DNA from: Candidatus Woesearchaeota archaeon
GTDB taxonomy: Archaea; Nanobdellota; Nanobdellia; Woesearchaeales; JBJKQO01
Assembly: GCA_046705145.1 (NCBI GenBank)
Contig: JBJKQO010000033.1
Span: 4,023-68,022, forward strand
Direction: 5' to 3'
DNA length: 64,000 nucleotides
The first letter of the stretch is position 1; the number at the start of each line of letters is the position of its first letter. Position numbers and translations under genes: made by a program. The notes below the pieces were generated by a model. That model was not told the origin of the DNA. It made no database searches and worked only from the letters and a program-made list of their open reading frames with translations. Positions 1-64,000 of this stretch are shown here, one piece after another.

Positions 1-635
1 AGGCAGACATAGTTTGTCTTCCTCTCAAATTCTGGAACCTTTATCTTTCCGAAAAGATTCACCATCGCCTCGATGTCTTTTTTTGCGTCTTTTAGCTCCT
101 TTAATATGCCGTTGATCTGCTCCTGCGTCGGAACAGAATAGAATCCGCCTACTTTTGTCGTAAGACTGTGTATCTCCCTTCCTCCGATCACTGCACACAT
201 CTTGTTTGCAAGAGCTTTTAGCTTCAATGCTCTTTTGACCTCAGGAAGGTGCTTCTCTGCCATGTCAAGCGCGTTATCAAATCCAAGATAGTCAGGAAGC
301 GCCAGGAAATATAGGTGCAGAACATGGCTTTGGATCACTGAAGAGTTCATGAGTATCTCCCTAAGCATCCTCGTCTGCTTTGAGACCTTTACGCCAAGCG
401 CATTTTCGATAGCCATAAGGGCCACTATGTTATGGGCCTGGCTGCATATCCCGCATATCCTCTGTGTTATGCCAGGGATCTCGTGGTACATCCTTCCCTT
501 GACTATCCCCTCATAATATCTTGCCCCTTCAAATATCTCAAACTTGACGTCTTCAACCTCTCCTTTGTGTACCTTCACGTACAGCTTTCCGTGGCCTTCA
601 ACCTTTGTTATATGATTTAGCTCTATCGTGCTCAT
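1..635 (-). CDS. [NiFe] hydrogenase large (alpha) subunit, N-terminal part (gene continues beyond window start)
   Basis: Reverse-strand translation from ATG at 635-633 reads MSTIELNHITKVEGHGKLYVKVHKGEVEDVKFEIFEGARYYEGIVKGRMYHEIPGITQRICGICSQAHN..., which contains the N-terminal Ni-binding RxCGxC motif (RICGICS). The start codon overlaps the stop of the upstream small-subunit gene in an ATGA arrangement. It is not in the ORF track because it runs off the window edge. Confidence 0.8.
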   Translation of the reverse strand, partial: MSTIELNHITKVEGHGKLYVKVHKGEVEDVKFEIFEGARYYEGIVKGRMYHEIPGITQRICGICSQAHNIVALMAIENALGVKVSKQTRMLREILMNSSVIQSHVLHLYFLALPDYLGFDNALDMAEKHLPEVKRALKLKALANKMCAVIGGREIHSLTTKVGGFYSVPTQEQINGILKELKDAKKDIEAMVNLFGKIKVPEFERKTNYVC

Positions 636-1576
636 TTTATATCAAACCTGTTACCTGCAAACTTGATGAAAAGCCTGACAAGCTCCTCTTTGTTCATGCC
701 TTTCTCCTCAAACACTTTTATTATCGCCTGTGTCGAGGCATCTTTTAACGGGCCCCTGCATGACTCGCAAGGGCTTCCAAACGAAGTGCATATCGCATCG
801 CAGCCGCCAACAGTTATAGGGCCCATGCAAAGCTCTCCTTTCTGAAGCAGGCAAGGATTCTCCTTTAGCCTGCACTCATTGCACACAGGATGGCTGTATG
901 TCTTTGGCTTCTGTCCTGCAAGCAGCTTCTTCAAAAGGTCTATCAGCTCATGCTTGTTTATAGGGCATCCCCTGACATAATAATCCACCTTTATGTACTT
1001 GTCTATCCCAAATGAGTCTAAGGATGAGGTTGGAGGGTTTTTCCCATAGACATACCTCACTGCAGCCTCCTTGTCGATGAAATTCCTTATCGACTGAAGC
1101 CCTCCCTCGCAGGCGCATGCTCCTATCGCTATCACAACCCCTGCGTTCTCCCTTATCCTGCAGACTTCCTTTTCCTGGGCCTTTGTCGTTATCGATCCTT
1201 CGATTATCGCAACATCGACCTTTGAATCAGGATTGTTCGTTTCTCTGACCATATGGAAACTGACAATGTCTATCTTTCCTGCTATGTCAAGCAGAAGGTC
1301 TTCTGAATGCACGAGCTCAAGCTGGCATCCTGAGCAGGCAGTAAATGAGTAGATCCCTACTGTCGGCACGCCTTTTTTTGGCTTTGGCTTGTATATCTTT
1401 GGCATTGCAGGCACGTTGATCTTTTTTGCCTGTGATACGATCTCCTGAGTGGGCTTGGGTGAAGGTCCTGATTTTTTTTCTTTTGAGACTGGCTTTGCTA
1501 CCTTTTTTGCAGGAGCTTTTGCTAGCGCCTTCTTCTTAACAGCTTTCTTTATCGGTTTATTTACTTTTTTTGCCAT
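632..1576 (-). CDS. [NiFe] hydrogenase small (delta) subunit with a Lys/Ala/Pro-rich N-terminal extension
   Basis: The conserved small-subunit core (MPKIYKPKPKKGVPTVGIYSFTACSGCQ ... GCPINKHELIDLL ... CMGPITVGGCDAIC) has Cys clusters typical of the NuoB-like hydrogenase small subunit. I take the start as ATG 1576-1574 (MAKKVNKPIKK...), which overlaps the gamma stop as ATGA; the ORF-track start at 1636 would overlap gamma by 59 nt. About 75 aa of KKAVKKKALAKAPAKKVAKPVSKEKK precede the conserved core. Confidence 0.8.
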   Translation of the reverse strand: MAKKVNKPIKKAVKKKALAKAPAKKVAKPVSKEKKSGPSPKPTQEIVSQAKKINVPAMPKIYKPKPKKGVPTVGIYSFTACSGCQLELVHSEDLLLDIAGKIDIVSFHMVRETNNPDSKVDVAIIEGSITTKAQEKEVCRIRENAGVVIAIGACACEGGLQSIRNFIDKEAAVRYVYGKNPPTSSLDSFGIDKYIKVDYYVRGCPINKHELIDLLKKLLAGQKPKTYSHPVCNECRLKENPCLLQKGELCMGPITVGGCDAICTSFGSPCESCRGPLKDASTQAIIKVFEEKGMNKEELVRLFIKFAGNRFDIK

Positions 1577-1577
1577 A

Positions 1578-2429
1578 TCAATCAACAAGGTATTTGCTCT
1601 TTCCGTAATTAAACACAGGACCGTCTTTGCAGACATATTCTGACTCGATCATGCAGTGCCCGCATTTTCCTATCCCGCACTTCATGTTCCTCTCAAGTGA
1701 GACATATATCTGATGGTCCCCAAAACCCAGCTTCTTAAGCACTTTTATCACGAATTTTATCATTATGGGCGGGCCGCATGTAAGGACTGTCGTGTTAGCG
1801 ATAGAAACTTGGCTTTTCTCAAGAAGGTCTGTTATCAGGCCGACATTTCCGTTCCATTTCCCTTCTGCCTTGTCAACAGTCACCTTAAGGTTGAACTCTT
1901 TTTTCCATCTTTCCATGTCTTTCCTAAACATTATGAACTCCGGAGACCTGTATCCCATGAAGATGTCGACCTTACCATACCTGTCCTTGTTCTTCTCAAT
2001 GTACTGGATAACCGATCTCAGAGGAGCTATTCCTGTTCCTCCGCCTACAAGCACAAGGTTTTGGCCTTCGATGTCTTTCATAGGATAACCGTTGCCATAA
2101 GGGCCCCTTATCAGGAACTCGTCTTTTGCTTTCATCTTGTGCATCGCATTCGTGACGTTCCCGACATTTCTTACGCAAAGCTCTATAAAGCTGTCTGAGT
2201 AGGAGCACACGGATATTGCGCATTCTCCTATGGATGGCACCATGACCTCGACGAACTGGCCTGGAAGGCATTTTTGGTTAAACTTTACCTTATACGTCTT
2301 TATATCAAATGTTTCCTGTACGACTGAGTCGATCTTAAAGGGAACAGGCATGTAAGGGTTAACGTCCTTTTTCTCCTTTTCCGCCTTCACGTCCTGCTTC
2401 TTTGTTTCTTTTTTCTTCTTCATGATCAT
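1578..2429 (-). CDS. hydrogenase gamma subunit, FAD/NAD(P)-binding oxidoreductase with a C-terminal [2Fe-2S] motif (HydG / PyrK-like)
   Basis: Ferredoxin-NADP reductase-like fold (GPYGNGYP, LVGGGTGIAPL) with a C-terminal CGIGKCGHC 2Fe-2S motif. The likely start is MIMKKKK at 2429, giving an ATGA overlap with the beta stop at 2426-2428. The ORF-track start at 2510 would overlap beta by 85 nt. Confidence 0.75.
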   Translation of the reverse strand: MIMKKKKETKKQDVKAEKEKKDVNPYMPVPFKIDSVVQETFDIKTYKVKFNQKCLPGQFVEVMVPSIGECAISVCSYSDSFIELCVRNVGNVTNAMHKMKAKDEFLIRGPYGNGYPMKDIEGQNLVLVGGGTGIAPLRSVIQYIEKNKDRYGKVDIFMGYRSPEFIMFRKDMERWKKEFNLKVTVDKAEGKWNGNVGLITDLLEKSQVSIANTTVLTCGPPIMIKFVIKVLKKLGFGDHQIYVSLERNMKCGIGKCGHCMIESEYVCKDGPVFNYGKSKYLVD

Positions 2430-3424
2430 TCTGTCCTTATCTTGTTTACTATATCGACAAAGTCTATCCCTGCAGGGCAGACTGTTATGCACCTGCCGCA
2501 GCCGACACACATGTTCCTGCCGTGCCTGTCCCTGTAGTATTTCAGCTTGTGGTATATCCTGTGCTTGAACCTGTGCAGCTTCTCATCCCTAAACACAAAC
2601 CCTCCTGCAACCTCTGTAAAATCAGGCCTCTTGCATGAGTCCCACTCCCTTATCCTGGAACCAGATTCTCCTGACAGGTCAGGAACATCCTTGATGTCAA
2701 AACACATGCAGTTAGGACACGCTATCGTGCAGGCATTGCAGTATAAGCACTTATCAGAACCTTCCTTCCAGACAGAATCCGGAAACTTTGAGTCAAGCTT
2801 TGTTGGCTCAAAAAGCTTCTTTTCACAATTTACCTTTATAAAACCCTCCCGGAGGACTGGGCTGAAGAGCTTGCTCTTTGATGTTATCGCTCTTCCCTTA
2901 TCTGAATTGACACTGACTATGTACTTGTCACCAACATCTATAAAATAAAGATCGTAATTTGTCGTCTCAGAAGTGTTCATTGACGTGCAGAAGCAGTTCT
3001 TATCCGGCTTAAGGCACTTAAATACCACCAGAAGCGTGTTTTTCCTTCTTGCCTCATAATAAGGGTCTGGCATCTCGTCAAGGAAAAGCCGGTCTGTTAT
3101 TAGGAGAGAGTTTGCGTCGCAGGGATGCATTATTATAGCTCTCTTCTCTTTGGATATGTTTGAGATTATGCCTTTTTTGTCATAGCCCATAATAGCCTCT
3201 TTTGGAGGGAGAAAGAACTTTTTTGGGGAATAGTCTGTCTGCTTGTCAAGCACGAGATCTTCAGGAACGTTTATCCTGTCAAAAGTCAGAACTCCGTTTT
3301 TTCTTGTAGGGCCTATGAGCTCATATTCTTTTTTTAGGTCATCAAAAAACTTTGCCAAATCACTCTTTTTAAAGATATTTTTCATTTTTTTGCAGACTGC
3401 CCCACAATATCTTGTTTTCACCAA
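2426..3424 (-). CDS. hydrogenase beta subunit, 4Fe-4S cluster protein (HydB-like)
   Basis: Two CxxCxxCxxxCP ferredoxin motifs (CLYCNACTIACPNC, CVGCGRCITVCP) plus additional Cys-rich segments. The order beta-gamma-delta-alpha matches group-3b sulfhydrogenase-type operons. An alternative start is MKNIF at 3385. Confidence 0.7.
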   Translation of the reverse strand: MVKTRYCGAVCKKMKNIFKKSDLAKFFDDLKKEYELIGPTRKNGVLTFDRINVPEDLVLDKQTDYSPKKFFLPPKEAIMGYDKKGIISNISKEKRAIIMHPCDANSLLITDRLFLDEMPDPYYEARRKNTLLVVFKCLKPDKNCFCTSMNTSETTNYDLYFIDVGDKYIVSVNSDKGRAITSKSKLFSPVLREGFIKVNCEKKLFEPTKLDSKFPDSVWKEGSDKCLYCNACTIACPNCMCFDIKDVPDLSGESGSRIREWDSCKRPDFTEVAGGFVFRDEKLHRFKHRIYHKLKYYRDRHGRNMCVGCGRCITVCPAGIDFVDIVNKIRTE

Positions 3425-3686
3425 ATAAAGCCGTATTATATAAACTTTTCTTAGTTTTCAGACGAAAAAAAAGGAAACTTTATAAGCAAAATTACTTTAA
3501 AATAGTAACGCCAACCGAAGGTTTATTTCACAAAAAAATGTGATTTGCCCTCTCGGTTGGCGGACTCAAAAATTCGCAATAAATAACCTGTCTTCGATTT
3601 CGCGAACTTTTGAGTGAAAAAATTATGCAAAAGCTTTTATATACAAATGGCTTATATATTCCCTTATCGGAACAAAAAAAAGGTGA

Positions 3687-4688
3687 ATGACATTGGTTAG
3701 AGTAGCAATAAACGGATTTGGAAGGATAGGAAGGCTAGTCTTTAGGGCAGGCTACAAAGAACTGGATATAGTTGCAATAAACGATCTTGGGGACGTCAAG
3801 ACGATGGCCCATCTTCTTAAGTATGATTCAACACACGGAAAGCTCAACGCAAATATAGAGGTAAGGGATAAAAACATAGTTGTTGACGGAAAAGAGATAG
3901 TGATGTGTGCCGAGCGCGACCCTGAAAAGCTGCCATGGAAAGAACTAGGCATAGATGTGGTGGTAGAATCGACAGGGTTCTTCACGAAAAAGAAGGATGC
4001 TGAAAAACACATAAAGGCAGGAGCAAAAAAAGTCCTGATATCCGCACCATACTCCGGAGATGATCCTGTTAAGACAATAGTCATGGGAGTGAATGAGCAT
4101 GAGTACAACAAGGAAACAGACCATGTCATAAGCAATGCTTCATGCACCACAAACTGTCTTGCCCCTGTCGTCAAGGTGCTCAATGATAATTTTGGGGTCA
4201 AGCGCGGGCTTATGACAACAGTCCACGCAGTCACAAACGACCAGAACGTACTTGACCTTCCGCACAAGGACCTGAGAAGGGCAAGATCAGCCTATGAGAG
4301 CATCATACCAACAACAACTGGTGCTGCAAAAGCAGTCGCTCTCGTGATACCTCAGCTTAAGGGAAAGCTGCACGGCATGGCCATGAGAGTACCAGTAAAA
4401 GACGCTTCGATAGTCGATTTCACTGCAGAACTTAACAAGGAAGCAAGCGTCGACCAGATAAACAGCCTGTTTAAGTCAGTCACAAACAACGAGCTTAAAG
4501 GTATAATCGAGTACTGTGACGAGCCTCTTGTCTCATTTGACATGATAGGCAACAAGCACTCATCAATATTTGACTCGCAGCTCACCCAGGTCATAGAAGG
4601 AAACCTCATAAAGGTAGTTGCCTGGTACGACAACGAATGGGGCTACTCCAACAGGATGGTAGACGTAGTCAAGCTGATGATGAGGTAA
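3687..4688 (+). CDS. gap: glyceraldehyde-3-phosphate dehydrogenase, type I (bacterial/eukaryotic type)
   Basis: VRVAINGFGRIGR NAD-binding motif, the active-site SNASCTTNCLAPV, and a C-terminal WYDNEWGYSNR. The GGTGA Shine-Dalgarno sequence abuts ATG 3687. A TTG at 3696 (giving MVRVAINGF) with 7-nt spacing is a plausible true start. Confidence 0.85.
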   Translation: MTLVRVAINGFGRIGRLVFRAGYKELDIVAINDLGDVKTMAHLLKYDSTHGKLNANIEVRDKNIVVDGKEIVMCAERDPEKLPWKELGIDVVVESTGFFTKKKDAEKHIKAGAKKVLISAPYSGDDPVKTIVMGVNEHEYNKETDHVISNASCTTNCLAPVVKVLNDNFGVKRGLMTTVHAVTNDQNVLDLPHKDLRRARSAYESIIPTTTGAAKAVALVIPQLKGKLHGMAMRVPVKDASIVDFTAELNKEASVDQINSLFKSVTNNELKGIIEYCDEPLVSFDMIGNKHSSIFDSQLTQVIEGNLIKVVAWYDNEWGYSNRMVDVVKLMMR

Positions 4689-4695
4689 TTTTGGA

Positions 4696-4815
4696 CGCTG
4701 GGGACGGGAGTTTCAGTAAAACTAACCCATAGCTAACACATTTGAACCCGCGTGACACGGGAAAAGTGTCAACCTGATCTTCAGCCAGGCGCCATACCAG
4801 ACTATACCACCCCAG
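4696..4815 (-). tRNA. tRNA-like gene, possibly tRNA-Phe(GAA), carrying non-canonical introns including one in the T-loop
   Basis: Acceptor stem GCTGGGG/CCCCAGC, anticodon arm CCTGG-CTGAAGA-TCAGG with the classic Phe loop, and T-arm GCGGG-TTCAAA[31-nt insert]T-CCCGT. There is also a ~16-nt insert in the variable region. I could not fold the D-arm cleanly by eye. Confidence 0.35.
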
Positions 4816-5044
4816 CTTTGTCCAAAGATTTATATATGAGTATTATAATACTAGTTCATACGGGAAAAGTGTCAGCCTGGTTTTCAGCCAGGTTATTTTC
4901 TTTATTTTTTGCAAAAAGAACTCATTAATAAGCCTATGCTGCTTTTTTTCGGAGGGTTTTCGATTACTCGTATAATATTAACAATATGGGTAATAATGAG
5001 TAAGGTGAGAAAACTTTAAATATCTTGCATTTTTATTATTATGT

Positions 5045-5614
5045 ATGGTTAATTTAGAAACTGTAATTAGTTGGTTTCATACTAATTTTGAAGGAATCTT
5101 ATTCATAGCTTCATTGATTATATTAAGCATTTCCTTCAATAGACTATCTAAAAGTGAATCCTATAAAAAGTTCTTAATAGAATCCAAACCTATATTAACG
5201 AAGATAAAGACTACAGCAGGAAAATTTTTAGCTTTTGCTTTTTTTATTACATTAATTGCATCAATTTTTTTACACATATTACAACCGGAAATTTTCCCAA
5301 ATTTTATTTCTAATCTTGCAATTTCAGCTTTAGCCTTAGGTGCATTTACTGTTGCTATGGCGAATTTAGTAAATAATACAAAAATTGAACAGGAAGCAAT
5401 GAGATATAGACACCTAGCTGAAGATTTTATTTCTTCAGGAGTTTATTTCATTTTTAGTTATTTTTTTTGGATAGTTGTCGTTTATAACGAAAAAAACACA
5501 AGTAATATAATTGAAAGTATAGTTTCGGTGTATTCTGTTTTAACAGTCATTGCCCTTATAGGAGCCATAATATTAATGATTTCTGGTATGTGGAAACTTG
5601 TAAATAGAAATTAA
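5045..5614 (+). CDS. hypothetical membrane protein (AT-rich, 4-5 predicted TM helices)
   Basis: Hydrophobic segments (ILFIASLIILSI, FLAFAFFITLIASIF, AISALALGAFTVAMA, YFIFSYFFWIVVVY). Its composition is much more AT-rich than the flanking genes. Confidence 0.4.
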   Translation: MVNLETVISWFHTNFEGILFIASLIILSISFNRLSKSESYKKFLIESKPILTKIKTTAGKFLAFAFFITLIASIFLHILQPEIFPNFISNLAISALALGAFTVAMANLVNNTKIEQEAMRYRHLAEDFISSGVYFIFSYFFWIVVVYNEKNTSNIIESIVSVYSVLTVIALIGAIILMISGMWKLVNRN

Positions 5615-5689
5615 TTTTCTCACATCTACTTTCTCCTAAATAATCTCTCAAACCACAACACTTAATAACCTCATGACCTAAATGAGTCT

Positions 5690-6895
5690 ATGCCGATCAA
5701 AGTTTCTGTAAAAGAATGTAAGGATTATGATCCTGATAAGGTCTATTTTGAGATAAAAGCTGCGCTTTCTGAGATAGGATATGTGTTTAAGCCAGGGCTT
5801 AACGTCCTTATCAAGCCTAATCTTCTTAGTTCTGAGCCTCCTGAAAAGGCTGTTACCACACATCCTGCAGTCCTTGATGCTGTGTGCAGGATACTAAAGG
5901 AGAACAAATGCCATATCTCTGTCGGAGAATCAAGAGGGTTCTATCGCGATTATGGGACACAAGAAGCATTCAAGGTTTCAGGACTATGGGATATAGCAAA
6001 GAAACACAACGCCAAGATAATAATCTTTGAAAAAGAAAAAGTAAGGGAGATAAAAGATGACAGCTCAGCTGTACTTAAGGAGATGCTTCTTTCAGATTAC
6101 GTGCTTACAGCAGACCTTGTGATCAACCTTCCAAAGCTAAAGACCCACAGCTTCCAGAAATATACGGGGGCTGTAAAGAACCTTTATGGCTGCGTGCCAG
6201 GAGCAGTGAAGCAGAAATACCACATGCATGCAAGAAAGATCGATGATTTTGCAGACCTCCTCCTTGACATTTACCTTCAGATAAAACCAGGGCTTAACAT
6301 CATGGACGCTATAGTCGGGCTTGAAGGCCAGGGCCCTGGCTCGACAGGAAAGCCAAAGGCCACAGGCCTGATAATCGCCTCAGAAAACGCGCTGGCACTT
6401 GACATCGTCGCTTCAAAGATAATAGGCTTTGTCCCAAAAGAGATTCCTGTGATATCACAAGCCATTAAGAGAGGGCTTATTGACATTGATGATGTCTGCG
6501 CCACAGGAAAAGATTTCCATGTAAACTACCGCAAGCCTCTCGTAGCATCGATACCTCCAGTTGTTGATAAGATCGTCTTTAACAGCGTCTACGTATTTCC
6601 ACAGTTTGACAAAGAAAAGTGCGTAAGGTGCGGAATATGCAAGAGCGTGTGCCCTGCGAAAGCAATAAATATGAGTCCGTATCCTGGATTAGACAAAAGC
6701 AGATGCATAAGGTGCTACTGCTGCCATGAGATGTGCCCTCACAGCGCGATAGAGCTGAAAAGGTCCATGATCATAAGGGCGCTTAGCGCCATGCGAAGAG
6801 CAGTGCTTGCTGCTACAAAGCCATTCCATAAAAAACAAAAAAAGGTGTGCCTCAAAGAAAATGAGGGGGCGCGTCCTAAGGTCAAAACTCCTTAA
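5690..6895 (+). CDS. DUF362 domain protein fused to a 2x[4Fe-4S] ferredoxin domain
   Basis: The N-terminal region resembles DUF362 (LIKPNL...THP...). The C-terminus carries CVRCGICKSVCP and CIRCYCCHEMCP ferredoxin motifs. Confidence 0.6.
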   Translation: MPIKVSVKECKDYDPDKVYFEIKAALSEIGYVFKPGLNVLIKPNLLSSEPPEKAVTTHPAVLDAVCRILKENKCHISVGESRGFYRDYGTQEAFKVSGLWDIAKKHNAKIIIFEKEKVREIKDDSSAVLKEMLLSDYVLTADLVINLPKLKTHSFQKYTGAVKNLYGCVPGAVKQKYHMHARKIDDFADLLLDIYLQIKPGLNIMDAIVGLEGQGPGSTGKPKATGLIIASENALALDIVASKIIGFVPKEIPVISQAIKRGLIDIDDVCATGKDFHVNYRKPLVASIPPVVDKIVFNSVYVFPQFDKEKCVRCGICKSVCPAKAINMSPYPGLDKSRCIRCYCCHEMCPHSAIELKRSMIIRALSAMRRAVLAATKPFHKKQKKVCLKENEGARPKVKTP

Positions 6896-7022
6896 CGATT
6901 AAACATTAAGTCCGTCGTGGGGGAGGCCCCATCCGGGGAAGACGGACAATTAAGTGATGAAAATAAGAGTTTTGAAGATGCTCCCCTCATTTAAATGAGT
7001 AACTAAAAAAAGGTGTGCAAAA

Positions 7023-8198
7023 ATGAAGTTTCGAAAGATTGATGAATTTGTTTTTGATGACAAGAAAGTGCTTCTGAGAGCTGATTTCAACGTGCCTGTC
7101 GACGACAAAGGTAACGTATTAAATGACAAGAAGATAAGGGCGACGATCCCCACCATAAAAAAGCTTCTTGACAAGAATGCCAGGCAGATAATCATCATGT
7201 CCCATCTTGGAAGGCCAAAAGGACAGGTAGTTGAAAAATGGAAGATGAACAGTGTTGCGAAGAGGCTTTCTGAACTTTTAGGACAAGAAGTAGTCAAGCT
7301 TGATAACTGCATAGACGTTGTCATACCTAAAGACAAGAAGCTTGTGATGCTTGAAAACCTGAGGTTTCATGCAGAGGAAAAGAGCAATGACATGGCATTT
7401 GCAAGGAAGCTTGCAGGACTCGGCCATGTCTATGTAAATGACGCTTTTGGCGTATCCCACAGGGCAGACGCCTCGCTTGACGCTATCGCGCAGCGCCTTC
7501 CAGGATGCGCAGGGCTTCTCATGCAAAAAGAGATAGAGACCCTCGGAAATGCGATGGAATCTCCTCAAAGGCCTTTTGTCGCGATAATCGGAGGGCTTAA
7601 GGTCTCTGACAAGATACTTTTGATCGAGCACCTCCTGCCAAAAGTTGACACCCTCATAATAGGAGGGGCTATGATGTTTACTTTCTGGAAGGCAAAAGGA
7701 TATGAGATCTCAAACTCCATCGTCGAACAGGACAAGATCGAATTTGCAAAAGGCCTTCTTAAGAACCCAAAGATCGTACTTCCTGTCGATACCCTTGCAG
7801 GAAAGGAGATGAAGCCAGGCACAGAGAAGAAAGAGTTTGATGACAACAAGATGGAGCCGGGCTGGATAGGCCTTGACGTGGGCAGGAAAAGCGTCGATCT
7901 TTTCAAGACCCGGCTGCAGCACGCGTCGACTATACTTTGGAACGGCCCGCTAGGATGGTTTGAGGACCCTCAGTTTGAAAGCGGCACAAAAGAGTTAGCA
8001 AAAGCGCTTGCAGCCTCGACTGCCCTTACGATAGTAGGAGGAGGAGAAAGCGCTACAGCGATCGAGAAATACGGACTTCAGGACAAGATCACCCATGTCT
8101 CGACAGGAGGAGGAGCATGCATAGAGTTTATCGAAGGAAAAGAGCTTCCAGGCATCAAGGCTCTTGAGAAGAATATAAGCCTGTTCCCTCAGGAGTGA
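7023..8198 (+). CDS. pgk: phosphoglycerate kinase
   Basis: RADFNVP, IIIMSHLGRPKG and GGGA...STGGGA motifs. An AGGTG Shine-Dalgarno sequence lies 9 nt upstream. Confidence 0.9.
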   Translation: MKFRKIDEFVFDDKKVLLRADFNVPVDDKGNVLNDKKIRATIPTIKKLLDKNARQIIIMSHLGRPKGQVVEKWKMNSVAKRLSELLGQEVVKLDNCIDVVIPKDKKLVMLENLRFHAEEKSNDMAFARKLAGLGHVYVNDAFGVSHRADASLDAIAQRLPGCAGLLMQKEIETLGNAMESPQRPFVAIIGGLKVSDKILLIEHLLPKVDTLIIGGAMMFTFWKAKGYEISNSIVEQDKIEFAKGLLKNPKIVLPVDTLAGKEMKPGTEKKEFDDNKMEPGWIGLDVGRKSVDLFKTRLQHASTILWNGPLGWFEDPQFESGTKELAKALAASTALTIVGGGESATAIEKYGLQDKITHVSTGGGACIEFIEGKELPGIKALEKNISLFPQE

Positions 8199-8261
8199 TT
8201 CATCATCATACAGAGACAAATACCGATATTTTTATAAATTGATCTTTAATCTCCTTTTTTT

Positions 8262-8735
8262 ATGGGTTGTATAAGCAAGTTAGGATTCGCTCTTGGTAGA
8301 ATTTTTCCTGTAAATGTAACTGGAAGAGTCATTCGTCACCAGGATCTTTTTTTGTATAGCGAACCAAGGCTAGATGAAGCACTTCTAAAGTTATTAGAAT
8401 CTGATGGATCAATTGATGATACAGATAGGGCACTTGCAGCTATATTAGCAAAAAATTTACAGATGAATAGGCAACCAAATGCAGCCAGGATAGCATTTCA
8501 AGATGAAAGAAAGAGATGCCATCATGTTTTAGCCCCAGGAGAGATAGGTATGGCCCTTAAAGATAAGTCCTTATCTGGATTAGTACGCCTTGAACTATAT
8601 GGGCTGCCAGGGGATTTTCATGTTCCTCCTGCCCCCTCTCATTTTCCTGAACCTTATAATCATGGAACCTGGGTAGTAAGAAGATATCAACCTATTAGTC
8701 CACAATCTCGATCTCCACGCCAAACATATCGCTGA
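8262..8735 (+). CDS. hypothetical protein
   Basis: 157-aa ORF with atypical codon usage and no recognisable motif. Its 3' end overlaps the convergent coiled-coil gene. Confidence 0.25.
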   Translation: MGCISKLGFALGRIFPVNVTGRVIRHQDLFLYSEPRLDEALLKLLESDGSIDDTDRALAAILAKNLQMNRQPNAARIAFQDERKRCHHVLAPGEIGMALKDKSLSGLVRLELYGLPGDFHVPPAPSHFPEPYNHGTWVVRRYQPISPQSRSPRQTYR

Positions 8736-9945
8736 TGTTTGCTGTTATCGTCTCTTTTGCCTTAGGTATACCAAGGTTTTCTATCTCATCTTTTCCTGCT
8801 GCAATCTTCCTCTTAAGCGACTCTATATCATCACTAACCCTTGCCAGCTCTTCTTCTGCTAGCCTCTTCTGCTTCAGGACATCTGAAGCATCTATATTCT
8901 CATCTATCTCATTTCTTTGTATCATCATCTTGTTGAATCTTGCAAGGATGCCTGTGAGGTAAGCCTGGTCTATCTCATCAATAGTCCTTACTACCTTTTC
9001 TGCCTGCTTGTCTTTTAGTCCAAGATCACCTTTCTCAACGATAGACCTGACCTTGCTAAGAGCACCTATTATCCTCATGTTAAGGTCATCCTTAAGAGCA
9101 TGAAGCGCATCATTAAGATATTCCTCGACAAGCTTCTCATCCTCAAACGAGATCTTCTGATACTTCCTTAGCGGCCTGTCAAGCACAGAGAACTTTTCCC
9201 TAAGCTCATACTCAAGCGCCCTAACCGACTCAGAAATCTCCTTTTTTTGAGAGACAAGCTGTCTTATCTTAGAATAATCCTCTGATGACCTTATGCTTTC
9301 CAATAATGACTCTGTCTCATTTTTCTTTGACTCTTTTTTCTTCAGGGAAAAAGCGGACTCAGACACCTTCTTTTCGGTCTCTTCCCTTGCATTGTGCTTC
9401 TCGACAAATGAGCTTATAAGCCCTGATGTCTCAGCGATCATGTCTATGTTTCCCTCAGACAACGCTTTTTTTATGCTACCAATCTTAGAATCGATAAGCT
9501 TGATGTTTTGGGCGATAGCGCCAGACTCGTGCGCAAGAAACTCCTGCAGTATCATATACTGCCTATAGGTAGCCTTGCTAAACGAATGTATCTCAGAATC
9601 AAACTTCTCAAGGAATTCCGGGACCTTTTCCAGGTCGTCTGGGATATTTATTGATGATTTTAGAAGTTTTACTCTCTTGATGTAAGCCTCCCTGTTGCCT
9701 ATCATGTACTGGATCGCTTTTGGAGGGATGTTCTCGTTTCTCAGCTTCGCATTCTCAAGCATATCCAGGTTTTCGTCCAGCTTGATTAGCTCTTCTTTGA
9801 TCTCTGAACGCAAAACACCTACCCTTTTACTTGCGCTTGCCTCGTGATCCTTCTTCTTCTCATCGAACCACTGCATCAGATCCTCTTTCCTGACTTCTTC
9901 TTTTTGCTTCTGCTTCTCTTTTCTTCCGAACAGTTTCCAGAACAT
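8695..9945 (-). CDS. coiled-coil protein of unknown function
   Basis: 416 aa, highly charged with heptad-like repeats (EELARVSDDIESLKRKIAAGKDEIENL). Confidence 0.5.
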   Translation of the reverse strand: MFWKLFGRKEKQKQKEEVRKEDLMQWFDEKKKDHEASASKRVGVLRSEIKEELIKLDENLDMLENAKLRNENIPPKAIQYMIGNREAYIKRVKLLKSSINIPDDLEKVPEFLEKFDSEIHSFSKATYRQYMILQEFLAHESGAIAQNIKLIDSKIGSIKKALSEGNIDMIAETSGLISSFVEKHNAREETEKKVSESAFSLKKKESKKNETESLLESIRSSEDYSKIRQLVSQKKEISESVRALEYELREKFSVLDRPLRKYQKISFEDEKLVEEYLNDALHALKDDLNMRIIGALSKVRSIVEKGDLGLKDKQAEKVVRTIDEIDQAYLTGILARFNKMMIQRNEIDENIDASDVLKQKRLAEEELARVSDDIESLKRKIAAGKDEIENLGIPKAKETITANISDMFGVEIEIVD

Positions 9946-9997
9946 GATGATAAGAATAACAAAAAGTTATTAAAAGGTTTTCGTTTATTAACAGGTT

Positions 9998-10315
9998 ATG
10001 GCAGTTAACTTCAAGAAACTCAACTACGATGCCAAGGAAGTGGCAAAAGAAAGGATAAGGCTACTCTTTGACAAGGCAGACCTCATGTTCACATCAGATA
10101 AGGCTCTTGCAAACAGATACGTGACGCTTGCAAGAAAACTTGCCATGAAATACAAGGTACGGCTCCCATCTGAGCTCAAAAGGAGATACTGCAAGCACTG
10201 CTACAGGTACCTAAGGTCAGGAGAGAACCTCAGGATAAGGACAAGAGAAGGAAAGCTCGTCTATTACTGCCTCGAATGCAAGAAGTTCTGGAAGAAACCT
10301 ATAGGGAAGAAATAA
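9998..10315 (+). CDS. rnp4: RNase P protein component 4 (Rpp21/RNP4), zinc ribbon
   Basis: ERIRLLF...A.RYV.LARKL..K..VRLP..LKRRYCKHC...L..G.N.RIR...GKLVYYCLECK pattern with a CxxC...CxxC zinc ribbon. Confidence 0.7.
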   Translation: MAVNFKKLNYDAKEVAKERIRLLFDKADLMFTSDKALANRYVTLARKLAMKYKVRLPSELKRRYCKHCYRYLRSGENLRIRTREGKLVYYCLECKKFWKKPIGKK

Positions 10316-10324
10316 AAAAAATAA

Positions 10325-10530
10325 CAAAAATTGGCTAATTACTAATATTAGCTTGCCTATACTCAAAGCAAAGCTTTTCGTAATAGCAAACATAGTTTGC
10401 TATATCTCCGACCTAAAGGTCGGAGTATTACGGCTCGCTAATTTTGTTAGCCAATTTTTGGGATAGTAAAGTCGAGCCTGTATCTACAACCTAAAGGAAA
10501 TAGTATTAGGCTCGACTTTTCTATAAATAA
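10325..10530. repeat. structured intergenic repeat, family A, copy 1 (putative ncRNA or MITE-like element)
   Basis: The variable 5' module is closed by the stem ttggctaa...ttagccaa and contains internal hairpins. The conserved 3' hairpin is aagtcgagcct-N28-aggctcgactt followed by ttctataaat. A second copy is at 50821-51040. Confidence 0.6.
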
Positions 10531-10540
10531 AAAATTCTGG

Positions 10541-11125
10541 TTACTTAAACAATCCAAATCCTGGAACGTCTGCCTTAAGCGCTACTCCATGATCTCCTGT
10601 GCATTGGTCATTGTAGACATCAAGAGTCTCACAGAATTCGCCCCAGATCTTCACTCCGCCATATGCTGCGCAATCATAATCAGCTGTTGGCATTGCAACG
10701 ATCTTTACAAACTCGTTCCATTTGCAGACCTGTCCGTCATCTCCTATATACTCACCTGACATATGGTTTGTTAACCATGCTCCTGAGCCGATATAGCTTG
10801 GAAGCCCATAGTGCCTGTCAAGAAGCCCGTCTCCGTCGCAGTCCATGTTGCTTAGCCATGCGTCGTTCCATTTCATAGAAAGCTTGTCATCCTTGTATGG
10901 CTGGCACCATGCAGCGTCCCTGTAAGCGTCGCAGTAATATCCGTTGAAAAGATGCGCCTGGTAGTTGTATCCCCAGACGTCATATCCTGTGGTTATCACG
11001 CTTCCGTCGCTTGCAAGCAGAGTTCCGCTCTGTATCGTTGTGCAGCTTGTTTTTTTTGCCATAGCCGTAGCGCTTAGCATCAAAAGCAAAGATACAGCCA
11101 AGGCAAGAAATATCGTTTTCTTCAT
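10541..11125 (-). CDS. secreted cysteine-rich protein, unknown function
   Basis: N-terminal signal peptide MKKTIFLALAVSLLLMLSATAMA followed by about 12 Cys. Confidence 0.5.
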   Translation of the reverse strand: MKKTIFLALAVSLLLMLSATAMAKKTSCTTIQSGTLLASDGSVITTGYDVWGYNYQAHLFNGYYCDAYRDAAWCQPYKDDKLSMKWNDAWLSNMDCDGDGLLDRHYGLPSYIGSGAWLTNHMSGEYIGDDGQVCKWNEFVKIVAMPTADYDCAAYGGVKIWGEFCETLDVYNDQCTGDHGVALKADVPGFGLFK

Positions 11126-11207
11126 GTTTTAGCACCCCCTAAGGTTTATACTGGTTTATAACACAGATAAAACTTGAGATATATAAATTTTTGGTGATAT
11201 AATCAAT

Positions 11208-12182
11208 TTACTCATCAAATAGCTGCCTCACGAACTCTGTCGCGTAGCAGCCCTTGTCAAGGTCAAACTCAAGGATAATCTTTTTCTTTCCCTTGTTTAA
11301 CTCATCTTCTTTTGGCTCTGATACTTTCAGGTTCCTGGCAAGAGCAAGGTACTGCCTGCTGTCACCTTCGCTGCTAAGATCAGGCATGTTTCTTATGATT
11401 AAGTCTCTTTGGGAGATCCCCTCTTCTTTGAGCAGATGCATTATTATCTGAGAAATCTCATCATCTCCAAGCTCTGTCCCAAATCCTACAAGAGGGATCG
11501 CCCTGTTTTCCCTCACACCCTCATTCCAGAGCGCCTCAGCAGCCTGGTTCCACAGCATGCTTTGGTAGCTGTGGACGTACATGGTAAGGATCTTGCGAGG
11601 GATGTTTTTTAGCGCCCCAACATAGTCATTTTTATATTTTTCGAGATGAAAAAACATCGCTTTTCCGTACTGCTTGTCAGTCTCAAGTATGAGCTTTGCT
11701 GCCTCACCAGCCTTTCCCTGTATAAGAAGCTTTCCTATCCTGGCGTTGTTTGTAGAAAACCTCTGCTCTCCAAAGAGGTTCATAAAAGTTGTTTTAGCCA
11801 TAATATCCTTTGGGACAAGATCAAGATTTCTGACTGTTATCCTAAAATAGTTCCCTTTTAGGTCTCCAAGTGATATAGGCTCTTTTCCATAACCCAAAAA
11901 AGCCAACTGGACCTCCTCTGTTCCGAAGTGTTCTATGTCTTTTCCGAGCCTGTTAGCCACTGACACGACCTGGGTGGTTATCGCGTTCTTGTCCTTTGTT
12001 CCTGCAAACGAGAACTTCTTAAAATCTATCCTTGATCTTTCAGCGACCCTCTTTATCGCGTTAAGCGTGGTGTAATTGACTTTTTTAAGCTCAAAGTAGG
12101 TATACCTGCCAGTCTCATCAACAGAATAAGAGGGAATCTCCTCTACGATAAAATCCTCAGGAAGGGTTTTTAGCATGTACAT
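11208..12182 (-). CDS. truD: tRNA pseudouridine synthase TruD/Pus7 family
   Basis: FAGTKDKNAITTQ (the GTKD catalytic motif) with a TruD-like N-terminus. Confidence 0.7.
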   Translation of the reverse strand: MYMLKTLPEDFIVEEIPSYSVDETGRYTYFELKKVNYTTLNAIKRVAERSRIDFKKFSFAGTKDKNAITTQVVSVANRLGKDIEHFGTEEVQLAFLGYGKEPISLGDLKGNYFRITVRNLDLVPKDIMAKTTFMNLFGEQRFSTNNARIGKLLIQGKAGEAAKLILETDKQYGKAMFFHLEKYKNDYVGALKNIPRKILTMYVHSYQSMLWNQAAEALWNEGVRENRAIPLVGFGTELGDDEISQIIMHLLKEEGISQRDLIIRNMPDLSSEGDSRQYLALARNLKVSEPKEDELNKGKKKIILEFDLDKGCYATEFVRQLFDE

Positions 12183-12240
12183 ATCCCTAAGAAAGCTCGA
12201 AAACTATTTAAATGCTTGTCTGATTCGCCTTATGATAAAT

Positions 12241-12374
12241 GAGCCTGTAGCCTAGCCTGGATAGGGCGTCTGCCTCCTACTTCATCAGGAGAAGAGAGCA
12301 GAAGACCGGGGGTTCGAACAGCCTGCGCCTGCAAGACCGCATAAAGCGCGGCTTTGAAAGTCCCCCCAGGCTCA
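12241..12374 (+). tRNA. tRNA-Arg(CCU) with two introns (canonical 37/38 and T-loop 59/60)
   Basis: Acceptor GAGCCTG/CAGGCTC plus A discriminator, D-arm GCCT-AGCCTGGATA-GGGC, anticodon stem TCTGC/GCAGA with loop CTCCTA+17-nt intron, and T-arm GGGGG-TTCGAA[42-nt intron]T-CCCCC. It is followed by a TTTTTTT tract; no CCA is encoded. Confidence 0.55.
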
Positions 12375-12386
12375 TTTTTTTCTAAA

Positions 12387-13589
12387 ATGGCACAGATAAG
12401 ATTCAATGACATCAGATTTTTTGATGAGGGAAAAGACATCAAGGCTATATTTCTCAAGAGATACTATTTCATGATATCTGGAGAGGAGATAGAAAAGATA
12501 GGCAGATACGATGTCAAGGAAGGTGAGATATCGATAGACTGCCCCCAGGCAAAGGCTGAAAGGAGATTCATGTTCCTGATAGAGGAAGGATTTAAGTGCC
12601 TGAAAAACATAATGAGCAAAAAAGAGACAGTCTACGTGCATAAGAATTCAGGGATCCCTCTTTTTGGGTCAGGCTCTTTTGGCATAGTTGACCGCGGAAC
12701 AAACCTTATCGAGATCAAGCCATCTACAGGCTGCAACATAAACTGCATATACTGCTCTGTAGATGAAGATAAGAGGCAGGTCGATTTCGTTGTCGAAGCA
12801 GATTACATGATCGAGGAGACAAGGCGCCTTGTCGATTTCAAGGGTTCAGATGACATCGAGATCCATATAGGCTGCCAGGGAGAACCCCTTCTTTACACCC
12901 CTTTAGCTGAACTCGTCAAGGGGATATCTTCCATAAGAGGGGTCAAGCAGATCTCTATGGACACAAACGCGACACTTCTTACAAAAGAGAAGGTTGACGA
13001 GCTTGTTGATGCTGGAATGACAAGGTTTAACGTATCCATAAACGCATTCGAAGACAGCCTTGCAAAAAAGATCTCTAACTCACCTTATGACATCAAAAAA
13101 GTGAAGGAGATATGCCGCTACATAGCAAAAAAGGCTGATATCATAATAACTCCTGTCCTGGTCCCGACTGTAAATGAAGATGAGATGGAAAAGCTTGTCG
13201 ACTTTGCAAAAGAGATAAGCCCTAATTCCAATATGCCAATAGGGATACAGAACTTCCTTGAGTACAAGCAGGGCAGAAATCCAGTCAAGCAATGGGACTT
13301 TGAAAAGTTCATAGGATTTCTCAAAGACCTCGAGAAAAAGAAAGGTGTAAAGCTCCTTCTCGGGCCAGAAGATTTCAGGATAACCAAGACAAAGACCTTC
13401 CCTAAACAATTTCGCAAAGGAGAGATCATAGAAGCGGAAGTCAAGAGCAAAGGAAGGTTCAAAAAAGAGTATATCGCAGCAGCAAAAGACACCGTCATCA
13501 CATTATCAGGCTGCCCAAAAGACAAGAAAAAGGTCAGGCTTAAGATAACAAGGACCAAGCACGGGATATATTATGGGACTTGTGTTTGA
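12387..13589 (+). CDS. radical SAM domain protein with a C-terminal TRAM-like domain
   Basis: CNINCIYC CxxxCxxC motif. I take ATG 12387 as the start; the ORF-track start at 12354 would overlap the tRNA terminator. Confidence 0.65.
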   Translation: MAQIRFNDIRFFDEGKDIKAIFLKRYYFMISGEEIEKIGRYDVKEGEISIDCPQAKAERRFMFLIEEGFKCLKNIMSKKETVYVHKNSGIPLFGSGSFGIVDRGTNLIEIKPSTGCNINCIYCSVDEDKRQVDFVVEADYMIEETRRLVDFKGSDDIEIHIGCQGEPLLYTPLAELVKGISSIRGVKQISMDTNATLLTKEKVDELVDAGMTRFNVSINAFEDSLAKKISNSPYDIKKVKEICRYIAKKADIIITPVLVPTVNEDEMEKLVDFAKEISPNSNMPIGIQNFLEYKQGRNPVKQWDFEKFIGFLKDLEKKKGVKLLLGPEDFRITKTKTFPKQFRKGEIIEAEVKSKGRFKKEYIAAAKDTVITLSGCPKDKKKVRLKITRTKHGIYYGTCV

Positions 13590-14146
13590 GCTATTCTTGA
13601 CCTTATATGCCCTACAATTGAATCGAGAGTTTCTTGTCCATATGTGGTAGCTACCTCAATAATATGCGAAGAAGGCCCAGGTAATATTATATGAGTTCCT
13701 GAACTTATCATATTAGTCGGATACCAATGTTGATTTTGGCCAAAAGAAACAAATCCATTCGCCTCTAAATATCTTTGTATAGCTTTATATGGCCCTTCTC
13801 CAGTCTTGAAATTCAGTTTTTCAGGCCAAGTCAGCATTTGGCAGAACGCATCTTGATCTTCAATTGAACGTGTAACTTGACTGGGCGATCTGCCTAGAGT
13901 TTCAAATGCCTGTTTTAGATATCTCATTAGTTCAGGATCAAAAGTCAATAGATTAAGAACTAATGTCGGCTGTATGTGAAGTACTGCACATGAACCCTCT
14001 CCAAAATACGCAGGAAACAGGTTATGAGATCCAAAACGGTGGTATCTTAAAGATAGATCCTCATGAAGTATATCTCGTATAGACTGGTTTGCTTCATAAC
14101 CTCCCTGAGGCAAGCTCACAGCGCAATAAGATACCTTAACCATAGC
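13571..14146 (-). CDS. hypothetical protein
   Basis: ORF with start trimmed to MVKVSY at 14146. The longer ORF-track N-terminus runs into repeat family B. Confidence 0.35.
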   Translation of the reverse strand, partial: AMVKVSYCAVSLPQGGYEANQSIRDILHEDLSLRYHRFGSHNLFPAYFGEGSCAVLHIQPTLVLNLLTFDPELMRYLKQAFETLGRSPSQVTRSIEDQDAFCQMLTWPEKLNFKTGEGPYKAIQRYLEANGFVSFGQNQHWYPTNMISSGTHIILPGPSSHIIEVATTYGQETLDSIVGHIRSRIAQTQVP

Positions 14147-14195
14147 ACCAAAAGAAAAAAACCTTTGTTTAAAACAATTTGTTTTTTTCCGGCTC

Positions 14196-14333
14196 TGTTG
14201 AAAAAGTGCGTCTGTGGCAGGATTGGCAGGTATTAGCCTTTGGCTAATCCTGCCATGCCCAGACGGAGCTGACCAAGTCCCCATACAGAGTATAGGGGTT
14301 TTGGTCAGCGAAGTAGGACTTTTTCTACTGAGC
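14196..14333. repeat. structured intergenic repeat, family B, copy 1 (inverted relative to copy 2)
   Basis: About 135 nt, reverse-complement of 28416-28552. The copies differ by compensatory substitutions inside predicted stems. Confidence 0.65.
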
Positions 14334-14383
14334 CGTTTTTTCCGAAACTAATTTATAATACCTACACGATTTTTTTTCTTAAA

Positions 14384-15286
14384 ATGGCAAAAAAGGACTT
14401 GGCACCTGGAGGACAGGCAGTTATCGAAGGAGTAATGATGCGCTATGATGAGAAGCTTGCGATAGCAGTAAGGCTTGAGAACGGCAAGATAAAGGTAAAG
14501 AAAGACAAGCTGAAGAAGAACAAGCATAAGTTTTTGAAATGGCCTTTTATCAGGGGTGTTGTGAACCTTGTGCAGATGCTTGTCGTCGGGATGAAAGCGT
14601 TAATATGGTCAGCAAACCAGTTCTCAGACGAAAAAGAGGAGCTTTCCTCAAAGCACGTGTTCTGGCTTGTCTTTTCCGCGATGCTTCTCGCAGCAGGGAT
14701 ATTTGTAGCGCTTCCTTACATACTGACAAGCCTTACAGGAGTAAAAGAGCTGAAGAATCCTTTGCTTTTCAACCTTATAGACGGGATAATCAAGACTATC
14801 TTCTTCGTAGCATACATCTGGGGCATATCGAGGATGAAAGATGTCAGAAGGCTATTTGAGTATCACGGAGCAGAACACATGGCTGTCCATTGTTACGAAT
14901 CAGGAAAAAAGCTTACTCCTGAAAACTGCATGGCGCACAAGACCATGCATCCGAGATGCGGAACAAGCTTCATAATGTTCGTTTTCGTGGTGAGCATAAT
15001 CGTATTTTCGATACTTCCTCCTGCAGTCCTGGCAATATGGCCTGGATTTGCATCTTTTGGCGTGTTCTTGCAGAAGCTGATCATGCTCCCTCTAAGGATA
15101 CTTTTCATACCTGTAATCGCTGCAATAGGATATGAGCTTCTGAAGCTTACAGCAAGGTTCCAGCATAACCTTATCTTCAAACTTTTCATATTTCCAGGGA
15201 TAGCTATGCAGAAGATCACGACAAAAAAGCCTGACAAGAAGCAGCTTGAGGTCGCGATCAAAGCGCTTAAGGAAGTCGTGGATTAA
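14384..15286 (+). CDS. DUF1385 (YqhQ-like) membrane-associated protein
   Basis: GGQAVIEGVMMR N-terminus and the YHGAEH motif characteristic of DUF1385. Confidence 0.65.
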   Translation: MAKKDLAPGGQAVIEGVMMRYDEKLAIAVRLENGKIKVKKDKLKKNKHKFLKWPFIRGVVNLVQMLVVGMKALIWSANQFSDEKEELSSKHVFWLVFSAMLLAAGIFVALPYILTSLTGVKELKNPLLFNLIDGIIKTIFFVAYIWGISRMKDVRRLFEYHGAEHMAVHCYESGKKLTPENCMAHKTMHPRCGTSFIMFVFVVSIIVFSILPPAVLAIWPGFASFGVFLQKLIMLPLRILFIPVIAAIGYELLKLTARFQHNLIFKLFIFPGIAMQKITTKKPDKKQLEVAIKALKEVVD

Positions 15287-15319
15287 ACAAGATAAAAGAG
15301 AAAAATTAACTGATAGAAT

Positions 15320-16108
15320 TTACTCAACAACTGCCAGCTCTTTGTCTATCTGCTTCTGGGTCATCTTCTTGAGAAGCTCGATCTCTATCTCTCCTGCATG
15401 CTGCTCCTGAAATATGTCGACCTTGCGCTGGTTAGTAAGGTGCAGAAGAGGGATGAAAGTAAGCACTTTTCCTTCCTTCGTGTCTGAGGGTATTATATTC
15501 GTGAATGTTATCCTTGCATTCGAGCCGTTTGCTGAGACAACAGAGATTATCTTTGAGTAGACCTGCTTCATGACGTGCGTCAGGTCAACCCCTTTTTTTG
15601 GGACCATGACCTTTGATGGAGGCATGCTTCTTATAACCCGCCTTTTCTTGACTTCAAGCGCCTGCTCAAGCGCCTCCATCAGGTCAAATATGGATACTTT
15701 TCTCTTCCTGGGCTGTGGAGTCCTAGGAATGAGCTTTGGCTTGTTTGATTCATCCCCGTTCATTCTTCTTGAAAAAAGTTCTGCTTCAAGATCATCATAA
15801 AAAGCCTCATCCTCAGCCTGGTTTATAGAGGATATCAGCCTGTCAAGGTTTCCGAGGTCATCATCTATCAACCTTTTGGATTTTATCTTGAGAAGTATCG
15901 CTGCAGCAAGCAGCACTTTTCCGGAGATCCTGCAGTCCATCTCCTTTAGTTTTTTAAGTATCGAGATATATTGCTTTGTAAGCATGGAAATATCGACGTC
16001 CCATGGGTCCATCTGATGGCTTTTGACAAGGTCATAGATGATAGTCTGCCATGTAATCTCATCTTCCTTAAGCAGCATATCAAATATCTGTTCCTGCATG
16101 TTTAGCAC
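15320..16108 (-). CDS. scpA: segregation and condensation protein A (ScpA, kleisin)
   Basis: ScpA-like N-terminus (FDMLLKEDEITWQTIIYDLV) and a C-terminal winged-helix region (LTFIPLLHL). Confidence 0.65.
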   Translation of the reverse strand: MLNMQEQIFDMLLKEDEITWQTIIYDLVKSHQMDPWDVDISMLTKQYISILKKLKEMDCRISGKVLLAAAILLKIKSKRLIDDDLGNLDRLISSINQAEDEAFYDDLEAELFSRRMNGDESNKPKLIPRTPQPRKRKVSIFDLMEALEQALEVKKRRVIRSMPPSKVMVPKKGVDLTHVMKQVYSKIISVVSANGSNARITFTNIIPSDTKEGKVLTFIPLLHLTNQRKVDIFQEQHAGEIEIELLKKMTQKQIDKELAVVE

Positions 16109-16245
16109 CTGTTTTTTGCGCTTGGCATCTGATATATAAAGCTTTACTATGCTTGACCAGTACCATGCACTGATTCAGTATATGAATCTGTATACTAGTA
16201 TTTAAATGTTATGGTTTTGTGTGTTTTTTGGGTTTTTTGTATCCC

Positions 16246-16420
16246 TCTTGATAATGTCAGCATCAGGCTCGGCTGTGCTCCAGATAATGCTTCTCTCGTT
16301 GAAGCCCCGGATGGGGTGTCGCCAAGAATATCTTGGCGGACTTGCGAACAAGTTCGCAAGCGTCCCCCTCAACTCTGAACACATTCATCAGAATAGCCTC
16401 GCAAATTGATGCTGACATTA
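16246..16420. repeat. structured intergenic repeat, family C, copy 1
   Basis: Perfect 17-bp terminal inverted repeat tgataatgtcagcatca...tgatgctgacattatca encloses conserved modules ggctcggctgtgctcc, tcgccaa-N-ttggcggac, gcgaacaagttcgc, gttgaagccccgg and cccctcaactctga. Confidence 0.65.
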
Positions 16421-16477
16421 TCAAAAAAATGTTTTTTAGAAACTTTTATATAAATAATACGCTCAAGAACAGATTAA

Positions 16478-17022
16478 TGGAAACAATAGTCAAAAATGAC
16501 ATACTAAGCATCCTCAAGAAGACCGAAGACGCGCTAAGGATGCATAACTCATTTGTCCTTTATGAGCTTTCCAACCACACTATACACAACTCATCAGTAT
16601 TTCAGGACGAGGATTCTGTCTCCATAGCAGTTCTTGTATACGCGATATCAAAGATAATCCAAAGAAAAGGCTACATAGACCCAAAGCTGACAAGATACAT
16701 AAGCGATGCTTATTCCTATCTCTCAAAAGAAGACATAGAAGCCTACCGCAACATGATAAAGAAGATATTTCGCATAATCTCAGAACATGACAAGAAGATG
16801 AACCTCTACATACAGGAGGTCATAAACCATGCTGAAGTCAACAAAGGATCAAAGATATATGAGCATGGGATATCATTAAGCCGTGCTGCAGAGATAATGG
16901 GCGTCTCTCAATGGGACATCATGAAATACGCTGGAGCATCCATGAAGATCGACGGGCTTTCCATGAGAGTTGACGTAAAAGACAGGCTCAAGTTCGTAAG
17001 ATCGCTTTTCGGGTTGAGATAG
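16478..17022 (+). CDS. hypothetical protein with a C-terminal helix-turn-helix
   Basis: Start trimmed to METIVKND because the ORF-track N-terminus lies in repeat C. HTH-like ISLSRAAEIMGVSQWDIMKYAG. Its stop abuts the start of the next gene (TAGATG). Confidence 0.4.
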
Positions 17023-17721
17023 ATGAAATCATTGATATTTGATACAGGGCCGATAATAAGCCTCACGATGAACAACCTGATGTGGATACTTGTACCCCTA
17101 AAGAAAAAGTTTGGAGGCGAGTTCTACTGTGCTGAATCAGTCAAAAATGAGCTTGTAGACAAGCCACTTACCACAAAAAAGTTCAAGTTCGAGGCGCTAC
17201 ACACCCTAAGATACATGAAAGACAAGACCCTTATCGTAGACTCCTCAGAAGAAACAAAAGACCTTGCCATTAGGCTGCTGTCTATAGCAAACAGCATATT
17301 TTCTGCCCACTCAAACAATATTCAGATCGTCCATTACGCTGACATGGAGACGCTTGCGCTTGCGATGAAAAAGAAAGCTGAATCTATAGTCACGGACGAA
17401 AGGACTCTTAGGGTGCTGATAGAACGGCCTCAGAGGCTGCATTCCCTTCTTGAGAACAAGCTTCACATGAAAGTAAACCTGGACAAGGAAAAGCTTAACG
17501 AGTTTAAGCAAGAGGTTGGAAAGATAAACGTGATAAGGTCCATCGAGCTTGTAACCATCGCATACGAGATGGGCCTGCTTGACCCCTATCTCCCAGACAT
17601 GAAAGAAAGCCATGAAACCTTGCTTTCAGCACTCCTCTGGGGAGTCAAGTGCAATGGCTGCGCTGTTTCTGTAGACGAGATTGATCGGATAATATATCTT
17701 GAGTCAAAGATGAAAAAGTAA
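17023..17721 (+). CDS. PIN-like domain protein (putative nuclease)
   Basis: MKSLIFDTGPIISL N-terminus with a PIN-type acidic quartet (D7, E~40, D~98, TDE~118). Confidence 0.4.
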   Translation: MKSLIFDTGPIISLTMNNLMWILVPLKKKFGGEFYCAESVKNELVDKPLTTKKFKFEALHTLRYMKDKTLIVDSSEETKDLAIRLLSIANSIFSAHSNNIQIVHYADMETLALAMKKKAESIVTDERTLRVLIERPQRLHSLLENKLHMKVNLDKEKLNEFKQEVGKINVIRSIELVTIAYEMGLLDPYLPDMKESHETLLSALLWGVKCNGCAVSVDEIDRIIYLESKMKK

Positions 17722-17841
17722 GCTATCATGGCTTAAGCATCCAAAACCAGTCGACGTCGACGAAAGATTTATAAATAAGAAAGTTTTGGATTAAGGAATT
17801 AGGGGGTTTTTGATAATCCTATAAAAGGAGGTTGATACAAA

Positions 17842-18075
17842 ATGGCTAAAAAAGTAGCAAAATGTGGAGTTAAAAAAGAGAAAGGATGGCTGTATTTTGT
17901 TGACAAACAAGGCGACGTGTCACGAGCAGAGATGGCTCGCGGCGGAAAGAAGAAAGGAAAGAAGAAGAAGGAAAAAGTCGCAAAAGTTGGTGTCAAGAAA
18001 GAATCAGGATACCTTTACTTCATCGACAAGCAAGGAGATATATCCTGCGCTAAGATGGCAAGAGGAAGAAAGTAA
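17842..18075 (+). CDS. small basic protein with two internal ~33-aa repeats
   Basis: VAKCGVKKEKGWLYFVDKQGDVSRAEMARG repeats as VAKVGVKKESGYLYFIDKQGDISCAKMARG. A strong AAGGAGGT Shine-Dalgarno sequence lies 8 nt upstream. Confidence 0.5.
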   Translation: MAKKVAKCGVKKEKGWLYFVDKQGDVSRAEMARGGKKKGKKKKEKVAKVGVKKESGYLYFIDKQGDISCAKMARGRK

Positions 18076-18100
18076 TTTTTCTATTCTATTTTTTTCTTTT

Positions 18101-18775
18101 TTAGATTTTTATTCTTTTTCTGGTTTCATCATATCTTTTGTTCAAGTCCCGAATCTTTTCAAGATCGTCGTCAGATAGGCCCCTTAACCTTTCAAGGATT
18201 GCCTTCTTGTCAAGTTTTCCTGAAAGCTCAACATAAGCTATATCCCTGACTTTTTCGGCAAGCATCTTCTGGCCGTCCCAGGGCAGATCTTTCCTTAACG
18301 CATCCATGTACTCGCGTATGACCTGATTGTTGTGCTGCATCTGCTCCAAGTCGACAAATACAGGCTTATCACCTAACAACATAATCATATCATCATCTTC
18401 ACGACATATTGCCTGGTCCAAAAGCAAGGTCTCCTTTTCAAAAATATCCTCATCCTTACAAGGATATGCCTCAAATGACCTTAATTTACCCTCTAAAAAA
18501 GCCCTTGCAGGAAACGCAAGGCAAGCCAAAGGCTTTATATCATGGATCTCACACTGCCCCTTAAGGAAAGGACAGGGTTGTTTCAGGCAGATCCTTGCCT
18601 GATAAAATAGAGGAGGGACAACAAGCATGGGGATTATGTCACAATATCTTTCAAAGAACTTCTCAGGAGCTATTTCCAGGCGGCTTGCAGCCCTAAATAT
18701 GAAGCCAGCCTCTACTGCAACAGGCATGAGCTTCTCCTTGCAGCAGGGCTTTTCCTTGCAGTTCTTGCAGTCCAT
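18101..18775 (-). CDS. YkgJ/UPF0153 family zinc/iron-chelating domain protein
   Basis: CKNCKEKPCC (CxxCxxxCC) with additional conserved Cys. Confidence 0.55.
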   Translation of the reverse strand: MDCKNCKEKPCCKEKLMPVAVEAGFIFRAASRLEIAPEKFFERYCDIIPMLVVPPLFYQARICLKQPCPFLKGQCEIHDIKPLACLAFPARAFLEGKLRSFEAYPCKDEDIFEKETLLLDQAICREDDDMIMLLGDKPVFVDLEQMQHNNQVIREYMDALRKDLPWDGQKMLAEKVRDIAYVELSGKLDKKAILERLRGLSDDDLEKIRDLNKRYDETRKRIKI

Positions 18776-18904
18776 GATATGGCTTTAAAACAGCAAAGTA
18801 TATATTATTTAGCATGATCCTTTGTTGTTACTACTTTAGAATGCTATAAAAACGAAAAGTTTAAATACTAGTTATACTACTCTATAGTGATATAATCAAA
18901 AAAC

Positions 18905-19045
18905 CAAAGGCGATCATGATCACCTCTTTTTCCCAGCAGAACGCTTTTCCTCGGAAAAGCGTTTTGCCGGGTTTTATAATCCTAATCACCTCTTTTCCCC
19001 AGCAAGAATCTCCTCGTGAGATTCTTGCCAGGGTTTTAACAATAG
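18905..19045. repeat. two tandem ~65-nt hairpin-containing repeat units
   Basis: tcacctctttt(t)cccagca + hairpin + tgccgggttttaWaat occurs twice. The hairpin arms differ but stay complementary (aacgcttttcc/ggaaaagcgtt versus aagaatctcc/ggagattctt). Confidence 0.5.
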
Positions 19046-19129
19046 ACTTCTTTAGAACCATTAAACAAACTGTTATTTCAAGAAAGAAAAAGAAAAGATA
19101 GAAAGATAATATAAAAAAAATTATGAGAC

Positions 19130-20785
19130 CTAATACATGTCTCCGCCCATACCGCCAGGCATTCCAGGAGGCATCCTTGGCTCAGGACCTTTTCCTCCTG
19201 CAATCACATCATCTATCCTAAGTATCATCTCTGCAACTTCTGATGCTGACGAGATTGCCTGGGTCTTGATCTTCAGAGGCTCTATAACGCCTGCTTTCCA
19301 GGCGTCAGTGACCTTTCCTTTAAAGACATCTATCCCTGCCCATTTCTGGCCCTTGTCATGCGCAGCCTTAAGCTCCGTCACTACATCGATAGGGTCAAGA
19401 CCTGAGTTTTCTGCAAGTGTCCTTGGCACGATCTCAACTGCCTCTGCAAAAGCCATAGCAGCAAGCTGCTCCCTTCCAGAAAGCGACTCTGCAAACTTCC
19501 TAAGCCCTCTTGAAAGCTCGATCTCAGGTGCGCCTGCGCCTGCAACAACTCCCTTGCTGTTGAGCGCTGCGACAATATCCCCTATTGCATCTTCCATCGC
19601 CCTCTTGATCTCGTCAATAACATGGGTTGTGGCCCCCTTAAGGAGGATAGTCACAGATTTAGGGTTCTTGCAGTCAGTGACATAAGTAAAAGAATCGTCT
19701 CCAACTCTTTTCTCATAGACCTCTCCTGCTGCTCCAAGGTCATCCTTTGACATGGTCTTTATTGAGTTGACCACTTTTGCGCCAGTAGCCCTTGCAAGAG
19801 CGTCCATATCTGATTTCTTGACCCTTCTAGCGACATATATGCCTTTTTTTGAGAAGAAATGCTGTGCGATGTCATCAACCCCCTTCTGGCAGAAGACGAC
19901 GTTTGCGCCTGTTGCAGTGATCATCTCAACCATGTTTTTAAGGGTCTTCTCCTCCTGGTCTATGAATGCCTGAAGCTGCGAAGGATCTGTTATCTGGATC
20001 TTTGCGTCTGTCTCAGGACCTTTTATCTCGATAGCTGAATCAACCAGCGCAATCTTTGCGCTCTTGACTGATTTGGGCATCCCTGAATGTACCCTTTCCT
20101 TGTCAAGAACGATCCCTGAGACCATCTCTGAATCCTCAACGCTTCCCCCGACGTTCTTCTCAAGCTTGACATTGTCCCTGTCTATCACTATCCTGTCGCC
20201 TTCCTTCTCAAGGACGTTCTTTATAGCCTTGACAGCAAGATCTGCAAGCCTCTCCTTTGATGATTCAGCACCTTTTCCGATCATAGCTGTCATTGCTATC
20301 TTCTTTAAGGTAGCCTCGTCTTTTTCAGAGACAGTCTCAGCTATCTTCATAAGTATCTCATGAGCCTTTTCAGCTGCCCTCCTATAACCTTTTACGATGA
20401 CAGTAGGGTGTATATCCTTGTCTATGAGCGCTTCAGCGTTCTTAAGAAGCTCTCCTGCGATTATGACCGCTGTCGTAGTACCGTCGCCTACCTCGTCTTC
20501 CTGCGTCTTAGCGACCTCAACTATCATCTTAGCAGAAGGATGCTCAATGTTTATCTCCTTTAGTATCGTGACGCCGTCGTTTGTAACTATGACATCTCCG
20601 AGAGCATCAACTATCATCTTATCCATGCCTTTAGGGCCAAGAGTTGTCCTTACTGTCTCGGCTACAGCCTTAGCTGCAAGAATGTTGTTGTGCTGGGCAT
20701 TTCTGCCAGTGGTCCTCTGAGTACCCTCAGGAAGTATAAAAATAGGTTGTATGTTATTTGACATCCGTATCACCCCGTTATTCAT
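19130..20785 (-). CDS. ths: thermosome subunit (group II chaperonin)
   Basis: [27 protein letters not shown] and a GGMGG C-terminal tail. The likely start is MSNNIQ at 20764, preceded by GGGGTGA. Confidence 0.9.
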
Positions 20786-20875
20786 ATTTAGATTTTTTTG
20801 AAAATTGTCGTCTATACTACCATAATCAGCGAATTATAAGAGGTTTATAAAGGTATCTGTTTACTGATGATATTA

Positions 20876-22273
20876 TCATTTTTTTCCAACTTTAAAATAA
20901 ATCTGTACCCTTGTGTATCCCCCTTTTTTGCTTTGGGGATCCTCTTTTTTGCTTTGGAAATGGACTTCCCCCCCGCATGCACGGACTGATTGATATAATA
21001 TAAATCCCCCCAGGCCTAGATGGCCTGTTGAGTTTGATTTTACAATCCTGCTAAATGGGAAAGATAATATTTTTTGTTCTTCAGGATCCAGTCCTTTGCC
21101 ACTATCTTTGATCTCAACAACTAATGTTTCACTATCACACTGCATTGCAGATAGGGTTACTTTTCCAGGAGCACCGCCATATGATTCAACTGCATTGATA
21201 ACTGTTTCATTTAATGCAGTCTGGATTACTTCCTCTACTCCTTTTACAAAAGGCATTTCATTTATGCTTAACCCTGTAGAGGGATCATATTCTATTGTTA
21301 TGTTTTCTGGAATGGGTAATACGGTCCCGTTGTATCTTTTGATCCCTTTATTGCTTGTGAAGCCAGTTATAAGGCTGCCAATATCAGTATTACCCACACT
21401 TTCCATCTGGTGAGGCACATAATTTGAGTATTTTTTATATGTATCAACAGACTCTCTCAGTGACTTGATTATATCATCTATTTTTTGGGTCTTATCTAAA
21501 ATTTGTTCGGTAGTTTTTTGGTATGAGCTTATTTGTTGGTATACCCTTAATTTTGCAGCCTGTATTTTTTGTTGGTGCGATGGCAGAATTTGACGGATAT
21601 TCCTTATTAATGAGAAAATTCCTTTTGTATGGCCTAAAAGCTGGTCTAGTTCTGCTTGGGAATCTGAAAGGCGGGCACTTGTTTTTCTTAATTCTTCAAA
21701 ATAAGAATTAGAAAAGTATAGGTGTCCAAGAATCGCCCCGATTTTATTATTGAATGCTTCACCTATAAACTCTTTTAATATTGTATTTAAGAGACTGTAA
21801 GAGGCTGTGTTTTGAGCTTTTTTTTCTAATTCTTTTTTTTGAGTAATATCTATTCCATAAGCAACAACGCTTACGACTTTTCCCTCTTCTATAATTGGGA
21901 TCATAGAGCATTCTAGAATTAGTTTATCATGTAACTCTAATTCGGAATTTACGCAGGCTTTTGTCTCTATAACCCTTTCAAGTTCTGATCTGCATTGATC
22001 AGTAAGCCTATTTGGCAGTCCCGTTTTTTCAACAGAAAATCCTATTATATCTTCTGGTTTAAACCCAAAATAGGTTGTGACTGCGTCGTTTGCAAATTGG
22101 ACTATGCCGTTTTGATCATATACTATAATGGAAAATGGTAATTTGTTTAATATTTTCCTAAGATTCTCTTCTCTTTTTGTAATACTGGCTAATATAGTTT
22201 CTAAATCCATTATTCCTGCTTCTGGTCCTGATTGGTCCGGTGTTTCAGAATCACTCATATTATCCTCGGCCAT
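20876..22273 (-). CDS. PAS domain sensor histidine kinase-like protein
   Basis: PAS-like N-terminal half (IIVYDQNGIVQFANDA...) and a HATPase_c G-box (GHLGLGGFILYQSVRACGGEVHF). Confidence 0.55.
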   Translation of the reverse strand: MAEDNMSDSETPDQSGPEAGIMDLETILASITKREENLRKILNKLPFSIIVYDQNGIVQFANDAVTTYFGFKPEDIIGFSVEKTGLPNRLTDQCRSELERVIETKACVNSELELHDKLILECSMIPIIEEGKVVSVVAYGIDITQKKELEKKAQNTASYSLLNTILKEFIGEAFNNKIGAILGHLYFSNSYFEELRKTSARLSDSQAELDQLLGHTKGIFSLIRNIRQILPSHQQKIQAAKLRVYQQISSYQKTTEQILDKTQKIDDIIKSLRESVDTYKKYSNYVPHQMESVGNTDIGSLITGFTSNKGIKRYNGTVLPIPENITIEYDPSTGLSINEMPFVKGVEEVIQTALNETVINAVESYGGAPGKVTLSAMQCDSETLVVEIKDSGKGLDPEEQKILSFPFSRIVKSNSTGHLGLGGFILYQSVRACGGEVHFQSKKEDPQSKKGGYTRVQIYFKVGKK

Positions 22274-22512
22274 ATGGTTATCCTCTAAATTATTTAGAGA
22301 TTCTTGGTTAGCTCCCCCCTAATATACAAGAATAAAGGACCCATATTAAACATTTCGGAATCAGTGATGTTTTAAGGAAAGGATGATCAATTTAATATAC
22401 AAAAAAGTATACTAATATCTGTTTTAGGTTAATCAGAAGGTATTAGAAACATTTATATATTCCCGTTTCTAAAGACTTCATATAAACAAATTTCCAAAAA
22501 AGGGGGGTGGAA

Positions 22513-22653
22513 ATGGCAACTGCTAAAAGGAGACGGGTCTACGTAAAAGTCCGCGAGAAGTTCGACCTTGTCTCAGAGATCGAGAACTTGTGCCCGTGCG
22601 GGTCAAACCGCCCGTTTGACAGGTGCTGCGGCAGCGACATTCCGATGTATTAA
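22513..22653 (+). CDS. small SEC-C motif metal-binding protein
   Basis: 46 aa with CPCGSNRPFDRCCGS, which matches the SEC-C motif. A GGGGGGTGG Shine-Dalgarno sequence lies 4 nt upstream. Not in the ORF track because it is under 60 aa. Confidence 0.4.
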   Translation: MATAKRRRVYVKVREKFDLVSEIENLCPCGSNRPFDRCCGSDIPMY

Positions 22654-22711
22654 GGCAACTTAATCAGAAATTGTTATGCTTGTTCTTGTAGGTATAATTA
22701 TATAAGGCCAA

Positions 22712-22975
22712 ATAGGTTTTCGGCTGTGTCTCAAATCTTACTCTGCAAGGTCCGCATCAGCCTTTTAAGAAAAGTCTGGCGAAAACATAACGGGCGTGAA
22801 GCCCGTTGTCGCGGCTTTCTTATAAATCAGATAGCCGCGATGCATGACTTTATGTCATGCTTCTTTTGGTCCAGCTTTTGTAAAAGGTGGGGCTCGGCTG
22901 TGCTCCTGAAGTTACAAGTATCGTTGAAGCCCCGTAGGGGCCAACCCCCTCAACTCTGAGCACATTCATCAGAAG
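22712..22975. repeat. structured intergenic repeat, family C, copy 2
   Basis: Outer inverted repeat cggctgtgtctc...gagacacagcc. The internal ~110 nt is near-identical to copy 1 (ggctcggctgtgctcc...gttgaagccccg...cccctcaactctga...tgatgctgac). Confidence 0.6.
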
Positions 22976-23063
22976 AGCCTCGCAAATTGATGCTGACTAC
23001 ATTCGAGACACAGCCCAAGTTTTCAAAAACCTTTTATACTTATTCTGAATCAGTCATGTCAAC

Positions 23064-23735
23064 ATGAGTGACCAGCCCGACATAAGCAATATGAGCCCTG
23101 AGCAGATAGCTGAGATGCAGAAGCAGCAGTGCATATTCTGCCATATCGCAAGCGGGAGGGTCCCTGCAAAAAAGATTTTTGAGGATGACAAGTGCGTAGC
23201 AATTCTTGACATAAATCCTGCTGTCAAAGGACATGTCATACTCATACCAAAAGAGCATTATCCAGTAATGGCCCTAGCTCCTTCTGAGATCGTCAAGCAC
23301 ATATTCACGATAGCAAAAGCTGTCTCAAACACCCAGCTTAAGGCATTCAAGGAAGACGGAGTGGACGGTACAACTATCTTTGTCGCAAACGGAGCTTCTG
23401 CAGGCCAGAAAGCGCCGCACTTCATGGTCCACATAATACCAAGAAGGGAAGGTGACAAGCTGGAGATAAAGATACCTGAATACAAGGCGAACCAGGAACT
23501 CATGATGCAGGTAAGGACCAAGATGATCGATGCAGTGAGGAAAAAGCTGGGCTCAGCATACGAGATAAAAGAGATTGACAAGCCAAAGAAGGAAAGCAAA
23601 GCTGAAGAAGAAAAAGAGGAAGAACCAGAAGAAGATGAAACAGAGGATGCCATAGAATCCAAAGAAAACGAAGATAACGAAGAAAAAGAGGATGACGAGG
23701 TATCCCTTGATGACATCACAAAGCTGTTGAGATAA
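23064..23735 (+). CDS. HIT-like protein with a degenerate histidine triad (HxMxH) and a polyacidic C-terminal tail
   Basis: HIT fold motifs (CIFCHIASGR, NPAVKGHVILIPKEH); the triad reads GQKAPHFMVHIIPR. C-terminal tail EEKEEEPEEDETEDAIESKENEDNEEKEDDE. Confidence 0.55.
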   Translation: MSDQPDISNMSPEQIAEMQKQQCIFCHIASGRVPAKKIFEDDKCVAILDINPAVKGHVILIPKEHYPVMALAPSEIVKHIFTIAKAVSNTQLKAFKEDGVDGTTIFVANGASAGQKAPHFMVHIIPRREGDKLEIKIPEYKANQELMMQVRTKMIDAVRKKLGSAYEIKEIDKPKKESKAEEEKEEEPEEDETEDAIESKENEDNEEKEDDEVSLDDITKLLR

Positions 23736-23927
23736 ATTTTGCTGACAGCATCATAAGGTTTAGGCTTTTAATGTTTGTCAGCACAGAGGTCAGGGGTTGT
23801 CCCTTAAAAAAGCTGAGGCTTTTTTAAGTCCGCCACACTTATTTGGCGACACTTACGGGGCTTGACCGACACTGTCTGAAAAATACTCACAAGCCTAAAA
23901 GATGCTGACAGCAAAAAAAGAATAAAA

Positions 23928-24464
23928 ATGGCAGAATGCGAAATATGCGAGATCGCGTCTCATGACACCGCACTGAAACTTTATGAGGATGACAAGGCGA
24001 TAGCCATGCTTCATCCCCTGCCTTGCGCCTTAGGGCATATCATAGTCTTCACCAAGAAGCATTACCCTATAATAGAACAGATACCTGATTATGAGATAGG
24101 ACATATTGCAGACATCGCAAACAAGCTCTCAGTCATACTGTTTGAGAACCTTGGAAGTTCCGGAACAAACATAATTATCAACAACGGACTATCAGCAGGC
24201 CAGAAGTTCCCGCATGCAGTGATCGATGTAATACCCAGAAACGAAAATGACAAGCTAAAGCTGGACTGGGTTCCAAAAAAAGCAGAGGAAGCTGAGCTTG
24301 CAGATGTTGAGTTCATCCTCAAGGAGAACGGCAAGAAGATAGGCATAGTCGAAAGAGAGCCTGAAGTCCCTCTTGATATCGACAGCAAGCCGACAAAGCT
24401 AAATGACGAGACTGATGATCCTGAGAAGAACTACCTCATAAGGCAGCTAAGAAGGATTCCTTAA
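23928..24464 (+). CDS. HIT-like protein with a degenerate triad (HxVxD)
   Basis: CEICEIASH...GHIIVFTKKH...GQKFPHAVIDVIPR; only the first His of the triad is retained. Confidence 0.5.
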   Translation: MAECEICEIASHDTALKLYEDDKAIAMLHPLPCALGHIIVFTKKHYPIIEQIPDYEIGHIADIANKLSVILFENLGSSGTNIIINNGLSAGQKFPHAVIDVIPRNENDKLKLDWVPKKAEEAELADVEFILKENGKKIGIVEREPEVPLDIDSKPTKLNDETDDPEKNYLIRQLRRIP

Positions 24465-24488
24465 GCTAACCTACATGATACTCATTTT

Positions 24489-25208
24489 TCACCTTCTCCT
24501 AAACCCTGATATCCTTGAAGAAAGCCTGGAAAATGGGCTGTTTTGCTTTCTTGCCTGCTCCCTCAGCTTGTGATGCATATCTATCTTCTCTGCAAGATCG
24601 TTTAATGAAAGAAAGCCTTCATGGCCCGTCTCTTTTTTGTACAGGGTATTTTCGTTTTTTGAAACTGTAGCAGTATGACCCAGATGGGCTCTTAATCTCT
24701 CTTCTGATATTTTTTTGTTCTCAACTATCATATCTCTTTTCAGCCCATGGGCATCGTAATGATCGTTATGATGCACTATCTTGTCTGCTGCGTGGTGCAG
24801 GACCGAAAAAGAGTGTGGCAGCGGACCGACACTATGCTTCTTAACTATCTGATCCCTGACAATTTTAGGCGTATTGTCTTCATCTTCATTTTTTGCTTTT
24901 CTCCTAAAAACACTAAAACCTGATCTTTTTATCTTCAGAAATAATATCAATACGCCTATGATCGCTAATGGTATCCCTAATACTATCGCAATGAACCCTG
25001 CAAGAGGTCTTGACTCTGGATTATGATACGATGTCCCAAGCATAACCTCAAAATAATCCGGGACAAGGTCGTTATCGTCATCAAGATCCTTATAGTCAGG
25101 AGTGCCATCCTTATCAAAATCAGAGGCAGGACTATATGCGCAAAGCGAGATAGCTGAACATATCAAGAATATGACAGCGATAATCATTACAAGCCTTACT
25201 GATCTCAA
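24489..25208 (-). CDS. membrane protein with an acidic DxD-rich extracellular segment and a His-rich cytoplasmic domain
   Basis: Signal/TM helix, then DKDGTPDYKDLDDDNDLVPDY, a second TM helix, and His-rich HHAADKIVHHNDHYDAH. Confidence 0.45.
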   Translation of the reverse strand: MRSVRLVMIIAVIFLICSAISLCAYSPASDFDKDGTPDYKDLDDDNDLVPDYFEVMLGTSYHNPESRPLAGFIAIVLGIPLAIIGVLILFLKIKRSGFSVFRRKAKNEDEDNTPKIVRDQIVKKHSVGPLPHSFSVLHHAADKIVHHNDHYDAHGLKRDMIVENKKISEERLRAHLGHTATVSKNENTLYKKETGHEGFLSLNDLAEKIDMHHKLREQARKQNSPFSRLSSRISGFRRR

Positions 25209-25229
25209 CTGCTCACCTCCTCTAAACTA

Positions 25230-26120
25230 TCACAAAGTCCCTAAGATATAAAATATTATATTACCGAACCAGTAGCTAAAGATAAAACTGAGAAGTATGG
25301 CCGGGACAAAAGGTATGCCCTCTTTTACTTTCACAAACCTGATCTTGCCCCTAAGTCTCATCCCCTCCAGCAGCTTGATCTGCTCCTTTGTCAGCCCAAG
25401 GTCTTTTGGTCCGCATATCCTTTTCTTCCCATCTTTAACCTCTTCTGCCACCCAGTCCCCTTCAGTAAGCCTGTCTATGCCTACAGGCTTTATCATGCAT
25501 GACTTTTCAACTGCTTTTGCCGCAAGTACAGAATAGAAAAGGAAGATTGCGATAAGAAGCAAAGAAATGACTGAAAACCTCAAAAACCCGTCTATAAGAG
25601 TCCATGAAAGTATGATTACACACAGCGACAATACCGCAAGTGCTGCCCTTGCAATCTTCACATATTTCTTTGAGGCGACAGCGTTAAAGGCCTTTGAAAA
25701 ATCCTTCCAGTGCCTTACGGCAAGCACGATATTCCAGATTATCCCAAATCCGGCACCGATGAAGAGCAGGTTTACCACAAGAAGGGCTATCCCATGATCA
25801 AGAGACAGCCTAAATCCCATAATTGCGCCAAGCCCCATAAGAATCTTTGAGTCCCCTCCGCCCCACTGCCCTGAATAATACATGGCATATCCGAACGCAA
25901 CCATTATGGCAAGGCCTATCAGGCCTTCAAGAATTATGTGATAATCAGACAGGCTTATCGAAAATATAGCCCTTATCCCAAGCCCTGCTGCAATAAGGGC
26001 AAAGCTTAGCCAGTCAGGAACCTCCCTTGCCTTAATGTCATTTATGCTTGCTGCAACAAGTGCTGCAAGGCCTGCCAAAAACAGTATTATCCATTCCATC
26101 AATCGTGTCTTGACGAGCAA
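25230..26120 (-). CDS. A24-family prepilin/preflagellin peptidase (PibD/FlaK-like)
   Basis: Polytopic membrane protein with the first catalytic Asp region (SINDIKAREVPDW) and a GxGD motif (QWGGGDSKILMGLG). Confidence 0.65.
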   Translation of the reverse strand: MLVKTRLMEWIILFLAGLAALVAASINDIKAREVPDWLSFALIAAGLGIRAIFSISLSDYHIILEGLIGLAIMVAFGYAMYYSGQWGGGDSKILMGLGAIMGFRLSLDHGIALLVVNLLFIGAGFGIIWNIVLAVRHWKDFSKAFNAVASKKYVKIARAALAVLSLCVIILSWTLIDGFLRFSVISLLLIAIFLFYSVLAAKAVEKSCMIKPVGIDRLTEGDWVAEEVKDGKKRICGPKDLGLTKEQIKLLEGMRLRGKIRFVKVKEGIPFVPAILLSFIFSYWFGNIIFYILGTL

Positions 26121-26157
26121 ACCTTATAAACTTTGTCATATTTCTTCAGGTGCAAGA

Positions 26158-26895
26158 ATGAACATAAAAGACCTTTTCAAGTCAGTCCCTGAGATAAAGC
26201 TTAGAAAGACCAATATGCCAAACCATGTTGCAATCTTGATGAAAGGGACTCACAGCTACGCTTCTGAGAACAATATGACCTTAAAAGAGGCATTTGAAAA
26301 AGAGGTTTCAGGGCTTAAGAGATTTGTCGCTTCAACAGTAAAGCTTGACATACCCATAGTCACGTTTGGCATACAATCTTACCGTAAGGGCATGGAAAAC
26401 TTCTCAGAAGCGACAGACCTTATGGAATCCTACTTTGAGACCCTGCTGAGATGGGACTTCCTTCATGAGAACAAGATAAAGGTATACGTGATAGGCAAGT
26501 GGTATGACCTTCCCGGAAGGGTGGTTGACAAGATAAAAAAATTGATCTCAGACACAAAGGATTACGACTCTTTTTTCATGAACCTGTGCGTCAACTACAA
26601 CGGCCAGGAGGAGATATTAGACTCATGCAGGCTGATAGCAAGGAGTATCAGGGCAGAAAGGCTCGATCCCGAATCAGTGTCTCTTGAAACCATAAAAGAG
26701 AACATCTACACCTCCTATTTTATCCCACCAGACCTCATGATAATAACAGGGAAAGAACAAAAGCTTGACGGATTCATGCTTTGGGACTGCTCTTCCTCAA
26801 CGATCTACTTTGCTGACTCTCTTTGGCCTGATTTCGGAAAGAACGAGTTTCTTGCAGCAGTAGACTTCTTCCAGAAAAAAAGGGCAGGAATATAG
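26158..26895 (+). CDS. undecaprenyl diphosphate synthase (cis-prenyltransferase) family protein with a divergent catalytic motif
   Basis: UPPS family signatures CVNYNGQEE and ITGKEQKLDGFMLWD, but the N-terminal motif reads HVAILMKGTHSYAS instead of HVAIIMDGNxRWA. Start trimmed to MNIKDLF; the ORF-track start at 26035 would overlap the peptidase. Confidence 0.5.
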   Translation: MNIKDLFKSVPEIKLRKTNMPNHVAILMKGTHSYASENNMTLKEAFEKEVSGLKRFVASTVKLDIPIVTFGIQSYRKGMENFSEATDLMESYFETLLRWDFLHENKIKVYVIGKWYDLPGRVVDKIKKLISDTKDYDSFFMNLCVNYNGQEEILDSCRLIARSIRAERLDPESVSLETIKENIYTSYFIPPDLMIITGKEQKLDGFMLWDCSSSTIYFADSLWPDFGKNEFLAAVDFFQKKRAGI

Positions 26896-26976
26896 CTGAC
26901 TTGAGAATATATATAGTCATTAATTAGTAATAACAATATAGTAAGATTTATAAAAGACTTAAGAGCCACATAAAAC

Positions 26977-27669
26977 ATGTCAAATTCACAAAAAGCGATA
27001 AAAATAATATTAGATCGTTATGATAGTGATGATTACAAAGCGGGTATAGCATCAATAGCTTCAGAACAACAAAGAGTGTACGGTGAAAGCGACAAACCCC
27101 ATGTTCTTGCAGTTTTAAGTTGGATAGAAAGGTTATGGCCCAACCCGCCTGAAGCACTTCAGATTGCGGCTGTAGGCCATGACTGGGAAAGGGCTTTTGA
27201 AAATGAAAGGCATAGGCTAGAAGATTACCTCTCTGGAGATGGGGCCCCTTTGCAAGGAACATACAAACCTCACAAAGCAGCGCACTCCCAAAATTCTGCA
27301 AGAATCCTGGCAAGGGAACTAAAAGGCATACTCCCTCCGACTATGTTGCTTGACGTGTATTTCCTTGTATGCAACCATGAAACAGGGGGGATAGTCGGAA
27401 CTGACGGTCCCTTAACCATGCTCCTTGACTCACATACAAGAAGCTATAACCTCAACCTGGCAGCAGACATCCTACAGCAGGCAGACGCATTATCTTTTTT
27501 TGATATCCTGGACATATTCGCGAAGTGGAACCCTACTGAAAGAACTCTGCATAAGATCAGATATACTTTTGAAAAGATAAGAGACCCGATAATAAAACAA
27601 GAAATCATAGATAGAAAGTATGGGGATAAAGCGTTAGAAGAAATGATCAAGAGAGCTATCCCACTATAA
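26977..27669 (+). CDS. hypothetical protein
   Basis: 230-aa ORF with no confident motif (AAVGHDWER). Confidence 0.4.
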   Translation: MSNSQKAIKIILDRYDSDDYKAGIASIASEQQRVYGESDKPHVLAVLSWIERLWPNPPEALQIAAVGHDWERAFENERHRLEDYLSGDGAPLQGTYKPHKAAHSQNSARILARELKGILPPTMLLDVYFLVCNHETGGIVGTDGPLTMLLDSHTRSYNLNLAADILQQADALSFFDILDIFAKWNPTERTLHKIRYTFEKIRDPIIKQEIIDRKYGDKALEEMIKRAIPL

Positions 27670-27715
27670 CCTTTCTTAAGATATATTTAAATAATCCCTC
27701 CTCATTCTGTATTTT

Positions 27716-28399
27716 ATGGGGGAAAATCAACCTGATGGAAAGTCGGTCAACATAACTTTTGAGACGCTTTTTGAGATCGCAACAAGAGAGAAGACAAGAG
27801 AAGAGCTGCAGGATATTCCTGAATATTTCTATAACGACGTAAAAAAGTATATAGAAGGGAAAAAACAGATAATGGACTCTTCTGACAGCTCAAACCCTTT
27901 TGCAGCATCAGAGATAGAAAAGGCAAGATCACAGCTTATGAGCGTAAGACGCGTGCTTAAGGACATATATGAAAGGAGAGAAAGGAAGATAATCACTCTC
28001 GCACTAAACAAGTCACGTACAGGATCTGACATAATAGACACTTCAAAGCTACTTCCTGAAGAGCAAAAGATGTTTGAAAGCCTGGTAAACGAGTTTGACG
28101 GGTTCAGAAAATGCATCCTGAGCAACCTTGTAGAAGGAAAACAGATAATAGTACCCAAACCGAAACAAAATGAACCTGTAAAGCCTGAGACTCCTGCAAA
28201 AGATGAGGGTGAGGAAGAAGAAGATCAGGCTCCTGAAGCTGACTCAAAGACAAAACTCATCAGGTTCATAAGCCCTGTTCCAAAGTTTGTGGGAAAAGAG
28301 CTTGAGGTGTACGGCCCATTCGAAGAAGAGGACATCGCAAACCTGCCAAAAGAGATAGCTGACGTGCTCATATCAAAAGGAAGGGCTGAAGAGGTCTAA
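27716..28399 (+). CDS. GINS-like replication factor (Gins51/Gins23-type), tentative
   Basis: N-terminal pattern LFEIATREKTREELQDIPEYFYNDVKKYI and ...YERRERKIITLAL resemble the archaeal Gins51 A-domain. An acidic linker is followed by a C-terminal beta-rich domain. Confidence 0.4.
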   Translation: MGENQPDGKSVNITFETLFEIATREKTREELQDIPEYFYNDVKKYIEGKKQIMDSSDSSNPFAASEIEKARSQLMSVRRVLKDIYERRERKIITLALNKSRTGSDIIDTSKLLPEEQKMFESLVNEFDGFRKCILSNLVEGKQIIVPKPKQNEPVKPETPAKDEGEEEEDQAPEADSKTKLIRFISPVPKFVGKELEVYGPFEEEDIANLPKEIADVLISKGRAEEV

Positions 28400-28415
28400 A
28401 ATTCCTAAAATAGTT

Positions 28416-28552
28416 CAGTAGAAAAAGCACTACTTCGCTGACTTCAACCCTATACTAGGGGTATAGGGACAAAGTCAGCTTAGTCTGGGTATGGCAGGAT
28501 TAGCCAAAGCTAATCCGTGCCAATCCTGCCACAGACGCACTTTTTCTACTGA
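28416..28552. repeat. structured intergenic repeat, family B, copy 2
   Basis: cagtagaaaaag...gctgacttcaaccctatactaggggtatagggacaaagtcagc...ggcaggattagccaaagctaatccgtgcc...ctttttctactg. Confidence 0.65.
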
Positions 28553-28622
28553 ACCTTTAAAACAACAAGTTTTAAATATCAAAAACCATCTCGCTTCTCA
28601 GATCAGAAAAAAAGGTTATTTA

Positions 28623-29003
28623 ATGATGAGAGACAGTATCAGGATAGGGTTTGTAGAAAAAGTCACGATATATGGGGCCAGCAAGAAAAAGAAAGCCCTG
28701 GCAAGGATCGATACAGGAGCGCAGAACAGCTCAATCGACATGGCTCTCGTTAAAGAGCTTAATCTTGGTCCTACAGTAAGAGAGGCTCGGATCAAGTCAG
28801 CAAACGGCATAAAGATAAGGCCTGTCATCATGGTGGAGTTTGAGATCGAGGGAAAAAAGATGAAATCCCAGTTCACGATCGCTGACAGGACCCACCTCAA
28901 GTACAACGTCCTCATAGGAAGGAACGTGATAAGAGAAGGCTTCATCATCGACCCTTCACTTAGTCCGGTAGATGATTCAGATGATGAGCCTGAAGAGGAT
29001 TAA
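28623..29003 (+). CDS. retropepsin-like aspartyl protease (RimK-associated, COG4067-type)
   Basis: ARIDTGAQNSSID (the DTG motif). Start trimmed to MMRDS because the ORF-track N-terminus overlaps repeat B. Immediately upstream of the RimK-like ATP-grasp gene. Confidence 0.55.
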   Translation: MMRDSIRIGFVEKVTIYGASKKKKALARIDTGAQNSSIDMALVKELNLGPTVREARIKSANGIKIRPVIMVEFEIEGKKMKSQFTIADRTHLKYNVLIGRNVIREGFIIDPSLSPVDDSDDEPEED

Positions 29004-29006
29004 AAC

Positions 29007-30086
29007 ATGAAAGCAGCACTTATAAGCCTTGGAAGCACAAGCTCAAAATGGATTGCTGAAGCTATGCAGAAATATTTTGACCAGGTGGATAGCATCCAGA
29101 TTAAGTTTATAGAGCTCAACCTAGCATCAAAAGGCACTGAGATCCTGTATAAAGGAGAAAGGCTGCCAAAATATGACTGCGTGTACGTGAGAGGTTCATA
29201 CAGGTATGCTAACCTTCTAGGATCGATCACAAGCGCGCTTAAGAAAGAGACGTTCGTGCCATTTGAAAGCAGCTCATTTCAGCTTGGCCATGACAAGATA
29301 ATGACACATATCAAGCTTCAGGAAGCAAAAGTGCCTATGCCTGCAACCTACCTTTCTTCAAGCATCACTGCAGCAAAAAAGATACTTGAAAGGCTCAATT
29401 ACCCTATAATAATGAAGCTTCCTTCAGGAACACAAGGCAAAGGAGTCTTGTATGCAGACTCATTCGCATCAGCATCATCTATCCTTGACACCCTTGAGAC
29501 ACTAAAACAGCCATTCCTTATACAGGAATATGTTGATACAGGCGGCGTAGACATAAGAGCTATAGTTGTAGGAGACAAGGTTGTCGGGTGCATGAAAAGG
29601 ATAGCGACAAACGGCGAGCAGAGGGCAAACATCCATGCAGGAGGAAAAGGAGAGCCCCACCAGCTGGATTATTACGGGAAGAAGATAGCTGTTGAAGCAG
29701 CAAAAGCAGTAGGTGCTGAGATATGCGCAGTGGATCTTCTTGATAGCCCTAAAGGGCCTTTGGTCATAGAGGTAAACCTCTCACCAGGGATACAAGGCAT
29801 TACCCAATATACCAAGATAGACATCGCGGACTACATCGCAAAATACCTGCACAAGCGCACAAAAGAGATATGTGAGAAAGGTAAAGAAGGCACAGCAACA
29901 AAGATCCTTCAGGAAGTCGGGATCCAAAACGGGAACAAGCAGCAGATAATAACAAATGTTGATTTCAGAGGCAAGAGGATACTACTTCCAGAAGTCGTGA
30001 CAAGAGCTGCTAAGTTCACAGAGACCAACGAGGTTGTCATCAAGTATGAAGATGGAAAGGTCATAATCGAAAAATTCGATATGTGA
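29007..30086 (+). CDS. rimK: RimK-family ATP-grasp ligase (alpha-L-glutamate ligase-like)
   Basis: ATP-grasp motifs (IIMKLPSGTQGKGV, IQEYVDTGGVDIRAIVVGDKVVG, LVIEVNLSPG) with a C-terminal extension. Confidence 0.7.
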   Translation: MKAALISLGSTSSKWIAEAMQKYFDQVDSIQIKFIELNLASKGTEILYKGERLPKYDCVYVRGSYRYANLLGSITSALKKETFVPFESSSFQLGHDKIMTHIKLQEAKVPMPATYLSSSITAAKKILERLNYPIIMKLPSGTQGKGVLYADSFASASSILDTLETLKQPFLIQEYVDTGGVDIRAIVVGDKVVGCMKRIATNGEQRANIHAGGKGEPHQLDYYGKKIAVEAAKAVGAEICAVDLLDSPKGPLVIEVNLSPGIQGITQYTKIDIADYIAKYLHKRTKEICEKGKEGTATKILQEVGIQNGNKQQIITNVDFRGKRILLPEVVTRAAKFTETNEVVIKYEDGKVIIEKFDM

Positions 30087-30090
30087 TCTT

Positions 30091-31614
30091 TTAAAAGCCG
30101 TTTATGTTAAGCATCTTGACTGTCGCTTCTATCGCAGCAACAAGCTGGTCTGAATCTATACCCCTTGTCTTGTATGTCATGTTATTATGGTTTCTCCAGG
30201 TTATCGTCGTCTCAACTATAGCTGATGTTTCTCCGCCAGGAGGGATCCTTGACTGGTAATCCACAAGCAGCGGAAGCGACTTCTTTTGCAGCCCAAATAT
30301 CCTTATCAGTGCATTCATAAAAGCGTCATACTGCCCGCTACCATATCCTTCTTCCAGATATTCGTCCCTTCCTATCTTTAGCCTTACAACCGCCCTTGGC
30401 CTGCTACCTTTCTTAAGCACGAACTCGTAGGACATCATCTCAACCTTCCTTTCAGGAGGCGTGCCTATGATGTCCAGGATTATGTAAGGCAGGTCCTCTT
30501 TTGTTATCTTCTGCTTTTTTTCACCTATCTCCTTTATCTTCTTAAGGACAGCTTTTTTCTGTTCAGGACTCAGGTTAAATGAAAGCTGGAGTGCCTTAAG
30601 ATTCTCTTCAATCGAGGCTATGCCTGAAGTCTTTCCAAGGCTGTATCCTGTTTTAGTCCTTCCAAACCTCTCTGGAGTCAGGCTTGACCTGTATATACCC
30701 CCTTTTCTGTCTCCATCTGCATGCACCCCGCAGTTCTGGGTGAATGCGTTCCTTCCGGTGATAGGCGTGTTAGGTGAAATCCTGATACCGCTAAGCCCTT
30801 CAACTATGTTGCTAATCCTTGCAAGGGTGTTTTCCTTTATGTTAAGCTTAAACCCTGTCATGTCGTTTAGTGCTGCTGCAAAAGGGGCAAGCTTTGTGTT
30901 TCCTGCCCTCTCACCAAGCCCATTCACTGTCGTGTGGACAGTTGTCGCTCCTGCTTTTACTGCAGCGATAGAGTTTGATACTGCCTGCTCATAATCATTA
31001 TGGCCATGAAAGTCAAACCTGCAGCCTGGAAAACCTTCTTTCATCTGCTTCACGAAAACATATGTTTTCTCGTAGTCAAGCACACCTAACGTGTCTGCAA
31101 GCATTATCCTACTGACCCCCATCTCCTGAAGCTGTCTTGTGATGTAAAAGACGTATTCTTTTGAGTCTTTCATGCCGTTTGACCAGTCCTCAAGATAGCA
31201 GTTAACCCTCATGCCCTTGTGCTTTGCAAGAGCTATCACCTCCCCTATGTCTCTTGCGTGCTCTTTAGGGGATTTCTTCAGCTGGACTTTCAGGTGATTT
31301 AGCGATCCCTTCACAAGAAGGTTCATGGTCCTTGCGCCAGACTCGTATATCCATTCTACAGACTTGCCACCATCAACAAACCCCAGAACCTCTATCCGGC
31401 CAAGATACCCTCTTGTCTTTGCCCACTGCGTGATCTTCCTGACAGTCTCAAGGTCTGAGTCTGATATCCTTGCTGATGTAAGCTCCACATAATCAACATT
31501 CACCTTCTCAAGAAGGTATCTTGCTATCGTGAACTTCTCCTGCCACCTAAACGAGACACCTTCTGTCTGCTCCCCATCACGAAGAGTCGTGTCAAGTATT
31601 TCTATTTTGCTCAT
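30091..31614 (-). CDS. leuA: 2-isopropylmalate synthase / (R)-citramalate synthase family (LeuA/CimA)
   Basis: ILDTTLRDGEQ and HGHNDYEQAVSNSIAAVKAGA motifs with a C-terminal LeuA-dimer regulatory domain. Confidence 0.8.
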   Translation of the reverse strand: MSKIEILDTTLRDGEQTEGVSFRWQEKFTIARYLLEKVNVDYVELTSARISDSDLETVRKITQWAKTRGYLGRIEVLGFVDGGKSVEWIYESGARTMNLLVKGSLNHLKVQLKKSPKEHARDIGEVIALAKHKGMRVNCYLEDWSNGMKDSKEYVFYITRQLQEMGVSRIMLADTLGVLDYEKTYVFVKQMKEGFPGCRFDFHGHNDYEQAVSNSIAAVKAGATTVHTTVNGLGERAGNTKLAPFAAALNDMTGFKLNIKENTLARISNIVEGLSGIRISPNTPITGRNAFTQNCGVHADGDRKGGIYRSSLTPERFGRTKTGYSLGKTSGIASIEENLKALQLSFNLSPEQKKAVLKKIKEIGEKKQKITKEDLPYIILDIIGTPPERKVEMMSYEFVLKKGSRPRAVVRLKIGRDEYLEEGYGSGQYDAFMNALIRIFGLQKKSLPLLVDYQSRIPPGGETSAIVETTITWRNHNNMTYKTRGIDSDQLVAAIEATVKMLNINGF

Positions 31615-31837
31615 GTTTGGATCCCTTTAAATTTTTTAGATACAGCCCTGACTATAATCTTCCTGCGCAGCTTTTAGAAAATAACAAAAGCTGCGATTAC
31701 ATAATGATGATTATCAGAATCAGAGCTAGCAAAATCGCGTTTCTTAAAGTATCAAATCCTGATTTTGCTTCCATTGCACAAAAGGTAATGAACCAGGGTT
31801 TTAATAGTTTTCGGTGAGATCATCTAAATCATTGGTT

Positions 31838-32401
31838 CTAATGGTACAAATCGAATTGGAGTTCTAACTGAGCTGTTCTGGCTGCACCCTCTGCGGCTCT
31901 TCTTGCATATATTTCTTCTTGCCATCTTCTTACAGTCGCTGGAGATAATGTTGAATGGGGCTCACCTGTTAAAGAGAACGGAATTCCTGGGCTATGAGCT
32001 AAAACTCTTTTCTCAAAGGCTTCCATTCCATAGACCTCTTCTACTCTTGCTTCTATATTTTTATCCCTTCTGACTTGTTCTGCAGTTACCATATAAGGGA
32101 CAAACGGAGGGAAAGCCATCTGACTACTATCTGGGTCATATACTCCTACCCTCATCTCCCCTTGATAAACAGGTTTGTCTTTCTTGTCACCTTTGTATTT
32201 CTTGTCACCCCGTTCAGTCCTTTCAGCACCATATAGATAAGTTCTGCCAAAAAAGGGATCTACTATTTTTAACTTCACTCCTGAAGGATTAACTGGCTCA
32301 TCCCCCCTTCTAGAAGGGGCGGGACTAAAAGTTCTTCCTTGGGGTTCTGTTGGCCTCACATAAGTTCTATCATCTCCAACATCCCATACCATTATTATCA
32401 C
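31838..32401 (-). CDS. hypothetical protein
   Basis: 187 aa, no recognisable motif. Confidence 0.35.
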   Translation of the reverse strand: MIIMVWDVGDDRTYVRPTEPQGRTFSPAPSRRGDEPVNPSGVKLKIVDPFFGRTYLYGAERTERGDKKYKGDKKDKPVYQGEMRVGVYDPDSSQMAFPPFVPYMVTAEQVRRDKNIEARVEEVYGMEAFEKRVLAHSPGIPFSLTGEPHSTLSPATVRRWQEEIYARRAAEGAARTAQLELQFDLYH

Positions 32402-32408
32402 CCCAACA

Positions 32409-33407
32409 TTAATATTTTGATTTTATCATTTCCATAAGCCTGATTGCACTTGATAAGTAAGACTGCATCGCCTTGAAGTCTGTTTTAGGATCTATTGTAA
32501 GGTTAAAATCAAAAGGTTGAGGATTTGAGCCTCCCCTTATTGAGATCCCCCTTAGCCCATATTTTTGACATAATTCAAAAAAAGGCCCATCCTCCATCTG
32601 AACGAGGAAAGGTAACTGTTGCCCGGGTTTAGGGCTTTGATCAGCTAAGTAAGTGAACCTTTTTGCGCAATCAAGCATCCTTCCATCTGAAATCTTAGCT
32701 AATTTAACTGCTTTTTCTACACCTTCAGGAATTTTTCCATTAACCAAAGGCCTTGCCGCATATATTATACTTCCTGTGTTAGGGTTCACAGTTTGAGCAA
32801 CCGGCTTTTGGTCTTCTGATGATCTTAAACATCCGAACTCATAAAAAACATCACTTGTTATTGAAACCGCAGAAGGAAGGCCTAATTGCTGTGCTAAAAT
32901 TATTAATTCAGGAGACGCATGCCATATGTCTCCTTCTTTCCTTCCGATTATTTGTGCTATCTCAGAAGCGATAGGAGTCGGAGTACCGGAGCTTATTATA
33001 TCTTGCCCAACATTAGATGAAATCGCTGCACCGTTTATTATTGATTCGGCAACCAAGTATGACTCTCCAAGCTTGAAATGATCAGATGCTCCACAGCTGC
33101 CAGCCAAAACAAGATTTTTTGCCCCCCATACTCCAAGCTCATAAACCACCATGCTAACTGATGATGAGCCTATGCCTCCTGTAACAAGCTTAAAAGAAGT
33201 ACCCTTGCCAGAAACGCTATAAGTGATAAACTCCCTGTTATAAGCTTCTTCTTTTGGGTGAAAACCTAAAGACTTCAAAGCTTCGCATAAGGCTGGCCTG
33301 TGCTCTCCAAATATGACCATCATTGTCGGCTCAACAAAATCAGGGGTCAACTGCAATAAAAGTGATCTATCCCTCATATTCTCATCCATCCTCTCCTCCA
33401 GACTCAT
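32409..33407 (-). CDS. nucleoside phosphorylase family-1 (PNP/UDP-like) protein with a C-terminal extension
   Basis: GGIGSSSVSMVVYEL...NLVLAGSCGA aligns with the DeoD HGMGIPS...IIRVGSCGA core. Confidence 0.45.
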   Translation of the reverse strand: MSLEERMDENMRDRSLLLQLTPDFVEPTMMVIFGEHRPALCEALKSLGFHPKEEAYNREFITYSVSGKGTSFKLVTGGIGSSSVSMVVYELGVWGAKNLVLAGSCGASDHFKLGESYLVAESIINGAAISSNVGQDIISSGTPTPIASEIAQIIGRKEGDIWHASPELIILAQQLGLPSAVSITSDVFYEFGCLRSSEDQKPVAQTVNPNTGSIIYAARPLVNGKIPEGVEKAVKLAKISDGRMLDCAKRFTYLADQSPKPGQQLPFLVQMEDGPFFELCQKYGLRGISIRGGSNPQPFDFNLTIDPKTDFKAMQSYLSSAIRLMEMIKSKY

Positions 33408-33896
33408 TTACATCACCGGGATAAACTCCTGCTGTGTCATAAATGCTTCTCTTTTCATATCCTCGATGATATAGTAGGATTGTTTCCTTACTATTTTAAA
33501 CTTTTCCTCTATCTTCTCTATGAACTCCTCTAAGGATATGATGTCTTTGAAAAGCACTTCAACCATGAAGTCATAATCCTGGTTTACCCTGAAACAAGAA
33601 TTGACGTTTTGGTGGGCCATAAGATATTTTCTTAATTCATCCTTATCATTCTTGTTCACCTTAAGAAAAACTGTCGACCTTATTGAGTACCCCAGCTTTG
33701 CAAAGTCAAAAAGAGAAGTATGTTTTATAATTATATTTTTTTCATGCATCTTTAGCCTGTCAAAAAGTGTTGAGACTGGCATGTTTATCTTTTTGCTCAG
33801 TTTTGTCAACTGGACCCTGGCATTCTGCCTTAGGCATGATAAAAACATCAAATCCTCTTCTTTTGCTAGCATCATCATCACCTCCATTGATGCCAT
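33408..33896 (-). CDS. Lrp/AsnC family transcriptional regulator (single HTH + RAM)
   Basis: HTH_AsnC-like N-terminus and a RAM-like C-terminus. Confidence 0.7.
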   Translation of the reverse strand: MASMEVMMMLAKEEDLMFLSCLRQNARVQLTKLSKKINMPVSTLFDRLKMHEKNIIIKHTSLFDFAKLGYSIRSTVFLKVNKNDKDELRKYLMAHQNVNSCFRVNQDYDFMVEVLFKDIISLEEFIEKIEEKFKIVRKQSYYIIEDMKREAFMTQQEFIPVM

Positions 33897-33983
33897 TTCG
33901 GATAATCCGGAATGTTTCCTTCTTATTCCAATTTATTACAATATTATCGGAATTTATATATTTAAAATTATCTGCATATAATT

Positions 33984-35000
33984 TTGTATATTAGTAAAAT
34001 ATATAAAGCAAAAATATTTAATGTACAAAAAAATAACTCAAATGATAAAATGGACAATACTGACAGAAAGATCATGGCAGTGCTCGATAAGAATCCGAGA
34101 GCAACACAATCTGAGATATCAAAACAGCTTAAGATATCCCAACAGGTAGCAAATTACAGGATAAAAAAGCTTTTTAGCTCAGGCACGATCAACAAAGCAA
34201 GCGCATTGATAGACTTCATGGGCCTGGGATACTCAAAATATATCCTTTTTTTCAGGCTAAACCAATATGTAAAAGTAGAAAAAGACCTCTTTGATTTTTT
34301 CTCAAAGAACCCAAATATATGGTGGGCTGCAAAAGTGGGCTCATTCTATGATGTGATGGTGATGACCTTACAGAAGGACTTTGTCAAGTTCGAATCGTTT
34401 GTAGAGAGCATAAGCGACAAGTTCCCAAACTGCCTGGGAGAACATGTATTCCTCCACGTGATACATCACGAGCTCTATGACCACCTTATATTTGACAGGG
34501 AAGGTGAACTGAAAAGGAGGATGGGTTACTGTATAAGGTCTGACCCTGTAAAGATCAAAAAAGAGGATTATGCTCTTCTTGACATTCTCGCAAATGACTG
34601 CAGAAGATCGTCTCTAGCCATAGGAAATGAGCTAGGACTATCCTATAAGACTGTGCAAAACAAGATCAAGTCTCTTGAAAAGGATAATATTATTGTGGGC
34701 TACAGGCTGTTTCATAACGTAAAACCCCACAAAGCCTATCTAATCCTGATATCCTACTCCCAATTTTCAAAAGAAAAAGAACAGAAGCTCCTTAGCGAAG
34801 CATATCAGGTCTCACAGATAACCATGTGGTGGAAAGTATTCGGAAGGTATAACCTTATACTTCATGCAAGATGCCATTCATATGAAGAACTTCAAGACAT
34901 GTTCACTAAGATAAGAGAAAAACACGGTATAATCAAGACCTACAGGCTTATTCCTGTATTCAAAGATATCCTCATAAACGCATTCCCCCATGCAGACTAA
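33984..35000 (+). CDS. double-domain ('tandem') Lrp/AsnC-like regulator
   Basis: Two HTH_AsnC-like segments (RKIMAVLDKNPRATQSEISKQLKISQQVANYRIKKL and ALLDILANDCRRSSLAIGNELGLSYKTVQNKIKSL), each followed by a RAM-like domain. The likely start is MDNTDRK at 34050. Confidence 0.6.
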   Translation: MYISKIYKAKIFNVQKNNSNDKMDNTDRKIMAVLDKNPRATQSEISKQLKISQQVANYRIKKLFSSGTINKASALIDFMGLGYSKYILFFRLNQYVKVEKDLFDFFSKNPNIWWAAKVGSFYDVMVMTLQKDFVKFESFVESISDKFPNCLGEHVFLHVIHHELYDHLIFDREGELKRRMGYCIRSDPVKIKKEDYALLDILANDCRRSSLAIGNELGLSYKTVQNKIKSLEKDNIIVGYRLFHNVKPHKAYLILISYSQFSKEKEQKLLSEAYQVSQITMWWKVFGRYNLILHARCHSYEELQDMFTKIREKHGIIKTYRLIPVFKDILINAFPHAD

Positions 35001-35467
35001 CCAAAAAAGGGATGTTCCTGACCCATCATAAACGCTTCTCTTTTAAGCTCTTCCACTATGAAAAAGGTCTTGATCTTCTTTACCTTAAACCTTGACTCCA
35101 GCTCTTCAATAAAATTATCCACCTCCCCCACATTATCAAATATCCCCTCTACCATGAAATCAAACCCGTTATTGATCTTAAAGACCGAGTTTAAGGAGGT
35201 GCTCCTAATTAGAAACTCTCTTAGATTCTCCTTGTGAGCTAAATCTGATTTGAGGAGTATCTTAACAAGAGTGTTATACCCTGCTTTCGCAAAGTCAATA
35301 AGACAGGTATGCCTTTTTATTATCTGACCCTCATTCCTTTGTAGCTTCTCAAAGATTGTTGATATAGGTATCCCTGTCTCATGGCTTAGCCTTGTCAATG
35401 ATAATCTTGAATTTGACCTAAGATGGGTTATTATCTGTTGATCTCTTGTCTGCATCGTTCTCCCCAA
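34997..35467 (-). CDS. Lrp/AsnC family transcriptional regulator
   Basis: IITHLRSNSRLSLTRLSHETGIPISTIFEKL HTH plus a RAM domain. Confidence 0.7.
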   Translation of the reverse strand: MGRTMQTRDQQIITHLRSNSRLSLTRLSHETGIPISTIFEKLQRNEGQIIKRHTCLIDFAKAGYNTLVKILLKSDLAHKENLREFLIRSTSLNSVFKINNGFDFMVEGIFDNVGEVDNFIEELESRFKVKKIKTFFIVEELKREAFMMGQEHPFFG

Positions 35468-35543
35468 AACATTGTATTGACTCTAAAGTAGTGTCTTGAT
35501 TTTTCAAAATATTTAAATATATATCTGTATTTATTAGTAAAAA

Positions 35544-36500
35544 ATGAATAAAAAAATATATGAAACCAAAATAAATTACCAAAATATAGATATAATCAGT
35601 AAAAATATTATTTTTCTCCTCTCATTAGATTCCAGGATATCTGTTTCAGAGCTTGCAAAAAAGCTGAAGATAACGAGAAAGATGGCAGAGACAAGGATGA
35701 ACAATCTTTACAAGAACAGGATAATCAACCCCCTGCTCATATACAATTACAGGGGGCTTGTAAAATCCACAATACTCATAAAGCTTCTCAAGTTCAACAA
35801 AAAGGTCATAAACTCATTGCTCAAAGTGGATAACCTGGTAAAGCTAAAAGAGACTCTCGGACAATACGACCTTGCTTTGCTGTTTATAACAGAAAACAGG
35901 GAGGAACTAAACCTTGCGCTGACCAAGATAAGCTCCGCTCTCCACGGACAGATACAGAACATGGATGTGATGATCCACGAATATGAGGACACACTAGGCT
36001 ACAAGTCTTTCTGTGATAACCCTGAACTGCTAAAAGAGTACAACCTCCTTGAACCAGATCAGGATTATATCCTATCAAAAGATGATATGGTCCTAATAAA
36101 AAATCTCATATCAGATCCGGTGCAGCCATACAAAAACATTGTCAGCAGCACTGGATGGACATACACCAAAATTAGATCTATGATGTCCGACCTTTCCAAG
36201 AAAAACATAATCCGATTTTCTGTAGACCCAGATTATAAGCTTATGGGCCTTGAATACCACAACATACTTGTCAAGATCGACCTTGGGATGTACAAGCAAT
36301 TTGAAGCGAACATACAAAAAGAGGCAAGGATACACTGGATGAAAAAAGGCATCGGCACATGGGACTATATCCTTTCTGTATGCGCAGAGAGCATAAGCGA
36401 GTTCATACAGGTAACAAGAGAGATTCGCGAACAAAATGAGGATATAATCCTAGATCTTTCAACTCTTATATCCAATGTGCATATGACAAGAAAAAACTGA
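35544..36500 (+). CDS. double-domain Lrp/AsnC-like regulator (divergent paralog)
   Basis: Two HTH-like segments (FLLSLDSRISVSELAKKLKITRKMAETRMNNL and VLIKNLISDPVQPYKNIVSSTGWTYTKIRSMMSDL) with RAM-like regions. Confidence 0.5.
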   Translation: MNKKIYETKINYQNIDIISKNIIFLLSLDSRISVSELAKKLKITRKMAETRMNNLYKNRIINPLLIYNYRGLVKSTILIKLLKFNKKVINSLLKVDNLVKLKETLGQYDLALLFITENREELNLALTKISSALHGQIQNMDVMIHEYEDTLGYKSFCDNPELLKEYNLLEPDQDYILSKDDMVLIKNLISDPVQPYKNIVSSTGWTYTKIRSMMSDLSKKNIIRFSVDPDYKLMGLEYHNILVKIDLGMYKQFEANIQKEARIHWMKKGIGTWDYILSVCAESISEFIQVTREIREQNEDIILDLSTLISNVHMTRKN

Positions 36501-37097
36501 TCATTTCTCGATATAGCCTATGAAACTCAGGTCCCTGTCCTTACCGTTATAATCCAGCCCATAGCCTACAACAAACATGTTAGGTATGTCAAACCCTATA
36601 TAATCCAGGTCTACAGGCGACTTTCTCCTCTCTTTCTTGTCCAAAAGCACGCATATCCTGACTTCAGAAGCTCCTTTTTTTAGCAGGTGAGCCTTAAGGA
36701 AGTTCAGTGTGTTTCCAGAATCTATTATGTCATCGACAATCAACACATGCTTCCCCTTAAGATCCTCCTTAACGTCAAGATCGACTCTTATCACGCCAGT
36801 GCTTTCTGTGCCCTTGTAGCTTGTCACTTTCACAGGAGCATACTCAACATTCATCCCGGCAGAATTAAGCCCCCTCATTAGGTCCGCAAAAAATACGAAT
36901 GCGCCTGTAAGGACGACAACACAGAATATGTTGTTATCATCCCCGCAAAAATCCTTTTTTATCTCAGCAGATAACGTCTTTATCCTTTCCCTGATCTTTT
37001 CTTCGCTGATAAGCTCTTTTATTTCCAATATATCACCCTGAAAAAAGCTGACTCCAAATGGTATATAAATGTTTACTTTATCTGAGGTTTGTCTCAA
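36501..37097 (-). CDS. hpt: hypoxanthine/guanine phosphoribosyltransferase
   Basis: Type I PRTase PRPP-binding motif VLIVDDIIDSGNTL. Confidence 0.7.
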   Translation of the reverse strand: MRQTSDKVNIYIPFGVSFFQGDILEIKELISEEKIRERIKTLSAEIKKDFCGDDNNIFCVVVLTGAFVFFADLMRGLNSAGMNVEYAPVKVTSYKGTESTGVIRVDLDVKEDLKGKHVLIVDDIIDSGNTLNFLKAHLLKKGASEVRICVLLDKKERRKSPVDLDYIGFDIPNMFVVGYGLDYNGKDRDLSFIGYIEK

Positions 37098-37380
37098 GAC
37101 TCGCTTACGCTTCGGTTAGCATCAAACTCGGCTTTACTTCTTATTTTAATTCTATCGCCAAGCAAGTTTGGCGGACTTAAAATTGGAGATTTTAAGCTTG
37201 ACGGACTCACGAACAAGTTCGTGAGAATCGTTGAAGCCCCGGAAGTGTCGCCAATTATGATTGGCGGACTTTGAAAAGTTGCACTTTTCAAAGGGACAAC
37301 CCCCTCAACTCAGGAATACTAATCAGAGCAGAGCCTCGTATTACTGATGCTAACACACTTGAGACACACCCCCCAACTAT
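37085..37380. repeat. structured intergenic repeat, family C, copy 3
   Basis: Closing inverted repeat gttagcatca...tgatgctaac. Contains two tcgccaa-N-ttggcggac hairpins, cacgaacaagttcgtg, gttgaagccccgg and cccctcaactc modules. Confidence 0.55.
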
Positions 37381-37431
37381 GCCTGCCAATACAAAAGATT
37401 TAAATACTTAAAATAATAAGTTAAATCTTCA

Positions 37432-37584
37432 TGGCTTTTGATCCTATGCACTCGTTTTTGACACGGCCCAAGTGCCCGACATGCGGCACACCTATACACT
37501 GGGGCATAACGACCAGGTTTGACAAAGGCAACGAATGCGAGATCTGTAACATCTGTGAGACTATCCTTGGCAACAAGGAATGAA
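37432..37584 (+). CDS. small zinc-ribbon protein (tentative)
   Basis: 50-aa ORF with CPTCGT...CEICNICE. No clear Shine-Dalgarno sequence. Confidence 0.3.
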
Positions 37585-37595
37585 CTGATAAGATC

Positions 37596-38021
37596 TTAAT
37601 TCTTAGAACGCTTAATCGCTTTTACTATGTTTTCCTTGACTTTCTCCATCTCCCCTTCCGCATACTTTGAGCCTGGCCAAAGCCTTAGCCCATCTCCCTC
37701 AAACCTTGTCATTATGTGAAGGTGCGCGTGAGGGACAACCTGCCCTGCCTTAGGCCCGTTGTTAAGGCCGAGGTTATACGCATCAGCACCTACAGCTTCT
37801 ATCACTTCTGGAACGATCTTCTTAGCGACAATGATAAGATCTGAAAGAACATTGTCAGGGATGTCTTCAAAGTTCTCGTAATGCTCTTTTGGGACAATAA
37901 GCGTATGACCCTTGTTTATGGGATTTATGTCAAGAAAGGCTATGCAGCTTTCTGACTCATAAACCTTTGCTGAAGGTATCTCTCCCTTTATTATCTTGCA
38001 AAATATGCAATTACCAGTCAT
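37596..38021 (-). CDS. HIT family protein with a canonical histidine triad
   Basis: GQVVPHAHLHIM (HxHxHxx). Confidence 0.75.
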   Translation of the reverse strand: MTGNCIFCKIIKGEIPSAKVYESESCIAFLDINPINKGHTLIVPKEHYENFEDIPDNVLSDLIIVAKKIVPEVIEAVGADAYNLGLNNGPKAGQVVPHAHLHIMTRFEGDGLRLWPGSKYAEGEMEKVKENIVKAIKRSKN

Positions 38022-38665
38022 TTTTCATCTATGTGCTTCTCGATCTCAGAAAGGCTCATTATCTTAGGCTCATACTCTCTCTTGTCCCTCCTGTCGATAA
38101 GAATCCCCTTGATACCAGCTTTTGCTGCACCCTCAATGTCTGATTCCATGGAATCCCCGACCATTATAACATCCTCAGGCTTTGCCTTTATCTTCTTAAG
38201 GGCTATCTTGAAAAGCTCAGGGTCTGTCTTAAGCGATTTTTCCTTATAAGAGAATATCATCTCATCAAAATAATCAGCAAGCTTGTACTTCTCGATCACT
38301 GGCTCTACAGAGAACTGGTCTGTATTGGATATAAGTACCAGCTTATAGTCCTTCTTAAGCTTCTTTAAGGTTGCAACAGTGTCAGGAAAAGGCTTTGCAA
38401 GAAGCATGTTCTTGTTCCACATGCCTACAAGCTTTTCAACGACAAATCCTGGAGGGTTAAGGTCAAATTCCTTTATCACGTTATTAAAAGCATCTGTAAG
38501 GTTGCCGTACTCATCAAGCATGAAAGATTCCTCAAATTTCTTGATGAACTCGCCAAAAGGCATCCTTTGAAGCCTTAGTATGTATTTGACCTGCCTTACT
38601 GGAGAGGGAACAACCCCATTTTCAACTATGGTCCCCCAAAAATCAAAAAATATCGCTTTCACCAT
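38018..38665 (-). CDS. HAD superfamily hydrolase
   Basis: Motif I FFDFWGTIV, plus LISNT and GDSMESDIEGAAKAGI. Confidence 0.65.
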   Translation of the reverse strand: MVKAIFFDFWGTIVENGVVPSPVRQVKYILRLQRMPFGEFIKKFEESFMLDEYGNLTDAFNNVIKEFDLNPPGFVVEKLVGMWNKNMLLAKPFPDTVATLKKLKKDYKLVLISNTDQFSVEPVIEKYKLADYFDEMIFSYKEKSLKTDPELFKIALKKIKAKPEDVIMVGDSMESDIEGAAKAGIKGILIDRRDKREYEPKIMSLSEIEKHIDEK

Positions 38666-38667
38666 TT

Positions 38668-39159
38668 TCAGTTTACCTTCACAAAATCAACTTTTTTGTC
38701 TCTCATATCAAGAAAGGCTACAGTGCCTTCAGTATGATAATAATGCGCGCCAGGATTGATCACCCTGGTACCCCCTACATCGTCATCCCTCTTCTGGTGG
38801 GTATGACCTGTCAATACGTAATCATATTTCCCAGAATTTATTAATCTTTCTAAAATCTCCCTGTCTACCCCATGATAAGCTGCAAATCTTGCGCCCTCAT
38901 GCTCAAATTCACCTATCTCACCTAAAAACTCAGAACCTGCTTCCTCAGCAAACTTCTTTATGAGGCCTATGTCACCGTCACAGTTTCCCTTGACAAACTT
39001 CACCTTGATTCCTGCAAAGAACTTGACTGTCGAAGGCGCCACAATGTCTCCGCAATGGACAACAAGATCCACCTTTCTCTCCTTAAAGAGCTTAACTGCC
39101 CTTATGACATTCTCAACATTGTCATGCGTGTCAGATATTATACCTATCATAAGCATCAC
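38668..39159 (-). CDS. metallophosphoesterase, MJ0936/YfcE family
   Basis: ISDTHDN...VHCGDIV...GHTH motifs. Confidence 0.7.
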   Translation of the reverse strand: MMLMIGIISDTHDNVENVIRAVKLFKERKVDLVVHCGDIVAPSTVKFFAGIKVKFVKGNCDGDIGLIKKFAEEAGSEFLGEIGEFEHEGARFAAYHGVDREILERLINSGKYDYVLTGHTHQKRDDDVGGTRVINPGAHYYHTEGTVAFLDMRDKKVDFVKVN

Positions 39160-39174
39160 CCCTTACAAAAAAAG

Positions 39175-39280
39175 TGGACCCGGCGGGATTTTCACAATCC
39201 AAAGTATTGAACCCGCTGCCTTCCGCGTTCCGGTCTCAAGAAAAGCCAGGCGGACACTCTACCGATGAGCTACGGGCCCA
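39175..39280 (-). tRNA. tRNA-Ala(GGC) with two introns (anticodon loop and T-loop)
   Basis: Acceptor GGGCCCG/CGGGTCC with the G3:U70 Ala identity pair, D-arm GCTC-ATCGGTA-GAGT, anticodon stem TCCGC/GCGGA with loop CTGGC[16-nt intron]AC, and T-arm GCGGG-TTCAA[17-nt intron]AT-CCCGC. The A discriminator is followed by CTTTTTTT. Confidence 0.6.
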
Positions 39281-39316
39281 CTATCTAAAAGCGTGAAACA
39301 GTAGTCATATAAGAAA

Positions 39317-39544
39317 TTATTGCTTTGCAGCAAACTTGATATCAGAAGAATTGACAGTCTTCCTGCCTGAGTGCCTCGCAACCTTGATCGCTTTTGTGCA
39401 TATGCCTTCTGCTACCTCTTCAAGGACTTCAGTAAAAGCATCCATAGCGCCAGCACTTACCCTTTTAGCGCCAGCATTCATGAGAATCCTTGCAACAGGA
39501 GCTTTAGGAATCAGCGTATCTCTCTTAGGCATTTCCACCACCAT
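39317..39544 (-). CDS. archaeal histone (HMf family)
   Basis: IPKAPVARILMNAGAKRVS...LEEVAEGI...AIKVARHSGRKTVNSSDIKFAAK matches the HMfB histone fold. Confidence 0.8.
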   Translation of the reverse strand: MVVEMPKRDTLIPKAPVARILMNAGAKRVSAGAMDAFTEVLEEVAEGICTKAIKVARHSGRKTVNSSDIKFAAKQ

Positions 39545-39662
39545 TCTAAAAACAAAAGAAAGGGGTTTAAAGAACCCCTTTAAAGTCTTTGTGTATGATA
39601 TAAATTTTCGTGTAATACTTATATTTAAATGTTACGATTTTGGTTATCTAACCGACACCTTC

Positions 39663-40129
39663 TTAAACATAAGAAGGTGGGACTCTGTCAGGTCTTGTTG
39701 GGACCCTCCTAACCCAATACTCCCTATACTTATGCACCGGTCTTCCACCATTCCCTGTTTGCACTAATCCTGATTTAAACAACCTATATGCCTTTTTATT
39801 TCCTGTGATAGGGTCATATATAACTAATTCCTGATTTGCTACCATCTCCAAAAATATTCTATGCCCACATCACAAGCACGTTGAGAGCAAGCATTGCTCT
39901 GTGATTGCTCCCCCATATACCCATACCAGTCTATATGAGGGATCTTACGAAATAATCTTTCTGCGATTCTTGATTTAGGTATAGCTGGACCATGTAGGAA
40001 CATCATCCTTTCAAGAGCTGAAGCGCCTAAAATCCATAATATCTGCCTATCCGTAAGACTGCCTATTGCCCGATTTATTTCTTCACGTCTGCTCATAAAT
40101 CCTCCCTTGTTTAGTCCTGCAAGATCCAT
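39663..40129 (-). pseudogene. two overlapping out-of-frame ORFs, possibly a frameshifted gene remnant
   Basis: ORFs 39839-40129 and 39663-39851 overlap by 13 nt in different frames. No recognisable domain. Local composition differs from the flanks. Confidence 0.25.
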
Positions 40130-40170
40130 TAATGATATTTAAGAATTCCTATCCATAGGTTTTGTTATCT

Positions 40171-40911
40171 CTAACCAAACACTCTCTGGTAATTCATGAA
40201 CATGGCTTTCTTTGCCTCTTCAGCTGTTATCCCTTTTATCTTCGCTATCATGTTCAGGGATTCCACGACAAATGCAGGCTCATTTGGCTTTTCCTTGAAT
40301 GGGCTTAGGAAAGGGGAATCTGTCTCGCAAAAGAGCCTTGATAAAGGGATGTCTTTTGCAAGATCCTGAAACTGCTCGCTCCTCACTATGCTTGTCGGAA
40401 TAGTGAAATAGCAGCCGAGCTCATAAGCTCTTGCTGCCTGCTTCTTCTTCCCTGAAAAGCAATGCATGACCTTTTTTATGCCAGGATAGCTTTCAATGAC
40501 ATCGATAACCTCAGCTTCTGCTTTTCTCGTATGAAGGATCACCGGCTTTTTCAGCCTGCAGGCAAGCTCAAGCATGCTATGAAATGTCTTATACTGGTTG
40601 TCCTTGCTTTCAACATTCTTAAAATCAAGGCCTATCTCCCCTACTGCAACAATCTTATCCTTGTTCTTCTCGATAAAACCTATCTCCTTCTCTACATTAG
40701 CCTTTCTTCCAGTATCAAGGTGAACGTCAGGATAAACCCCAAGAGAAGCCTCTACCATAGCATAGGTTTCAGAAAGCTCAATGACCTTCCTGTTAGACGC
40801 TTCATCAATCCCTGAAGCGACTATCTTAGTAACTCCTGCCTGCTCTGCACGTTTTATAGCTCCATCTATATCCTTTAGTATGTCAAGGTGGCAGTGAAGG
40901 TCTATTATCAT
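40171..40911 (-). CDS. tatD: TatD family metal-dependent DNase/hydrolase
   Basis: MIIDLHCHLD...VGEIGLD...ILHTR...HCFSG motifs. Start trimmed to 40911; the ORF-track N-terminal 108 aa looks spurious. Confidence 0.7.
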   Translation of the reverse strand: MIIDLHCHLDILKDIDGAIKRAEQAGVTKIVASGIDEASNRKVIELSETYAMVEASLGVYPDVHLDTGRKANVEKEIGFIEKNKDKIVAVGEIGLDFKNVESKDNQYKTFHSMLELACRLKKPVILHTRKAEAEVIDVIESYPGIKKVMHCFSGKKKQAARAYELGCYFTIPTSIVRSEQFQDLAKDIPLSRLFCETDSPFLSPFKEKPNEPAFVVESLNMIAKIKGITAEEAKKAMFMNYQRVFG

Positions 40912-40966
40912 TTTCCATATGGAAAAACCAAAATTAATATAAATCTTTAGTGTTAGAGCCGTAGTA

Positions 40967-42076
40967 ATGCTAAAACCAATACATCTTTCGGCAAGCACAA
41001 GGATGTTTAGAAGGGCCCGCATCGTAAAGAAAAAAGGCCTAAACAGGTACCCTGGAAGCCCTGAGCAGATATTAAGGCTAATCGTAACGGACTGCTGGAA
41101 CGGTAAGTATTTCATGACAAGTGCAGGCCATTTCTGCGAGTTCTGGATGAGGGATTTTGCATGGTGTATCGAGCCACTGATAAGGATGGGATACAAGAAG
41201 GAATGCGACCAGACCATAAGGTACGCGCTTAACATATACTCAAAGAAAAAGGCTATAACAACAACTATATCCCCAAGAGGGATCCCTTCTGACTTCCCAT
41301 ACTACTCTCCGGATTCCCTGGCATACATGATAAGATGCTTAAGGATACTTAATGATAAGTCTCTTGTGACACACTATAAGGATTTCCTGAACAAAGAGAT
41401 AAAAAAGTTTTCTGACATTGTCATGGATAAGGATAAGGGCATAGTGAAGGAAGGGTTAAAGCTGTCCTCAATAAAAGACTATGCCCTAAGGAGCAGCAGC
41501 TGCTACAATAACACCATGGCTGCCATGCTTGCAAAAGAGATCGAGTACTATCCCGAACTGGAAAACCCCTTATCAAGCTACGACATCAAGAAAAACATAA
41601 AAAAACACTTCTGGAAGGAAGATCACTTCGTGGATGATCTTTCAGGACTTGGCCTGATAAGCGGGGATGCAAACATTTTCCCTTTCTGGACAGGAGTGTT
41701 CAAAGAAAAAGCTATGATAAAGCAATCCTTAAGCAGGATACAAAAGGAAGGCCTTGACAAGCCATTCCCTCTTAAGTACAACAATAAGAGGTCAAAAGAT
41801 GACAAGATGTTTTGGATGGAAATATTTGTCAAAGGATACGAACGCGATTCTATATGGGCGCACACAGGCATGATATACCTCCAGCTGCTTAAAGACGCAG
41901 ACAACAAGAAAGCTGTTCTACAGATCGAGGAATACAAGAAGAAGGTGGCAGAACACGGCACTTTTCTTGAGGTCTACACAAGCGACGGAAGGCCTTTTGA
42001 GACATTCTTCTATTACTCTGACGAAGCAATGCTCTGGTCAGCTATGCTTCTTGACATGATCAGGGAGACCAAGTGA
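40967..42076 (+). CDS. six-hairpin glycosidase-like protein (tentative)
   Basis: FWMRDFAW and an overall (alpha/alpha)6-like pattern. Low-confidence call. Confidence 0.3.
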   Translation: MLKPIHLSASTRMFRRARIVKKKGLNRYPGSPEQILRLIVTDCWNGKYFMTSAGHFCEFWMRDFAWCIEPLIRMGYKKECDQTIRYALNIYSKKKAITTTISPRGIPSDFPYYSPDSLAYMIRCLRILNDKSLVTHYKDFLNKEIKKFSDIVMDKDKGIVKEGLKLSSIKDYALRSSSCYNNTMAAMLAKEIEYYPELENPLSSYDIKKNIKKHFWKEDHFVDDLSGLGLISGDANIFPFWTGVFKEKAMIKQSLSRIQKEGLDKPFPLKYNNKRSKDDKMFWMEIFVKGYERDSIWAHTGMIYLQLLKDADNKKAVLQIEEYKKKVAEHGTFLEVYTSDGRPFETFFYYSDEAMLWSAMLLDMIRETK

Positions 42077-43087
42077 TCACTCAAATATTCCTGCTATCTT
42101 CTCGCCACAAGACTTACACTTTCCTTTCCTGATGTTGTTTTCAGAGACAAAGAAACCCTCTCTTGATATCAGCTCCTTGCCGCATCTAGGGCACAGTGTA
42201 GATCTCTTAAGATCAGTTGGAACATTTCCAGGATAGACATATCTTAATCCTGCTTCTTTTCCTAGCTTTTGCGCAAGCCTGATCTTTTCAATAGGGGTGG
42301 GGGGGACATCGCCATATTTGTAGTGCGGATAGAACCTTGATATGTGCCAGGGGATATTTTTGTCATTTCCTGCTATAAACTCAGCGATCTTCCTAAGCTC
42401 ATCTTCTGAATCGTTCTTTTCAGGTATGATAAGGGTAGTTATCTCAACCCATATGCCCATGTCATGCATCCTTTTGATATTCTCAAGGACCGGCTTAAGC
42501 CTTCCGCCTATCACTTTTTTGTAGAACCCATCATCAAACGATTTAAGATCGACATTTGCAGCATCAACAAGGCCTTCTGCAAGACCTAAAGCCTGTTCTG
42601 ACATGAAACCGTTTGTCACTATCACATTTCTTATGCCCTCTTTTTTTGCTATCCTAGCAATATCAAGCATATACTCCCAAAAGACTGTAGGCTCAGTATA
42701 AGTGTAAGATATGCTTTCACAGCCATTTTCAACTGCCTCTTTCACTGCTGCCTCGGGAGGTATATTATCCCCCCTTATGATTCTCCCTGAAGCCTGAGAG
42801 ATATCGCTGTTCTGGCAGAATTCACATGAAAAATTGCATCCTACTGTAGCGATTGAATAAGACCTTGATCCAGGAAGGAAATGATAGAGGGGTTTCTTCT
42901 CGATAGGGTCTATTGCTCTTGAGACTGGCTTGCCATAAACGAGGCTGTAGAGCCTTCCCCCTTTGTTTTCCCTGACTGAACACCTGCCTATTTTCCCTTC
43001 TGGGATAAGACAAAAATGGCTGCAAAGCTCGCATTGTACAGAACTATCATTCAATTTCTTATATAGTATTGCTTCTTTCATAAGCAT
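42077..43087 (-). CDS. AmmeMemoRadiSam system radical SAM enzyme
   Basis: CELCSHFCLIPEGKIGRCSVREN...YG...DPIEKKPLYHF...GCNFSCEFCQN fits the PflA-like family. Confidence 0.7.
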   Translation of the reverse strand: MLMKEAILYKKLNDSSVQCELCSHFCLIPEGKIGRCSVRENKGGRLYSLVYGKPVSRAIDPIEKKPLYHFLPGSRSYSIATVGCNFSCEFCQNSDISQASGRIIRGDNIPPEAAVKEAVENGCESISYTYTEPTVFWEYMLDIARIAKKEGIRNVIVTNGFMSEQALGLAEGLVDAANVDLKSFDDGFYKKVIGGRLKPVLENIKRMHDMGIWVEITTLIIPEKNDSEDELRKIAEFIAGNDKNIPWHISRFYPHYKYGDVPPTPIEKIRLAQKLGKEAGLRYVYPGNVPTDLKRSTLCPRCGKELISREGFFVSENNIRKGKCKSCGEKIAGIFE

Positions 43088-43090
43088 GGA

Positions 43091-43339
43091 TCAGAGTATA
43101 TGCCTCATCGTGCCCTTATCAAGGATGTGTATTACCTTCATGCCGCAGGCATTTGCTGCTTTCTTATGTGATTCAAGGTCTGAATCACTTATGTCAACCT
43201 TAAATATGCTGCCTGACTTCTGCGAGCCTTTAAGGATAGCCTTACCTCCAGGTTCCATCTCCCAGAGTGTTGGGGCTGCTTCAGCGCATTTCTTGCAGCA
43301 GATGCAAAGCGTAGGATCATACTCGATAGTATAAGTCAT
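43091..43339 (-). CDS. small Cys-containing ferredoxin-like protein
   Basis: DPTLCICCKKCAEAAP...ANACG. Confidence 0.35.
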   Translation of the reverse strand: MTYTIEYDPTLCICCKKCAEAAPTLWEMEPGGKAILKGSQKSGSIFKVDISDSDLESHKKAANACGMKVIHILDKGTMRHIL

Positions 43340-43390
43340 AGCAGAAAGAGTTCTTAATATTAATATTTAAAATATTCGGTTTTAATAAGG

Positions 43391-43529
43391 CGCCGGGGCT
43401 GGGACTTTCATAAGCCAGCTTTTTGCTGCGCTCCTTTTGAACCCAGATATCCTTTCGGAAACGAGATATCTACACTTTCATAAAGAAAGTGTTCCAGTCT
43501 CGCGCGGTACCGAGTTGCGCCACCCCGGC
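43391..43529 (-). tRNA. tRNA-Ser(GGA), type II, with two introns (37/38 and T-loop 59/60)
   Basis: Acceptor GCCGGGG/CCCCGGC plus G, D-arm GCG-loop11-CGC, anticodon stem CGAGA/TCTCG with loop CTGGAA[24-nt intron]A, long variable arm TTTCCGAAAGGATAT, and T-arm CTGGG-TTCAAA[31-nt intron]T-CCCAG. Confidence 0.55.
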
Positions 43530-43651
43530 AGATAAAATCAAAGAAACTTGTGGAGTATTTAAAAGTTTTTGGGTTATGCAAAAATTTGTTTCAAAAGGTT
43601 TAAATATGAAACAATAATCAGCATAACCTAAAAGGTGATTAGGGGAAATAA

Positions 43652-46117
43652 ATGTTAGCGACTTTAAGGGCAGCAAGTATTAATTCTTTAGGTAGAAGGT
43701 CTGATGACCATCTCAGCCTTATTTTCAGCCTTACAAGAGGGCAGGAATCTGGAGGATCACTTGCTTCAGGAACACCAGGGATGAGGCGGCCGCAAGAGCA
43801 GACAATGCCTAAATTTGAAGAACCTTTAGATAACAAGGGTGTTTCGCACACAGTTGATGCAACTGAGATATCAGACCTTGTGATCCCTGAATTTTCAGGT
43901 ATTGCGGCAAAGGCCTATGACCTTAGCACAACAGCTATAAGCAAAAGCAAGACAAATGCTGTATCCTCAGACTACACATCAAATATCGTAAGGCAAGCTG
44001 TTTCTGACACTTTTGCCCCCTATGCCGGATTTGTTTCACTCGCTAGGCAGATGAACCTAGTTTTAGCATACACAAGCCTGCATGGTTACTCAGCTGTATT
44101 AGCAAACCCTTTAGAACTTAGCTATTCATCAAGCACAGCATATGCTCAAGCCTATGTGTATAATAAAATCTCCTATGAAACCGGATATCATACTCAATAT
44201 GAAGCAAGAACTGATATTCTTGCGCTTGCAATGGCAGAATATAGGCCTTATGTTATGGTTACAGGGCTAAATGAAGGGCTAGTTTCTGAAATGGCTTTTG
44301 AAAGCACATTCCAAAATGCATACGCAAGACCAATAGCCCAGAATTTTGAAGAGCTGGTTTCTGAGACAATTGATATAATAAGAGAAGGATTTCAGCCTGA
44401 ACAAGAGTACATCCCAGAATATGCCAGATCATATGCTGCTGAACTGGAACTGATGGTCGATGCTTTCGCAAGGCCAGAAGCCTTGGTCAGGGCAAGAGAA
44501 GCAGAACTCCTTTTGACTATCGAGTATGCTATGGGCAGGGTATTTGACAAAGCAATTGAGACTTTCACCCATGATGAATACACTCTTATCGAATCACTTG
44601 CGTACGAAAGCACAAAAGAGAACATCCAGGTTAATATTTTCCCAATAACTGAATTAAGTATTTTGGATAGGGTCATTCTTACGAACTTAGCTGCAACTGA
44701 TGATTACAGCCAGAATGATACTGAAACTGAATTAAGCCCTGATGTTCAGGAATTATCAAAAATATCATCTGATGCTGGTACTGCTTCAATAAACCTTACA
44801 TATTCAAATCCCTTATCTGAAGCAGCTGTAAAATTTAGGCACGCTGACTTTAAGCACAATGTTAGGAACGTCCCTATTAAGCTTGCTGAAAGGAAATACG
44901 ATAAACCACCAGAAAGGCTTGATGTGCCTTACTTCAAAAGAGAAGACTGCGACTGCGGCGTAAACGCCATATTGTTAAGCATGACTCAGATCAAAGAAAG
45001 GGAAGACTGCGACTGTGGAGTTACCCCTCAGCTAATAAGCTATTCCAAACTAAGGAATAAAGAAAATACTATTCCACTGTTCAACCGTAACCAACGAGAG
45101 GACTGCGACTGCGGCGTAACTGCACATTTTGAAAGGGGGCTTTTGCAGATCGATTATTCTGTCAACAAGCAGATGAAACATGCTATCAAGGCAAAGGATA
45201 AAAATGGGAATATCATAGATATAACTGGGCGAGCTAAAGGCACAGTTCTTGAAGAGATCGAACGGGTTCTTAGCGGGATGGGGTTAAGACCTGATTATCA
45301 TGAGTCCCAAGATGGAAATGGATTTTATATCAAAAGGATAAAGGGAGTCAATAACGTCGGTTACAGGGTCATCATCAGAAACAAGAATACCGGCGAACTC
45401 AGATATATCAAGCAGGGCATAGATTCTGAAAGATTCAATAAGGGACTTGAAGAAGTTATGATAGAATATGTTGGAAAGGGGGATATCAGGAAAGTTGACG
45501 ATTCTGTTTTAGACGGAAAGTATTTCAGGAAAGTAAGAGGGTGGCAGGGGAGCTATGCCCATGGCATCCGAGAGTTCGGATCATTTAAGGTGACGGCGGA
45601 GCAGGCTGCCGATAGTTCAGTGTATATCCTAGATATCCAGACAAAAGAAGGTGTAAAGAAACATTCTTTTATTGGAAACACCGCCGAAGCTTTAGTGCAC
45701 AAATACCTCGTAGAAAACGGATTTACTCCTGAATATAAAATACACCTAATTGAAGGCAAGCTTAAGCTCGAACTAAAAGACATCAAGGATGCAGCAGGAA
45801 ACAGCATAGCAAGAGATCATGATGATGCAGGATACATAATAGGCAAGATTGACGCATCAGGCCAAAGGTCTGAATTGCTTGATAATAATGGTATTAAGTC
45901 TTTAAGCGCCTGTGAATACCAAACAAAACAAGGGGATATCATATCATTGACTAGGATACTCCAGGGATTATTTGATATGGTGGATGTCAATGAAACATGT
46001 TACAAGCAAAGATATGGGGCTCCTATTCAGCAAAATAAGACTAATATTGTCAGGATGCCTTCCAGGACACAATCAAAACCTGTAGAAACAAGATATGATA
46101 TGGCTGTCGGATATTAA
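43652..46117 (+). CDS. large hypothetical protein with three REDCDCGV repeats
   Basis: 821 aa. KREDCDCGVNA, REDCDCGVTPQ and REDCDCGVTAH recur at intervals of about 22-35 aa. The N-terminal half is alpha-helical and Ala/Tyr/Glu-rich. Start uncertain. Confidence 0.5.
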   Translation: MLATLRAASINSLGRRSDDHLSLIFSLTRGQESGGSLASGTPGMRRPQEQTMPKFEEPLDNKGVSHTVDATEISDLVIPEFSGIAAKAYDLSTTAISKSKTNAVSSDYTSNIVRQAVSDTFAPYAGFVSLARQMNLVLAYTSLHGYSAVLANPLELSYSSSTAYAQAYVYNKISYETGYHTQYEARTDILALAMAEYRPYVMVTGLNEGLVSEMAFESTFQNAYARPIAQNFEELVSETIDIIREGFQPEQEYIPEYARSYAAELELMVDAFARPEALVRAREAELLLTIEYAMGRVFDKAIETFTHDEYTLIESLAYESTKENIQVNIFPITELSILDRVILTNLAATDDYSQNDTETELSPDVQELSKISSDAGTASINLTYSNPLSEAAVKFRHADFKHNVRNVPIKLAERKYDKPPERLDVPYFKREDCDCGVNAILLSMTQIKEREDCDCGVTPQLISYSKLRNKENTIPLFNRNQREDCDCGVTAHFERGLLQIDYSVNKQMKHAIKAKDKNGNIIDITGRAKGTVLEEIERVLSGMGLRPDYHESQDGNGFYIKRIKGVNNVGYRVIIRNKNTGELRYIKQGIDSERFNKGLEEVMIEYVGKGDIRKVDDSVLDGKYFRKVRGWQGSYAHGIREFGSFKVTAEQAADSSVYILDIQTKEGVKKHSFIGNTAEALVHKYLVENGFTPEYKIHLIEGKLKLELKDIKDAAGNSIARDHDDAGYIIGKIDASGQRSELLDNNGIKSLSACEYQTKQGDIISLTRILQGLFDMVDVNETCYKQRYGAPIQQNKTNIVRMPSRTQSKPVETRYDMAVGY

Positions 46118-46140
46118 AAGTAAAAAAAGTAAAAAAAAAC

Positions 46141-47046
46141 TTATTCTTCCTTCTTCTGGATGTCTACGACTTCTAAGTCAAACACTAGGGTCTTTCCTGC
46201 CATAGGATGATTAGTGTCTATGTAGAAGTTCTCATCATCGACAGAAGTCACCTTGACCACTTTTCCGTTTATGTTTACAGAGTCTCCAGGCCTTACTAAG
46301 AGTGTCAGCTTAACATCGTCTCCCTCTATACTCACATTAGAAGGCCCCATGTCAGTGCTTATGACTCCTCCAACAATCGGCATGTATCTTATCGTGAAAT
46401 GGGTGTCGTTTATGGCAGTTACCTCAGAAGGCCATGGCATCCCTGGCATTACAAATGTATCCCCTAGTTCAACTCTTGCTTTTACGACCACCCTTCCAGA
46501 TTCTACTTTCTCAACATCGTAAGACCATGGTGCTATCCCGCTTTTGACGATGCTCCCCTGTTTAGGCGTGGTATTAAACCCCTGCTCGAATGTAGCCTCA
46601 TCAAGATCTACTACAAAAGGTATGTACTTGTCCATCTTCGCGTATCTCACAAGAGGGAAGCTTCCTACCTTGTTCAGATCATATTCACCATAAGCTTCCT
46701 CAGGCGGTATCTCAACAGTCTTTTTCTGGCCTTTTTTCATGCCTAAGACCGCATCTGAAACCCCTTTGATTATGCCTGTGGACCCTGCAGTGAACTCAAG
46801 AGGTTCTGTCTTGAAGTTATGAAGCCCTGCATTTTGCCCGACATCAAGGTAATTGGTATCAAAGATTGTCCCGTTCTGGTACTTTCCGACATATTTTATG
46901 CTTACCTTATCCCCTTCTTCCACCTTTACGAAAGCAGAAGTGTTTGCCTTGACTATAAAAAAAGCGATGGCAATTATTATGACAACTGCTAAGAGTATGC
47001 CCAAGCCCACAAAAAGGCTTTTTTGCTTATTGTTTTCCTTGATCAT
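46141..47046 (-). CDS. membrane-anchored FKBP-type peptidyl-prolyl isomerase
   Basis: N-terminal TM helix, an FKBP domain (GDKVSIKYVGKYQNGTIFD...) and a SlyD-like C-terminal module (HPMAGKTLVFDLEVVDI). Confidence 0.7.
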   Translation of the reverse strand: MIKENNKQKSLFVGLGILLAVVIIIAIAFFIVKANTSAFVKVEEGDKVSIKYVGKYQNGTIFDTNYLDVGQNAGLHNFKTEPLEFTAGSTGIIKGVSDAVLGMKKGQKKTVEIPPEEAYGEYDLNKVGSFPLVRYAKMDKYIPFVVDLDEATFEQGFNTTPKQGSIVKSGIAPWSYDVEKVESGRVVVKARVELGDTFVMPGMPWPSEVTAINDTHFTIRYMPIVGGVISTDMGPSNVSIEGDDVKLTLLVRPGDSVNINGKVVKVTSVDDENFYIDTNHPMAGKTLVFDLEVVDIQKKEE

Positions 47047-47080
47047 ATTTACACCCCTTATTTTTTTATGAAGAACAAGC

Positions 47081-47353
47081 CTAAAGACCGAAGGTCTCCT
47101 GGAATTGCTTCATCTTCCGAAACTCACTGATAAAATTAAGCCCTTTCTCCTTTATTATCAGGTACTTGCTGTGCTTGCCTTCAACTTCAGCGACAAGCTC
47201 ATTTTTCATCAGGTCTTCAAGATATGTGTTCATAAGCTTATGAGAGAGATTGGCCTTGTACATCAGGTGGGTCGGCTTGATCTTCCCTCCTTTTTCCTGA
47301 ATGGAAGTAAGCATGTCCATTACTATCTCCATCCTCCCGCGTCTCTGGCTCAT
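47081..47353 (-). CDS. winged-helix DNA-binding protein
   Basis: 90 aa with a wHTH-like pattern. Overlaps the upstream membrane-protein gene by 4 nt. Confidence 0.45.
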   Translation of the reverse strand: MSQRRGRMEIVMDMLTSIQEKGGKIKPTHLMYKANLSHKLMNTYLEDLMKNELVAEVEGKHSKYLIIKEKGLNFISEFRKMKQFQETFGL

Positions 47354-48066
47354 GTTTTTGCCACCATCTTATAATAGACCACAGCAAGCGTGCTAAAACC
47401 TACAAGCTGGACTATCTCTGAGACCACATAAAGCATCTCAGGGTCGAAAACAGTGAAAATGAAAAGCACTTGGCTTAGGGTAAGGGCTGCAAATGAGAAC
47501 GCTACAAAAAGCGTGTTTGCATTCTTAAGCTTGGTGTAATTGTTTATCGAATGCCATGTGATAAGCAAGAGGAAAAGCGCTGAAGTCATGTAAAACAGGA
47601 AGTACATCTGGAAGGCAAGGAAGTACTGTGCTGTAGAAGCTGCCGCTATAAGCCCGCAAAAGTATGCGAAAAAGATTATCTTGTCCTTGTCTTTCGATTG
47701 GCTGACTATGTAGTATATGCCTGCAAGGCCCATCAGCATGACAAACCTGTAAAGGATAAGCCCTATAAGAGAGAATATGGGGTAAGGATAAAACGTCCTT
47801 ATCGCGTGCGATACAGTCCCCATGTCTACCTTCTCAAACACATGATAATACAGGTTTATGTTCATGGCTATCCTGATAAGGAAAGAGAATGACAGTGCTG
47901 CAAATGATATCCCGAAATACTTGTATTTTGCCTGTTTTGAGAACTTGTAGACCCTAAAGCTCAGGAAAGCCAAAAGAAGGGTCACTATAACTGAAACTGT
48001 CTCAAATCCGATCTCCAAACTAGAGAACCACCCCGGGCTAAAAGCTAGCTTAAGCATAATTGTCAA
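47350..48066 (-). CDS. polytopic membrane protein
   Basis: About 7 hydrophobic helices. Confidence 0.5.
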   Translation of the reverse strand: MTIMLKLAFSPGWFSSLEIGFETVSVIVTLLLAFLSFRVYKFSKQAKYKYFGISFAALSFSFLIRIAMNINLYYHVFEKVDMGTVSHAIRTFYPYPIFSLIGLILYRFVMLMGLAGIYYIVSQSKDKDKIIFFAYFCGLIAAASTAQYFLAFQMYFLFYMTSALFLLLITWHSINNYTKLKNANTLFVAFSFAALTLSQVLFIFTVFDPEMLYVVSEIVQLVGFSTLAVVYYKMVAKT

Positions 48067-48384
48067 CTACTGTTTTGTCCTTTATAAGCTTTGTGGAAAA
48101 TTAATCAGATTCGGCTTCTTTAACCTCTGTTCATAATGTATTTATAAAGGTTTTATCATAATAATGTGTATCAAGATCAAACACCTCAAACCTAACCTTG
48201 CTTTCCCGGAGCCTTCCGGGAGGCAATTATAATCAATCAAACACCTCAAACCCAAAAAAATGCATACTTGGCCTTCACCAAGCCAAGATGCAGTTTTTTA
48301 TTATACTCACCAAAACACCTCTTTGAACACACACCTTGCGTTTTTCCGCAATCCTTTAGGGGTTGCGGAAGGTTTTTCTTATCC

Positions 48385-48993
48385 TTATATATCCAAAAGG
48401 TTTGTACTATCATGAGTAACATATAGATCAAGTTTTTTTCCACTCTCTGAATTTTCTAGATTGACCCTTGTCCCGCCTAAACCTGCTGAGACACTTGCAA
48501 CAGAAACTTCCCTCCCGATATCACTCATATAAAGACCTGAATGCCTATCAAAAGTAAGGGTTACCTTTCCTTTTTCTCTTTCTGGAATCTTAGGTTTGAC
48601 CCTAAATCCCTGCTTGTACCCATCATATCCCTGACTGGCACCACACAACACTGTCCTATTCTGTAAGACTACACCCCAATTATCAAATAAGTACCCAAGA
48701 ATATCTTGTGCCACAACAGCACATCTTCTTACTTCATCAAACCCATGTTTTATCTGTCCAAGCGATGCTGAAAGATTTGTTATTGCATCTGGGTAAGCTC
48801 TCCATAGCAGATTATTTTTTGTTGTTACAACAGCAGATTCAGATTCCTTGGTATGTTTTAATAACTCTTCTAAGGGGTAAAGGCTACCATCAATCCTCAC
48901 CCTTATAGAGATATCAGTTATAGTATCATAACCTTCTCCATCCCCCCTATAAGGAAATGACAAACATTGTTCTATTATCATTTTTTCCCCCAT
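48385..48993 (-). CDS. hypothetical protein (third gene of a three-gene cluster)
   Basis: 202 aa, no known motif. Confidence 0.4.
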   Translation of the reverse strand: MGEKMIIEQCLSFPYRGDGEGYDTITDISIRVRIDGSLYPLEELLKHTKESESAVVTTKNNLLWRAYPDAITNLSASLGQIKHGFDEVRRCAVVAQDILGYLFDNWGVVLQNRTVLCGASQGYDGYKQGFRVKPKIPEREKGKVTLTFDRHSGLYMSDIGREVSVASVSAGLGGTRVNLENSESGKKLDLYVTHDSTNLLDI

Positions 48994-49041
48994 TTAAGCA
49001 TTTCATTATGCTGTGGAATCATTTTTTTATCAAAAATAAAC

Positions 49042-50088
49042 TTATTGGATCATTATTTCAATCCCATCCTGATGACGCTGAGGGTGATCATGTTTCACTC
49101 CCTTTTCATCTAATACTTTATAAGCCGGTTTAAGCAGGCCATCTAGAACAGATCCGATCTGGGCGGCAATACATTTCATATTTGCAAGAATTGTGGCTTT
49201 GTTTTTAGGTGATGAGTCCCTTAATGTATTTGCAGTTGAAAGATAGGTGGCATATAACCCCCACAGTTTTTCAAAACATGATGTATCAAGCTTAACTTCA
49301 ATTCTGGTTGGATCGGTATATATCTCATCAAGGTCATATCCTTGTTCAGGTCTTGCAAAACAGATTACTCTTCTGTTAGGCTCAACCCCATAAATATCCA
49401 TAACCCTCCTTTCTGAATCTGGATCAAATACCCTCAAGATGAATCTAGGTTGAGATCCTTCTTCAGCAGAATAAGACATTAGATATGTTGAGTTTAAGTT
49501 TCTTCTTATCATTTTTCCTCTTGTTACAAAGGGGTATGATATATGATGATCCTCTTTAGCCATTTTGTTTATTGCTCCTATCAAAGAGTCTAACATCTCT
49601 GAACCTGAATTCGCAATCACTATAGTGCCATCTAGTCTATGATATCCTATTAGATCTGGAGAAAGAAATTGACCTGTACTGATATCCACATTACAGGGAA
49701 CATCTTTAAAAGCTTCGGTGAGTTCATCGATTGTAGTTTCAGGACGCAGAAAAGACGCAGTAACAATGCCTGCATGAGAAGGATGTGTTCTTTGTTGCAC
49801 AATATAGGAACTTAGTTTTTCTGCGAGTCCGCCTTTAATATGAGATTTAGGCATCATATTTAGGAGGGAAGGATTTTTAAAATCAACATGCCAAACATCA
49901 ACAATTTCAGGATTGGGAGTGTCAACTAAAGGCAAACCATCTACCACCCTTACCTCCTGAATAATGTCTCCAAATTGATCCCAAAAGGTTCTAAAAACCC
50001 CATCTTCACACTTTAACAGTTTTCTCCTTAGTGTTGAATCATCAAAAAAAAATCCCGGCATGTATATTCTTGCTTGTCCTTCACTCAT
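49042..50088 (-). CDS. hypothetical protein (second gene of the cluster)
   Basis: 348 aa, no known motif. Confidence 0.4.
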   Translation of the reverse strand: MSEGQARIYMPGFFFDDSTLRRKLLKCEDGVFRTFWDQFGDIIQEVRVVDGLPLVDTPNPEIVDVWHVDFKNPSLLNMMPKSHIKGGLAEKLSSYIVQQRTHPSHAGIVTASFLRPETTIDELTEAFKDVPCNVDISTGQFLSPDLIGYHRLDGTIVIANSGSEMLDSLIGAINKMAKEDHHISYPFVTRGKMIRRNLNSTYLMSYSAEEGSQPRFILRVFDPDSERRVMDIYGVEPNRRVICFARPEQGYDLDEIYTDPTRIEVKLDTSCFEKLWGLYATYLSTANTLRDSSPKNKATILANMKCIAAQIGSVLDGLLKPAYKVLDEKGVKHDHPQRHQDGIEIMIQ

Positions 50089-50139
50089 GCTTATCCCCTC
50101 TCATAAGATATTTCTCTGAATGTGTCTCTTCTAACTAAT

Positions 50140-50706
50140 TTATCTGCCACATTTTGCTTCATCTAAAGTTATGGTTATAAGATTGGACTTTTGATTGTAG
50201 GGTAGATCAAGCGCTAGTACCGTAGGATGTATTCTTGAGTCAAATGCTTCAGCAATAAGCTGAGCTCCAGTATAAGGATCTAATTCTCCCTCTAGACCAA
50301 ACTCTCTTAATGCTTGATTTACTATAGCTGGGGAAGCAATGTAAATTTGTGCTTTTCTTGGTACAAACAAACTTCCGGGTTTTCTGACAATGGATTCTAT
50401 TTCAGAAGTCGCTAAATCGTTGGGTTTAGGCTTTGCAGTCACCAGCCCATTATAAACCGCCAATAAACACGCAAGATATTCCACAACTGCACCTTGACGA
50501 ACATTTAGTTCAGATCCTTCTTTTTCATAGGTAGTAGAGCATGTTTCGCAGTTGAACTCCAGAAGAGACAGACCCTGTATCAACCTTGTGCAACGTGCTA
50601 TCTCTAAAAATGTTTCACGCAATTCATCTTTAGGGATAGTAGTATCGGGTACTGCTATCATCCCAACATAAGCATTGATATTTGGCATTTCTGGTTCGCT
50701 CATTTT
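50140..50706 (-). CDS. hypothetical protein (first gene of the cluster)
   Basis: The likely start is MKMSEPEM at 50706. Confidence 0.4.
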   Translation of the reverse strand, partial: KMSEPEMPNINAYVGMIAVPDTTIPKDELRETFLEIARCTRLIQGLSLLEFNCETCSTTYEKEGSELNVRQGAVVEYLACLLAVYNGLVTAKPKPNDLATSEIESIVRKPGSLFVPRKAQIYIASPAIVNQALREFGLEGELDPYTGAQLIAEAFDSRIHPTVLALDLPYNQKSNLITITLDEAKCGR

Positions 50707-50820
50707 CATATCCCCCCAAAACCATTTCAAGATTATTATTTTAAAGTAGAAACACTTTTTCATATTTAAAGCCGCATTTGAAGATTTTTTGTAAAAAAGA
50801 ACTATTTAGGGGAGAAATAG

Positions 50821-51040
50821 GAATAACGCAAAGTCGCTAATTACCAATATGCTCGCCCTATCCCTTGCCTGAAGGTAGGGGTATTAGGGCTCGCACTAGT
50901 GTTAGCGACTTTGCGGAACAACAAAAATCGAAGATTTTTGTGTTCAATTAAAGCTTCGCTTTAATTTGAATAGGAAAGTCGAGCCTGTATCTACAACCTA
51001 AAGGAACTAGTATTAGGCTCGACTTTTCTATAAATCAAGA
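50821..51040. repeat. structured intergenic repeat, family A, copy 2
   Basis: The 5' module is closed by gtcgctaa...ttagcgac (compensatory relative to copy 1). The 3' hairpin aagtcgagcctgtatctacaacctaaaggaactagtattaggctcgactt is about 97% identical to copy 1. Confidence 0.6.
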
Positions 51041-51064
51041 AGATTTAAGTAAATTTAAATAGGA

Positions 51065-51718
51065 TCAGAGTCGATAACTCAATTCACACCAGTATGCAAT
51101 ATCTGCTAATGGCTTGATAACGGCGTTTATTCCGAATGTTTTAGCTATATTCTCCAGTTTGGTTATATTAAACTTTTCTGATTTCAGTCCAGCACTTAGT
51201 ACCCTGAAATTTTTATCACTACTGACAACTTCCATCCCATTAGCCTTGATGAAATCAACATATTCTCGCTCGCAAGAATCTGATAATACGCTTAAAATAA
51301 TCTTTCCAGAGGGATTAATCACCCTTAATGCTTCTGCCAAGATAGGATCCCTGTCGTCACCAAGGTTTGCAAAAAAGTTCCATAACATGACTACATAATC
51401 AAATGAACCATTGTCAAAAGGAAGGCTTAATGCGTTTCCACAAACATAATGGACAGATGGAATTTCATCTAAATTTTCTCTTGCCACAACCATCTTTTCA
51501 AGTAGGTAATCAACTCCTACTATCATATCTGGTGGATACGGGCATCCTAAGATGATGCCACCACTTCTTCCTGGCCCGCATCCCATGTCCAATACTTTCT
51601 TTCCTCTTAAATCATATGATTGTACGCGCTCTGCCTCAGCCCCTAAATACCTCTCAAATGGATGTGTCAAGATAAACTTCTCTTGGTCAGTACCCTGAAA
51701 AAATGATTTAATTGCCAT
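51065..51718 (-). CDS. class I SAM-dependent methyltransferase
   Basis: VLDMGCGPGRSGGII motif I. Confidence 0.7.
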   Translation of the reverse strand: MAIKSFFQGTDQEKFILTHPFERYLGAEAERVQSYDLRGKKVLDMGCGPGRSGGIILGCPYPPDMIVGVDYLLEKMVVARENLDEIPSVHYVCGNALSLPFDNGSFDYVVMLWNFFANLGDDRDPILAEALRVINPSGKIILSVLSDSCEREYVDFIKANGMEVVSSDKNFRVLSAGLKSEKFNITKLENIAKTFGINAVIKPLADIAYWCELSYRL

Positions 51719-52020
51719 TTAAAAGTGGTAAAATATGAAAAAATATTTAAAATATCCCCTTAATAAATTTGTAAAAAATCAAAAATTCAAGCTATTTTAG
51801 GAAAAATTGACACCATCATAGCAAGATCCTTAATGCAAAAACTCCAGAAAATAATTTAACCATTTCAAGCTTGTTTGATTTACTATTCCCCAAAATATAA
51901 GAAATCCCAATTTAATGTGATAGATCATACAAAACGCCTGAATAAATAAGGGGGACCAGCATATAATCTTCTTGGTCATATGTGTGCCCCACACTTGCCC
52001 CTTTGAAATCCCTGTTGACA

Positions 52021-52098
52021 CTATTCACAACGACATTCGCAATCTGCAGGGACCAACTCTTTTAGATCATATTGTTCCCTTGTTTTTTTCTTTTCCAT
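52021..52098 (-). CDS. micro-ORF P8 of the CECRxE family (MEKKKTREQYDLKELVPADCECRCE)
   Basis: 25 aa. GGAGGG Shine-Dalgarno sequence 6 nt upstream of ATG. The C-terminus DCECRCE-stop matches the family consensus. Confidence 0.4.
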   Translation of the reverse strand: MEKKKTREQYDLKELVPADCECRCE

Positions 52099-52647
52099 GA
52101 TTATCCCTCCTTGATTTTTATTAAAATCAGGATATTCCTATAATTATCCTATTTAGATAATAGTTTATTGAAATATTTAAAATAATATTATTAAAATTTT
52201 TGTACTTCCTAAAATATTTAACTAAATATTAAAAAAATTGAAATGAATCTAAAAAAAATATGGAAAAACTCAAAATATTGGTTATAAATTATAATATATA
52301 AAATATATTTCTCTCAATTTTTTTATAAAATCACTTATTAATAAATTTATAGGAAAAATACAAAATATATCTCAGTTTACACCCGTATATTTCACTAGTA
52401 ACTTTCAGCCTAAACATTAATCCATCCGAAAAAGAGAAAAGAAAAACCGAACCAAGCCCTGAGGGCAAGCATACTCGTTAACTTATTAGAAGGTTAAATA
52501 CATAAAATTATGTGTTTAATAAGTGTATTTTACTTTGCGAAAAGTAATGCTTTTATTATAAACAAGCAAACCCCTGGTTTGTACTATCTCTAGTTTAGTA
52601 ATTATGAGATTGAATTTTATTAAAATCCCACTATAACTTTGAAGGAT

Positions 52648-53514
52648 TTATTGTGCTGTAATCCTAGTTAATAAAACTGCTGAAACTAAGATTAAAATTA
52701 TTCCCCCTATCTGTAAAATATTAAATTTTTCATCTAAAACAAAGAATTCAAATAATGCGGTTATTGCAGGAACAGCAGATATCATTAAAGCAGCAATAGA
52801 CGGGCCCTCTAATTCAATTCCTTTGTAAAAAGTTATTACCCTCAATCCACTAAATATGCCTGAAAGTAATACCCATATAAAACCATATTTTATAGTAGAT
52901 AAACCCTCCATCCCTAAAAATGGGATTAAAAGCAGAAGAAATAATGCTCCAAATATATATCTTCCAACTACCATTGTCAAAGAATCCATCTTTTCCATGC
53001 CTTTTTTTGCATAAGAATTGCAGAACCCGCTTATAGGCACAGTCAGGAAAATAAGCCAATCTCCATTATTAGGCATCTGCATGAATCCTTTAGTTGTTAA
53101 CATAATCAAACCAAGTATCATCGTTACCATAACAGGATAAAAAATTTTAGGCATCTTTTCTCCCATAATTGAATATGCAAAAATAAGTGTAAACACAGGA
53201 TATAAACTCATAATAGCCCCTTTATTTGTTGCAGTAGTGTATTTTAATGCAGATATCATCAACACAACTCCTAATCCTGAAGCAAGTACACCTATAACTG
53301 CTATATACTTCACATGTTTCATATCAAATCTCAATGATGATTTTTTCCCTAAAGCTAGCCATACTGCCACAACAAAACATAAACTGAAAAATACTCTTAA
53401 GAACGAAAAGAGTGAAGGATCCACCCCTTTGCCTATACCAATTTTATCAAAGAGGTTAACAGAAGCAAAAGCAAAAATAGATATTAATAGATAGACTATT
53501 CCTTTTGTTTTCAT
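52648..53514 (-). CDS. EamA/DMT superfamily transporter
   Basis: Ten predicted TM helices arranged as two EamA-like repeats. Confidence 0.65.
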   Translation of the reverse strand: MKTKGIVYLLISIFAFASVNLFDKIGIGKGVDPSLFSFLRVFFSLCFVVAVWLALGKKSSLRFDMKHVKYIAVIGVLASGLGVVLMISALKYTTATNKGAIMSLYPVFTLIFAYSIMGEKMPKIFYPVMVTMILGLIMLTTKGFMQMPNNGDWLIFLTVPISGFCNSYAKKGMEKMDSLTMVVGRYIFGALFLLLLIPFLGMEGLSTIKYGFIWVLLSGIFSGLRVITFYKGIELEGPSIAALMISAVPAITALFEFFVLDEKFNILQIGGIILILVSAVLLTRITAQ

Positions 53515-53592
53515 TTTATTCAGGTTAAGGTTTATTACTTTTAGCTTAGTGAAGAGATAAGCTAGCCAAACAAAATTTATTAAGACAATAAC

Positions 53593-55641
53593 TCAACTGC
53601 ACAACCCATATTTCTTGCATGCAGTGTAGATACTTCCGACGGTGGACTCTGCCTCTGTTAAGGTTGAAAAATTTTTATCTCCTTTGAACAAAGAATATAA
53701 TTTTTCTGATATCTGCCCGAGAGAATAATACCCTTTAAAGAAGATAAGAAACTCAAAAAACTCTTTTGGAAGGTCTCTGAAAAAACAGGTATTTACCTTT
53801 ATAGCTTCACTTTTGTTTGGGGCATAAACATATCGATTTTCTTTTCCATTATAAAAAAGCATGATCTCCTTTTTTCTACTTGGATGGGCAGTTTTTTCTT
53901 TGTATTTCTCTTCTTTAGCATAAGAGATTGACGGACTCCCAAAAGAATCCACTAACCCCTCATCTTTTAGCTTCTGGATACAACGATCAACTTCAAGGTC
54001 AACAATCTCTTTATTACCATATAATCTTAGCAGTTTTTCTTTTATTTCACTTAATTCATAAGCCCCATCAAGATAATGTGCTATATCCGCCCTTAATGAC
54101 CTTATTAAAACCTTATCATCAACATCCGACGGCAGACTACCTAAAATTTCAATTGCATTGAGAATACTTTTTGGGTCGTTAAAAAAAGGGCTGTCACTAA
54201 CTGCTTGTTCCTGAAGCCCTACATCTCTCTGCCCCCTACCAAACTCTGTGCTTGGATATGCCAGGATCAGATAGCACATCGCTCTTAGCGCCCTTTCATT
54301 ATCCCACCCATACTTCCTGCAATCCTGCCTGAAATCAAGCTGGTTTAAAGTCCCTCTCATTATGATGCCTGTTTCTTCCCTCTCCTTAAACCTTTCTTGA
54401 GTGGGTATGATGTCTCTGCTAAGCGCTGGCTGGATGATAAAATCATGATTTTTTGATCCGATATCATTTAGCAGACAAAAGGTCTTCCTGCTTGATCTTG
54501 CCGATGATCCCGGATAACCCTCAATAAGGAAAAGCCTGCATGATATCCCTTCATTACCGATTATGTTCAGCGCATTGGCAGCCTTGTTTTCCGTACCTAT
54601 CTTATTCATGTTTTCAAGCACTACATCGTCGCTGCACTCAACTCCTATCCCTACCTCCTGACATCCTGCCTTTGCAAGGTACTCTGCAAACCTTTTTGTT
54701 ACCCTGTCAGACCGGGTATAGCACCTGAACCCGAATTCAGGATAGTCTTTTTTAAAAATTGAGACTTCAGAAAGAAAATCTTCTGTTTTCCCCATATTTA
54801 TCCCAAACGTTAGGTCTATTATATAGAATTTAGGAATACCCATGCTAAACATGTAACGGATCTCATTTAGAGTATTGCCAAAATCCCTTTCAACGTATGT
54901 TTTCTTTGCTGCACAAAACTCACACTGAAACGGGCATCCTTTAGCCAGCTCAACAAGTCCTAAAACGAACATATTTTTAGTTGAGCAATGTTCAATAATA
55001 TCCTTTATCAGGCCTGTCCTCTTGCCATATATCTGCTCAGGAGCCAAGTTGATTACTTCCTGTTTTTTTACTATTTCATTAACCTTAACTCCCTGTTTAT
55101 CCCTTAATAGTAAGCCTGGCATGGCTAGATCCTTTTTTCCTGCCTTTAAAGCATTTATAAAACCTGCCAGGTGATGATTTGATTCCCCTATCCAGGCATA
55201 GTCTATATTAGGGCAAAACTTGAAAATTCTATCCCTTAAATGAGTTATTGCCTGACCCCCAACGATTATCCTGCAATTTGGAAGCTTTTCCTTTATCTTA
55301 GTTGTCAAAAAATCTATGCTGTCTGTGTTTGCCTGCGCGATCAGGGTAGTCATCACAATATCAGGGCGCTCTTTCGCAATAAGGTCTATCAGTTCCATAT
55401 TTGACATTGAAGGATCTTTAAACCATTCATAATCAAGCAGTAGTAGATCAGATTGGATACCATAATGGTCAAGTATTGCTGTCACCTCAAATGGTATCCT
55501 TGGGAGAATGAAGTATCTATTTCCGATATTCTCTTTGACGTACCTGCCCTTTTCAGTGTGTTCAAGGGAGGTAGTGTTTGGCGGGTTTACAAAGATGACC
55601 TTCATTTTATCCTCTTGTATCATGATACCTACACATATCAC
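53593..55641 (-). CDS. B12-binding domain radical SAM protein (class B) with a ~250-aa C-terminal extension
   Basis: The N-terminal Rossmann-like region (MKVIFVNPP...IIVGGQAITH) resembles a cobalamin-binding domain. Radical SAM motif GCPFQCEFC. The likely start is 55605. Confidence 0.7.
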   Translation of the reverse strand: MICVGIMIQEDKMKVIFVNPPNTTSLEHTEKGRYVKENIGNRYFILPRIPFEVTAILDHYGIQSDLLLLDYEWFKDPSMSNMELIDLIAKERPDIVMTTLIAQANTDSIDFLTTKIKEKLPNCRIIVGGQAITHLRDRIFKFCPNIDYAWIGESNHHLAGFINALKAGKKDLAMPGLLLRDKQGVKVNEIVKKQEVINLAPEQIYGKRTGLIKDIIEHCSTKNMFVLGLVELAKGCPFQCEFCAAKKTYVERDFGNTLNEIRYMFSMGIPKFYIIDLTFGINMGKTEDFLSEVSIFKKDYPEFGFRCYTRSDRVTKRFAEYLAKAGCQEVGIGVECSDDVVLENMNKIGTENKAANALNIIGNEGISCRLFLIEGYPGSSARSSRKTFCLLNDIGSKNHDFIIQPALSRDIIPTQERFKEREETGIIMRGTLNQLDFRQDCRKYGWDNERALRAMCYLILAYPSTEFGRGQRDVGLQEQAVSDSPFFNDPKSILNAIEILGSLPSDVDDKVLIRSLRADIAHYLDGAYELSEIKEKLLRLYGNKEIVDLEVDRCIQKLKDEGLVDSFGSPSISYAKEEKYKEKTAHPSRKKEIMLFYNGKENRYVYAPNKSEAIKVNTCFFRDLPKEFFEFLIFFKGYYSLGQISEKLYSLFKGDKNFSTLTEAESTVGSIYTACKKYGLCS

Positions 55642-55726
55642 ACGAAATATTCATCCTACAGAAATCACCCCTTCTGAATCAAAAAAAATCCAAATTCAAT
55701 CAAACAATTTCGTTCATCATCTGATC

Positions 55727-55792
55727 CTACTCACATTTAGTCTCAAAATCAAACGATGCAATCTTCAAAATGCACCATTCATTATTACCCAT
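55727..55792 (-). CDS. micro-ORF P1 (MGNNEWCILKIASFDFETKCE), a truncated family member
   Basis: Shares NEWCIL-IAS with P2. A TAG replaces the Cys codon of the CEC motif. Its ATG lies 1 nt after the P2 stop. Confidence 0.3.
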   Translation of the reverse strand: MGNNEWCILKIASFDFETKCE

Positions 55793-55793
55793 A

Positions 55794-55862
55794 TTATTCC
55801 ATCCTGCACTCACAATTAAGCGATGCTATCCCTAAAATACACCATTCATTAATATTAACCAT
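55794..55862 (-). CDS. micro-ORF P2 (MVNINEWCILGIASLNCECRME)
   Basis: 22 aa with the conserved C-terminus NCECRME-stop. Tightly packed with P3 and P1 through GAATAAtATGG junctions. Confidence 0.4.
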   Translation of the reverse strand: MVNINEWCILGIASLNCECRME

Positions 55863-55863
55863 A

Positions 55864-55923
55864 TTATTCAATCCTGCACTCGCAATTGATTGTTTCAAGT
55901 TTTAACAGTTTTATTTCATCCAT
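55864..55923 (-). CDS. micro-ORF P3 (MDEIKLLKLETINCECRIE)
   Basis: 19 aa. GAGGTGG Shine-Dalgarno sequence 5 nt upstream. Conserved NCECRIE-stop. Confidence 0.4.
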   Translation of the reverse strand: MDEIKLLKLETINCECRIE

Positions 55924-55973
55924 TATTCCACCTCGGATATATTGGATTGTCAAAGACTCTATAGTCTTGTTTC

Positions 55974-56027
55974 TCATTCGAGCCTGCATTCACAGATGAC
56001 ATCTATTTTAGTTAGAGTTTGTTCCAT
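55974..56027 (-). CDS. micro-ORF P4 (MEQTLTKIDVICECRLE)
   Basis: 17 aa. AGGAG Shine-Dalgarno sequence 4 nt upstream. Conserved ICECRLE-stop. A hairpin aagactctatagtctt follows downstream. Confidence 0.4.
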   Translation of the reverse strand: MEQTLTKIDVICECRLE

Positions 56028-56156
56028 AGTCTCCTACCTCAACAGTATAGTTGCATTTAGATAGTCCTATAAGTGAATGATATATAATAAACTTGTTCCA
56101 TAAATTTTTGTAAAAACGCAAAATTTATATATCGAATAGGAATATCTTATATAATA

Positions 56157-57164
56157 ATGGCAGATCTAGATAAGATTGATATTAAACTACTGGCAATCCT
56201 GGAAGAAGATGGCAGACAATCCTTATCGCAGATAGCAAAAAAGCTCAATACTTCTCAACAGGTTGTCAGCTACAGGATCAAATCTCTTGAAAAAAGGAAT
56301 ATCATAGGAGGATATTATACATTCATAAATTTTCTAAGGCTAGGCTATACCAGTTTCAGGACGATGATATCATTCAGCAACATAAATAAAACCAAACATA
56401 AGGAGATCATCTCTTTTCTTATGGATCATCCGAACGTCCTTTGGCTTGTTGACTGCAGCGGAAGGTGGGACCTGATAATTAACTTTCTGGCAAAAAACAT
56501 CATCCAGTACGAATCGATGTTCAATGAGTTCAGAAAAATGTTTCCAGACCAGATCCAAAACTATGACATACTCCCAACAGTTGAAGTGTCTTATTTCGGA
56601 AGAGATTACATAATGAAAAAACATAGGGACCTCAGAAAGAGTTCACTTCTCGGAAAAGAGTACGGGACAGACAGCCTGGACTTACTAAACTATAACATCC
56701 TTAAGATGATCTCAAAAAATGCAAGAATCCCTGCAGTTGAGATAGCAAATAAGCTTAAAGTTAGCCCTAACACTGTAATCCTTCGGCTTAATGAGCTAAA
56801 AAGAACCGGCATGATACAAGGTTATACCACGCTACTTCATCTGGATTATACAGGTTATAGCAGTTACAAGGCATTAATAAAGATATTTAATACGACCGAA
56901 GAAAAGGAAAATGCAATAATCAATAACCTGAGGTCTAACGTGAATGTAGTTGGATTCGTGAAACTTGTAGGATCCTGGAACTTTGAGATAGAATTTGAAG
57001 TAGAAACAAATGAGCAGATGATTGAACTCACAAGAGATATTAGAGACCGGTTCAGGGACAATATCAAGGAATTTGAGATAATCCAACTGCTTCACGAGTA
57101 TAAGTATGACTTCTTTCCTGGAGACCTGCTGGAAGACAACCCTAAAAAAAGCAATAAAAAATAA
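56157..57164 (+). CDS. double-domain Lrp/AsnC-like regulator, array paralog 1
   Basis: DIKLLAILEEDGRQSLSQIAKKLNTSQQVVSYRIKSL and NILKMISKNARIPAVEIANKLKVSPNTVILRLNEL HTHs, each followed by a RAM-like domain. C-terminus LHEYKYDFFPGDLLE. Confidence 0.65.
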   Translation: MADLDKIDIKLLAILEEDGRQSLSQIAKKLNTSQQVVSYRIKSLEKRNIIGGYYTFINFLRLGYTSFRTMISFSNINKTKHKEIISFLMDHPNVLWLVDCSGRWDLIINFLAKNIIQYESMFNEFRKMFPDQIQNYDILPTVEVSYFGRDYIMKKHRDLRKSSLLGKEYGTDSLDLLNYNILKMISKNARIPAVEIANKLKVSPNTVILRLNELKRTGMIQGYTTLLHLDYTGYSSYKALIKIFNTTEEKENAIINNLRSNVNVVGFVKLVGSWNFEIEFEVETNEQMIELTRDIRDRFRDNIKEFEIIQLLHEYKYDFFPGDLLEDNPKKSNKK

Positions 57165-57174
57165 CAAGGATCAA

Positions 57175-57243
57175 TCATTCAACCCTGCATTCACAATTAT
57201 CAGTTTCGACAGGTTTTAACTCATAATAGTGTTCTTCGACCAT
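57175..57243 (-). CDS. micro-ORF P5 (MVEEHYYELKPVETDNCECRVE)
   Basis: 22 aa. GGAGGG Shine-Dalgarno sequence 8 nt upstream. Divergent from Lrp paralog 2; its stop lies 10 nt past the stop of paralog 1. Confidence 0.45.
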   Translation of the reverse strand: MVEEHYYELKPVETDNCECRVE

Positions 57244-57357
57244 TTTAGTTCCCTCCTAAGTTATAATAATGTATAACTTCGAGATTAATTAAAGTATACG
57301 CCATATTTTTTTGTTAAATCGAAATATTTATATATAATTATTATATACCACAAAAAT

Positions 57358-58365
57358 ATGGTAATACTTGATAAAACCGATTTAAAGTTATTGTCGGAAT
57401 TAGATGATGATGCAAGACAGACCGTTTCAAAGATAGCAAAAACCCTAAACACCTCACAACAGGTCATCAGTTTCCGAATTAACTCCCTAAAGAGGAAAGA
57501 GATCATAAGCGAATACTACTCAATAATTAATTTTACAAAGCTGGGTTACACAAGTTACAGGACAATGATACGCTTCAGCAACATAAACAAGCAAAAACAC
57601 CAAGAGATCATAAAATATTTAACAGATCATCCAAACGTGCTATGGCTCGTCGACTGTGGTGGAAGATGGGATCTCCTCGTTAACTTTTTGGCAAAAGATA
57701 TAAAACAATACAGCATCATGTTCAATTCTTTTAAGAGCAGATTCCCGCAGCAGATAAGAAATTATGATGTCTTGACCACAATCGATTTTGTCTATCCTGG
57801 AAGAGCCTATTTATTTGGGCGAAAACCTGATAAGCCTAACAGGCCTTATGTAGGGATAGAAAGAGAGAAAGTAACCCTAGACAACACAGACTTAAACATC
57901 CTAAAAATGATATCTGAGGATGCGAGGCTAAGTAGTGTGATAATAGGCAATCACTTGGGGATAAGCTCTAATACTGTTATGACCCGGATAAAAGAGATGG
58001 GGAAAAAAGGGGTTCTTCTTGGAGCAAAGCCCCTAATCCATCTCGAAAACACCCCTTACAGGGGATATAAGGCACTTATTAAGTTTCAGGACATAACAGA
58101 AGAAAAAGAAAAAAGCATCATAAGCTTCCTGATGGAATTCGAGAATATAGTCGGCATAATAAGGATGGTGGGGATGTGGGATTTTGAGTTAGAGATCGAG
58201 TCAGAAAAACAGGAGGATGTGGTCGATATGATGAGATCCCTTCGGGACAGGTTCCATGATGTGATAAAAGAGTTTGAGATGTTCCCTTTGTTTCACGAAT
58301 ATAAGTACAACTTCTTTCCCAGAGATCTGCTGGAAGAGCATTCTGGCGAAAATATAACAAAGTAA
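57358..58365 (+). CDS. double-domain Lrp/AsnC-like regulator, array paralog 2
   Basis: Same architecture as paralog 1, about 50% identical. C-terminus FHEYKYNFFPRDLLE. Confidence 0.65.
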   Translation: MVILDKTDLKLLSELDDDARQTVSKIAKTLNTSQQVISFRINSLKRKEIISEYYSIINFTKLGYTSYRTMIRFSNINKQKHQEIIKYLTDHPNVLWLVDCGGRWDLLVNFLAKDIKQYSIMFNSFKSRFPQQIRNYDVLTTIDFVYPGRAYLFGRKPDKPNRPYVGIEREKVTLDNTDLNILKMISEDARLSSVIIGNHLGISSNTVMTRIKEMGKKGVLLGAKPLIHLENTPYRGYKALIKFQDITEEKEKSIISFLMEFENIVGIIRMVGMWDFELEIESEKQEDVVDMMRSLRDRFHDVIKEFEMFPLFHEYKYNFFPRDLLEEHSGENITK

Positions 58366-58443
58366 CAAAAATAATAAGCCCTGATGTTTCTATCCGGGTT
58401 ATTGCGCAAAATATAATTCGTGTTCAAGCTGATTTAGGCAATA

Positions 58444-58512
58444 TCACTCCATCCTAGCTTCGCAATCATCAGGGTCTAATTCTTCCAATTTGAATTTTGT
58501 TTCTTCCTCCAT
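58444..58512 (-). CDS. micro-ORF P6 (MEEETKFKLEELDPDDCEARME)
   Basis: 22 aa. GGAGGT Shine-Dalgarno sequence 6 nt upstream. Variant C-terminus DCEARME-stop. Confidence 0.4.
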   Translation of the reverse strand: MEEETKFKLEELDPDDCEARME

Positions 58513-58637
58513 TTTATACCTCCAAGCAGGTTATACTGCTCATAGTATATAGTGACATGAAAAATAATAAAACCTGTATGTTATAATATTTGTAAAATAG
58601 GAAAATTTATATAATAAAAGAAAATATAACAAAAATT

Positions 58638-59636
58638 ATGAAAAAAATTGATAAGATAGATCTCAAGATCATGTCTGCTTTAGACGATGATGCACATTGT
58701 TCGCTGTCTAGGTTAGCTAAAAAATTACAAACCTCCCAACAGGTCATAAGCTTTAGGCTGCAGTCCCTTAAAAAAAGGGGCATAATCAGCTCATTCTTTA
58801 CAGTTATTGATTTTACAAAGTTGGGATATACCAATTACAGGACAATGATCCGCTTTAGTAATATTGATGAAAAACGACATAAAGAAATAATTTATTTCCT
58901 AAGGGATCATCCCAGTGTGCTTTGGATCGTTGACTGCAGCGGAAGGTGGGACATTATAGTAAACTTTATGGCAAAGGACATAAGAAGGTATAACCTAATC
59001 ATAAGGGAATTTATCAATAGGTTTCCTGACCAGATCCAAAACTATGATGTTCTCACGACAGTTGAGCTATTGTATTTCAAAAGGGATTACTTTGACAAGA
59101 ATCATAGAAAAATAGATATCCTGCCCTATTTTGCTGATAACACTGAAATAATGAGTTTGGATGATATGAATATCAAAATCCTTGACCTTATATCAGAAGA
59201 TGCTAGACTTAGCTCAGTCGTAATAGCAAATAAGCTAAAACTAACTCCAAAGACCGTCCTTGCCAGGATAAAAGAGATGAAAAAAGAAGGTATCATCTGG
59301 GGATTTAAGCCGCTTATACATCTCGAAAACACCCCTTACCGCAGCTTTAAGGCTTTTGTGAAATTCCAAAACATAACTGAACAAAAAGAAAAACAGATCA
59401 TAGCCTTTTTTTCAGATAAGGCTAATGTGGTAGGTGTGATCCGTATGATAGGTCTTTGGGATTTTGAGGTGGAAATCGAGTCAGAAAGCCAGGAATATGT
59501 GATAAAACTCACAAGGGATTTCAGGGATAGATTTAAAGACATAATCAAAGAATTTGAGATAGTCCCCCTATTTCATGAGTACAAGTATAACTTCTTCCCA
59601 AGAGAACTAGTTAAAAAGAATGATACAAATACATAG
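58638..59636 (+). CDS. double-domain Lrp/AsnC-like regulator, array paralog 3
   Basis: Same architecture. C-terminus FHEYKYNFFPRELVK. Confidence 0.65.
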   Translation: MKKIDKIDLKIMSALDDDAHCSLSRLAKKLQTSQQVISFRLQSLKKRGIISSFFTVIDFTKLGYTNYRTMIRFSNIDEKRHKEIIYFLRDHPSVLWIVDCSGRWDIIVNFMAKDIRRYNLIIREFINRFPDQIQNYDVLTTVELLYFKRDYFDKNHRKIDILPYFADNTEIMSLDDMNIKILDLISEDARLSSVVIANKLKLTPKTVLARIKEMKKEGIIWGFKPLIHLENTPYRSFKAFVKFQNITEQKEKQIIAFFSDKANVVGVIRMIGLWDFEVEIESESQEYVIKLTRDFRDRFKDIIKEFEIVPLFHEYKYNFFPRELVKKNDTNT

Positions 59637-59642
59637 TCTCAT

Positions 59643-59705
59643 TTTATTCTGCCCTAGTCTCACAGGCATCAGGTTCTATTTTTTCGAATTCTTTGTTTTT
59701 TATCA
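59643..59705 (-). CDS. micro-ORF P7 (MIKNKEFEKIEPDACETRAE)
   Basis: 20 aa. GGAGGT Shine-Dalgarno sequence 7 nt upstream. Variant C-terminus ACETRAE-stop. Confidence 0.4.
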
Positions 59706-59826
59706 TTTTATAACCTCCTTATACATCTTCATCATAGTAAGTACTTTCAAAATTTATATAATTAATCACCATAATATTTTGTAAAATAACAAAATTTATA
59801 TAATATATCATCATAACACAATAAAT

Positions 59827-60822
59827 ATGACTAAAATGGATAAGTTTGATATGAAACTGCTTGCAGTGCTTGAGGAGGATGCAAGGCAAACCTCATCAAA
59901 AATAGCCAAAAGATTAAACACGTCACAACAGGTAGTCAGTTACAGGATCAAATCTCTGGAAAAAAGGAAGGTCATCATAGGATATTATCCTATCATTAAC
60001 ATCACAAAATTGGGTTACACAAGTTACAGGACAATGTTTCGGTTGAATGACACTGACAAGAAGACCCATTCAGAGATTGTCAAATACCTGAAAGAGAATT
60101 CCAATGTTTTGTGGTTTGTTGACTGCGGCGGAAGATGGGACCTAATAGTCAATTTTATAGCAAGGAATATCCTCCATTATAGCGCCCTATTAAGAGATTT
60201 CAGAAATTCCTTTAAGGGCCTGGTACAAAACCCTGATGTTCTTACGACTATTGAAATGATCCATCTGGGAAGAGAATACCTTACCAAAAAAAAGAGAGAA
60301 ATCATGGAACCCCCTCATTTCGGAAGAGAAGAAGAAAAAATTCTGCCTGACTTGACTAACCTGAAAATACTCAAAATCCTCTCAAAAGACGCCAGAACTA
60401 ATTCGGTACAGATTTCACAGGAACTAGGGATAAGGCCGAGTACAGTTATGCTAAGGATAAAAGACATGAAAAAGTCTGGAATTATCCAAGGGTTTAGGGC
60501 GCAGCTCAACTTAGAAAATACACCTTACAAAGGGTATAAGGCAGTCGTGAAATTCCAGAACATAACTGAAGAAGTAGAGCATGATATCATAGGTTACCTA
60601 AATCAGGACGTAAGGGTTTACGCAATAATAAGGATTATAGGCCTCTGGGACTTTGAGATAGAATTTGAGGTCGAGAATAATGAGCAGATGCTTGAGCTGA
60701 CAAGGTCTTTTAGGGACAAGTTCAAGGAACATATCAAAGAATTTGAGGTAATACCCCTATTCCATGAGTACCGCTACAACTTCTTTCCTGGAGACCTGCT
60801 GGAAAACAACGCAAAACTATAA
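59827..60822 (+). CDS. double-domain Lrp/AsnC-like regulator, array paralog 4
   Basis: Same architecture. C-terminus FHEYRYNFFPGDLLE. Confidence 0.65.
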   Translation: MTKMDKFDMKLLAVLEEDARQTSSKIAKRLNTSQQVVSYRIKSLEKRKVIIGYYPIINITKLGYTSYRTMFRLNDTDKKTHSEIVKYLKENSNVLWFVDCGGRWDLIVNFIARNILHYSALLRDFRNSFKGLVQNPDVLTTIEMIHLGREYLTKKKREIMEPPHFGREEEKILPDLTNLKILKILSKDARTNSVQISQELGIRPSTVMLRIKDMKKSGIIQGFRAQLNLENTPYKGYKAVVKFQNITEEVEHDIIGYLNQDVRVYAIIRIIGLWDFEIEFEVENNEQMLELTRSFRDKFKEHIKEFEVIPLFHEYRYNFFPGDLLENNAKL

Positions 60823-60848
60823 AAATCGAATCAACTTCTCTTTTTTGG

Positions 60849-60959
60849 ATGGACAACAAACCTGACGAATGGATCGATATGACAAAAGACCTTGAAAAGG
60901 GTTATTCTGAAGATCTTGACGAAGAAGAGGAATCAGAGACCTTTGAAGAAGAGGAATGA
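60849..60959 (+). CDS. small acidic ORF (MDNKPDEWIDMTKDLEKGYSEDLDEEEESETFEEEE), tentative
   Basis: 36 aa directly after the last Lrp paralog. No Shine-Dalgarno sequence. Could be spurious. Confidence 0.2.
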   Translation: MDNKPDEWIDMTKDLEKGYSEDLDEEEESETFEEEE

Positions 60960-60962
60960 ATC

Positions 60963-61220
60963 CTATTTCTCCTTTATCATCCTACCTATCCTGCGCTTGT
61001 GGGCATCAGCAGATTCTATCCTGGATATCTCGTGGATAACCTTTATAACAGCGACAAGGGAAAGCGCCATCAAAAACAGCGCCTGAGCTTTCGCAGGAAA
61101 ACCGATGTCAAAAAGCGCCTTACCTGTACTATAGCCATACAAAGAGCTAATAAAAACTGCAGAGAATACGACCAAAAGAGCCATAAGGGCATATAGTGCT
61201 TTCTTCCTGTACCGGTCCAT
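60963..61220 (-). CDS. small membrane protein (2 TM helices)
   Basis: LYALMALLVVFSAVFISSLY and AQALFLMALSLVAVIKVI hydrophobic helices. Confidence 0.4.
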   Translation of the reverse strand: MDRYRKKALYALMALLVVFSAVFISSLYGYSTGKALFDIGFPAKAQALFLMALSLVAVIKVIHEISRIESADAHKRRIGRMIKEK

Positions 61221-61275
61221 GCCATGCAGGATATTTTTGATGTTTATAAGGTTTGTTCTTAAAGAGAAGATTCAA

Positions 61276-61482
61276 TTATCCCTGCTTAGATTTTTCCATA
61301 GGTTTATTGGGATAATCAAGTATAGTCTTAAACTTTGATGTGTCTATCCCCCCCTTAGAAAGAAGCGCTAAAAGCCCTTCTTTTTCTGAATCTAAGCATG
61401 TTTCTGCATAATTCTTGTTCCTAAATGAAGCAATCTCCCTACCCCCACATGCTTGAGCAACTGGTACCCCTTTTATCAACAC
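61276..61482 (-). CDS. small hypothetical protein (possibly longer with a non-ATG start)
   Basis: The reading frame stays open upstream to about 61596 with no in-frame ATG, so a GTG/TTG start is possible. Confidence 0.3.
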   Translation of the reverse strand: MLIKGVPVAQACGGREIASFRNKNYAETCLDSEKEGLLALLSKGGIDTSKFKTILDYPNKPMEKSKQG

Positions 61483-61812
61483 AGATTTTCCACCTTCAAA
61501 AGTGATCCTTGCTTCAACAAAAGCTTCATTTACACGTCCATGACATTCAAAATGATAATCTAACTCTATTGATATAATTGAACTTTCAACTAAATAGCCA
61601 TTTAATTCACGTACCCCCTATCAAAATCGTTATTTGCTTTAATCCTTTCTGATATAGTGTTTGAGTATGATGGAGATGATACGAAATATTCTATCGAAGG
61701 CATATATCCAGGATATTTTCAATCTTTATAAGGTTTTTGTGACGAAGATAGTTGGATAAAGTATATAAATGAAAATCCAGCTAGTTCTGAATAGAAGGTG
61801 AATTAGCCCAAA

Positions 61813-62832
61813 GTGAATGATCCTGAATCAATCAGCAAGATAGTGCAATCAGTAAATAACCTTAGAACGACATTTCATCTTCTTAATCCTGGTCAGGAAG
61901 TCGTTCTCCCTGTCGGATTGTGCGAGTTAGGCACAAATACAATTGTTCTGATTGATATCCTTAAAAGACTCGACCTCGACCCGCCTTTACGCATAACCCC
62001 TTTTGTAGTACATCAAAACCCTGATGGAGATCCTAGTTTTCAGGATGTCAGAAACTACCTCTCGCAATTAGTAGGCACATCTCATGCGAGAGGGTTTGAT
62101 ATCAGCTCAAGATGCCCTCCACTTAATCCAGCCTATTGGGGAAATGCAAGAGAAGATATTTCTAAGATGATTGATCTTGAAGGCAACCCTGGATCACAGG
62201 ATGAAGTAGGGATATGCAGATTATGTACCCAAGCAAGAGAAAATGTTTTGAGTACTGTGCTCCCAAGAGAACAAAAGCCCATTTTGGTTTCTGGAGACAC
62301 GATGACTCATATAATATCATCTCTTCTCGAGCATTACTGGGCAAAACTGTACCATAAGGAATATGGGGATAACTCTTATGACACAAACCAAATAAGAGGA
62401 TTTATATCAAGCCAGAATCTTGACCTAAATGATGTCGTAAGAGAACTCAAAGAAGGGGCTATAAGGACTGATCTTGAAGTTTTTGAGATGATCCCAGCAA
62501 GATTTAGAGGAAAATTAAGTGTCATCAGGCCTTTTGGCTTTGCCACTCAAAATAAAATTGATGAGGCCTATCCTACAATCATGCCTATATACCAAAACTG
62601 CCCATATGGTGGGCCTAAACAGACGTATAGGCTTATCGTGCTAGAAGACTTGTTGGATCGTCTAAAAACTGACCCTCAGATCGAGAAGATGCTTATGAAT
62701 GAGCTTGTAACTCTATTTTCTGCTCCTTCTCTAGCTGACAGGCCCGGAGGTTACCTCCCTATAATGAAGTTTCGTAAAGCTAATTATCCTTGTAGGATAG
62801 GGGTTAATAGCATATTAAATACTACCATATAG
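61813..62832 (+). CDS. hypothetical protein
   Basis: 339 aa with no known motif. Immediately upstream of the HDAC-family gene. Confidence 0.4.
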   Translation: MNDPESISKIVQSVNNLRTTFHLLNPGQEVVLPVGLCELGTNTIVLIDILKRLDLDPPLRITPFVVHQNPDGDPSFQDVRNYLSQLVGTSHARGFDISSRCPPLNPAYWGNAREDISKMIDLEGNPGSQDEVGICRLCTQARENVLSTVLPREQKPILVSGDTMTHIISSLLEHYWAKLYHKEYGDNSYDTNQIRGFISSQNLDLNDVVRELKEGAIRTDLEVFEMIPARFRGKLSVIRPFGFATQNKIDEAYPTIMPIYQNCPYGGPKQTYRLIVLEDLLDRLKTDPQIEKMLMNELVTLFSAPSLADRPGGYLPIMKFRKANYPCRIGVNSILNTTI

Positions 62833-62876
62833 TAGTCAATAATACAAACATTTATAAATCTCAAAAGATACCTTTT

Positions 62877-63878
62877 TTGTGTGATAATATGCGAATAATT
62901 GATAATATGCTAATAATATATGCCCCATATCATAGACTCCATAAACCTACAAAAGAGATTCATAATGGAACCCCTCAGGATCATGGAGACCAGCCTGGCA
63001 GGATAGAAGCTATAGTTTCTGCTCTTAAACTCGAAGGCCATGAGATAATAGAGGAAACCTTGGATAAGACCGGACAAATAAAAGCTGTCCATTCTCCTGA
63101 ATATGTTGATTTCCTCTTAAGGCTAAAAAAGGAACCCTGGTCTGGAAGGGGATTTAACCATGATGATCTAAAAAACAGGATGACTCCTTTTTCATCAGGT
63201 GCTGCTATCGCTGCCATCGCCTCTGCATCAGCAGCGATAAAAGGTGCAGAAGAAGCTTTCTTAGGTAGAGATTGCTTTGTCCTGACAAGACCTCCAGGAC
63301 ACCATGCAGGATATGATTATGCCCAGGGCATATGCTACCTTAACAATGCAGCGATCGCTGCATATTTCATTGCAGGGTTAGGGGAGTTAGGGTTTAGCGT
63401 CGCAATACTTGATTTTGATATACATCACGGAAACGGGACCCAGGAACTTGTGGCTAGGGCAATGCTAAATAAGAATATAAGATATGTGTCTGTCCATGGG
63501 GATCCTGACAACCCCAGATTATACGTGCCAAACAGAGAGATAGTAAAAGATTATGTTCCAGAAAGGATACTAAATCTGCCAGTACCCGGCTTATCTAGTA
63601 ATGATGAGTACCTAAGAATATTTCAAAGAGCTATCGATTTTTGTTCTGACGCACAATACCTTGTTATTTCAGCAGGATTTGATATCTCCTCTCAAGACCG
63701 CCACTCCGTATTCAGTCTTGAACAAAGCATATTTGCTGAGATGGGAAGGATGCTTGGGGGACTATCTCAAAGAAAGCTCATATTGCTGGAAGGAGGATAT
63801 TATGGCAGAGAAGAAAAGTATGCTCCTCTCGCAAAAGATGTTAATAGTTTTATTATAGGTCTTGAGAACAAAGTGTAA
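62877..63878 (+). CDS. histone deacetylase / acetoin-utilization AcuC / acetylpolyamine amidohydrolase family protein
   Basis: Arginase/deacetylase-fold motifs TRPPGHHA, DFDIHHGNGTQ and ISAGFD. Confidence 0.75.
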   Translation: MCDNMRIIDNMLIIYAPYHRLHKPTKEIHNGTPQDHGDQPGRIEAIVSALKLEGHEIIEETLDKTGQIKAVHSPEYVDFLLRLKKEPWSGRGFNHDDLKNRMTPFSSGAAIAAIASASAAIKGAEEAFLGRDCFVLTRPPGHHAGYDYAQGICYLNNAAIAAYFIAGLGELGFSVAILDFDIHHGNGTQELVARAMLNKNIRYVSVHGDPDNPRLYVPNREIVKDYVPERILNLPVPGLSSNDEYLRIFQRAIDFCSDAQYLVISAGFDISSQDRHSVFSLEQSIFAEMGRMLGGLSQRKLILLEGGYYGREEKYAPLAKDVNSFIIGLENKV

Positions 63879-63901
63879 TATAAAACCAAAAAACTAATGA
63901 T

Positions 63902-64000
63902 CTATTCCTCAGGCCCATCATCGCCTGGATCATCAGAATCTTCTTCCGGATCATCACCAAAAAGTCCGTCCTGATCCATCTTCTGAAGCACTAACAGGTC
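63902..64000 (-). CDS. C-terminal end of a gene with a polyacidic tail (continues beyond window end)
   Basis: Minus-strand frame reads ...QKMDQDGLFGDDPEEDSDDPGDDGPEE-stop, with the stop at 63902-63904. Confidence 0.3.
   Translation of the reverse strand, partial: DLLVLQKMDQDGLFGDDPEEDSDDPGDDGPEE

Follow-up and report, generated by a model that had tools for sequence, protein, structure and literature searches.

Peptides that are made ribosomally and then modified by enzymes (RiPPs) include the products of class B radical SAM clusters (e.g., those with proteusin/polytheonamide C-methyltransferases), in which short precursors lie directly upstream of a B12-binding enzyme and several variants per cluster combine a conserved leader motif with a variable core. 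In the PqqA/PqqE/PqqD and MftA/MftC/MftB systems, a tiny precursor with very few conserved residues near its C-terminus accompanies a radical SAM enzyme, and the partner gene encodes a winged-helix protein. MgmA/QCMT and Mmp10 are archaeal B12 radical SAM methylases of methyl-coenzyme M reductase residues. Archaeal Lrp/AsnC (FFRP) regulators such as Ss-LrpB, LysM, and Ptr2 combine HTH_AsnC and ligand-binding domains and take an autoregulatory position at their own promoters, divergent from the target gene. No fused double Lrp-like fold other than that of NirDL has, to our knowledge, been solved.

Features of several of these systems come together in a 64,000-nucleotide stretch of DNA (hereafter, the window) from a Woesearchaeota-type member of the DPANN, which are tiny and mostly symbiotic archaea. 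Compared with class B RiPP clusters, its precursors, at 17-25 aa in the window, are extremely short and end in a C-E-x-x-x-E core, and a ~280-aa C-terminal extension is unique to its enzyme, which matched no curated family. Protease, conserved exporter, and other tailoring genes are absent, and the system is confined to DPANN archaea. Unlike in the Pqq and Mft systems, the enzyme is of class B without a SPASM domain, its partner is an Lrp protein rather than PqqD, and the positions between the conserved core residues are hypervariable. The substrate of MgmA/QCMT and Mmp10 is a folded protein rather than dedicated micro-peptides; these methylases share about 18% identity with the enzyme and have no C-terminal extension. 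The regulators differ from Ss-LrpB, LysM, and Ptr2 in having two complete Lrp units in one chain, in occurring as four tandem paralogs with a micro-ORF each, in an asymmetric candidate operator that pairs an invariant half-site with a variable one, and in belonging to a DPANN-centred family that usually lies opposite a hypervariable gene. They share the fused double fold with NirDL (best full-length match, 4ch7), whereas identity is 13-14%, family models score below threshold, and heme-pathway context is missing. Overall, we consider it reasonably probable that the region is a RiPP-like cluster in which precursors and a modifying enzyme are combined with Lrp-controlled promoters, and it looks like a peptide-modification system without earlier description.

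Micro-ORFs and their coding potential

The features of the locus, in window coordinates, are as follows.

52021-52098, minus strand: P0 micro-ORF, MEKKKTREQYDLKELVPADCECRCE, CECRCE end, Shine-Dalgarno (SD) sequence aaGGAGGg, without a neighboring regulator gene
52648-53514, minus strand: EamA/DMT-family transporter, 288 aa (Pfam PF00892, E = 3.6e-39)
53593-55605, minus strand: class B (B12-binding) radical SAM enzyme, 670 aa when the ATG at 55605 is taken as start
55727-55792, minus strand: P1 micro-ORF, MGNNEWCILKIASFDFETKCE, FETKCE end
55794-55862, minus strand: P2 micro-ORF, MVNINEWCILGIASLNCECRME, CECRME end
55864-55923, minus strand: P3 micro-ORF, MDEIKLLKLETINCECRIE, CECRIE end
55974-56027, minus strand: P4 micro-ORF, MEQTLTKIDVICECRLE, 17 aa, CECRLE end, divergent from Lrp1
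56108-56129, plus strand: box and TATA before Lrp1, TTGTAAAAACGCAAAATTTATA, candidate operator
56157-57164, plus strand: Lrp1, fused double Lrp/AsnC protein (HTH-RAM-HTH-RAM), 335 aa
57175-57243, minus strand: P5 micro-ORF, MVEEHYYELKPVETDNCECRVE, 22 aa, CECRVE end
57311-57332, plus strand: box and TATA before Lrp2, TTGTTAAATCGAAATATTTATA
57358-58365, plus strand: Lrp2, fused double Lrp/AsnC protein, 335 aa
58444-58512, minus strand: P6 micro-ORF, MEEETKFKLEELDPDDCEARME, 22 aa, CEARME end
58590-58611, plus strand: box and TATA before Lrp3, TTGTAAAATAGGAAAATTTATA
58638-59636, plus strand: Lrp3, fused double Lrp/AsnC protein, 332 aa
59644-59706, minus strand: P7 micro-ORF, MIKNKEFEKIEPDACETRAE, 20 aa, CETRAE end
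59779-59800, plus strand: box and TATA before Lrp4, TTGTAAAATAACAAAATTTATA
59827-60822, plus strand: Lrp4, fused double Lrp/AsnC protein, 331 aa

An earlier note on this DNA had described a repeated cassette of a regulator plus a divergent small peptide. The cassette is real and present as four units: ORFs and Pfam domains confirmed four double Lrp genes, each facing a minus-strand micro-ORF, the spacers between them (put at 190-270 bp) measured 193, 272, and 190 bp, and the reported SD sequences were found as GGAGG-like motifs at all four of P4-P7. The start codons of peptide and regulator are 129, 114, 125, and 120 nt apart (P4/Lrp1 to P7/Lrp4), matching only the upper end of the 95-130 bp given. 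All four peptide ORFs of the note are genuine, but the window family has eight members (P0-P7, 17-25 aa). P4, P3, P2, and P1, with P4 first, form a tandem minus-strand run leading into the radical SAM gene and then the EamA gene; a tblastn search of the surroundings of P0 detected no Lrp remnant. The degenerate pattern TGYGARNNNMGNNNNGARTRR had seven matches in the window between 52021 and 59664, exclusively on the minus strand, versus 0.01 expected from shuffled sequence. The shared motif stood as C-E-x-R-x-E-stop at the four ORFs noted earlier, but the second Cys of its "CEC" is not conserved across the family, which conserves Cys -6, Glu -5, and Glu -1 in the core. P1 has Phe at -6 and retains Glu -5, Lys -3, and Glu -1.

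The suggested comparison of codon-level with DNA-motif conservation pointed to the peptide. Variation at the conserved residues of the eight window copies was confined to third codon positions (Glu -5: four GAA and four GAG; Glu -1: six GAA and two GAG; Cys: four TGT and three TGC), Arg was encoded by AGG (six times) as well as CGT (once), and all three stop codons were used. Likewise, synonymous and stop codons varied in 28 non-redundant peptides from other genomes, with the amino-acid pattern kept and the DNA unrelated. With free variation among synonymous codons and among the three stop codons, it is the peptide that is conserved and not the DNA and, as judged from these codon patterns, the eight micro-ORFs are real coding units conserved as peptides. 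The opposite reading, that they are not genes and that the motif is a DNA element (an operator or repeat) open by chance, could appeal to the shortness of the ORFs and to most of them being unannotated by gene callers. It is effectively refuted by the fixed first and second codon positions, the SD sequences, the fixed strand and position relative to the enzyme in 13 loci, and a separate conserved non-coding box that explains regulation.

The radical SAM enzyme and co-occurrence in DPANN relatives

The Pfam B12-binding and Radical_SAM domains of the enzyme, with a CxxxCxxC motif invariant in its family, identify it by sequence as a member of the cobalamin-type (class B) family; a Pfam search for a SPASM domain was negative. 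Its nearest folds are TsrM, CysS, MgmA, AprD4, and TokK, of which TsrM, CysS, and TokK count as structural relatives alongside the class B RiPP clusters. The fold leaves the chemistry unfixed, AprD4, OxsB, and BchE being relatives that do not methylate. The family-specific C-terminal extension consists of two mutually homologous helical subdomains (hhalign 90%). A search of the enzyme for a RiPP recognition element gave nothing above any threshold, one homolog had a sub-threshold PqqD match (E = 0.084), and the best NCBIfam match scored 89 bits versus a cutoff of 600. Neither a protease nor a conserved exporter was found in the module. The EamA gene, whose product is possibly an exporter, was sought at the other radical SAM loci and is present at the window locus only.

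Thirteen distinct loci had the radical SAM enzyme and enough flanking sequence, i.e., the window and 12 others (L001, L003, L004, L009, L017, L018, L024, L066, L069, L070, L071, and L072). In all 13, one divergent double Lrp gene lay beside the enzyme, with 1-5 small ORFs between them on the enzyme strand, and enzyme and regulator were the only conserved neighbors. Among the 39 peptides, Glu -1 was found in all, Glu -5 in 35, Cys -6 in 31, and an aromatic-x-Leu leader motif in about 27, and core positions -2 to -4 were hypervariable. Short ORFs ending in [C/Y/R]ExxxE-stop were confined to the enzyme-Lrp gaps, with one stray match in the 631 kb of fetched loci. Given that the peptides accompany the cobalamin-type radical SAM enzyme at all 13 loci, they are likely RiPP-like precursors, and it is from this co-occurrence that we infer the enzyme-substrate link. 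At these loci, regulator identity was about 52-64% versus 38-50% for the enzyme; being more conserved than the enzyme and present at every enzyme locus is unusual for a pathway-specific regulator.

The double Lrp gene and its box were also found without peptides and enzyme in >10 related DPANN loci, and so the earlier proposal of Lrp regulators dedicated to the peptides fails at the family level. Most double Lrp genes elsewhere have neither peptides nor radical SAM enzyme and lie opposite unrelated, usually hypervariable genes of no assigned function, which argues that the regulator is a general module and not peptide-specific.

The double Lrp proteins and a candidate operator

Each of Lrp1-Lrp4 has two HTH_AsnC/HTH_24 domains and Lrp ligand-binding domains (pLDDT of the Lrp1 AF2 model, 88). 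The two halves individually resemble archaeal Lrp transcription factors (PH0061, TM 0.86), with 22-29% identity and TM up to 0.87 to DNA-binding Lrp proteins versus 13-15% identity to NirDL or AhbAB, and the NCBIfam AhbA score is ~30 bits versus a cutoff of 140. The best full-length Foldseek match is NirDL (4ch7, TM 0.59-0.63). The four paralogs share only 50-57% pairwise identity. HTH1 (TSQQV) is invariant, whereas HTH2 differs by paralog (SPNTVILR, SSNTVMTR, TPKTVLAR, and RPSTVMLR), and paralog substitutions at family-conserved positions are in excess in the HTH2 region (25/104 versus 51/404, p = 0.005); paralog-specific substitutions affect ~12-13% of conserved positions in the ligand-binding domains, without enrichment, versus 24% in the HTH2 region.

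A conserved non-coding element, TTGTAAAAACGCAATATTTATA, lies about 47-49 nt before the regulator ATG in nearly all DPANN family members, at double Lrp genes with or without the radical SAM enzyme. The window contains four copies and one weak match versus 0.06 expected. The first half-site (TTGTA) is invariant in the four window boxes, whereas the second differs by paralog (CGCAA, CGAAA, AGGAA, and AACAA); its apparent co-variation with HTH2 involves four paralogs only and, in the wider family, cannot be separated from phylogeny. The box is similar to the Ss-LrpB consensus, TTGCAAAATTTGCAA (PMC1802622), which, like TTGTAAAAACGCAA here, is an A/T-centred imperfect palindrome. The conserved box and the HTH domains argue for DNA binding, unlike in NirDL/AhbAB, and it is plausible that the adjacent regulator controls each peptide promoter because the Lrp-type box sits between two back-to-back TATA boxes, those of the peptide and regulator promoters. 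The tcctgcaYtcRcaatt stretch coding for the CEC motif, which had been proposed as the operator, varies synonymously and is missing from relatives, and TTGTAAAAACGCAATATTTATA is the better candidate.

Alternative roles and a proposed mechanism

It is unlikely that the double Lrp has a role other than, or in addition to, that of a transcription factor, serving as a peptide-handling partner of the enzyme, either as a surrogate leader-recognition or chaperone protein or as a NirDL-style enzyme (an Lrp-like siroheme decarboxylase), with each window paralog matched to its own precursor. Its higher conservation and its presence at every enzyme locus, as the sole other conserved gene, leave room for such a direct role, as do the co-duplication of regulator and peptide genes in the window, the full-length match to NirDL, and an enzyme that, when searched, gave no validated recognition element. 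These points are weighed against the >10 loci with the same family and box, the closer similarity of the halves to DNA-binding Lrp proteins, the sub-cutoff AhbA score, an invariant HTH1 recognition helix accompanying an invariant DNA half-site, no heme or siroheme genes nearby, and the enzyme's own 280-aa extension and PqqD-like sequence features.

Quite unlikely, though compatible with the RiPP-like cluster as an extra layer, is that the peptides, raw or matured, are effectors of the ligand-binding domains in an auto-inducing, quorum-like circuit with four channels, each specific to one peptide. Most family members have no peptide partner, the ligand-binding domains are not enriched in paralog substitutions, and four pairs offer no statistical power, despite one peptide gene per diverged paralog with diverged cores (CECRLE, CECRVE, CEARME, and CETRAE) and the binding of small ligands, e.g., amino acids, by Lrp ligand-binding domains in general. 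We judge it very unlikely that the peptides, rather than being precursors of bioactive peptides, serve as sacrificial starting material for a small molecule or cofactor, in the way that PqqA gives rise to PQQ and MftA to mycofactocin, with their invariant Cys/Glu...Glu providing the atoms of the product. In favor of this reading, conservation in the core is limited to three positions, the precursor genes occur in several copies, EamA proteins typically export small metabolites, and the three-gene module has no protease or conserved exporter; however, the enzyme is not of the SPASM type of PqqE and MftC (SPASM and PqqD being below threshold), positions -2 to -4 vary as in RiPP libraries, and the further genes required by known cofactor systems are absent.

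In the RiPP-like cluster that we favor, each precursor has a short leader (usually aromatic -16 and Leu -14) and ends in the hexapeptide core [C]-E-x-[R/K]-x-E. The class B enzyme probably modifies the neighboring precursors, and the two helical subdomains of its extension may recognize the leader; the chemistry would most likely be methyl transfer to an unactivated core carbon or another radical transformation. In this genome, the product may exit via the adjoining EamA transporter. The double Lrp proteins would regulate transcription as covalently fused Lrp pseudo-dimers, each binding a 14-bp imperfect palindrome (TTGTA-N4-CGCAA and variants) that abuts the regulator TATA, between it and the opposed peptide-promoter TATA. 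The targets of Lrp1 would be its own gene and the P4-P3-P2-P1-rSAM-EamA run, and those of Lrp2, Lrp3, and Lrp4 would be P5, P6, and P7, respectively; this genome has the peptide-plus-regulator unit four times.

Layout and coding conservation of the micro-ORFs

The four double-domain Lrp/AsnC paralogs reported in the earlier note, each paired with a divergent micro-ORF, were recovered as described. They belong to a wider set that had been overlooked, which comprises eight peptide members and a linked B12-binding radical SAM gene (rSAM) and EamA transporter gene.

Features of the cluster
52021-52098, minus strand: micro-ORF P0, farther downstream than the P4-P1 run, MEKKKTREQYDLKELVPADCECRCE
52648-53514, minus strand: EamA transporter gene
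53593-55605, minus strand: rSAM, 670 aa, B12-binding domain plus radical SAM core
Within the 55727-56027 run, minus strand: micro-ORF P1, MGNNEWCILKIASFDFETKCE
Within the 55727-56027 run, minus strand: micro-ORF P2, MVNINEWCILGIASLNCECRME
Within the 55727-56027 run, minus strand: micro-ORF P3, MDEIKLLKLETINCECRIE
Ahead of Lrp1, minus strand: micro-ORF P4, MEQTLTKIDVICECRLE
56157-57164, + strand: Lrp1, double Lrp/AsnC gene
Ahead of Lrp2, minus strand: micro-ORF P5, MVEEHYYELKPVETDNCECRVE
57358-58365, + strand: Lrp2, double Lrp/AsnC gene
Ahead of Lrp3, minus strand: micro-ORF P6, MEEETKFKLEELDPDDCEARME
58638-59636, + strand: Lrp3, double Lrp/AsnC gene
Ahead of Lrp4, minus strand: micro-ORF P7, MIKNKEFEKIEPDACETRAE
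59827-60822, + strand: Lrp4, double Lrp/AsnC gene

P4, P3, P2 and P1 lie head-to-tail at 55727-56027 and lead directly into rSAM and then EamA; their placement upstream of rSAM, in the same orientation, recurs in 12 other loci. The Lrp genes are separated by spacers of 193, 272 and 190 bp, and each of P4, P5, P6 and P7 has a GGAGG-like Shine-Dalgarno sequence, with peptide and regulator start codons 129, 114, 125 and 120 nt apart (P4/Lrp1 to P7/Lrp4). A degenerate coding pattern, C-E-x-R-x-E-stop, matched seven times in the 64 kb, always on the minus strand and within 52021-59664, against 0.01 matches expected from shuffles, which places the pairing far above chance. Ten of the peptides matched no NCBIfam family at E <= 10, an Rfam scan of 51500-61500 at E <= 0.1 gave no match, and a tRNA scan found none. 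A bacterial promoter and terminator scan stayed at background level, as expected for an archaeon. Attenuator and upstream-ORF roles were rejected because the micro-ORFs point away from the regulator gene and towards the gene that precedes them.

Across the eight window copies, codon positions 1 and 2 are fixed at the conserved residues and position 3 varies. Counting from the C-terminus, the Glu at -5 is encoded by GAA (4) or GAG (4), the Glu at -1 by GAA (6) or GAG (2), the Cys at -6 by TGT (4) or TGC (3), and the Arg at -3 by AGG in six copies and CGT in one, and all three stop codons are used (TAA 3, TGA 3, TAG 2). The same held when 28 non-redundant members of the family, taken from the window and eight further loci, were compared (Cys, TGT 15 and TGC 8; Glu -5, GAA 20 and GAG 5; Glu -1, GAA 18 and GAG 10; stops, TAA 15, TGA 7 and TAG 6). 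This synonymous and stop-codon variation shows that selection acts on the peptide, and it makes the idea that the micro-ORFs are a non-coding DNA motif scarcely credible. The suggestion that the DNA encoding the CEC motif (tcctgcaYtcRcaatt) is the Lrp operator was likewise not supported and was discarded, because the stretch varies synonymously.

The module in related loci and its radical SAM enzyme

We retrieved 12 further distinct enzyme loci with enough flanking sequence (L001, L003, L004, L009, L017, L018, L024, L066, L069, L070, L071 and L072). All 12 have a single, divergent double Lrp gene 300-500 bp upstream of the enzyme, and all 12 have 1-5 small ORFs in the intervening gap on the enzyme's strand, for example MEKEYFTLEKVSTQNCEFMGE, MKEYFELTKVILNCEANWE, ...RYFTLSKMRTYDCELKVE, ...PYFALKSIDTKKREANVE and ...LEKVCLDSASCRFE (leading dots mark omitted residues). 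Among 39 peptides, the C-terminal Glu is present in 39, Glu -5 in 35 and Cys -6 in 31, and an aromatic-aromatic-x-Leu stretch about 14-17 residues from the end in about 27. An aromatic(-16)/Leu(-14) motif, the candidate leader part, is conserved in the family, as is the C-E-x-x-x-E core, whose positions -2 to -4 are hypervariable. In the 631 kb fetched, short ORFs ending in [C/Y/R]ExxxE-stop were confined to Lrp-enzyme gaps, apart from one stray match.

A search for further conserved neighbours returned the enzyme and the double Lrp gene only, and the EamA gene adjoins rSAM in this window and not in the related loci. One exception to the arrangement was a truncated enzyme relative of 489 aa (L068, 3516-5470), which is without the B12 domain, peptides and an adjacent regulator; a 154-aa membrane-like ORF precedes it, and some 3 kb further downstream there is a double Lrp-like gene. 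Several variants were also seen. In L017 (9755-9937, minus strand) two peptide units are seemingly fused in one ORF (MENRYFVLENIPIDECIWNKGGNTMKELIKNEKNESYFELETVTINGCECKIE), as though the first unit had lost its stop codon. The Aenigmatarchaeota loci L003 and L023 encode peptides in which Arg replaces Cys at -6 and the leader runs to about 50 aa. In L069 (1-1100 and 5490-7016) the double Lrp gene has a phage-type integrase gene as its direct neighbour, and the enzyme is followed downstream by an AAA_25 gene; this setting hints at a module that can be carried by mobile elements.

The enzyme has a CxxxCxxC motif (C236, C240 and C243) that is invariant in 24 sequences, a radical SAM core (Pfam PF04055, E = 2.5e-13) and an N-terminal Rossmann-type B12-binding domain, and is by these features a class B, cobalamin-dependent radical SAM protein. 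Its relatives are rare: only about 30 were found among 5.8 billion clustered proteins, every one of them in a DPANN metagenome-assembled genome. When 1.84 billion representative proteins were searched exhaustively with a profile, about five full-length clusters at 50% identity plus fragments were recovered, matches below ~245 bits covering the generic class B core only. No curated NCBIfam model came near its cutoff (the best, the PhpK family, scored 89 bits versus 600). The SPASM/twitch maturases (sactipeptide, ranthipeptide, PqqE and MftC) have a C-terminal auxiliary-cluster domain, whereas in rSAM a SPASM domain was absent from Pfam and NCBIfam scans and the C-terminal extension holds no Cys-rich auxiliary-cluster motif; sactipeptide, ranthipeptide and SCIFF membership was rejected because there is no SPASM domain.

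This extension of about 280 residues is family-specific and contains two mutually homologous subdomains (hhalign 90%), the last of which has a beta3-alpha3 topology (residues 594-677). In the search for a RiPP recognition element, a PqqD-like domain, Pfam searches with 14 and then 8 extension fragments gave a single sub-threshold PqqD match (one of eight homologs, E = 0.084), and PDB profile searches gave no match. A role of the extension in recognising the leader is therefore possible and is offered as a lead. About 10 kb from the cluster, the window encodes another radical SAM protein, of 336 aa and unrelated to rSAM (42077-43087, minus strand; PF04055, E = 3.6e-27).

Double Lrp regulators and a conserved upstream box

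Each of Lrp1-4 carries, twice over, an HTH_AsnC/HTH_24 domain followed by an Lrp/AsnC ligand-binding (RAM) domain, and by domain content they are Lrp/AsnC (FFRP) regulators. An AF2 model (pLDDT 88) has the order HTH-RAM-HTH-RAM, and each half superposes on the archaeal Lrp regulators PH0061, FL11 and LrpA (TM 0.8-0.87). The sole full-length structural match was NirDL, a fused Lrp-like enzyme (TM about 0.6, 14% identity). With the siroheme decarboxylases NirDL/AhbAB, the double Lrp proteins have the fold alone in common: AhbA and AhbB models scored 22-32 bits against cutoffs of 125-140 and no heme-pathway gene was found in any locus examined, and membership was rejected on these sub-cutoff scores and the missing heme d1 or alternative heme context.

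The double Lrp family, at more than 190 members, is far larger than the enzyme family. Where enough upstream sequence was available, more than 10 DPANN loci (L006/L007, L008, L015, L016, L019, L021, L025, L028, L029, L031, L034, L036 and L037) have the double Lrp gene without an rSAM gene and without an E...E peptide, which at the family level is what the earlier note had named as refuting its suggestion of Lrp-family regulators dedicated to individual peptide genes. There, an ORF of 139-309 aa starts 100-200 nt from the regulator ATG. Eight of these divergent cargo genes had no Pfam match, and they show almost no similarity across loci, only those of L006 and L015 being related (33% identity). 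In a neighbour-joining tree the double Lrp proteins form a star in which enzyme-linked and enzyme-free members interleave without clade structure. In short, a conserved regulator and promoter module appears to drive hypervariable cargo across DPANN genomes.

Nearly all DPANN double Lrp members, with or without the enzyme, share a non-coding box, TTGTAAAAACGCAATATTTATA, located ~47-49 nt ahead of the regulator ATG with an opposing TATA box immediately beyond. The window has four copies (56108, 57311, 58590 and 59779) and one weak match, versus 0.06 expected. Its core, TTGTA-N4-CGCAA, is an imperfect palindrome at a constant distance from the ATG in about 30 loci, and it resembles the Ss-LrpB box, TTGCAAAATTTGCAA (PMC1802622). 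The box therefore looks like a candidate Lrp site. The TATA-to-ATG distance implies a leaderless or near-leaderless regulator mRNA, and the peptide mRNAs probably carry Shine-Dalgarno leaders. In L003 and L023 the box is seemingly inverted upstream of the double Lrp gene (ctttgtaataacgaaa, opposite strand). A degenerate box-like sequence, TTTTTGTACTTCCTAAAATATTTA, also occurs on the + strand upstream of P0 (52100-52250), where a search for a neighbouring Lrp gene or remnant found none.

Lrp1-4 are 50-57% identical to one another and 60-66% identical to their best members elsewhere, so the duplications are either old or were followed by fast divergence. All four share an identical first helix-turn-helix, HTH1 (TSQQV), and an identical first half-site (TTGTA). 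The HTH2 recognition helix varies (SPNTVILR, SSNTVMTR, TPKTVLAR and RPSTVMLR), as does the second half-site (CGCAA, CGAAA, AGGAA and AACAA), and substitutions at family-conserved positions are about twice as common in the HTH2 region (25/104 versus 51/404, p = 0.005). With four copies only, this fits regulator-operator pairs that diverged, insulating the four cassettes. Elsewhere in the loci fetched, close double Lrp paralogs never occur in tandem and no peptide lies outside the regulator-enzyme gap; among these loci the four-fold cassette thus seems peculiar to this genome. A second Lrp cluster in the window (33408-36500) has two distant double Lrp-like genes on the + strand (33984-35000 and 35544-36500; 21-28% identity to Lrp1-4) and, on the opposite strand, a pair of ORFs the size of a single Lrp (33408-33896 and 34997-35467), with no C-E-x-R-x-E micro-ORFs nearby.

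A proposed pathway, its rivals and its setting

The region belongs in kind with RiPP-like radical SAM clusters and has a regulator of the Lrp type. What we observe is its gene content, selection at the level of the peptide, the co-occurrence of peptides, enzyme and regulator, and a conserved box; a pathway in which Lrp-controlled precursors have their core modified by rSAM and leave through EamA is probable. We infer both DNA binding and the sign of regulation: the regulator would bind the box between two back-to-back promoters and control both the gene that encodes it and the precursor promoter facing away from it. Lrp1 would act on P4-P3-P2-P1-rSAM-EamA, Lrp2 on P5, Lrp3 on P6 and Lrp4 on P7. 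The single class B enzyme would take the precursors as substrates and modify them in the C-terminal hexapeptide, most likely by C-methylation, by analogy with its closest folds. In this genome the product would exit through EamA.

Other roles can be envisaged for the regulators and the peptides. If the double Lrp protein were a peptide-binding partner or a NirDL-like enzyme, its universal adjacency to the enzyme and its high conservation would be accounted for, but such a role is unlikely given that many members have no peptides and that the DNA box is conserved. The peptides could be effectors of the regulators, a quite unlikely role that is compatible with the RiPP-like pathway, or, very unlikely, PQQ-like sacrificial precursors of a small molecule. 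It is also conceivable, if quite improbable, that the Lrp paralogs are receptors for their own rSAM-matured peptides, forming four parallel insulated channels in a DPANN symbiont, and that the regulator-box module drives hypervariable cargo throughout DPANN. The receptor reading, if true, would mean that signalling or recognition by peptides is described here for the first time in DPANN archaea; under the broader module reading, peptide precursors would be one type of cargo.

The DPANN archaea, most of them uncultured, are ultra-small symbionts whose genomes are reduced, and to our knowledge almost nothing is known of the molecules they use toward hosts or competitors. The RiPP-like cluster is a compact, conserved module in three parts: the C-E-x-x-x-E peptides, a radical SAM enzyme of a rare cobalamin type, and a double Lrp protein fused in one chain. 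As a candidate for a new peptide modification it can be tested directly. No description of it was found among the curated protein families, RNA families and literature searched, and four of its features appear new: the family of precursors, an enzyme subfamily that bears this C-terminal extension, a regulator that is fused and has an asymmetric box, and the four-fold peptide-regulator cassette. The precursor signature can be used for mining other genomes, the box is a candidate operator for an archaeal regulator family of more than 190 members, and the paralogous regulator/operator/peptide triplets offer a natural case for studying how regulatory specificity diverges.

Downstream of Lrp4, the + strand encodes a very acidic 36-aa ORF (60849-60959; …EEEESETFEEEE), a 339-aa protein that matched neither Pfam nor NCBIfam (61813-62832) and a histone-deacetylase-family protein (62877-63878), none of which is conserved beside the module elsewhere. 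The thermosome of the window is 72-81% identical to proteins named from Woesearchaeota/Nanoarchaeota lineages, which assigns the window to a DPANN archaeon of that type. The G+C content of the cluster (0.30-0.39 per 2 kb over 50000-61000; 0.353 over 51900-60900) is below that of the rest of the window (0.417 over 1-50000), which may reflect horizontal acquisition.
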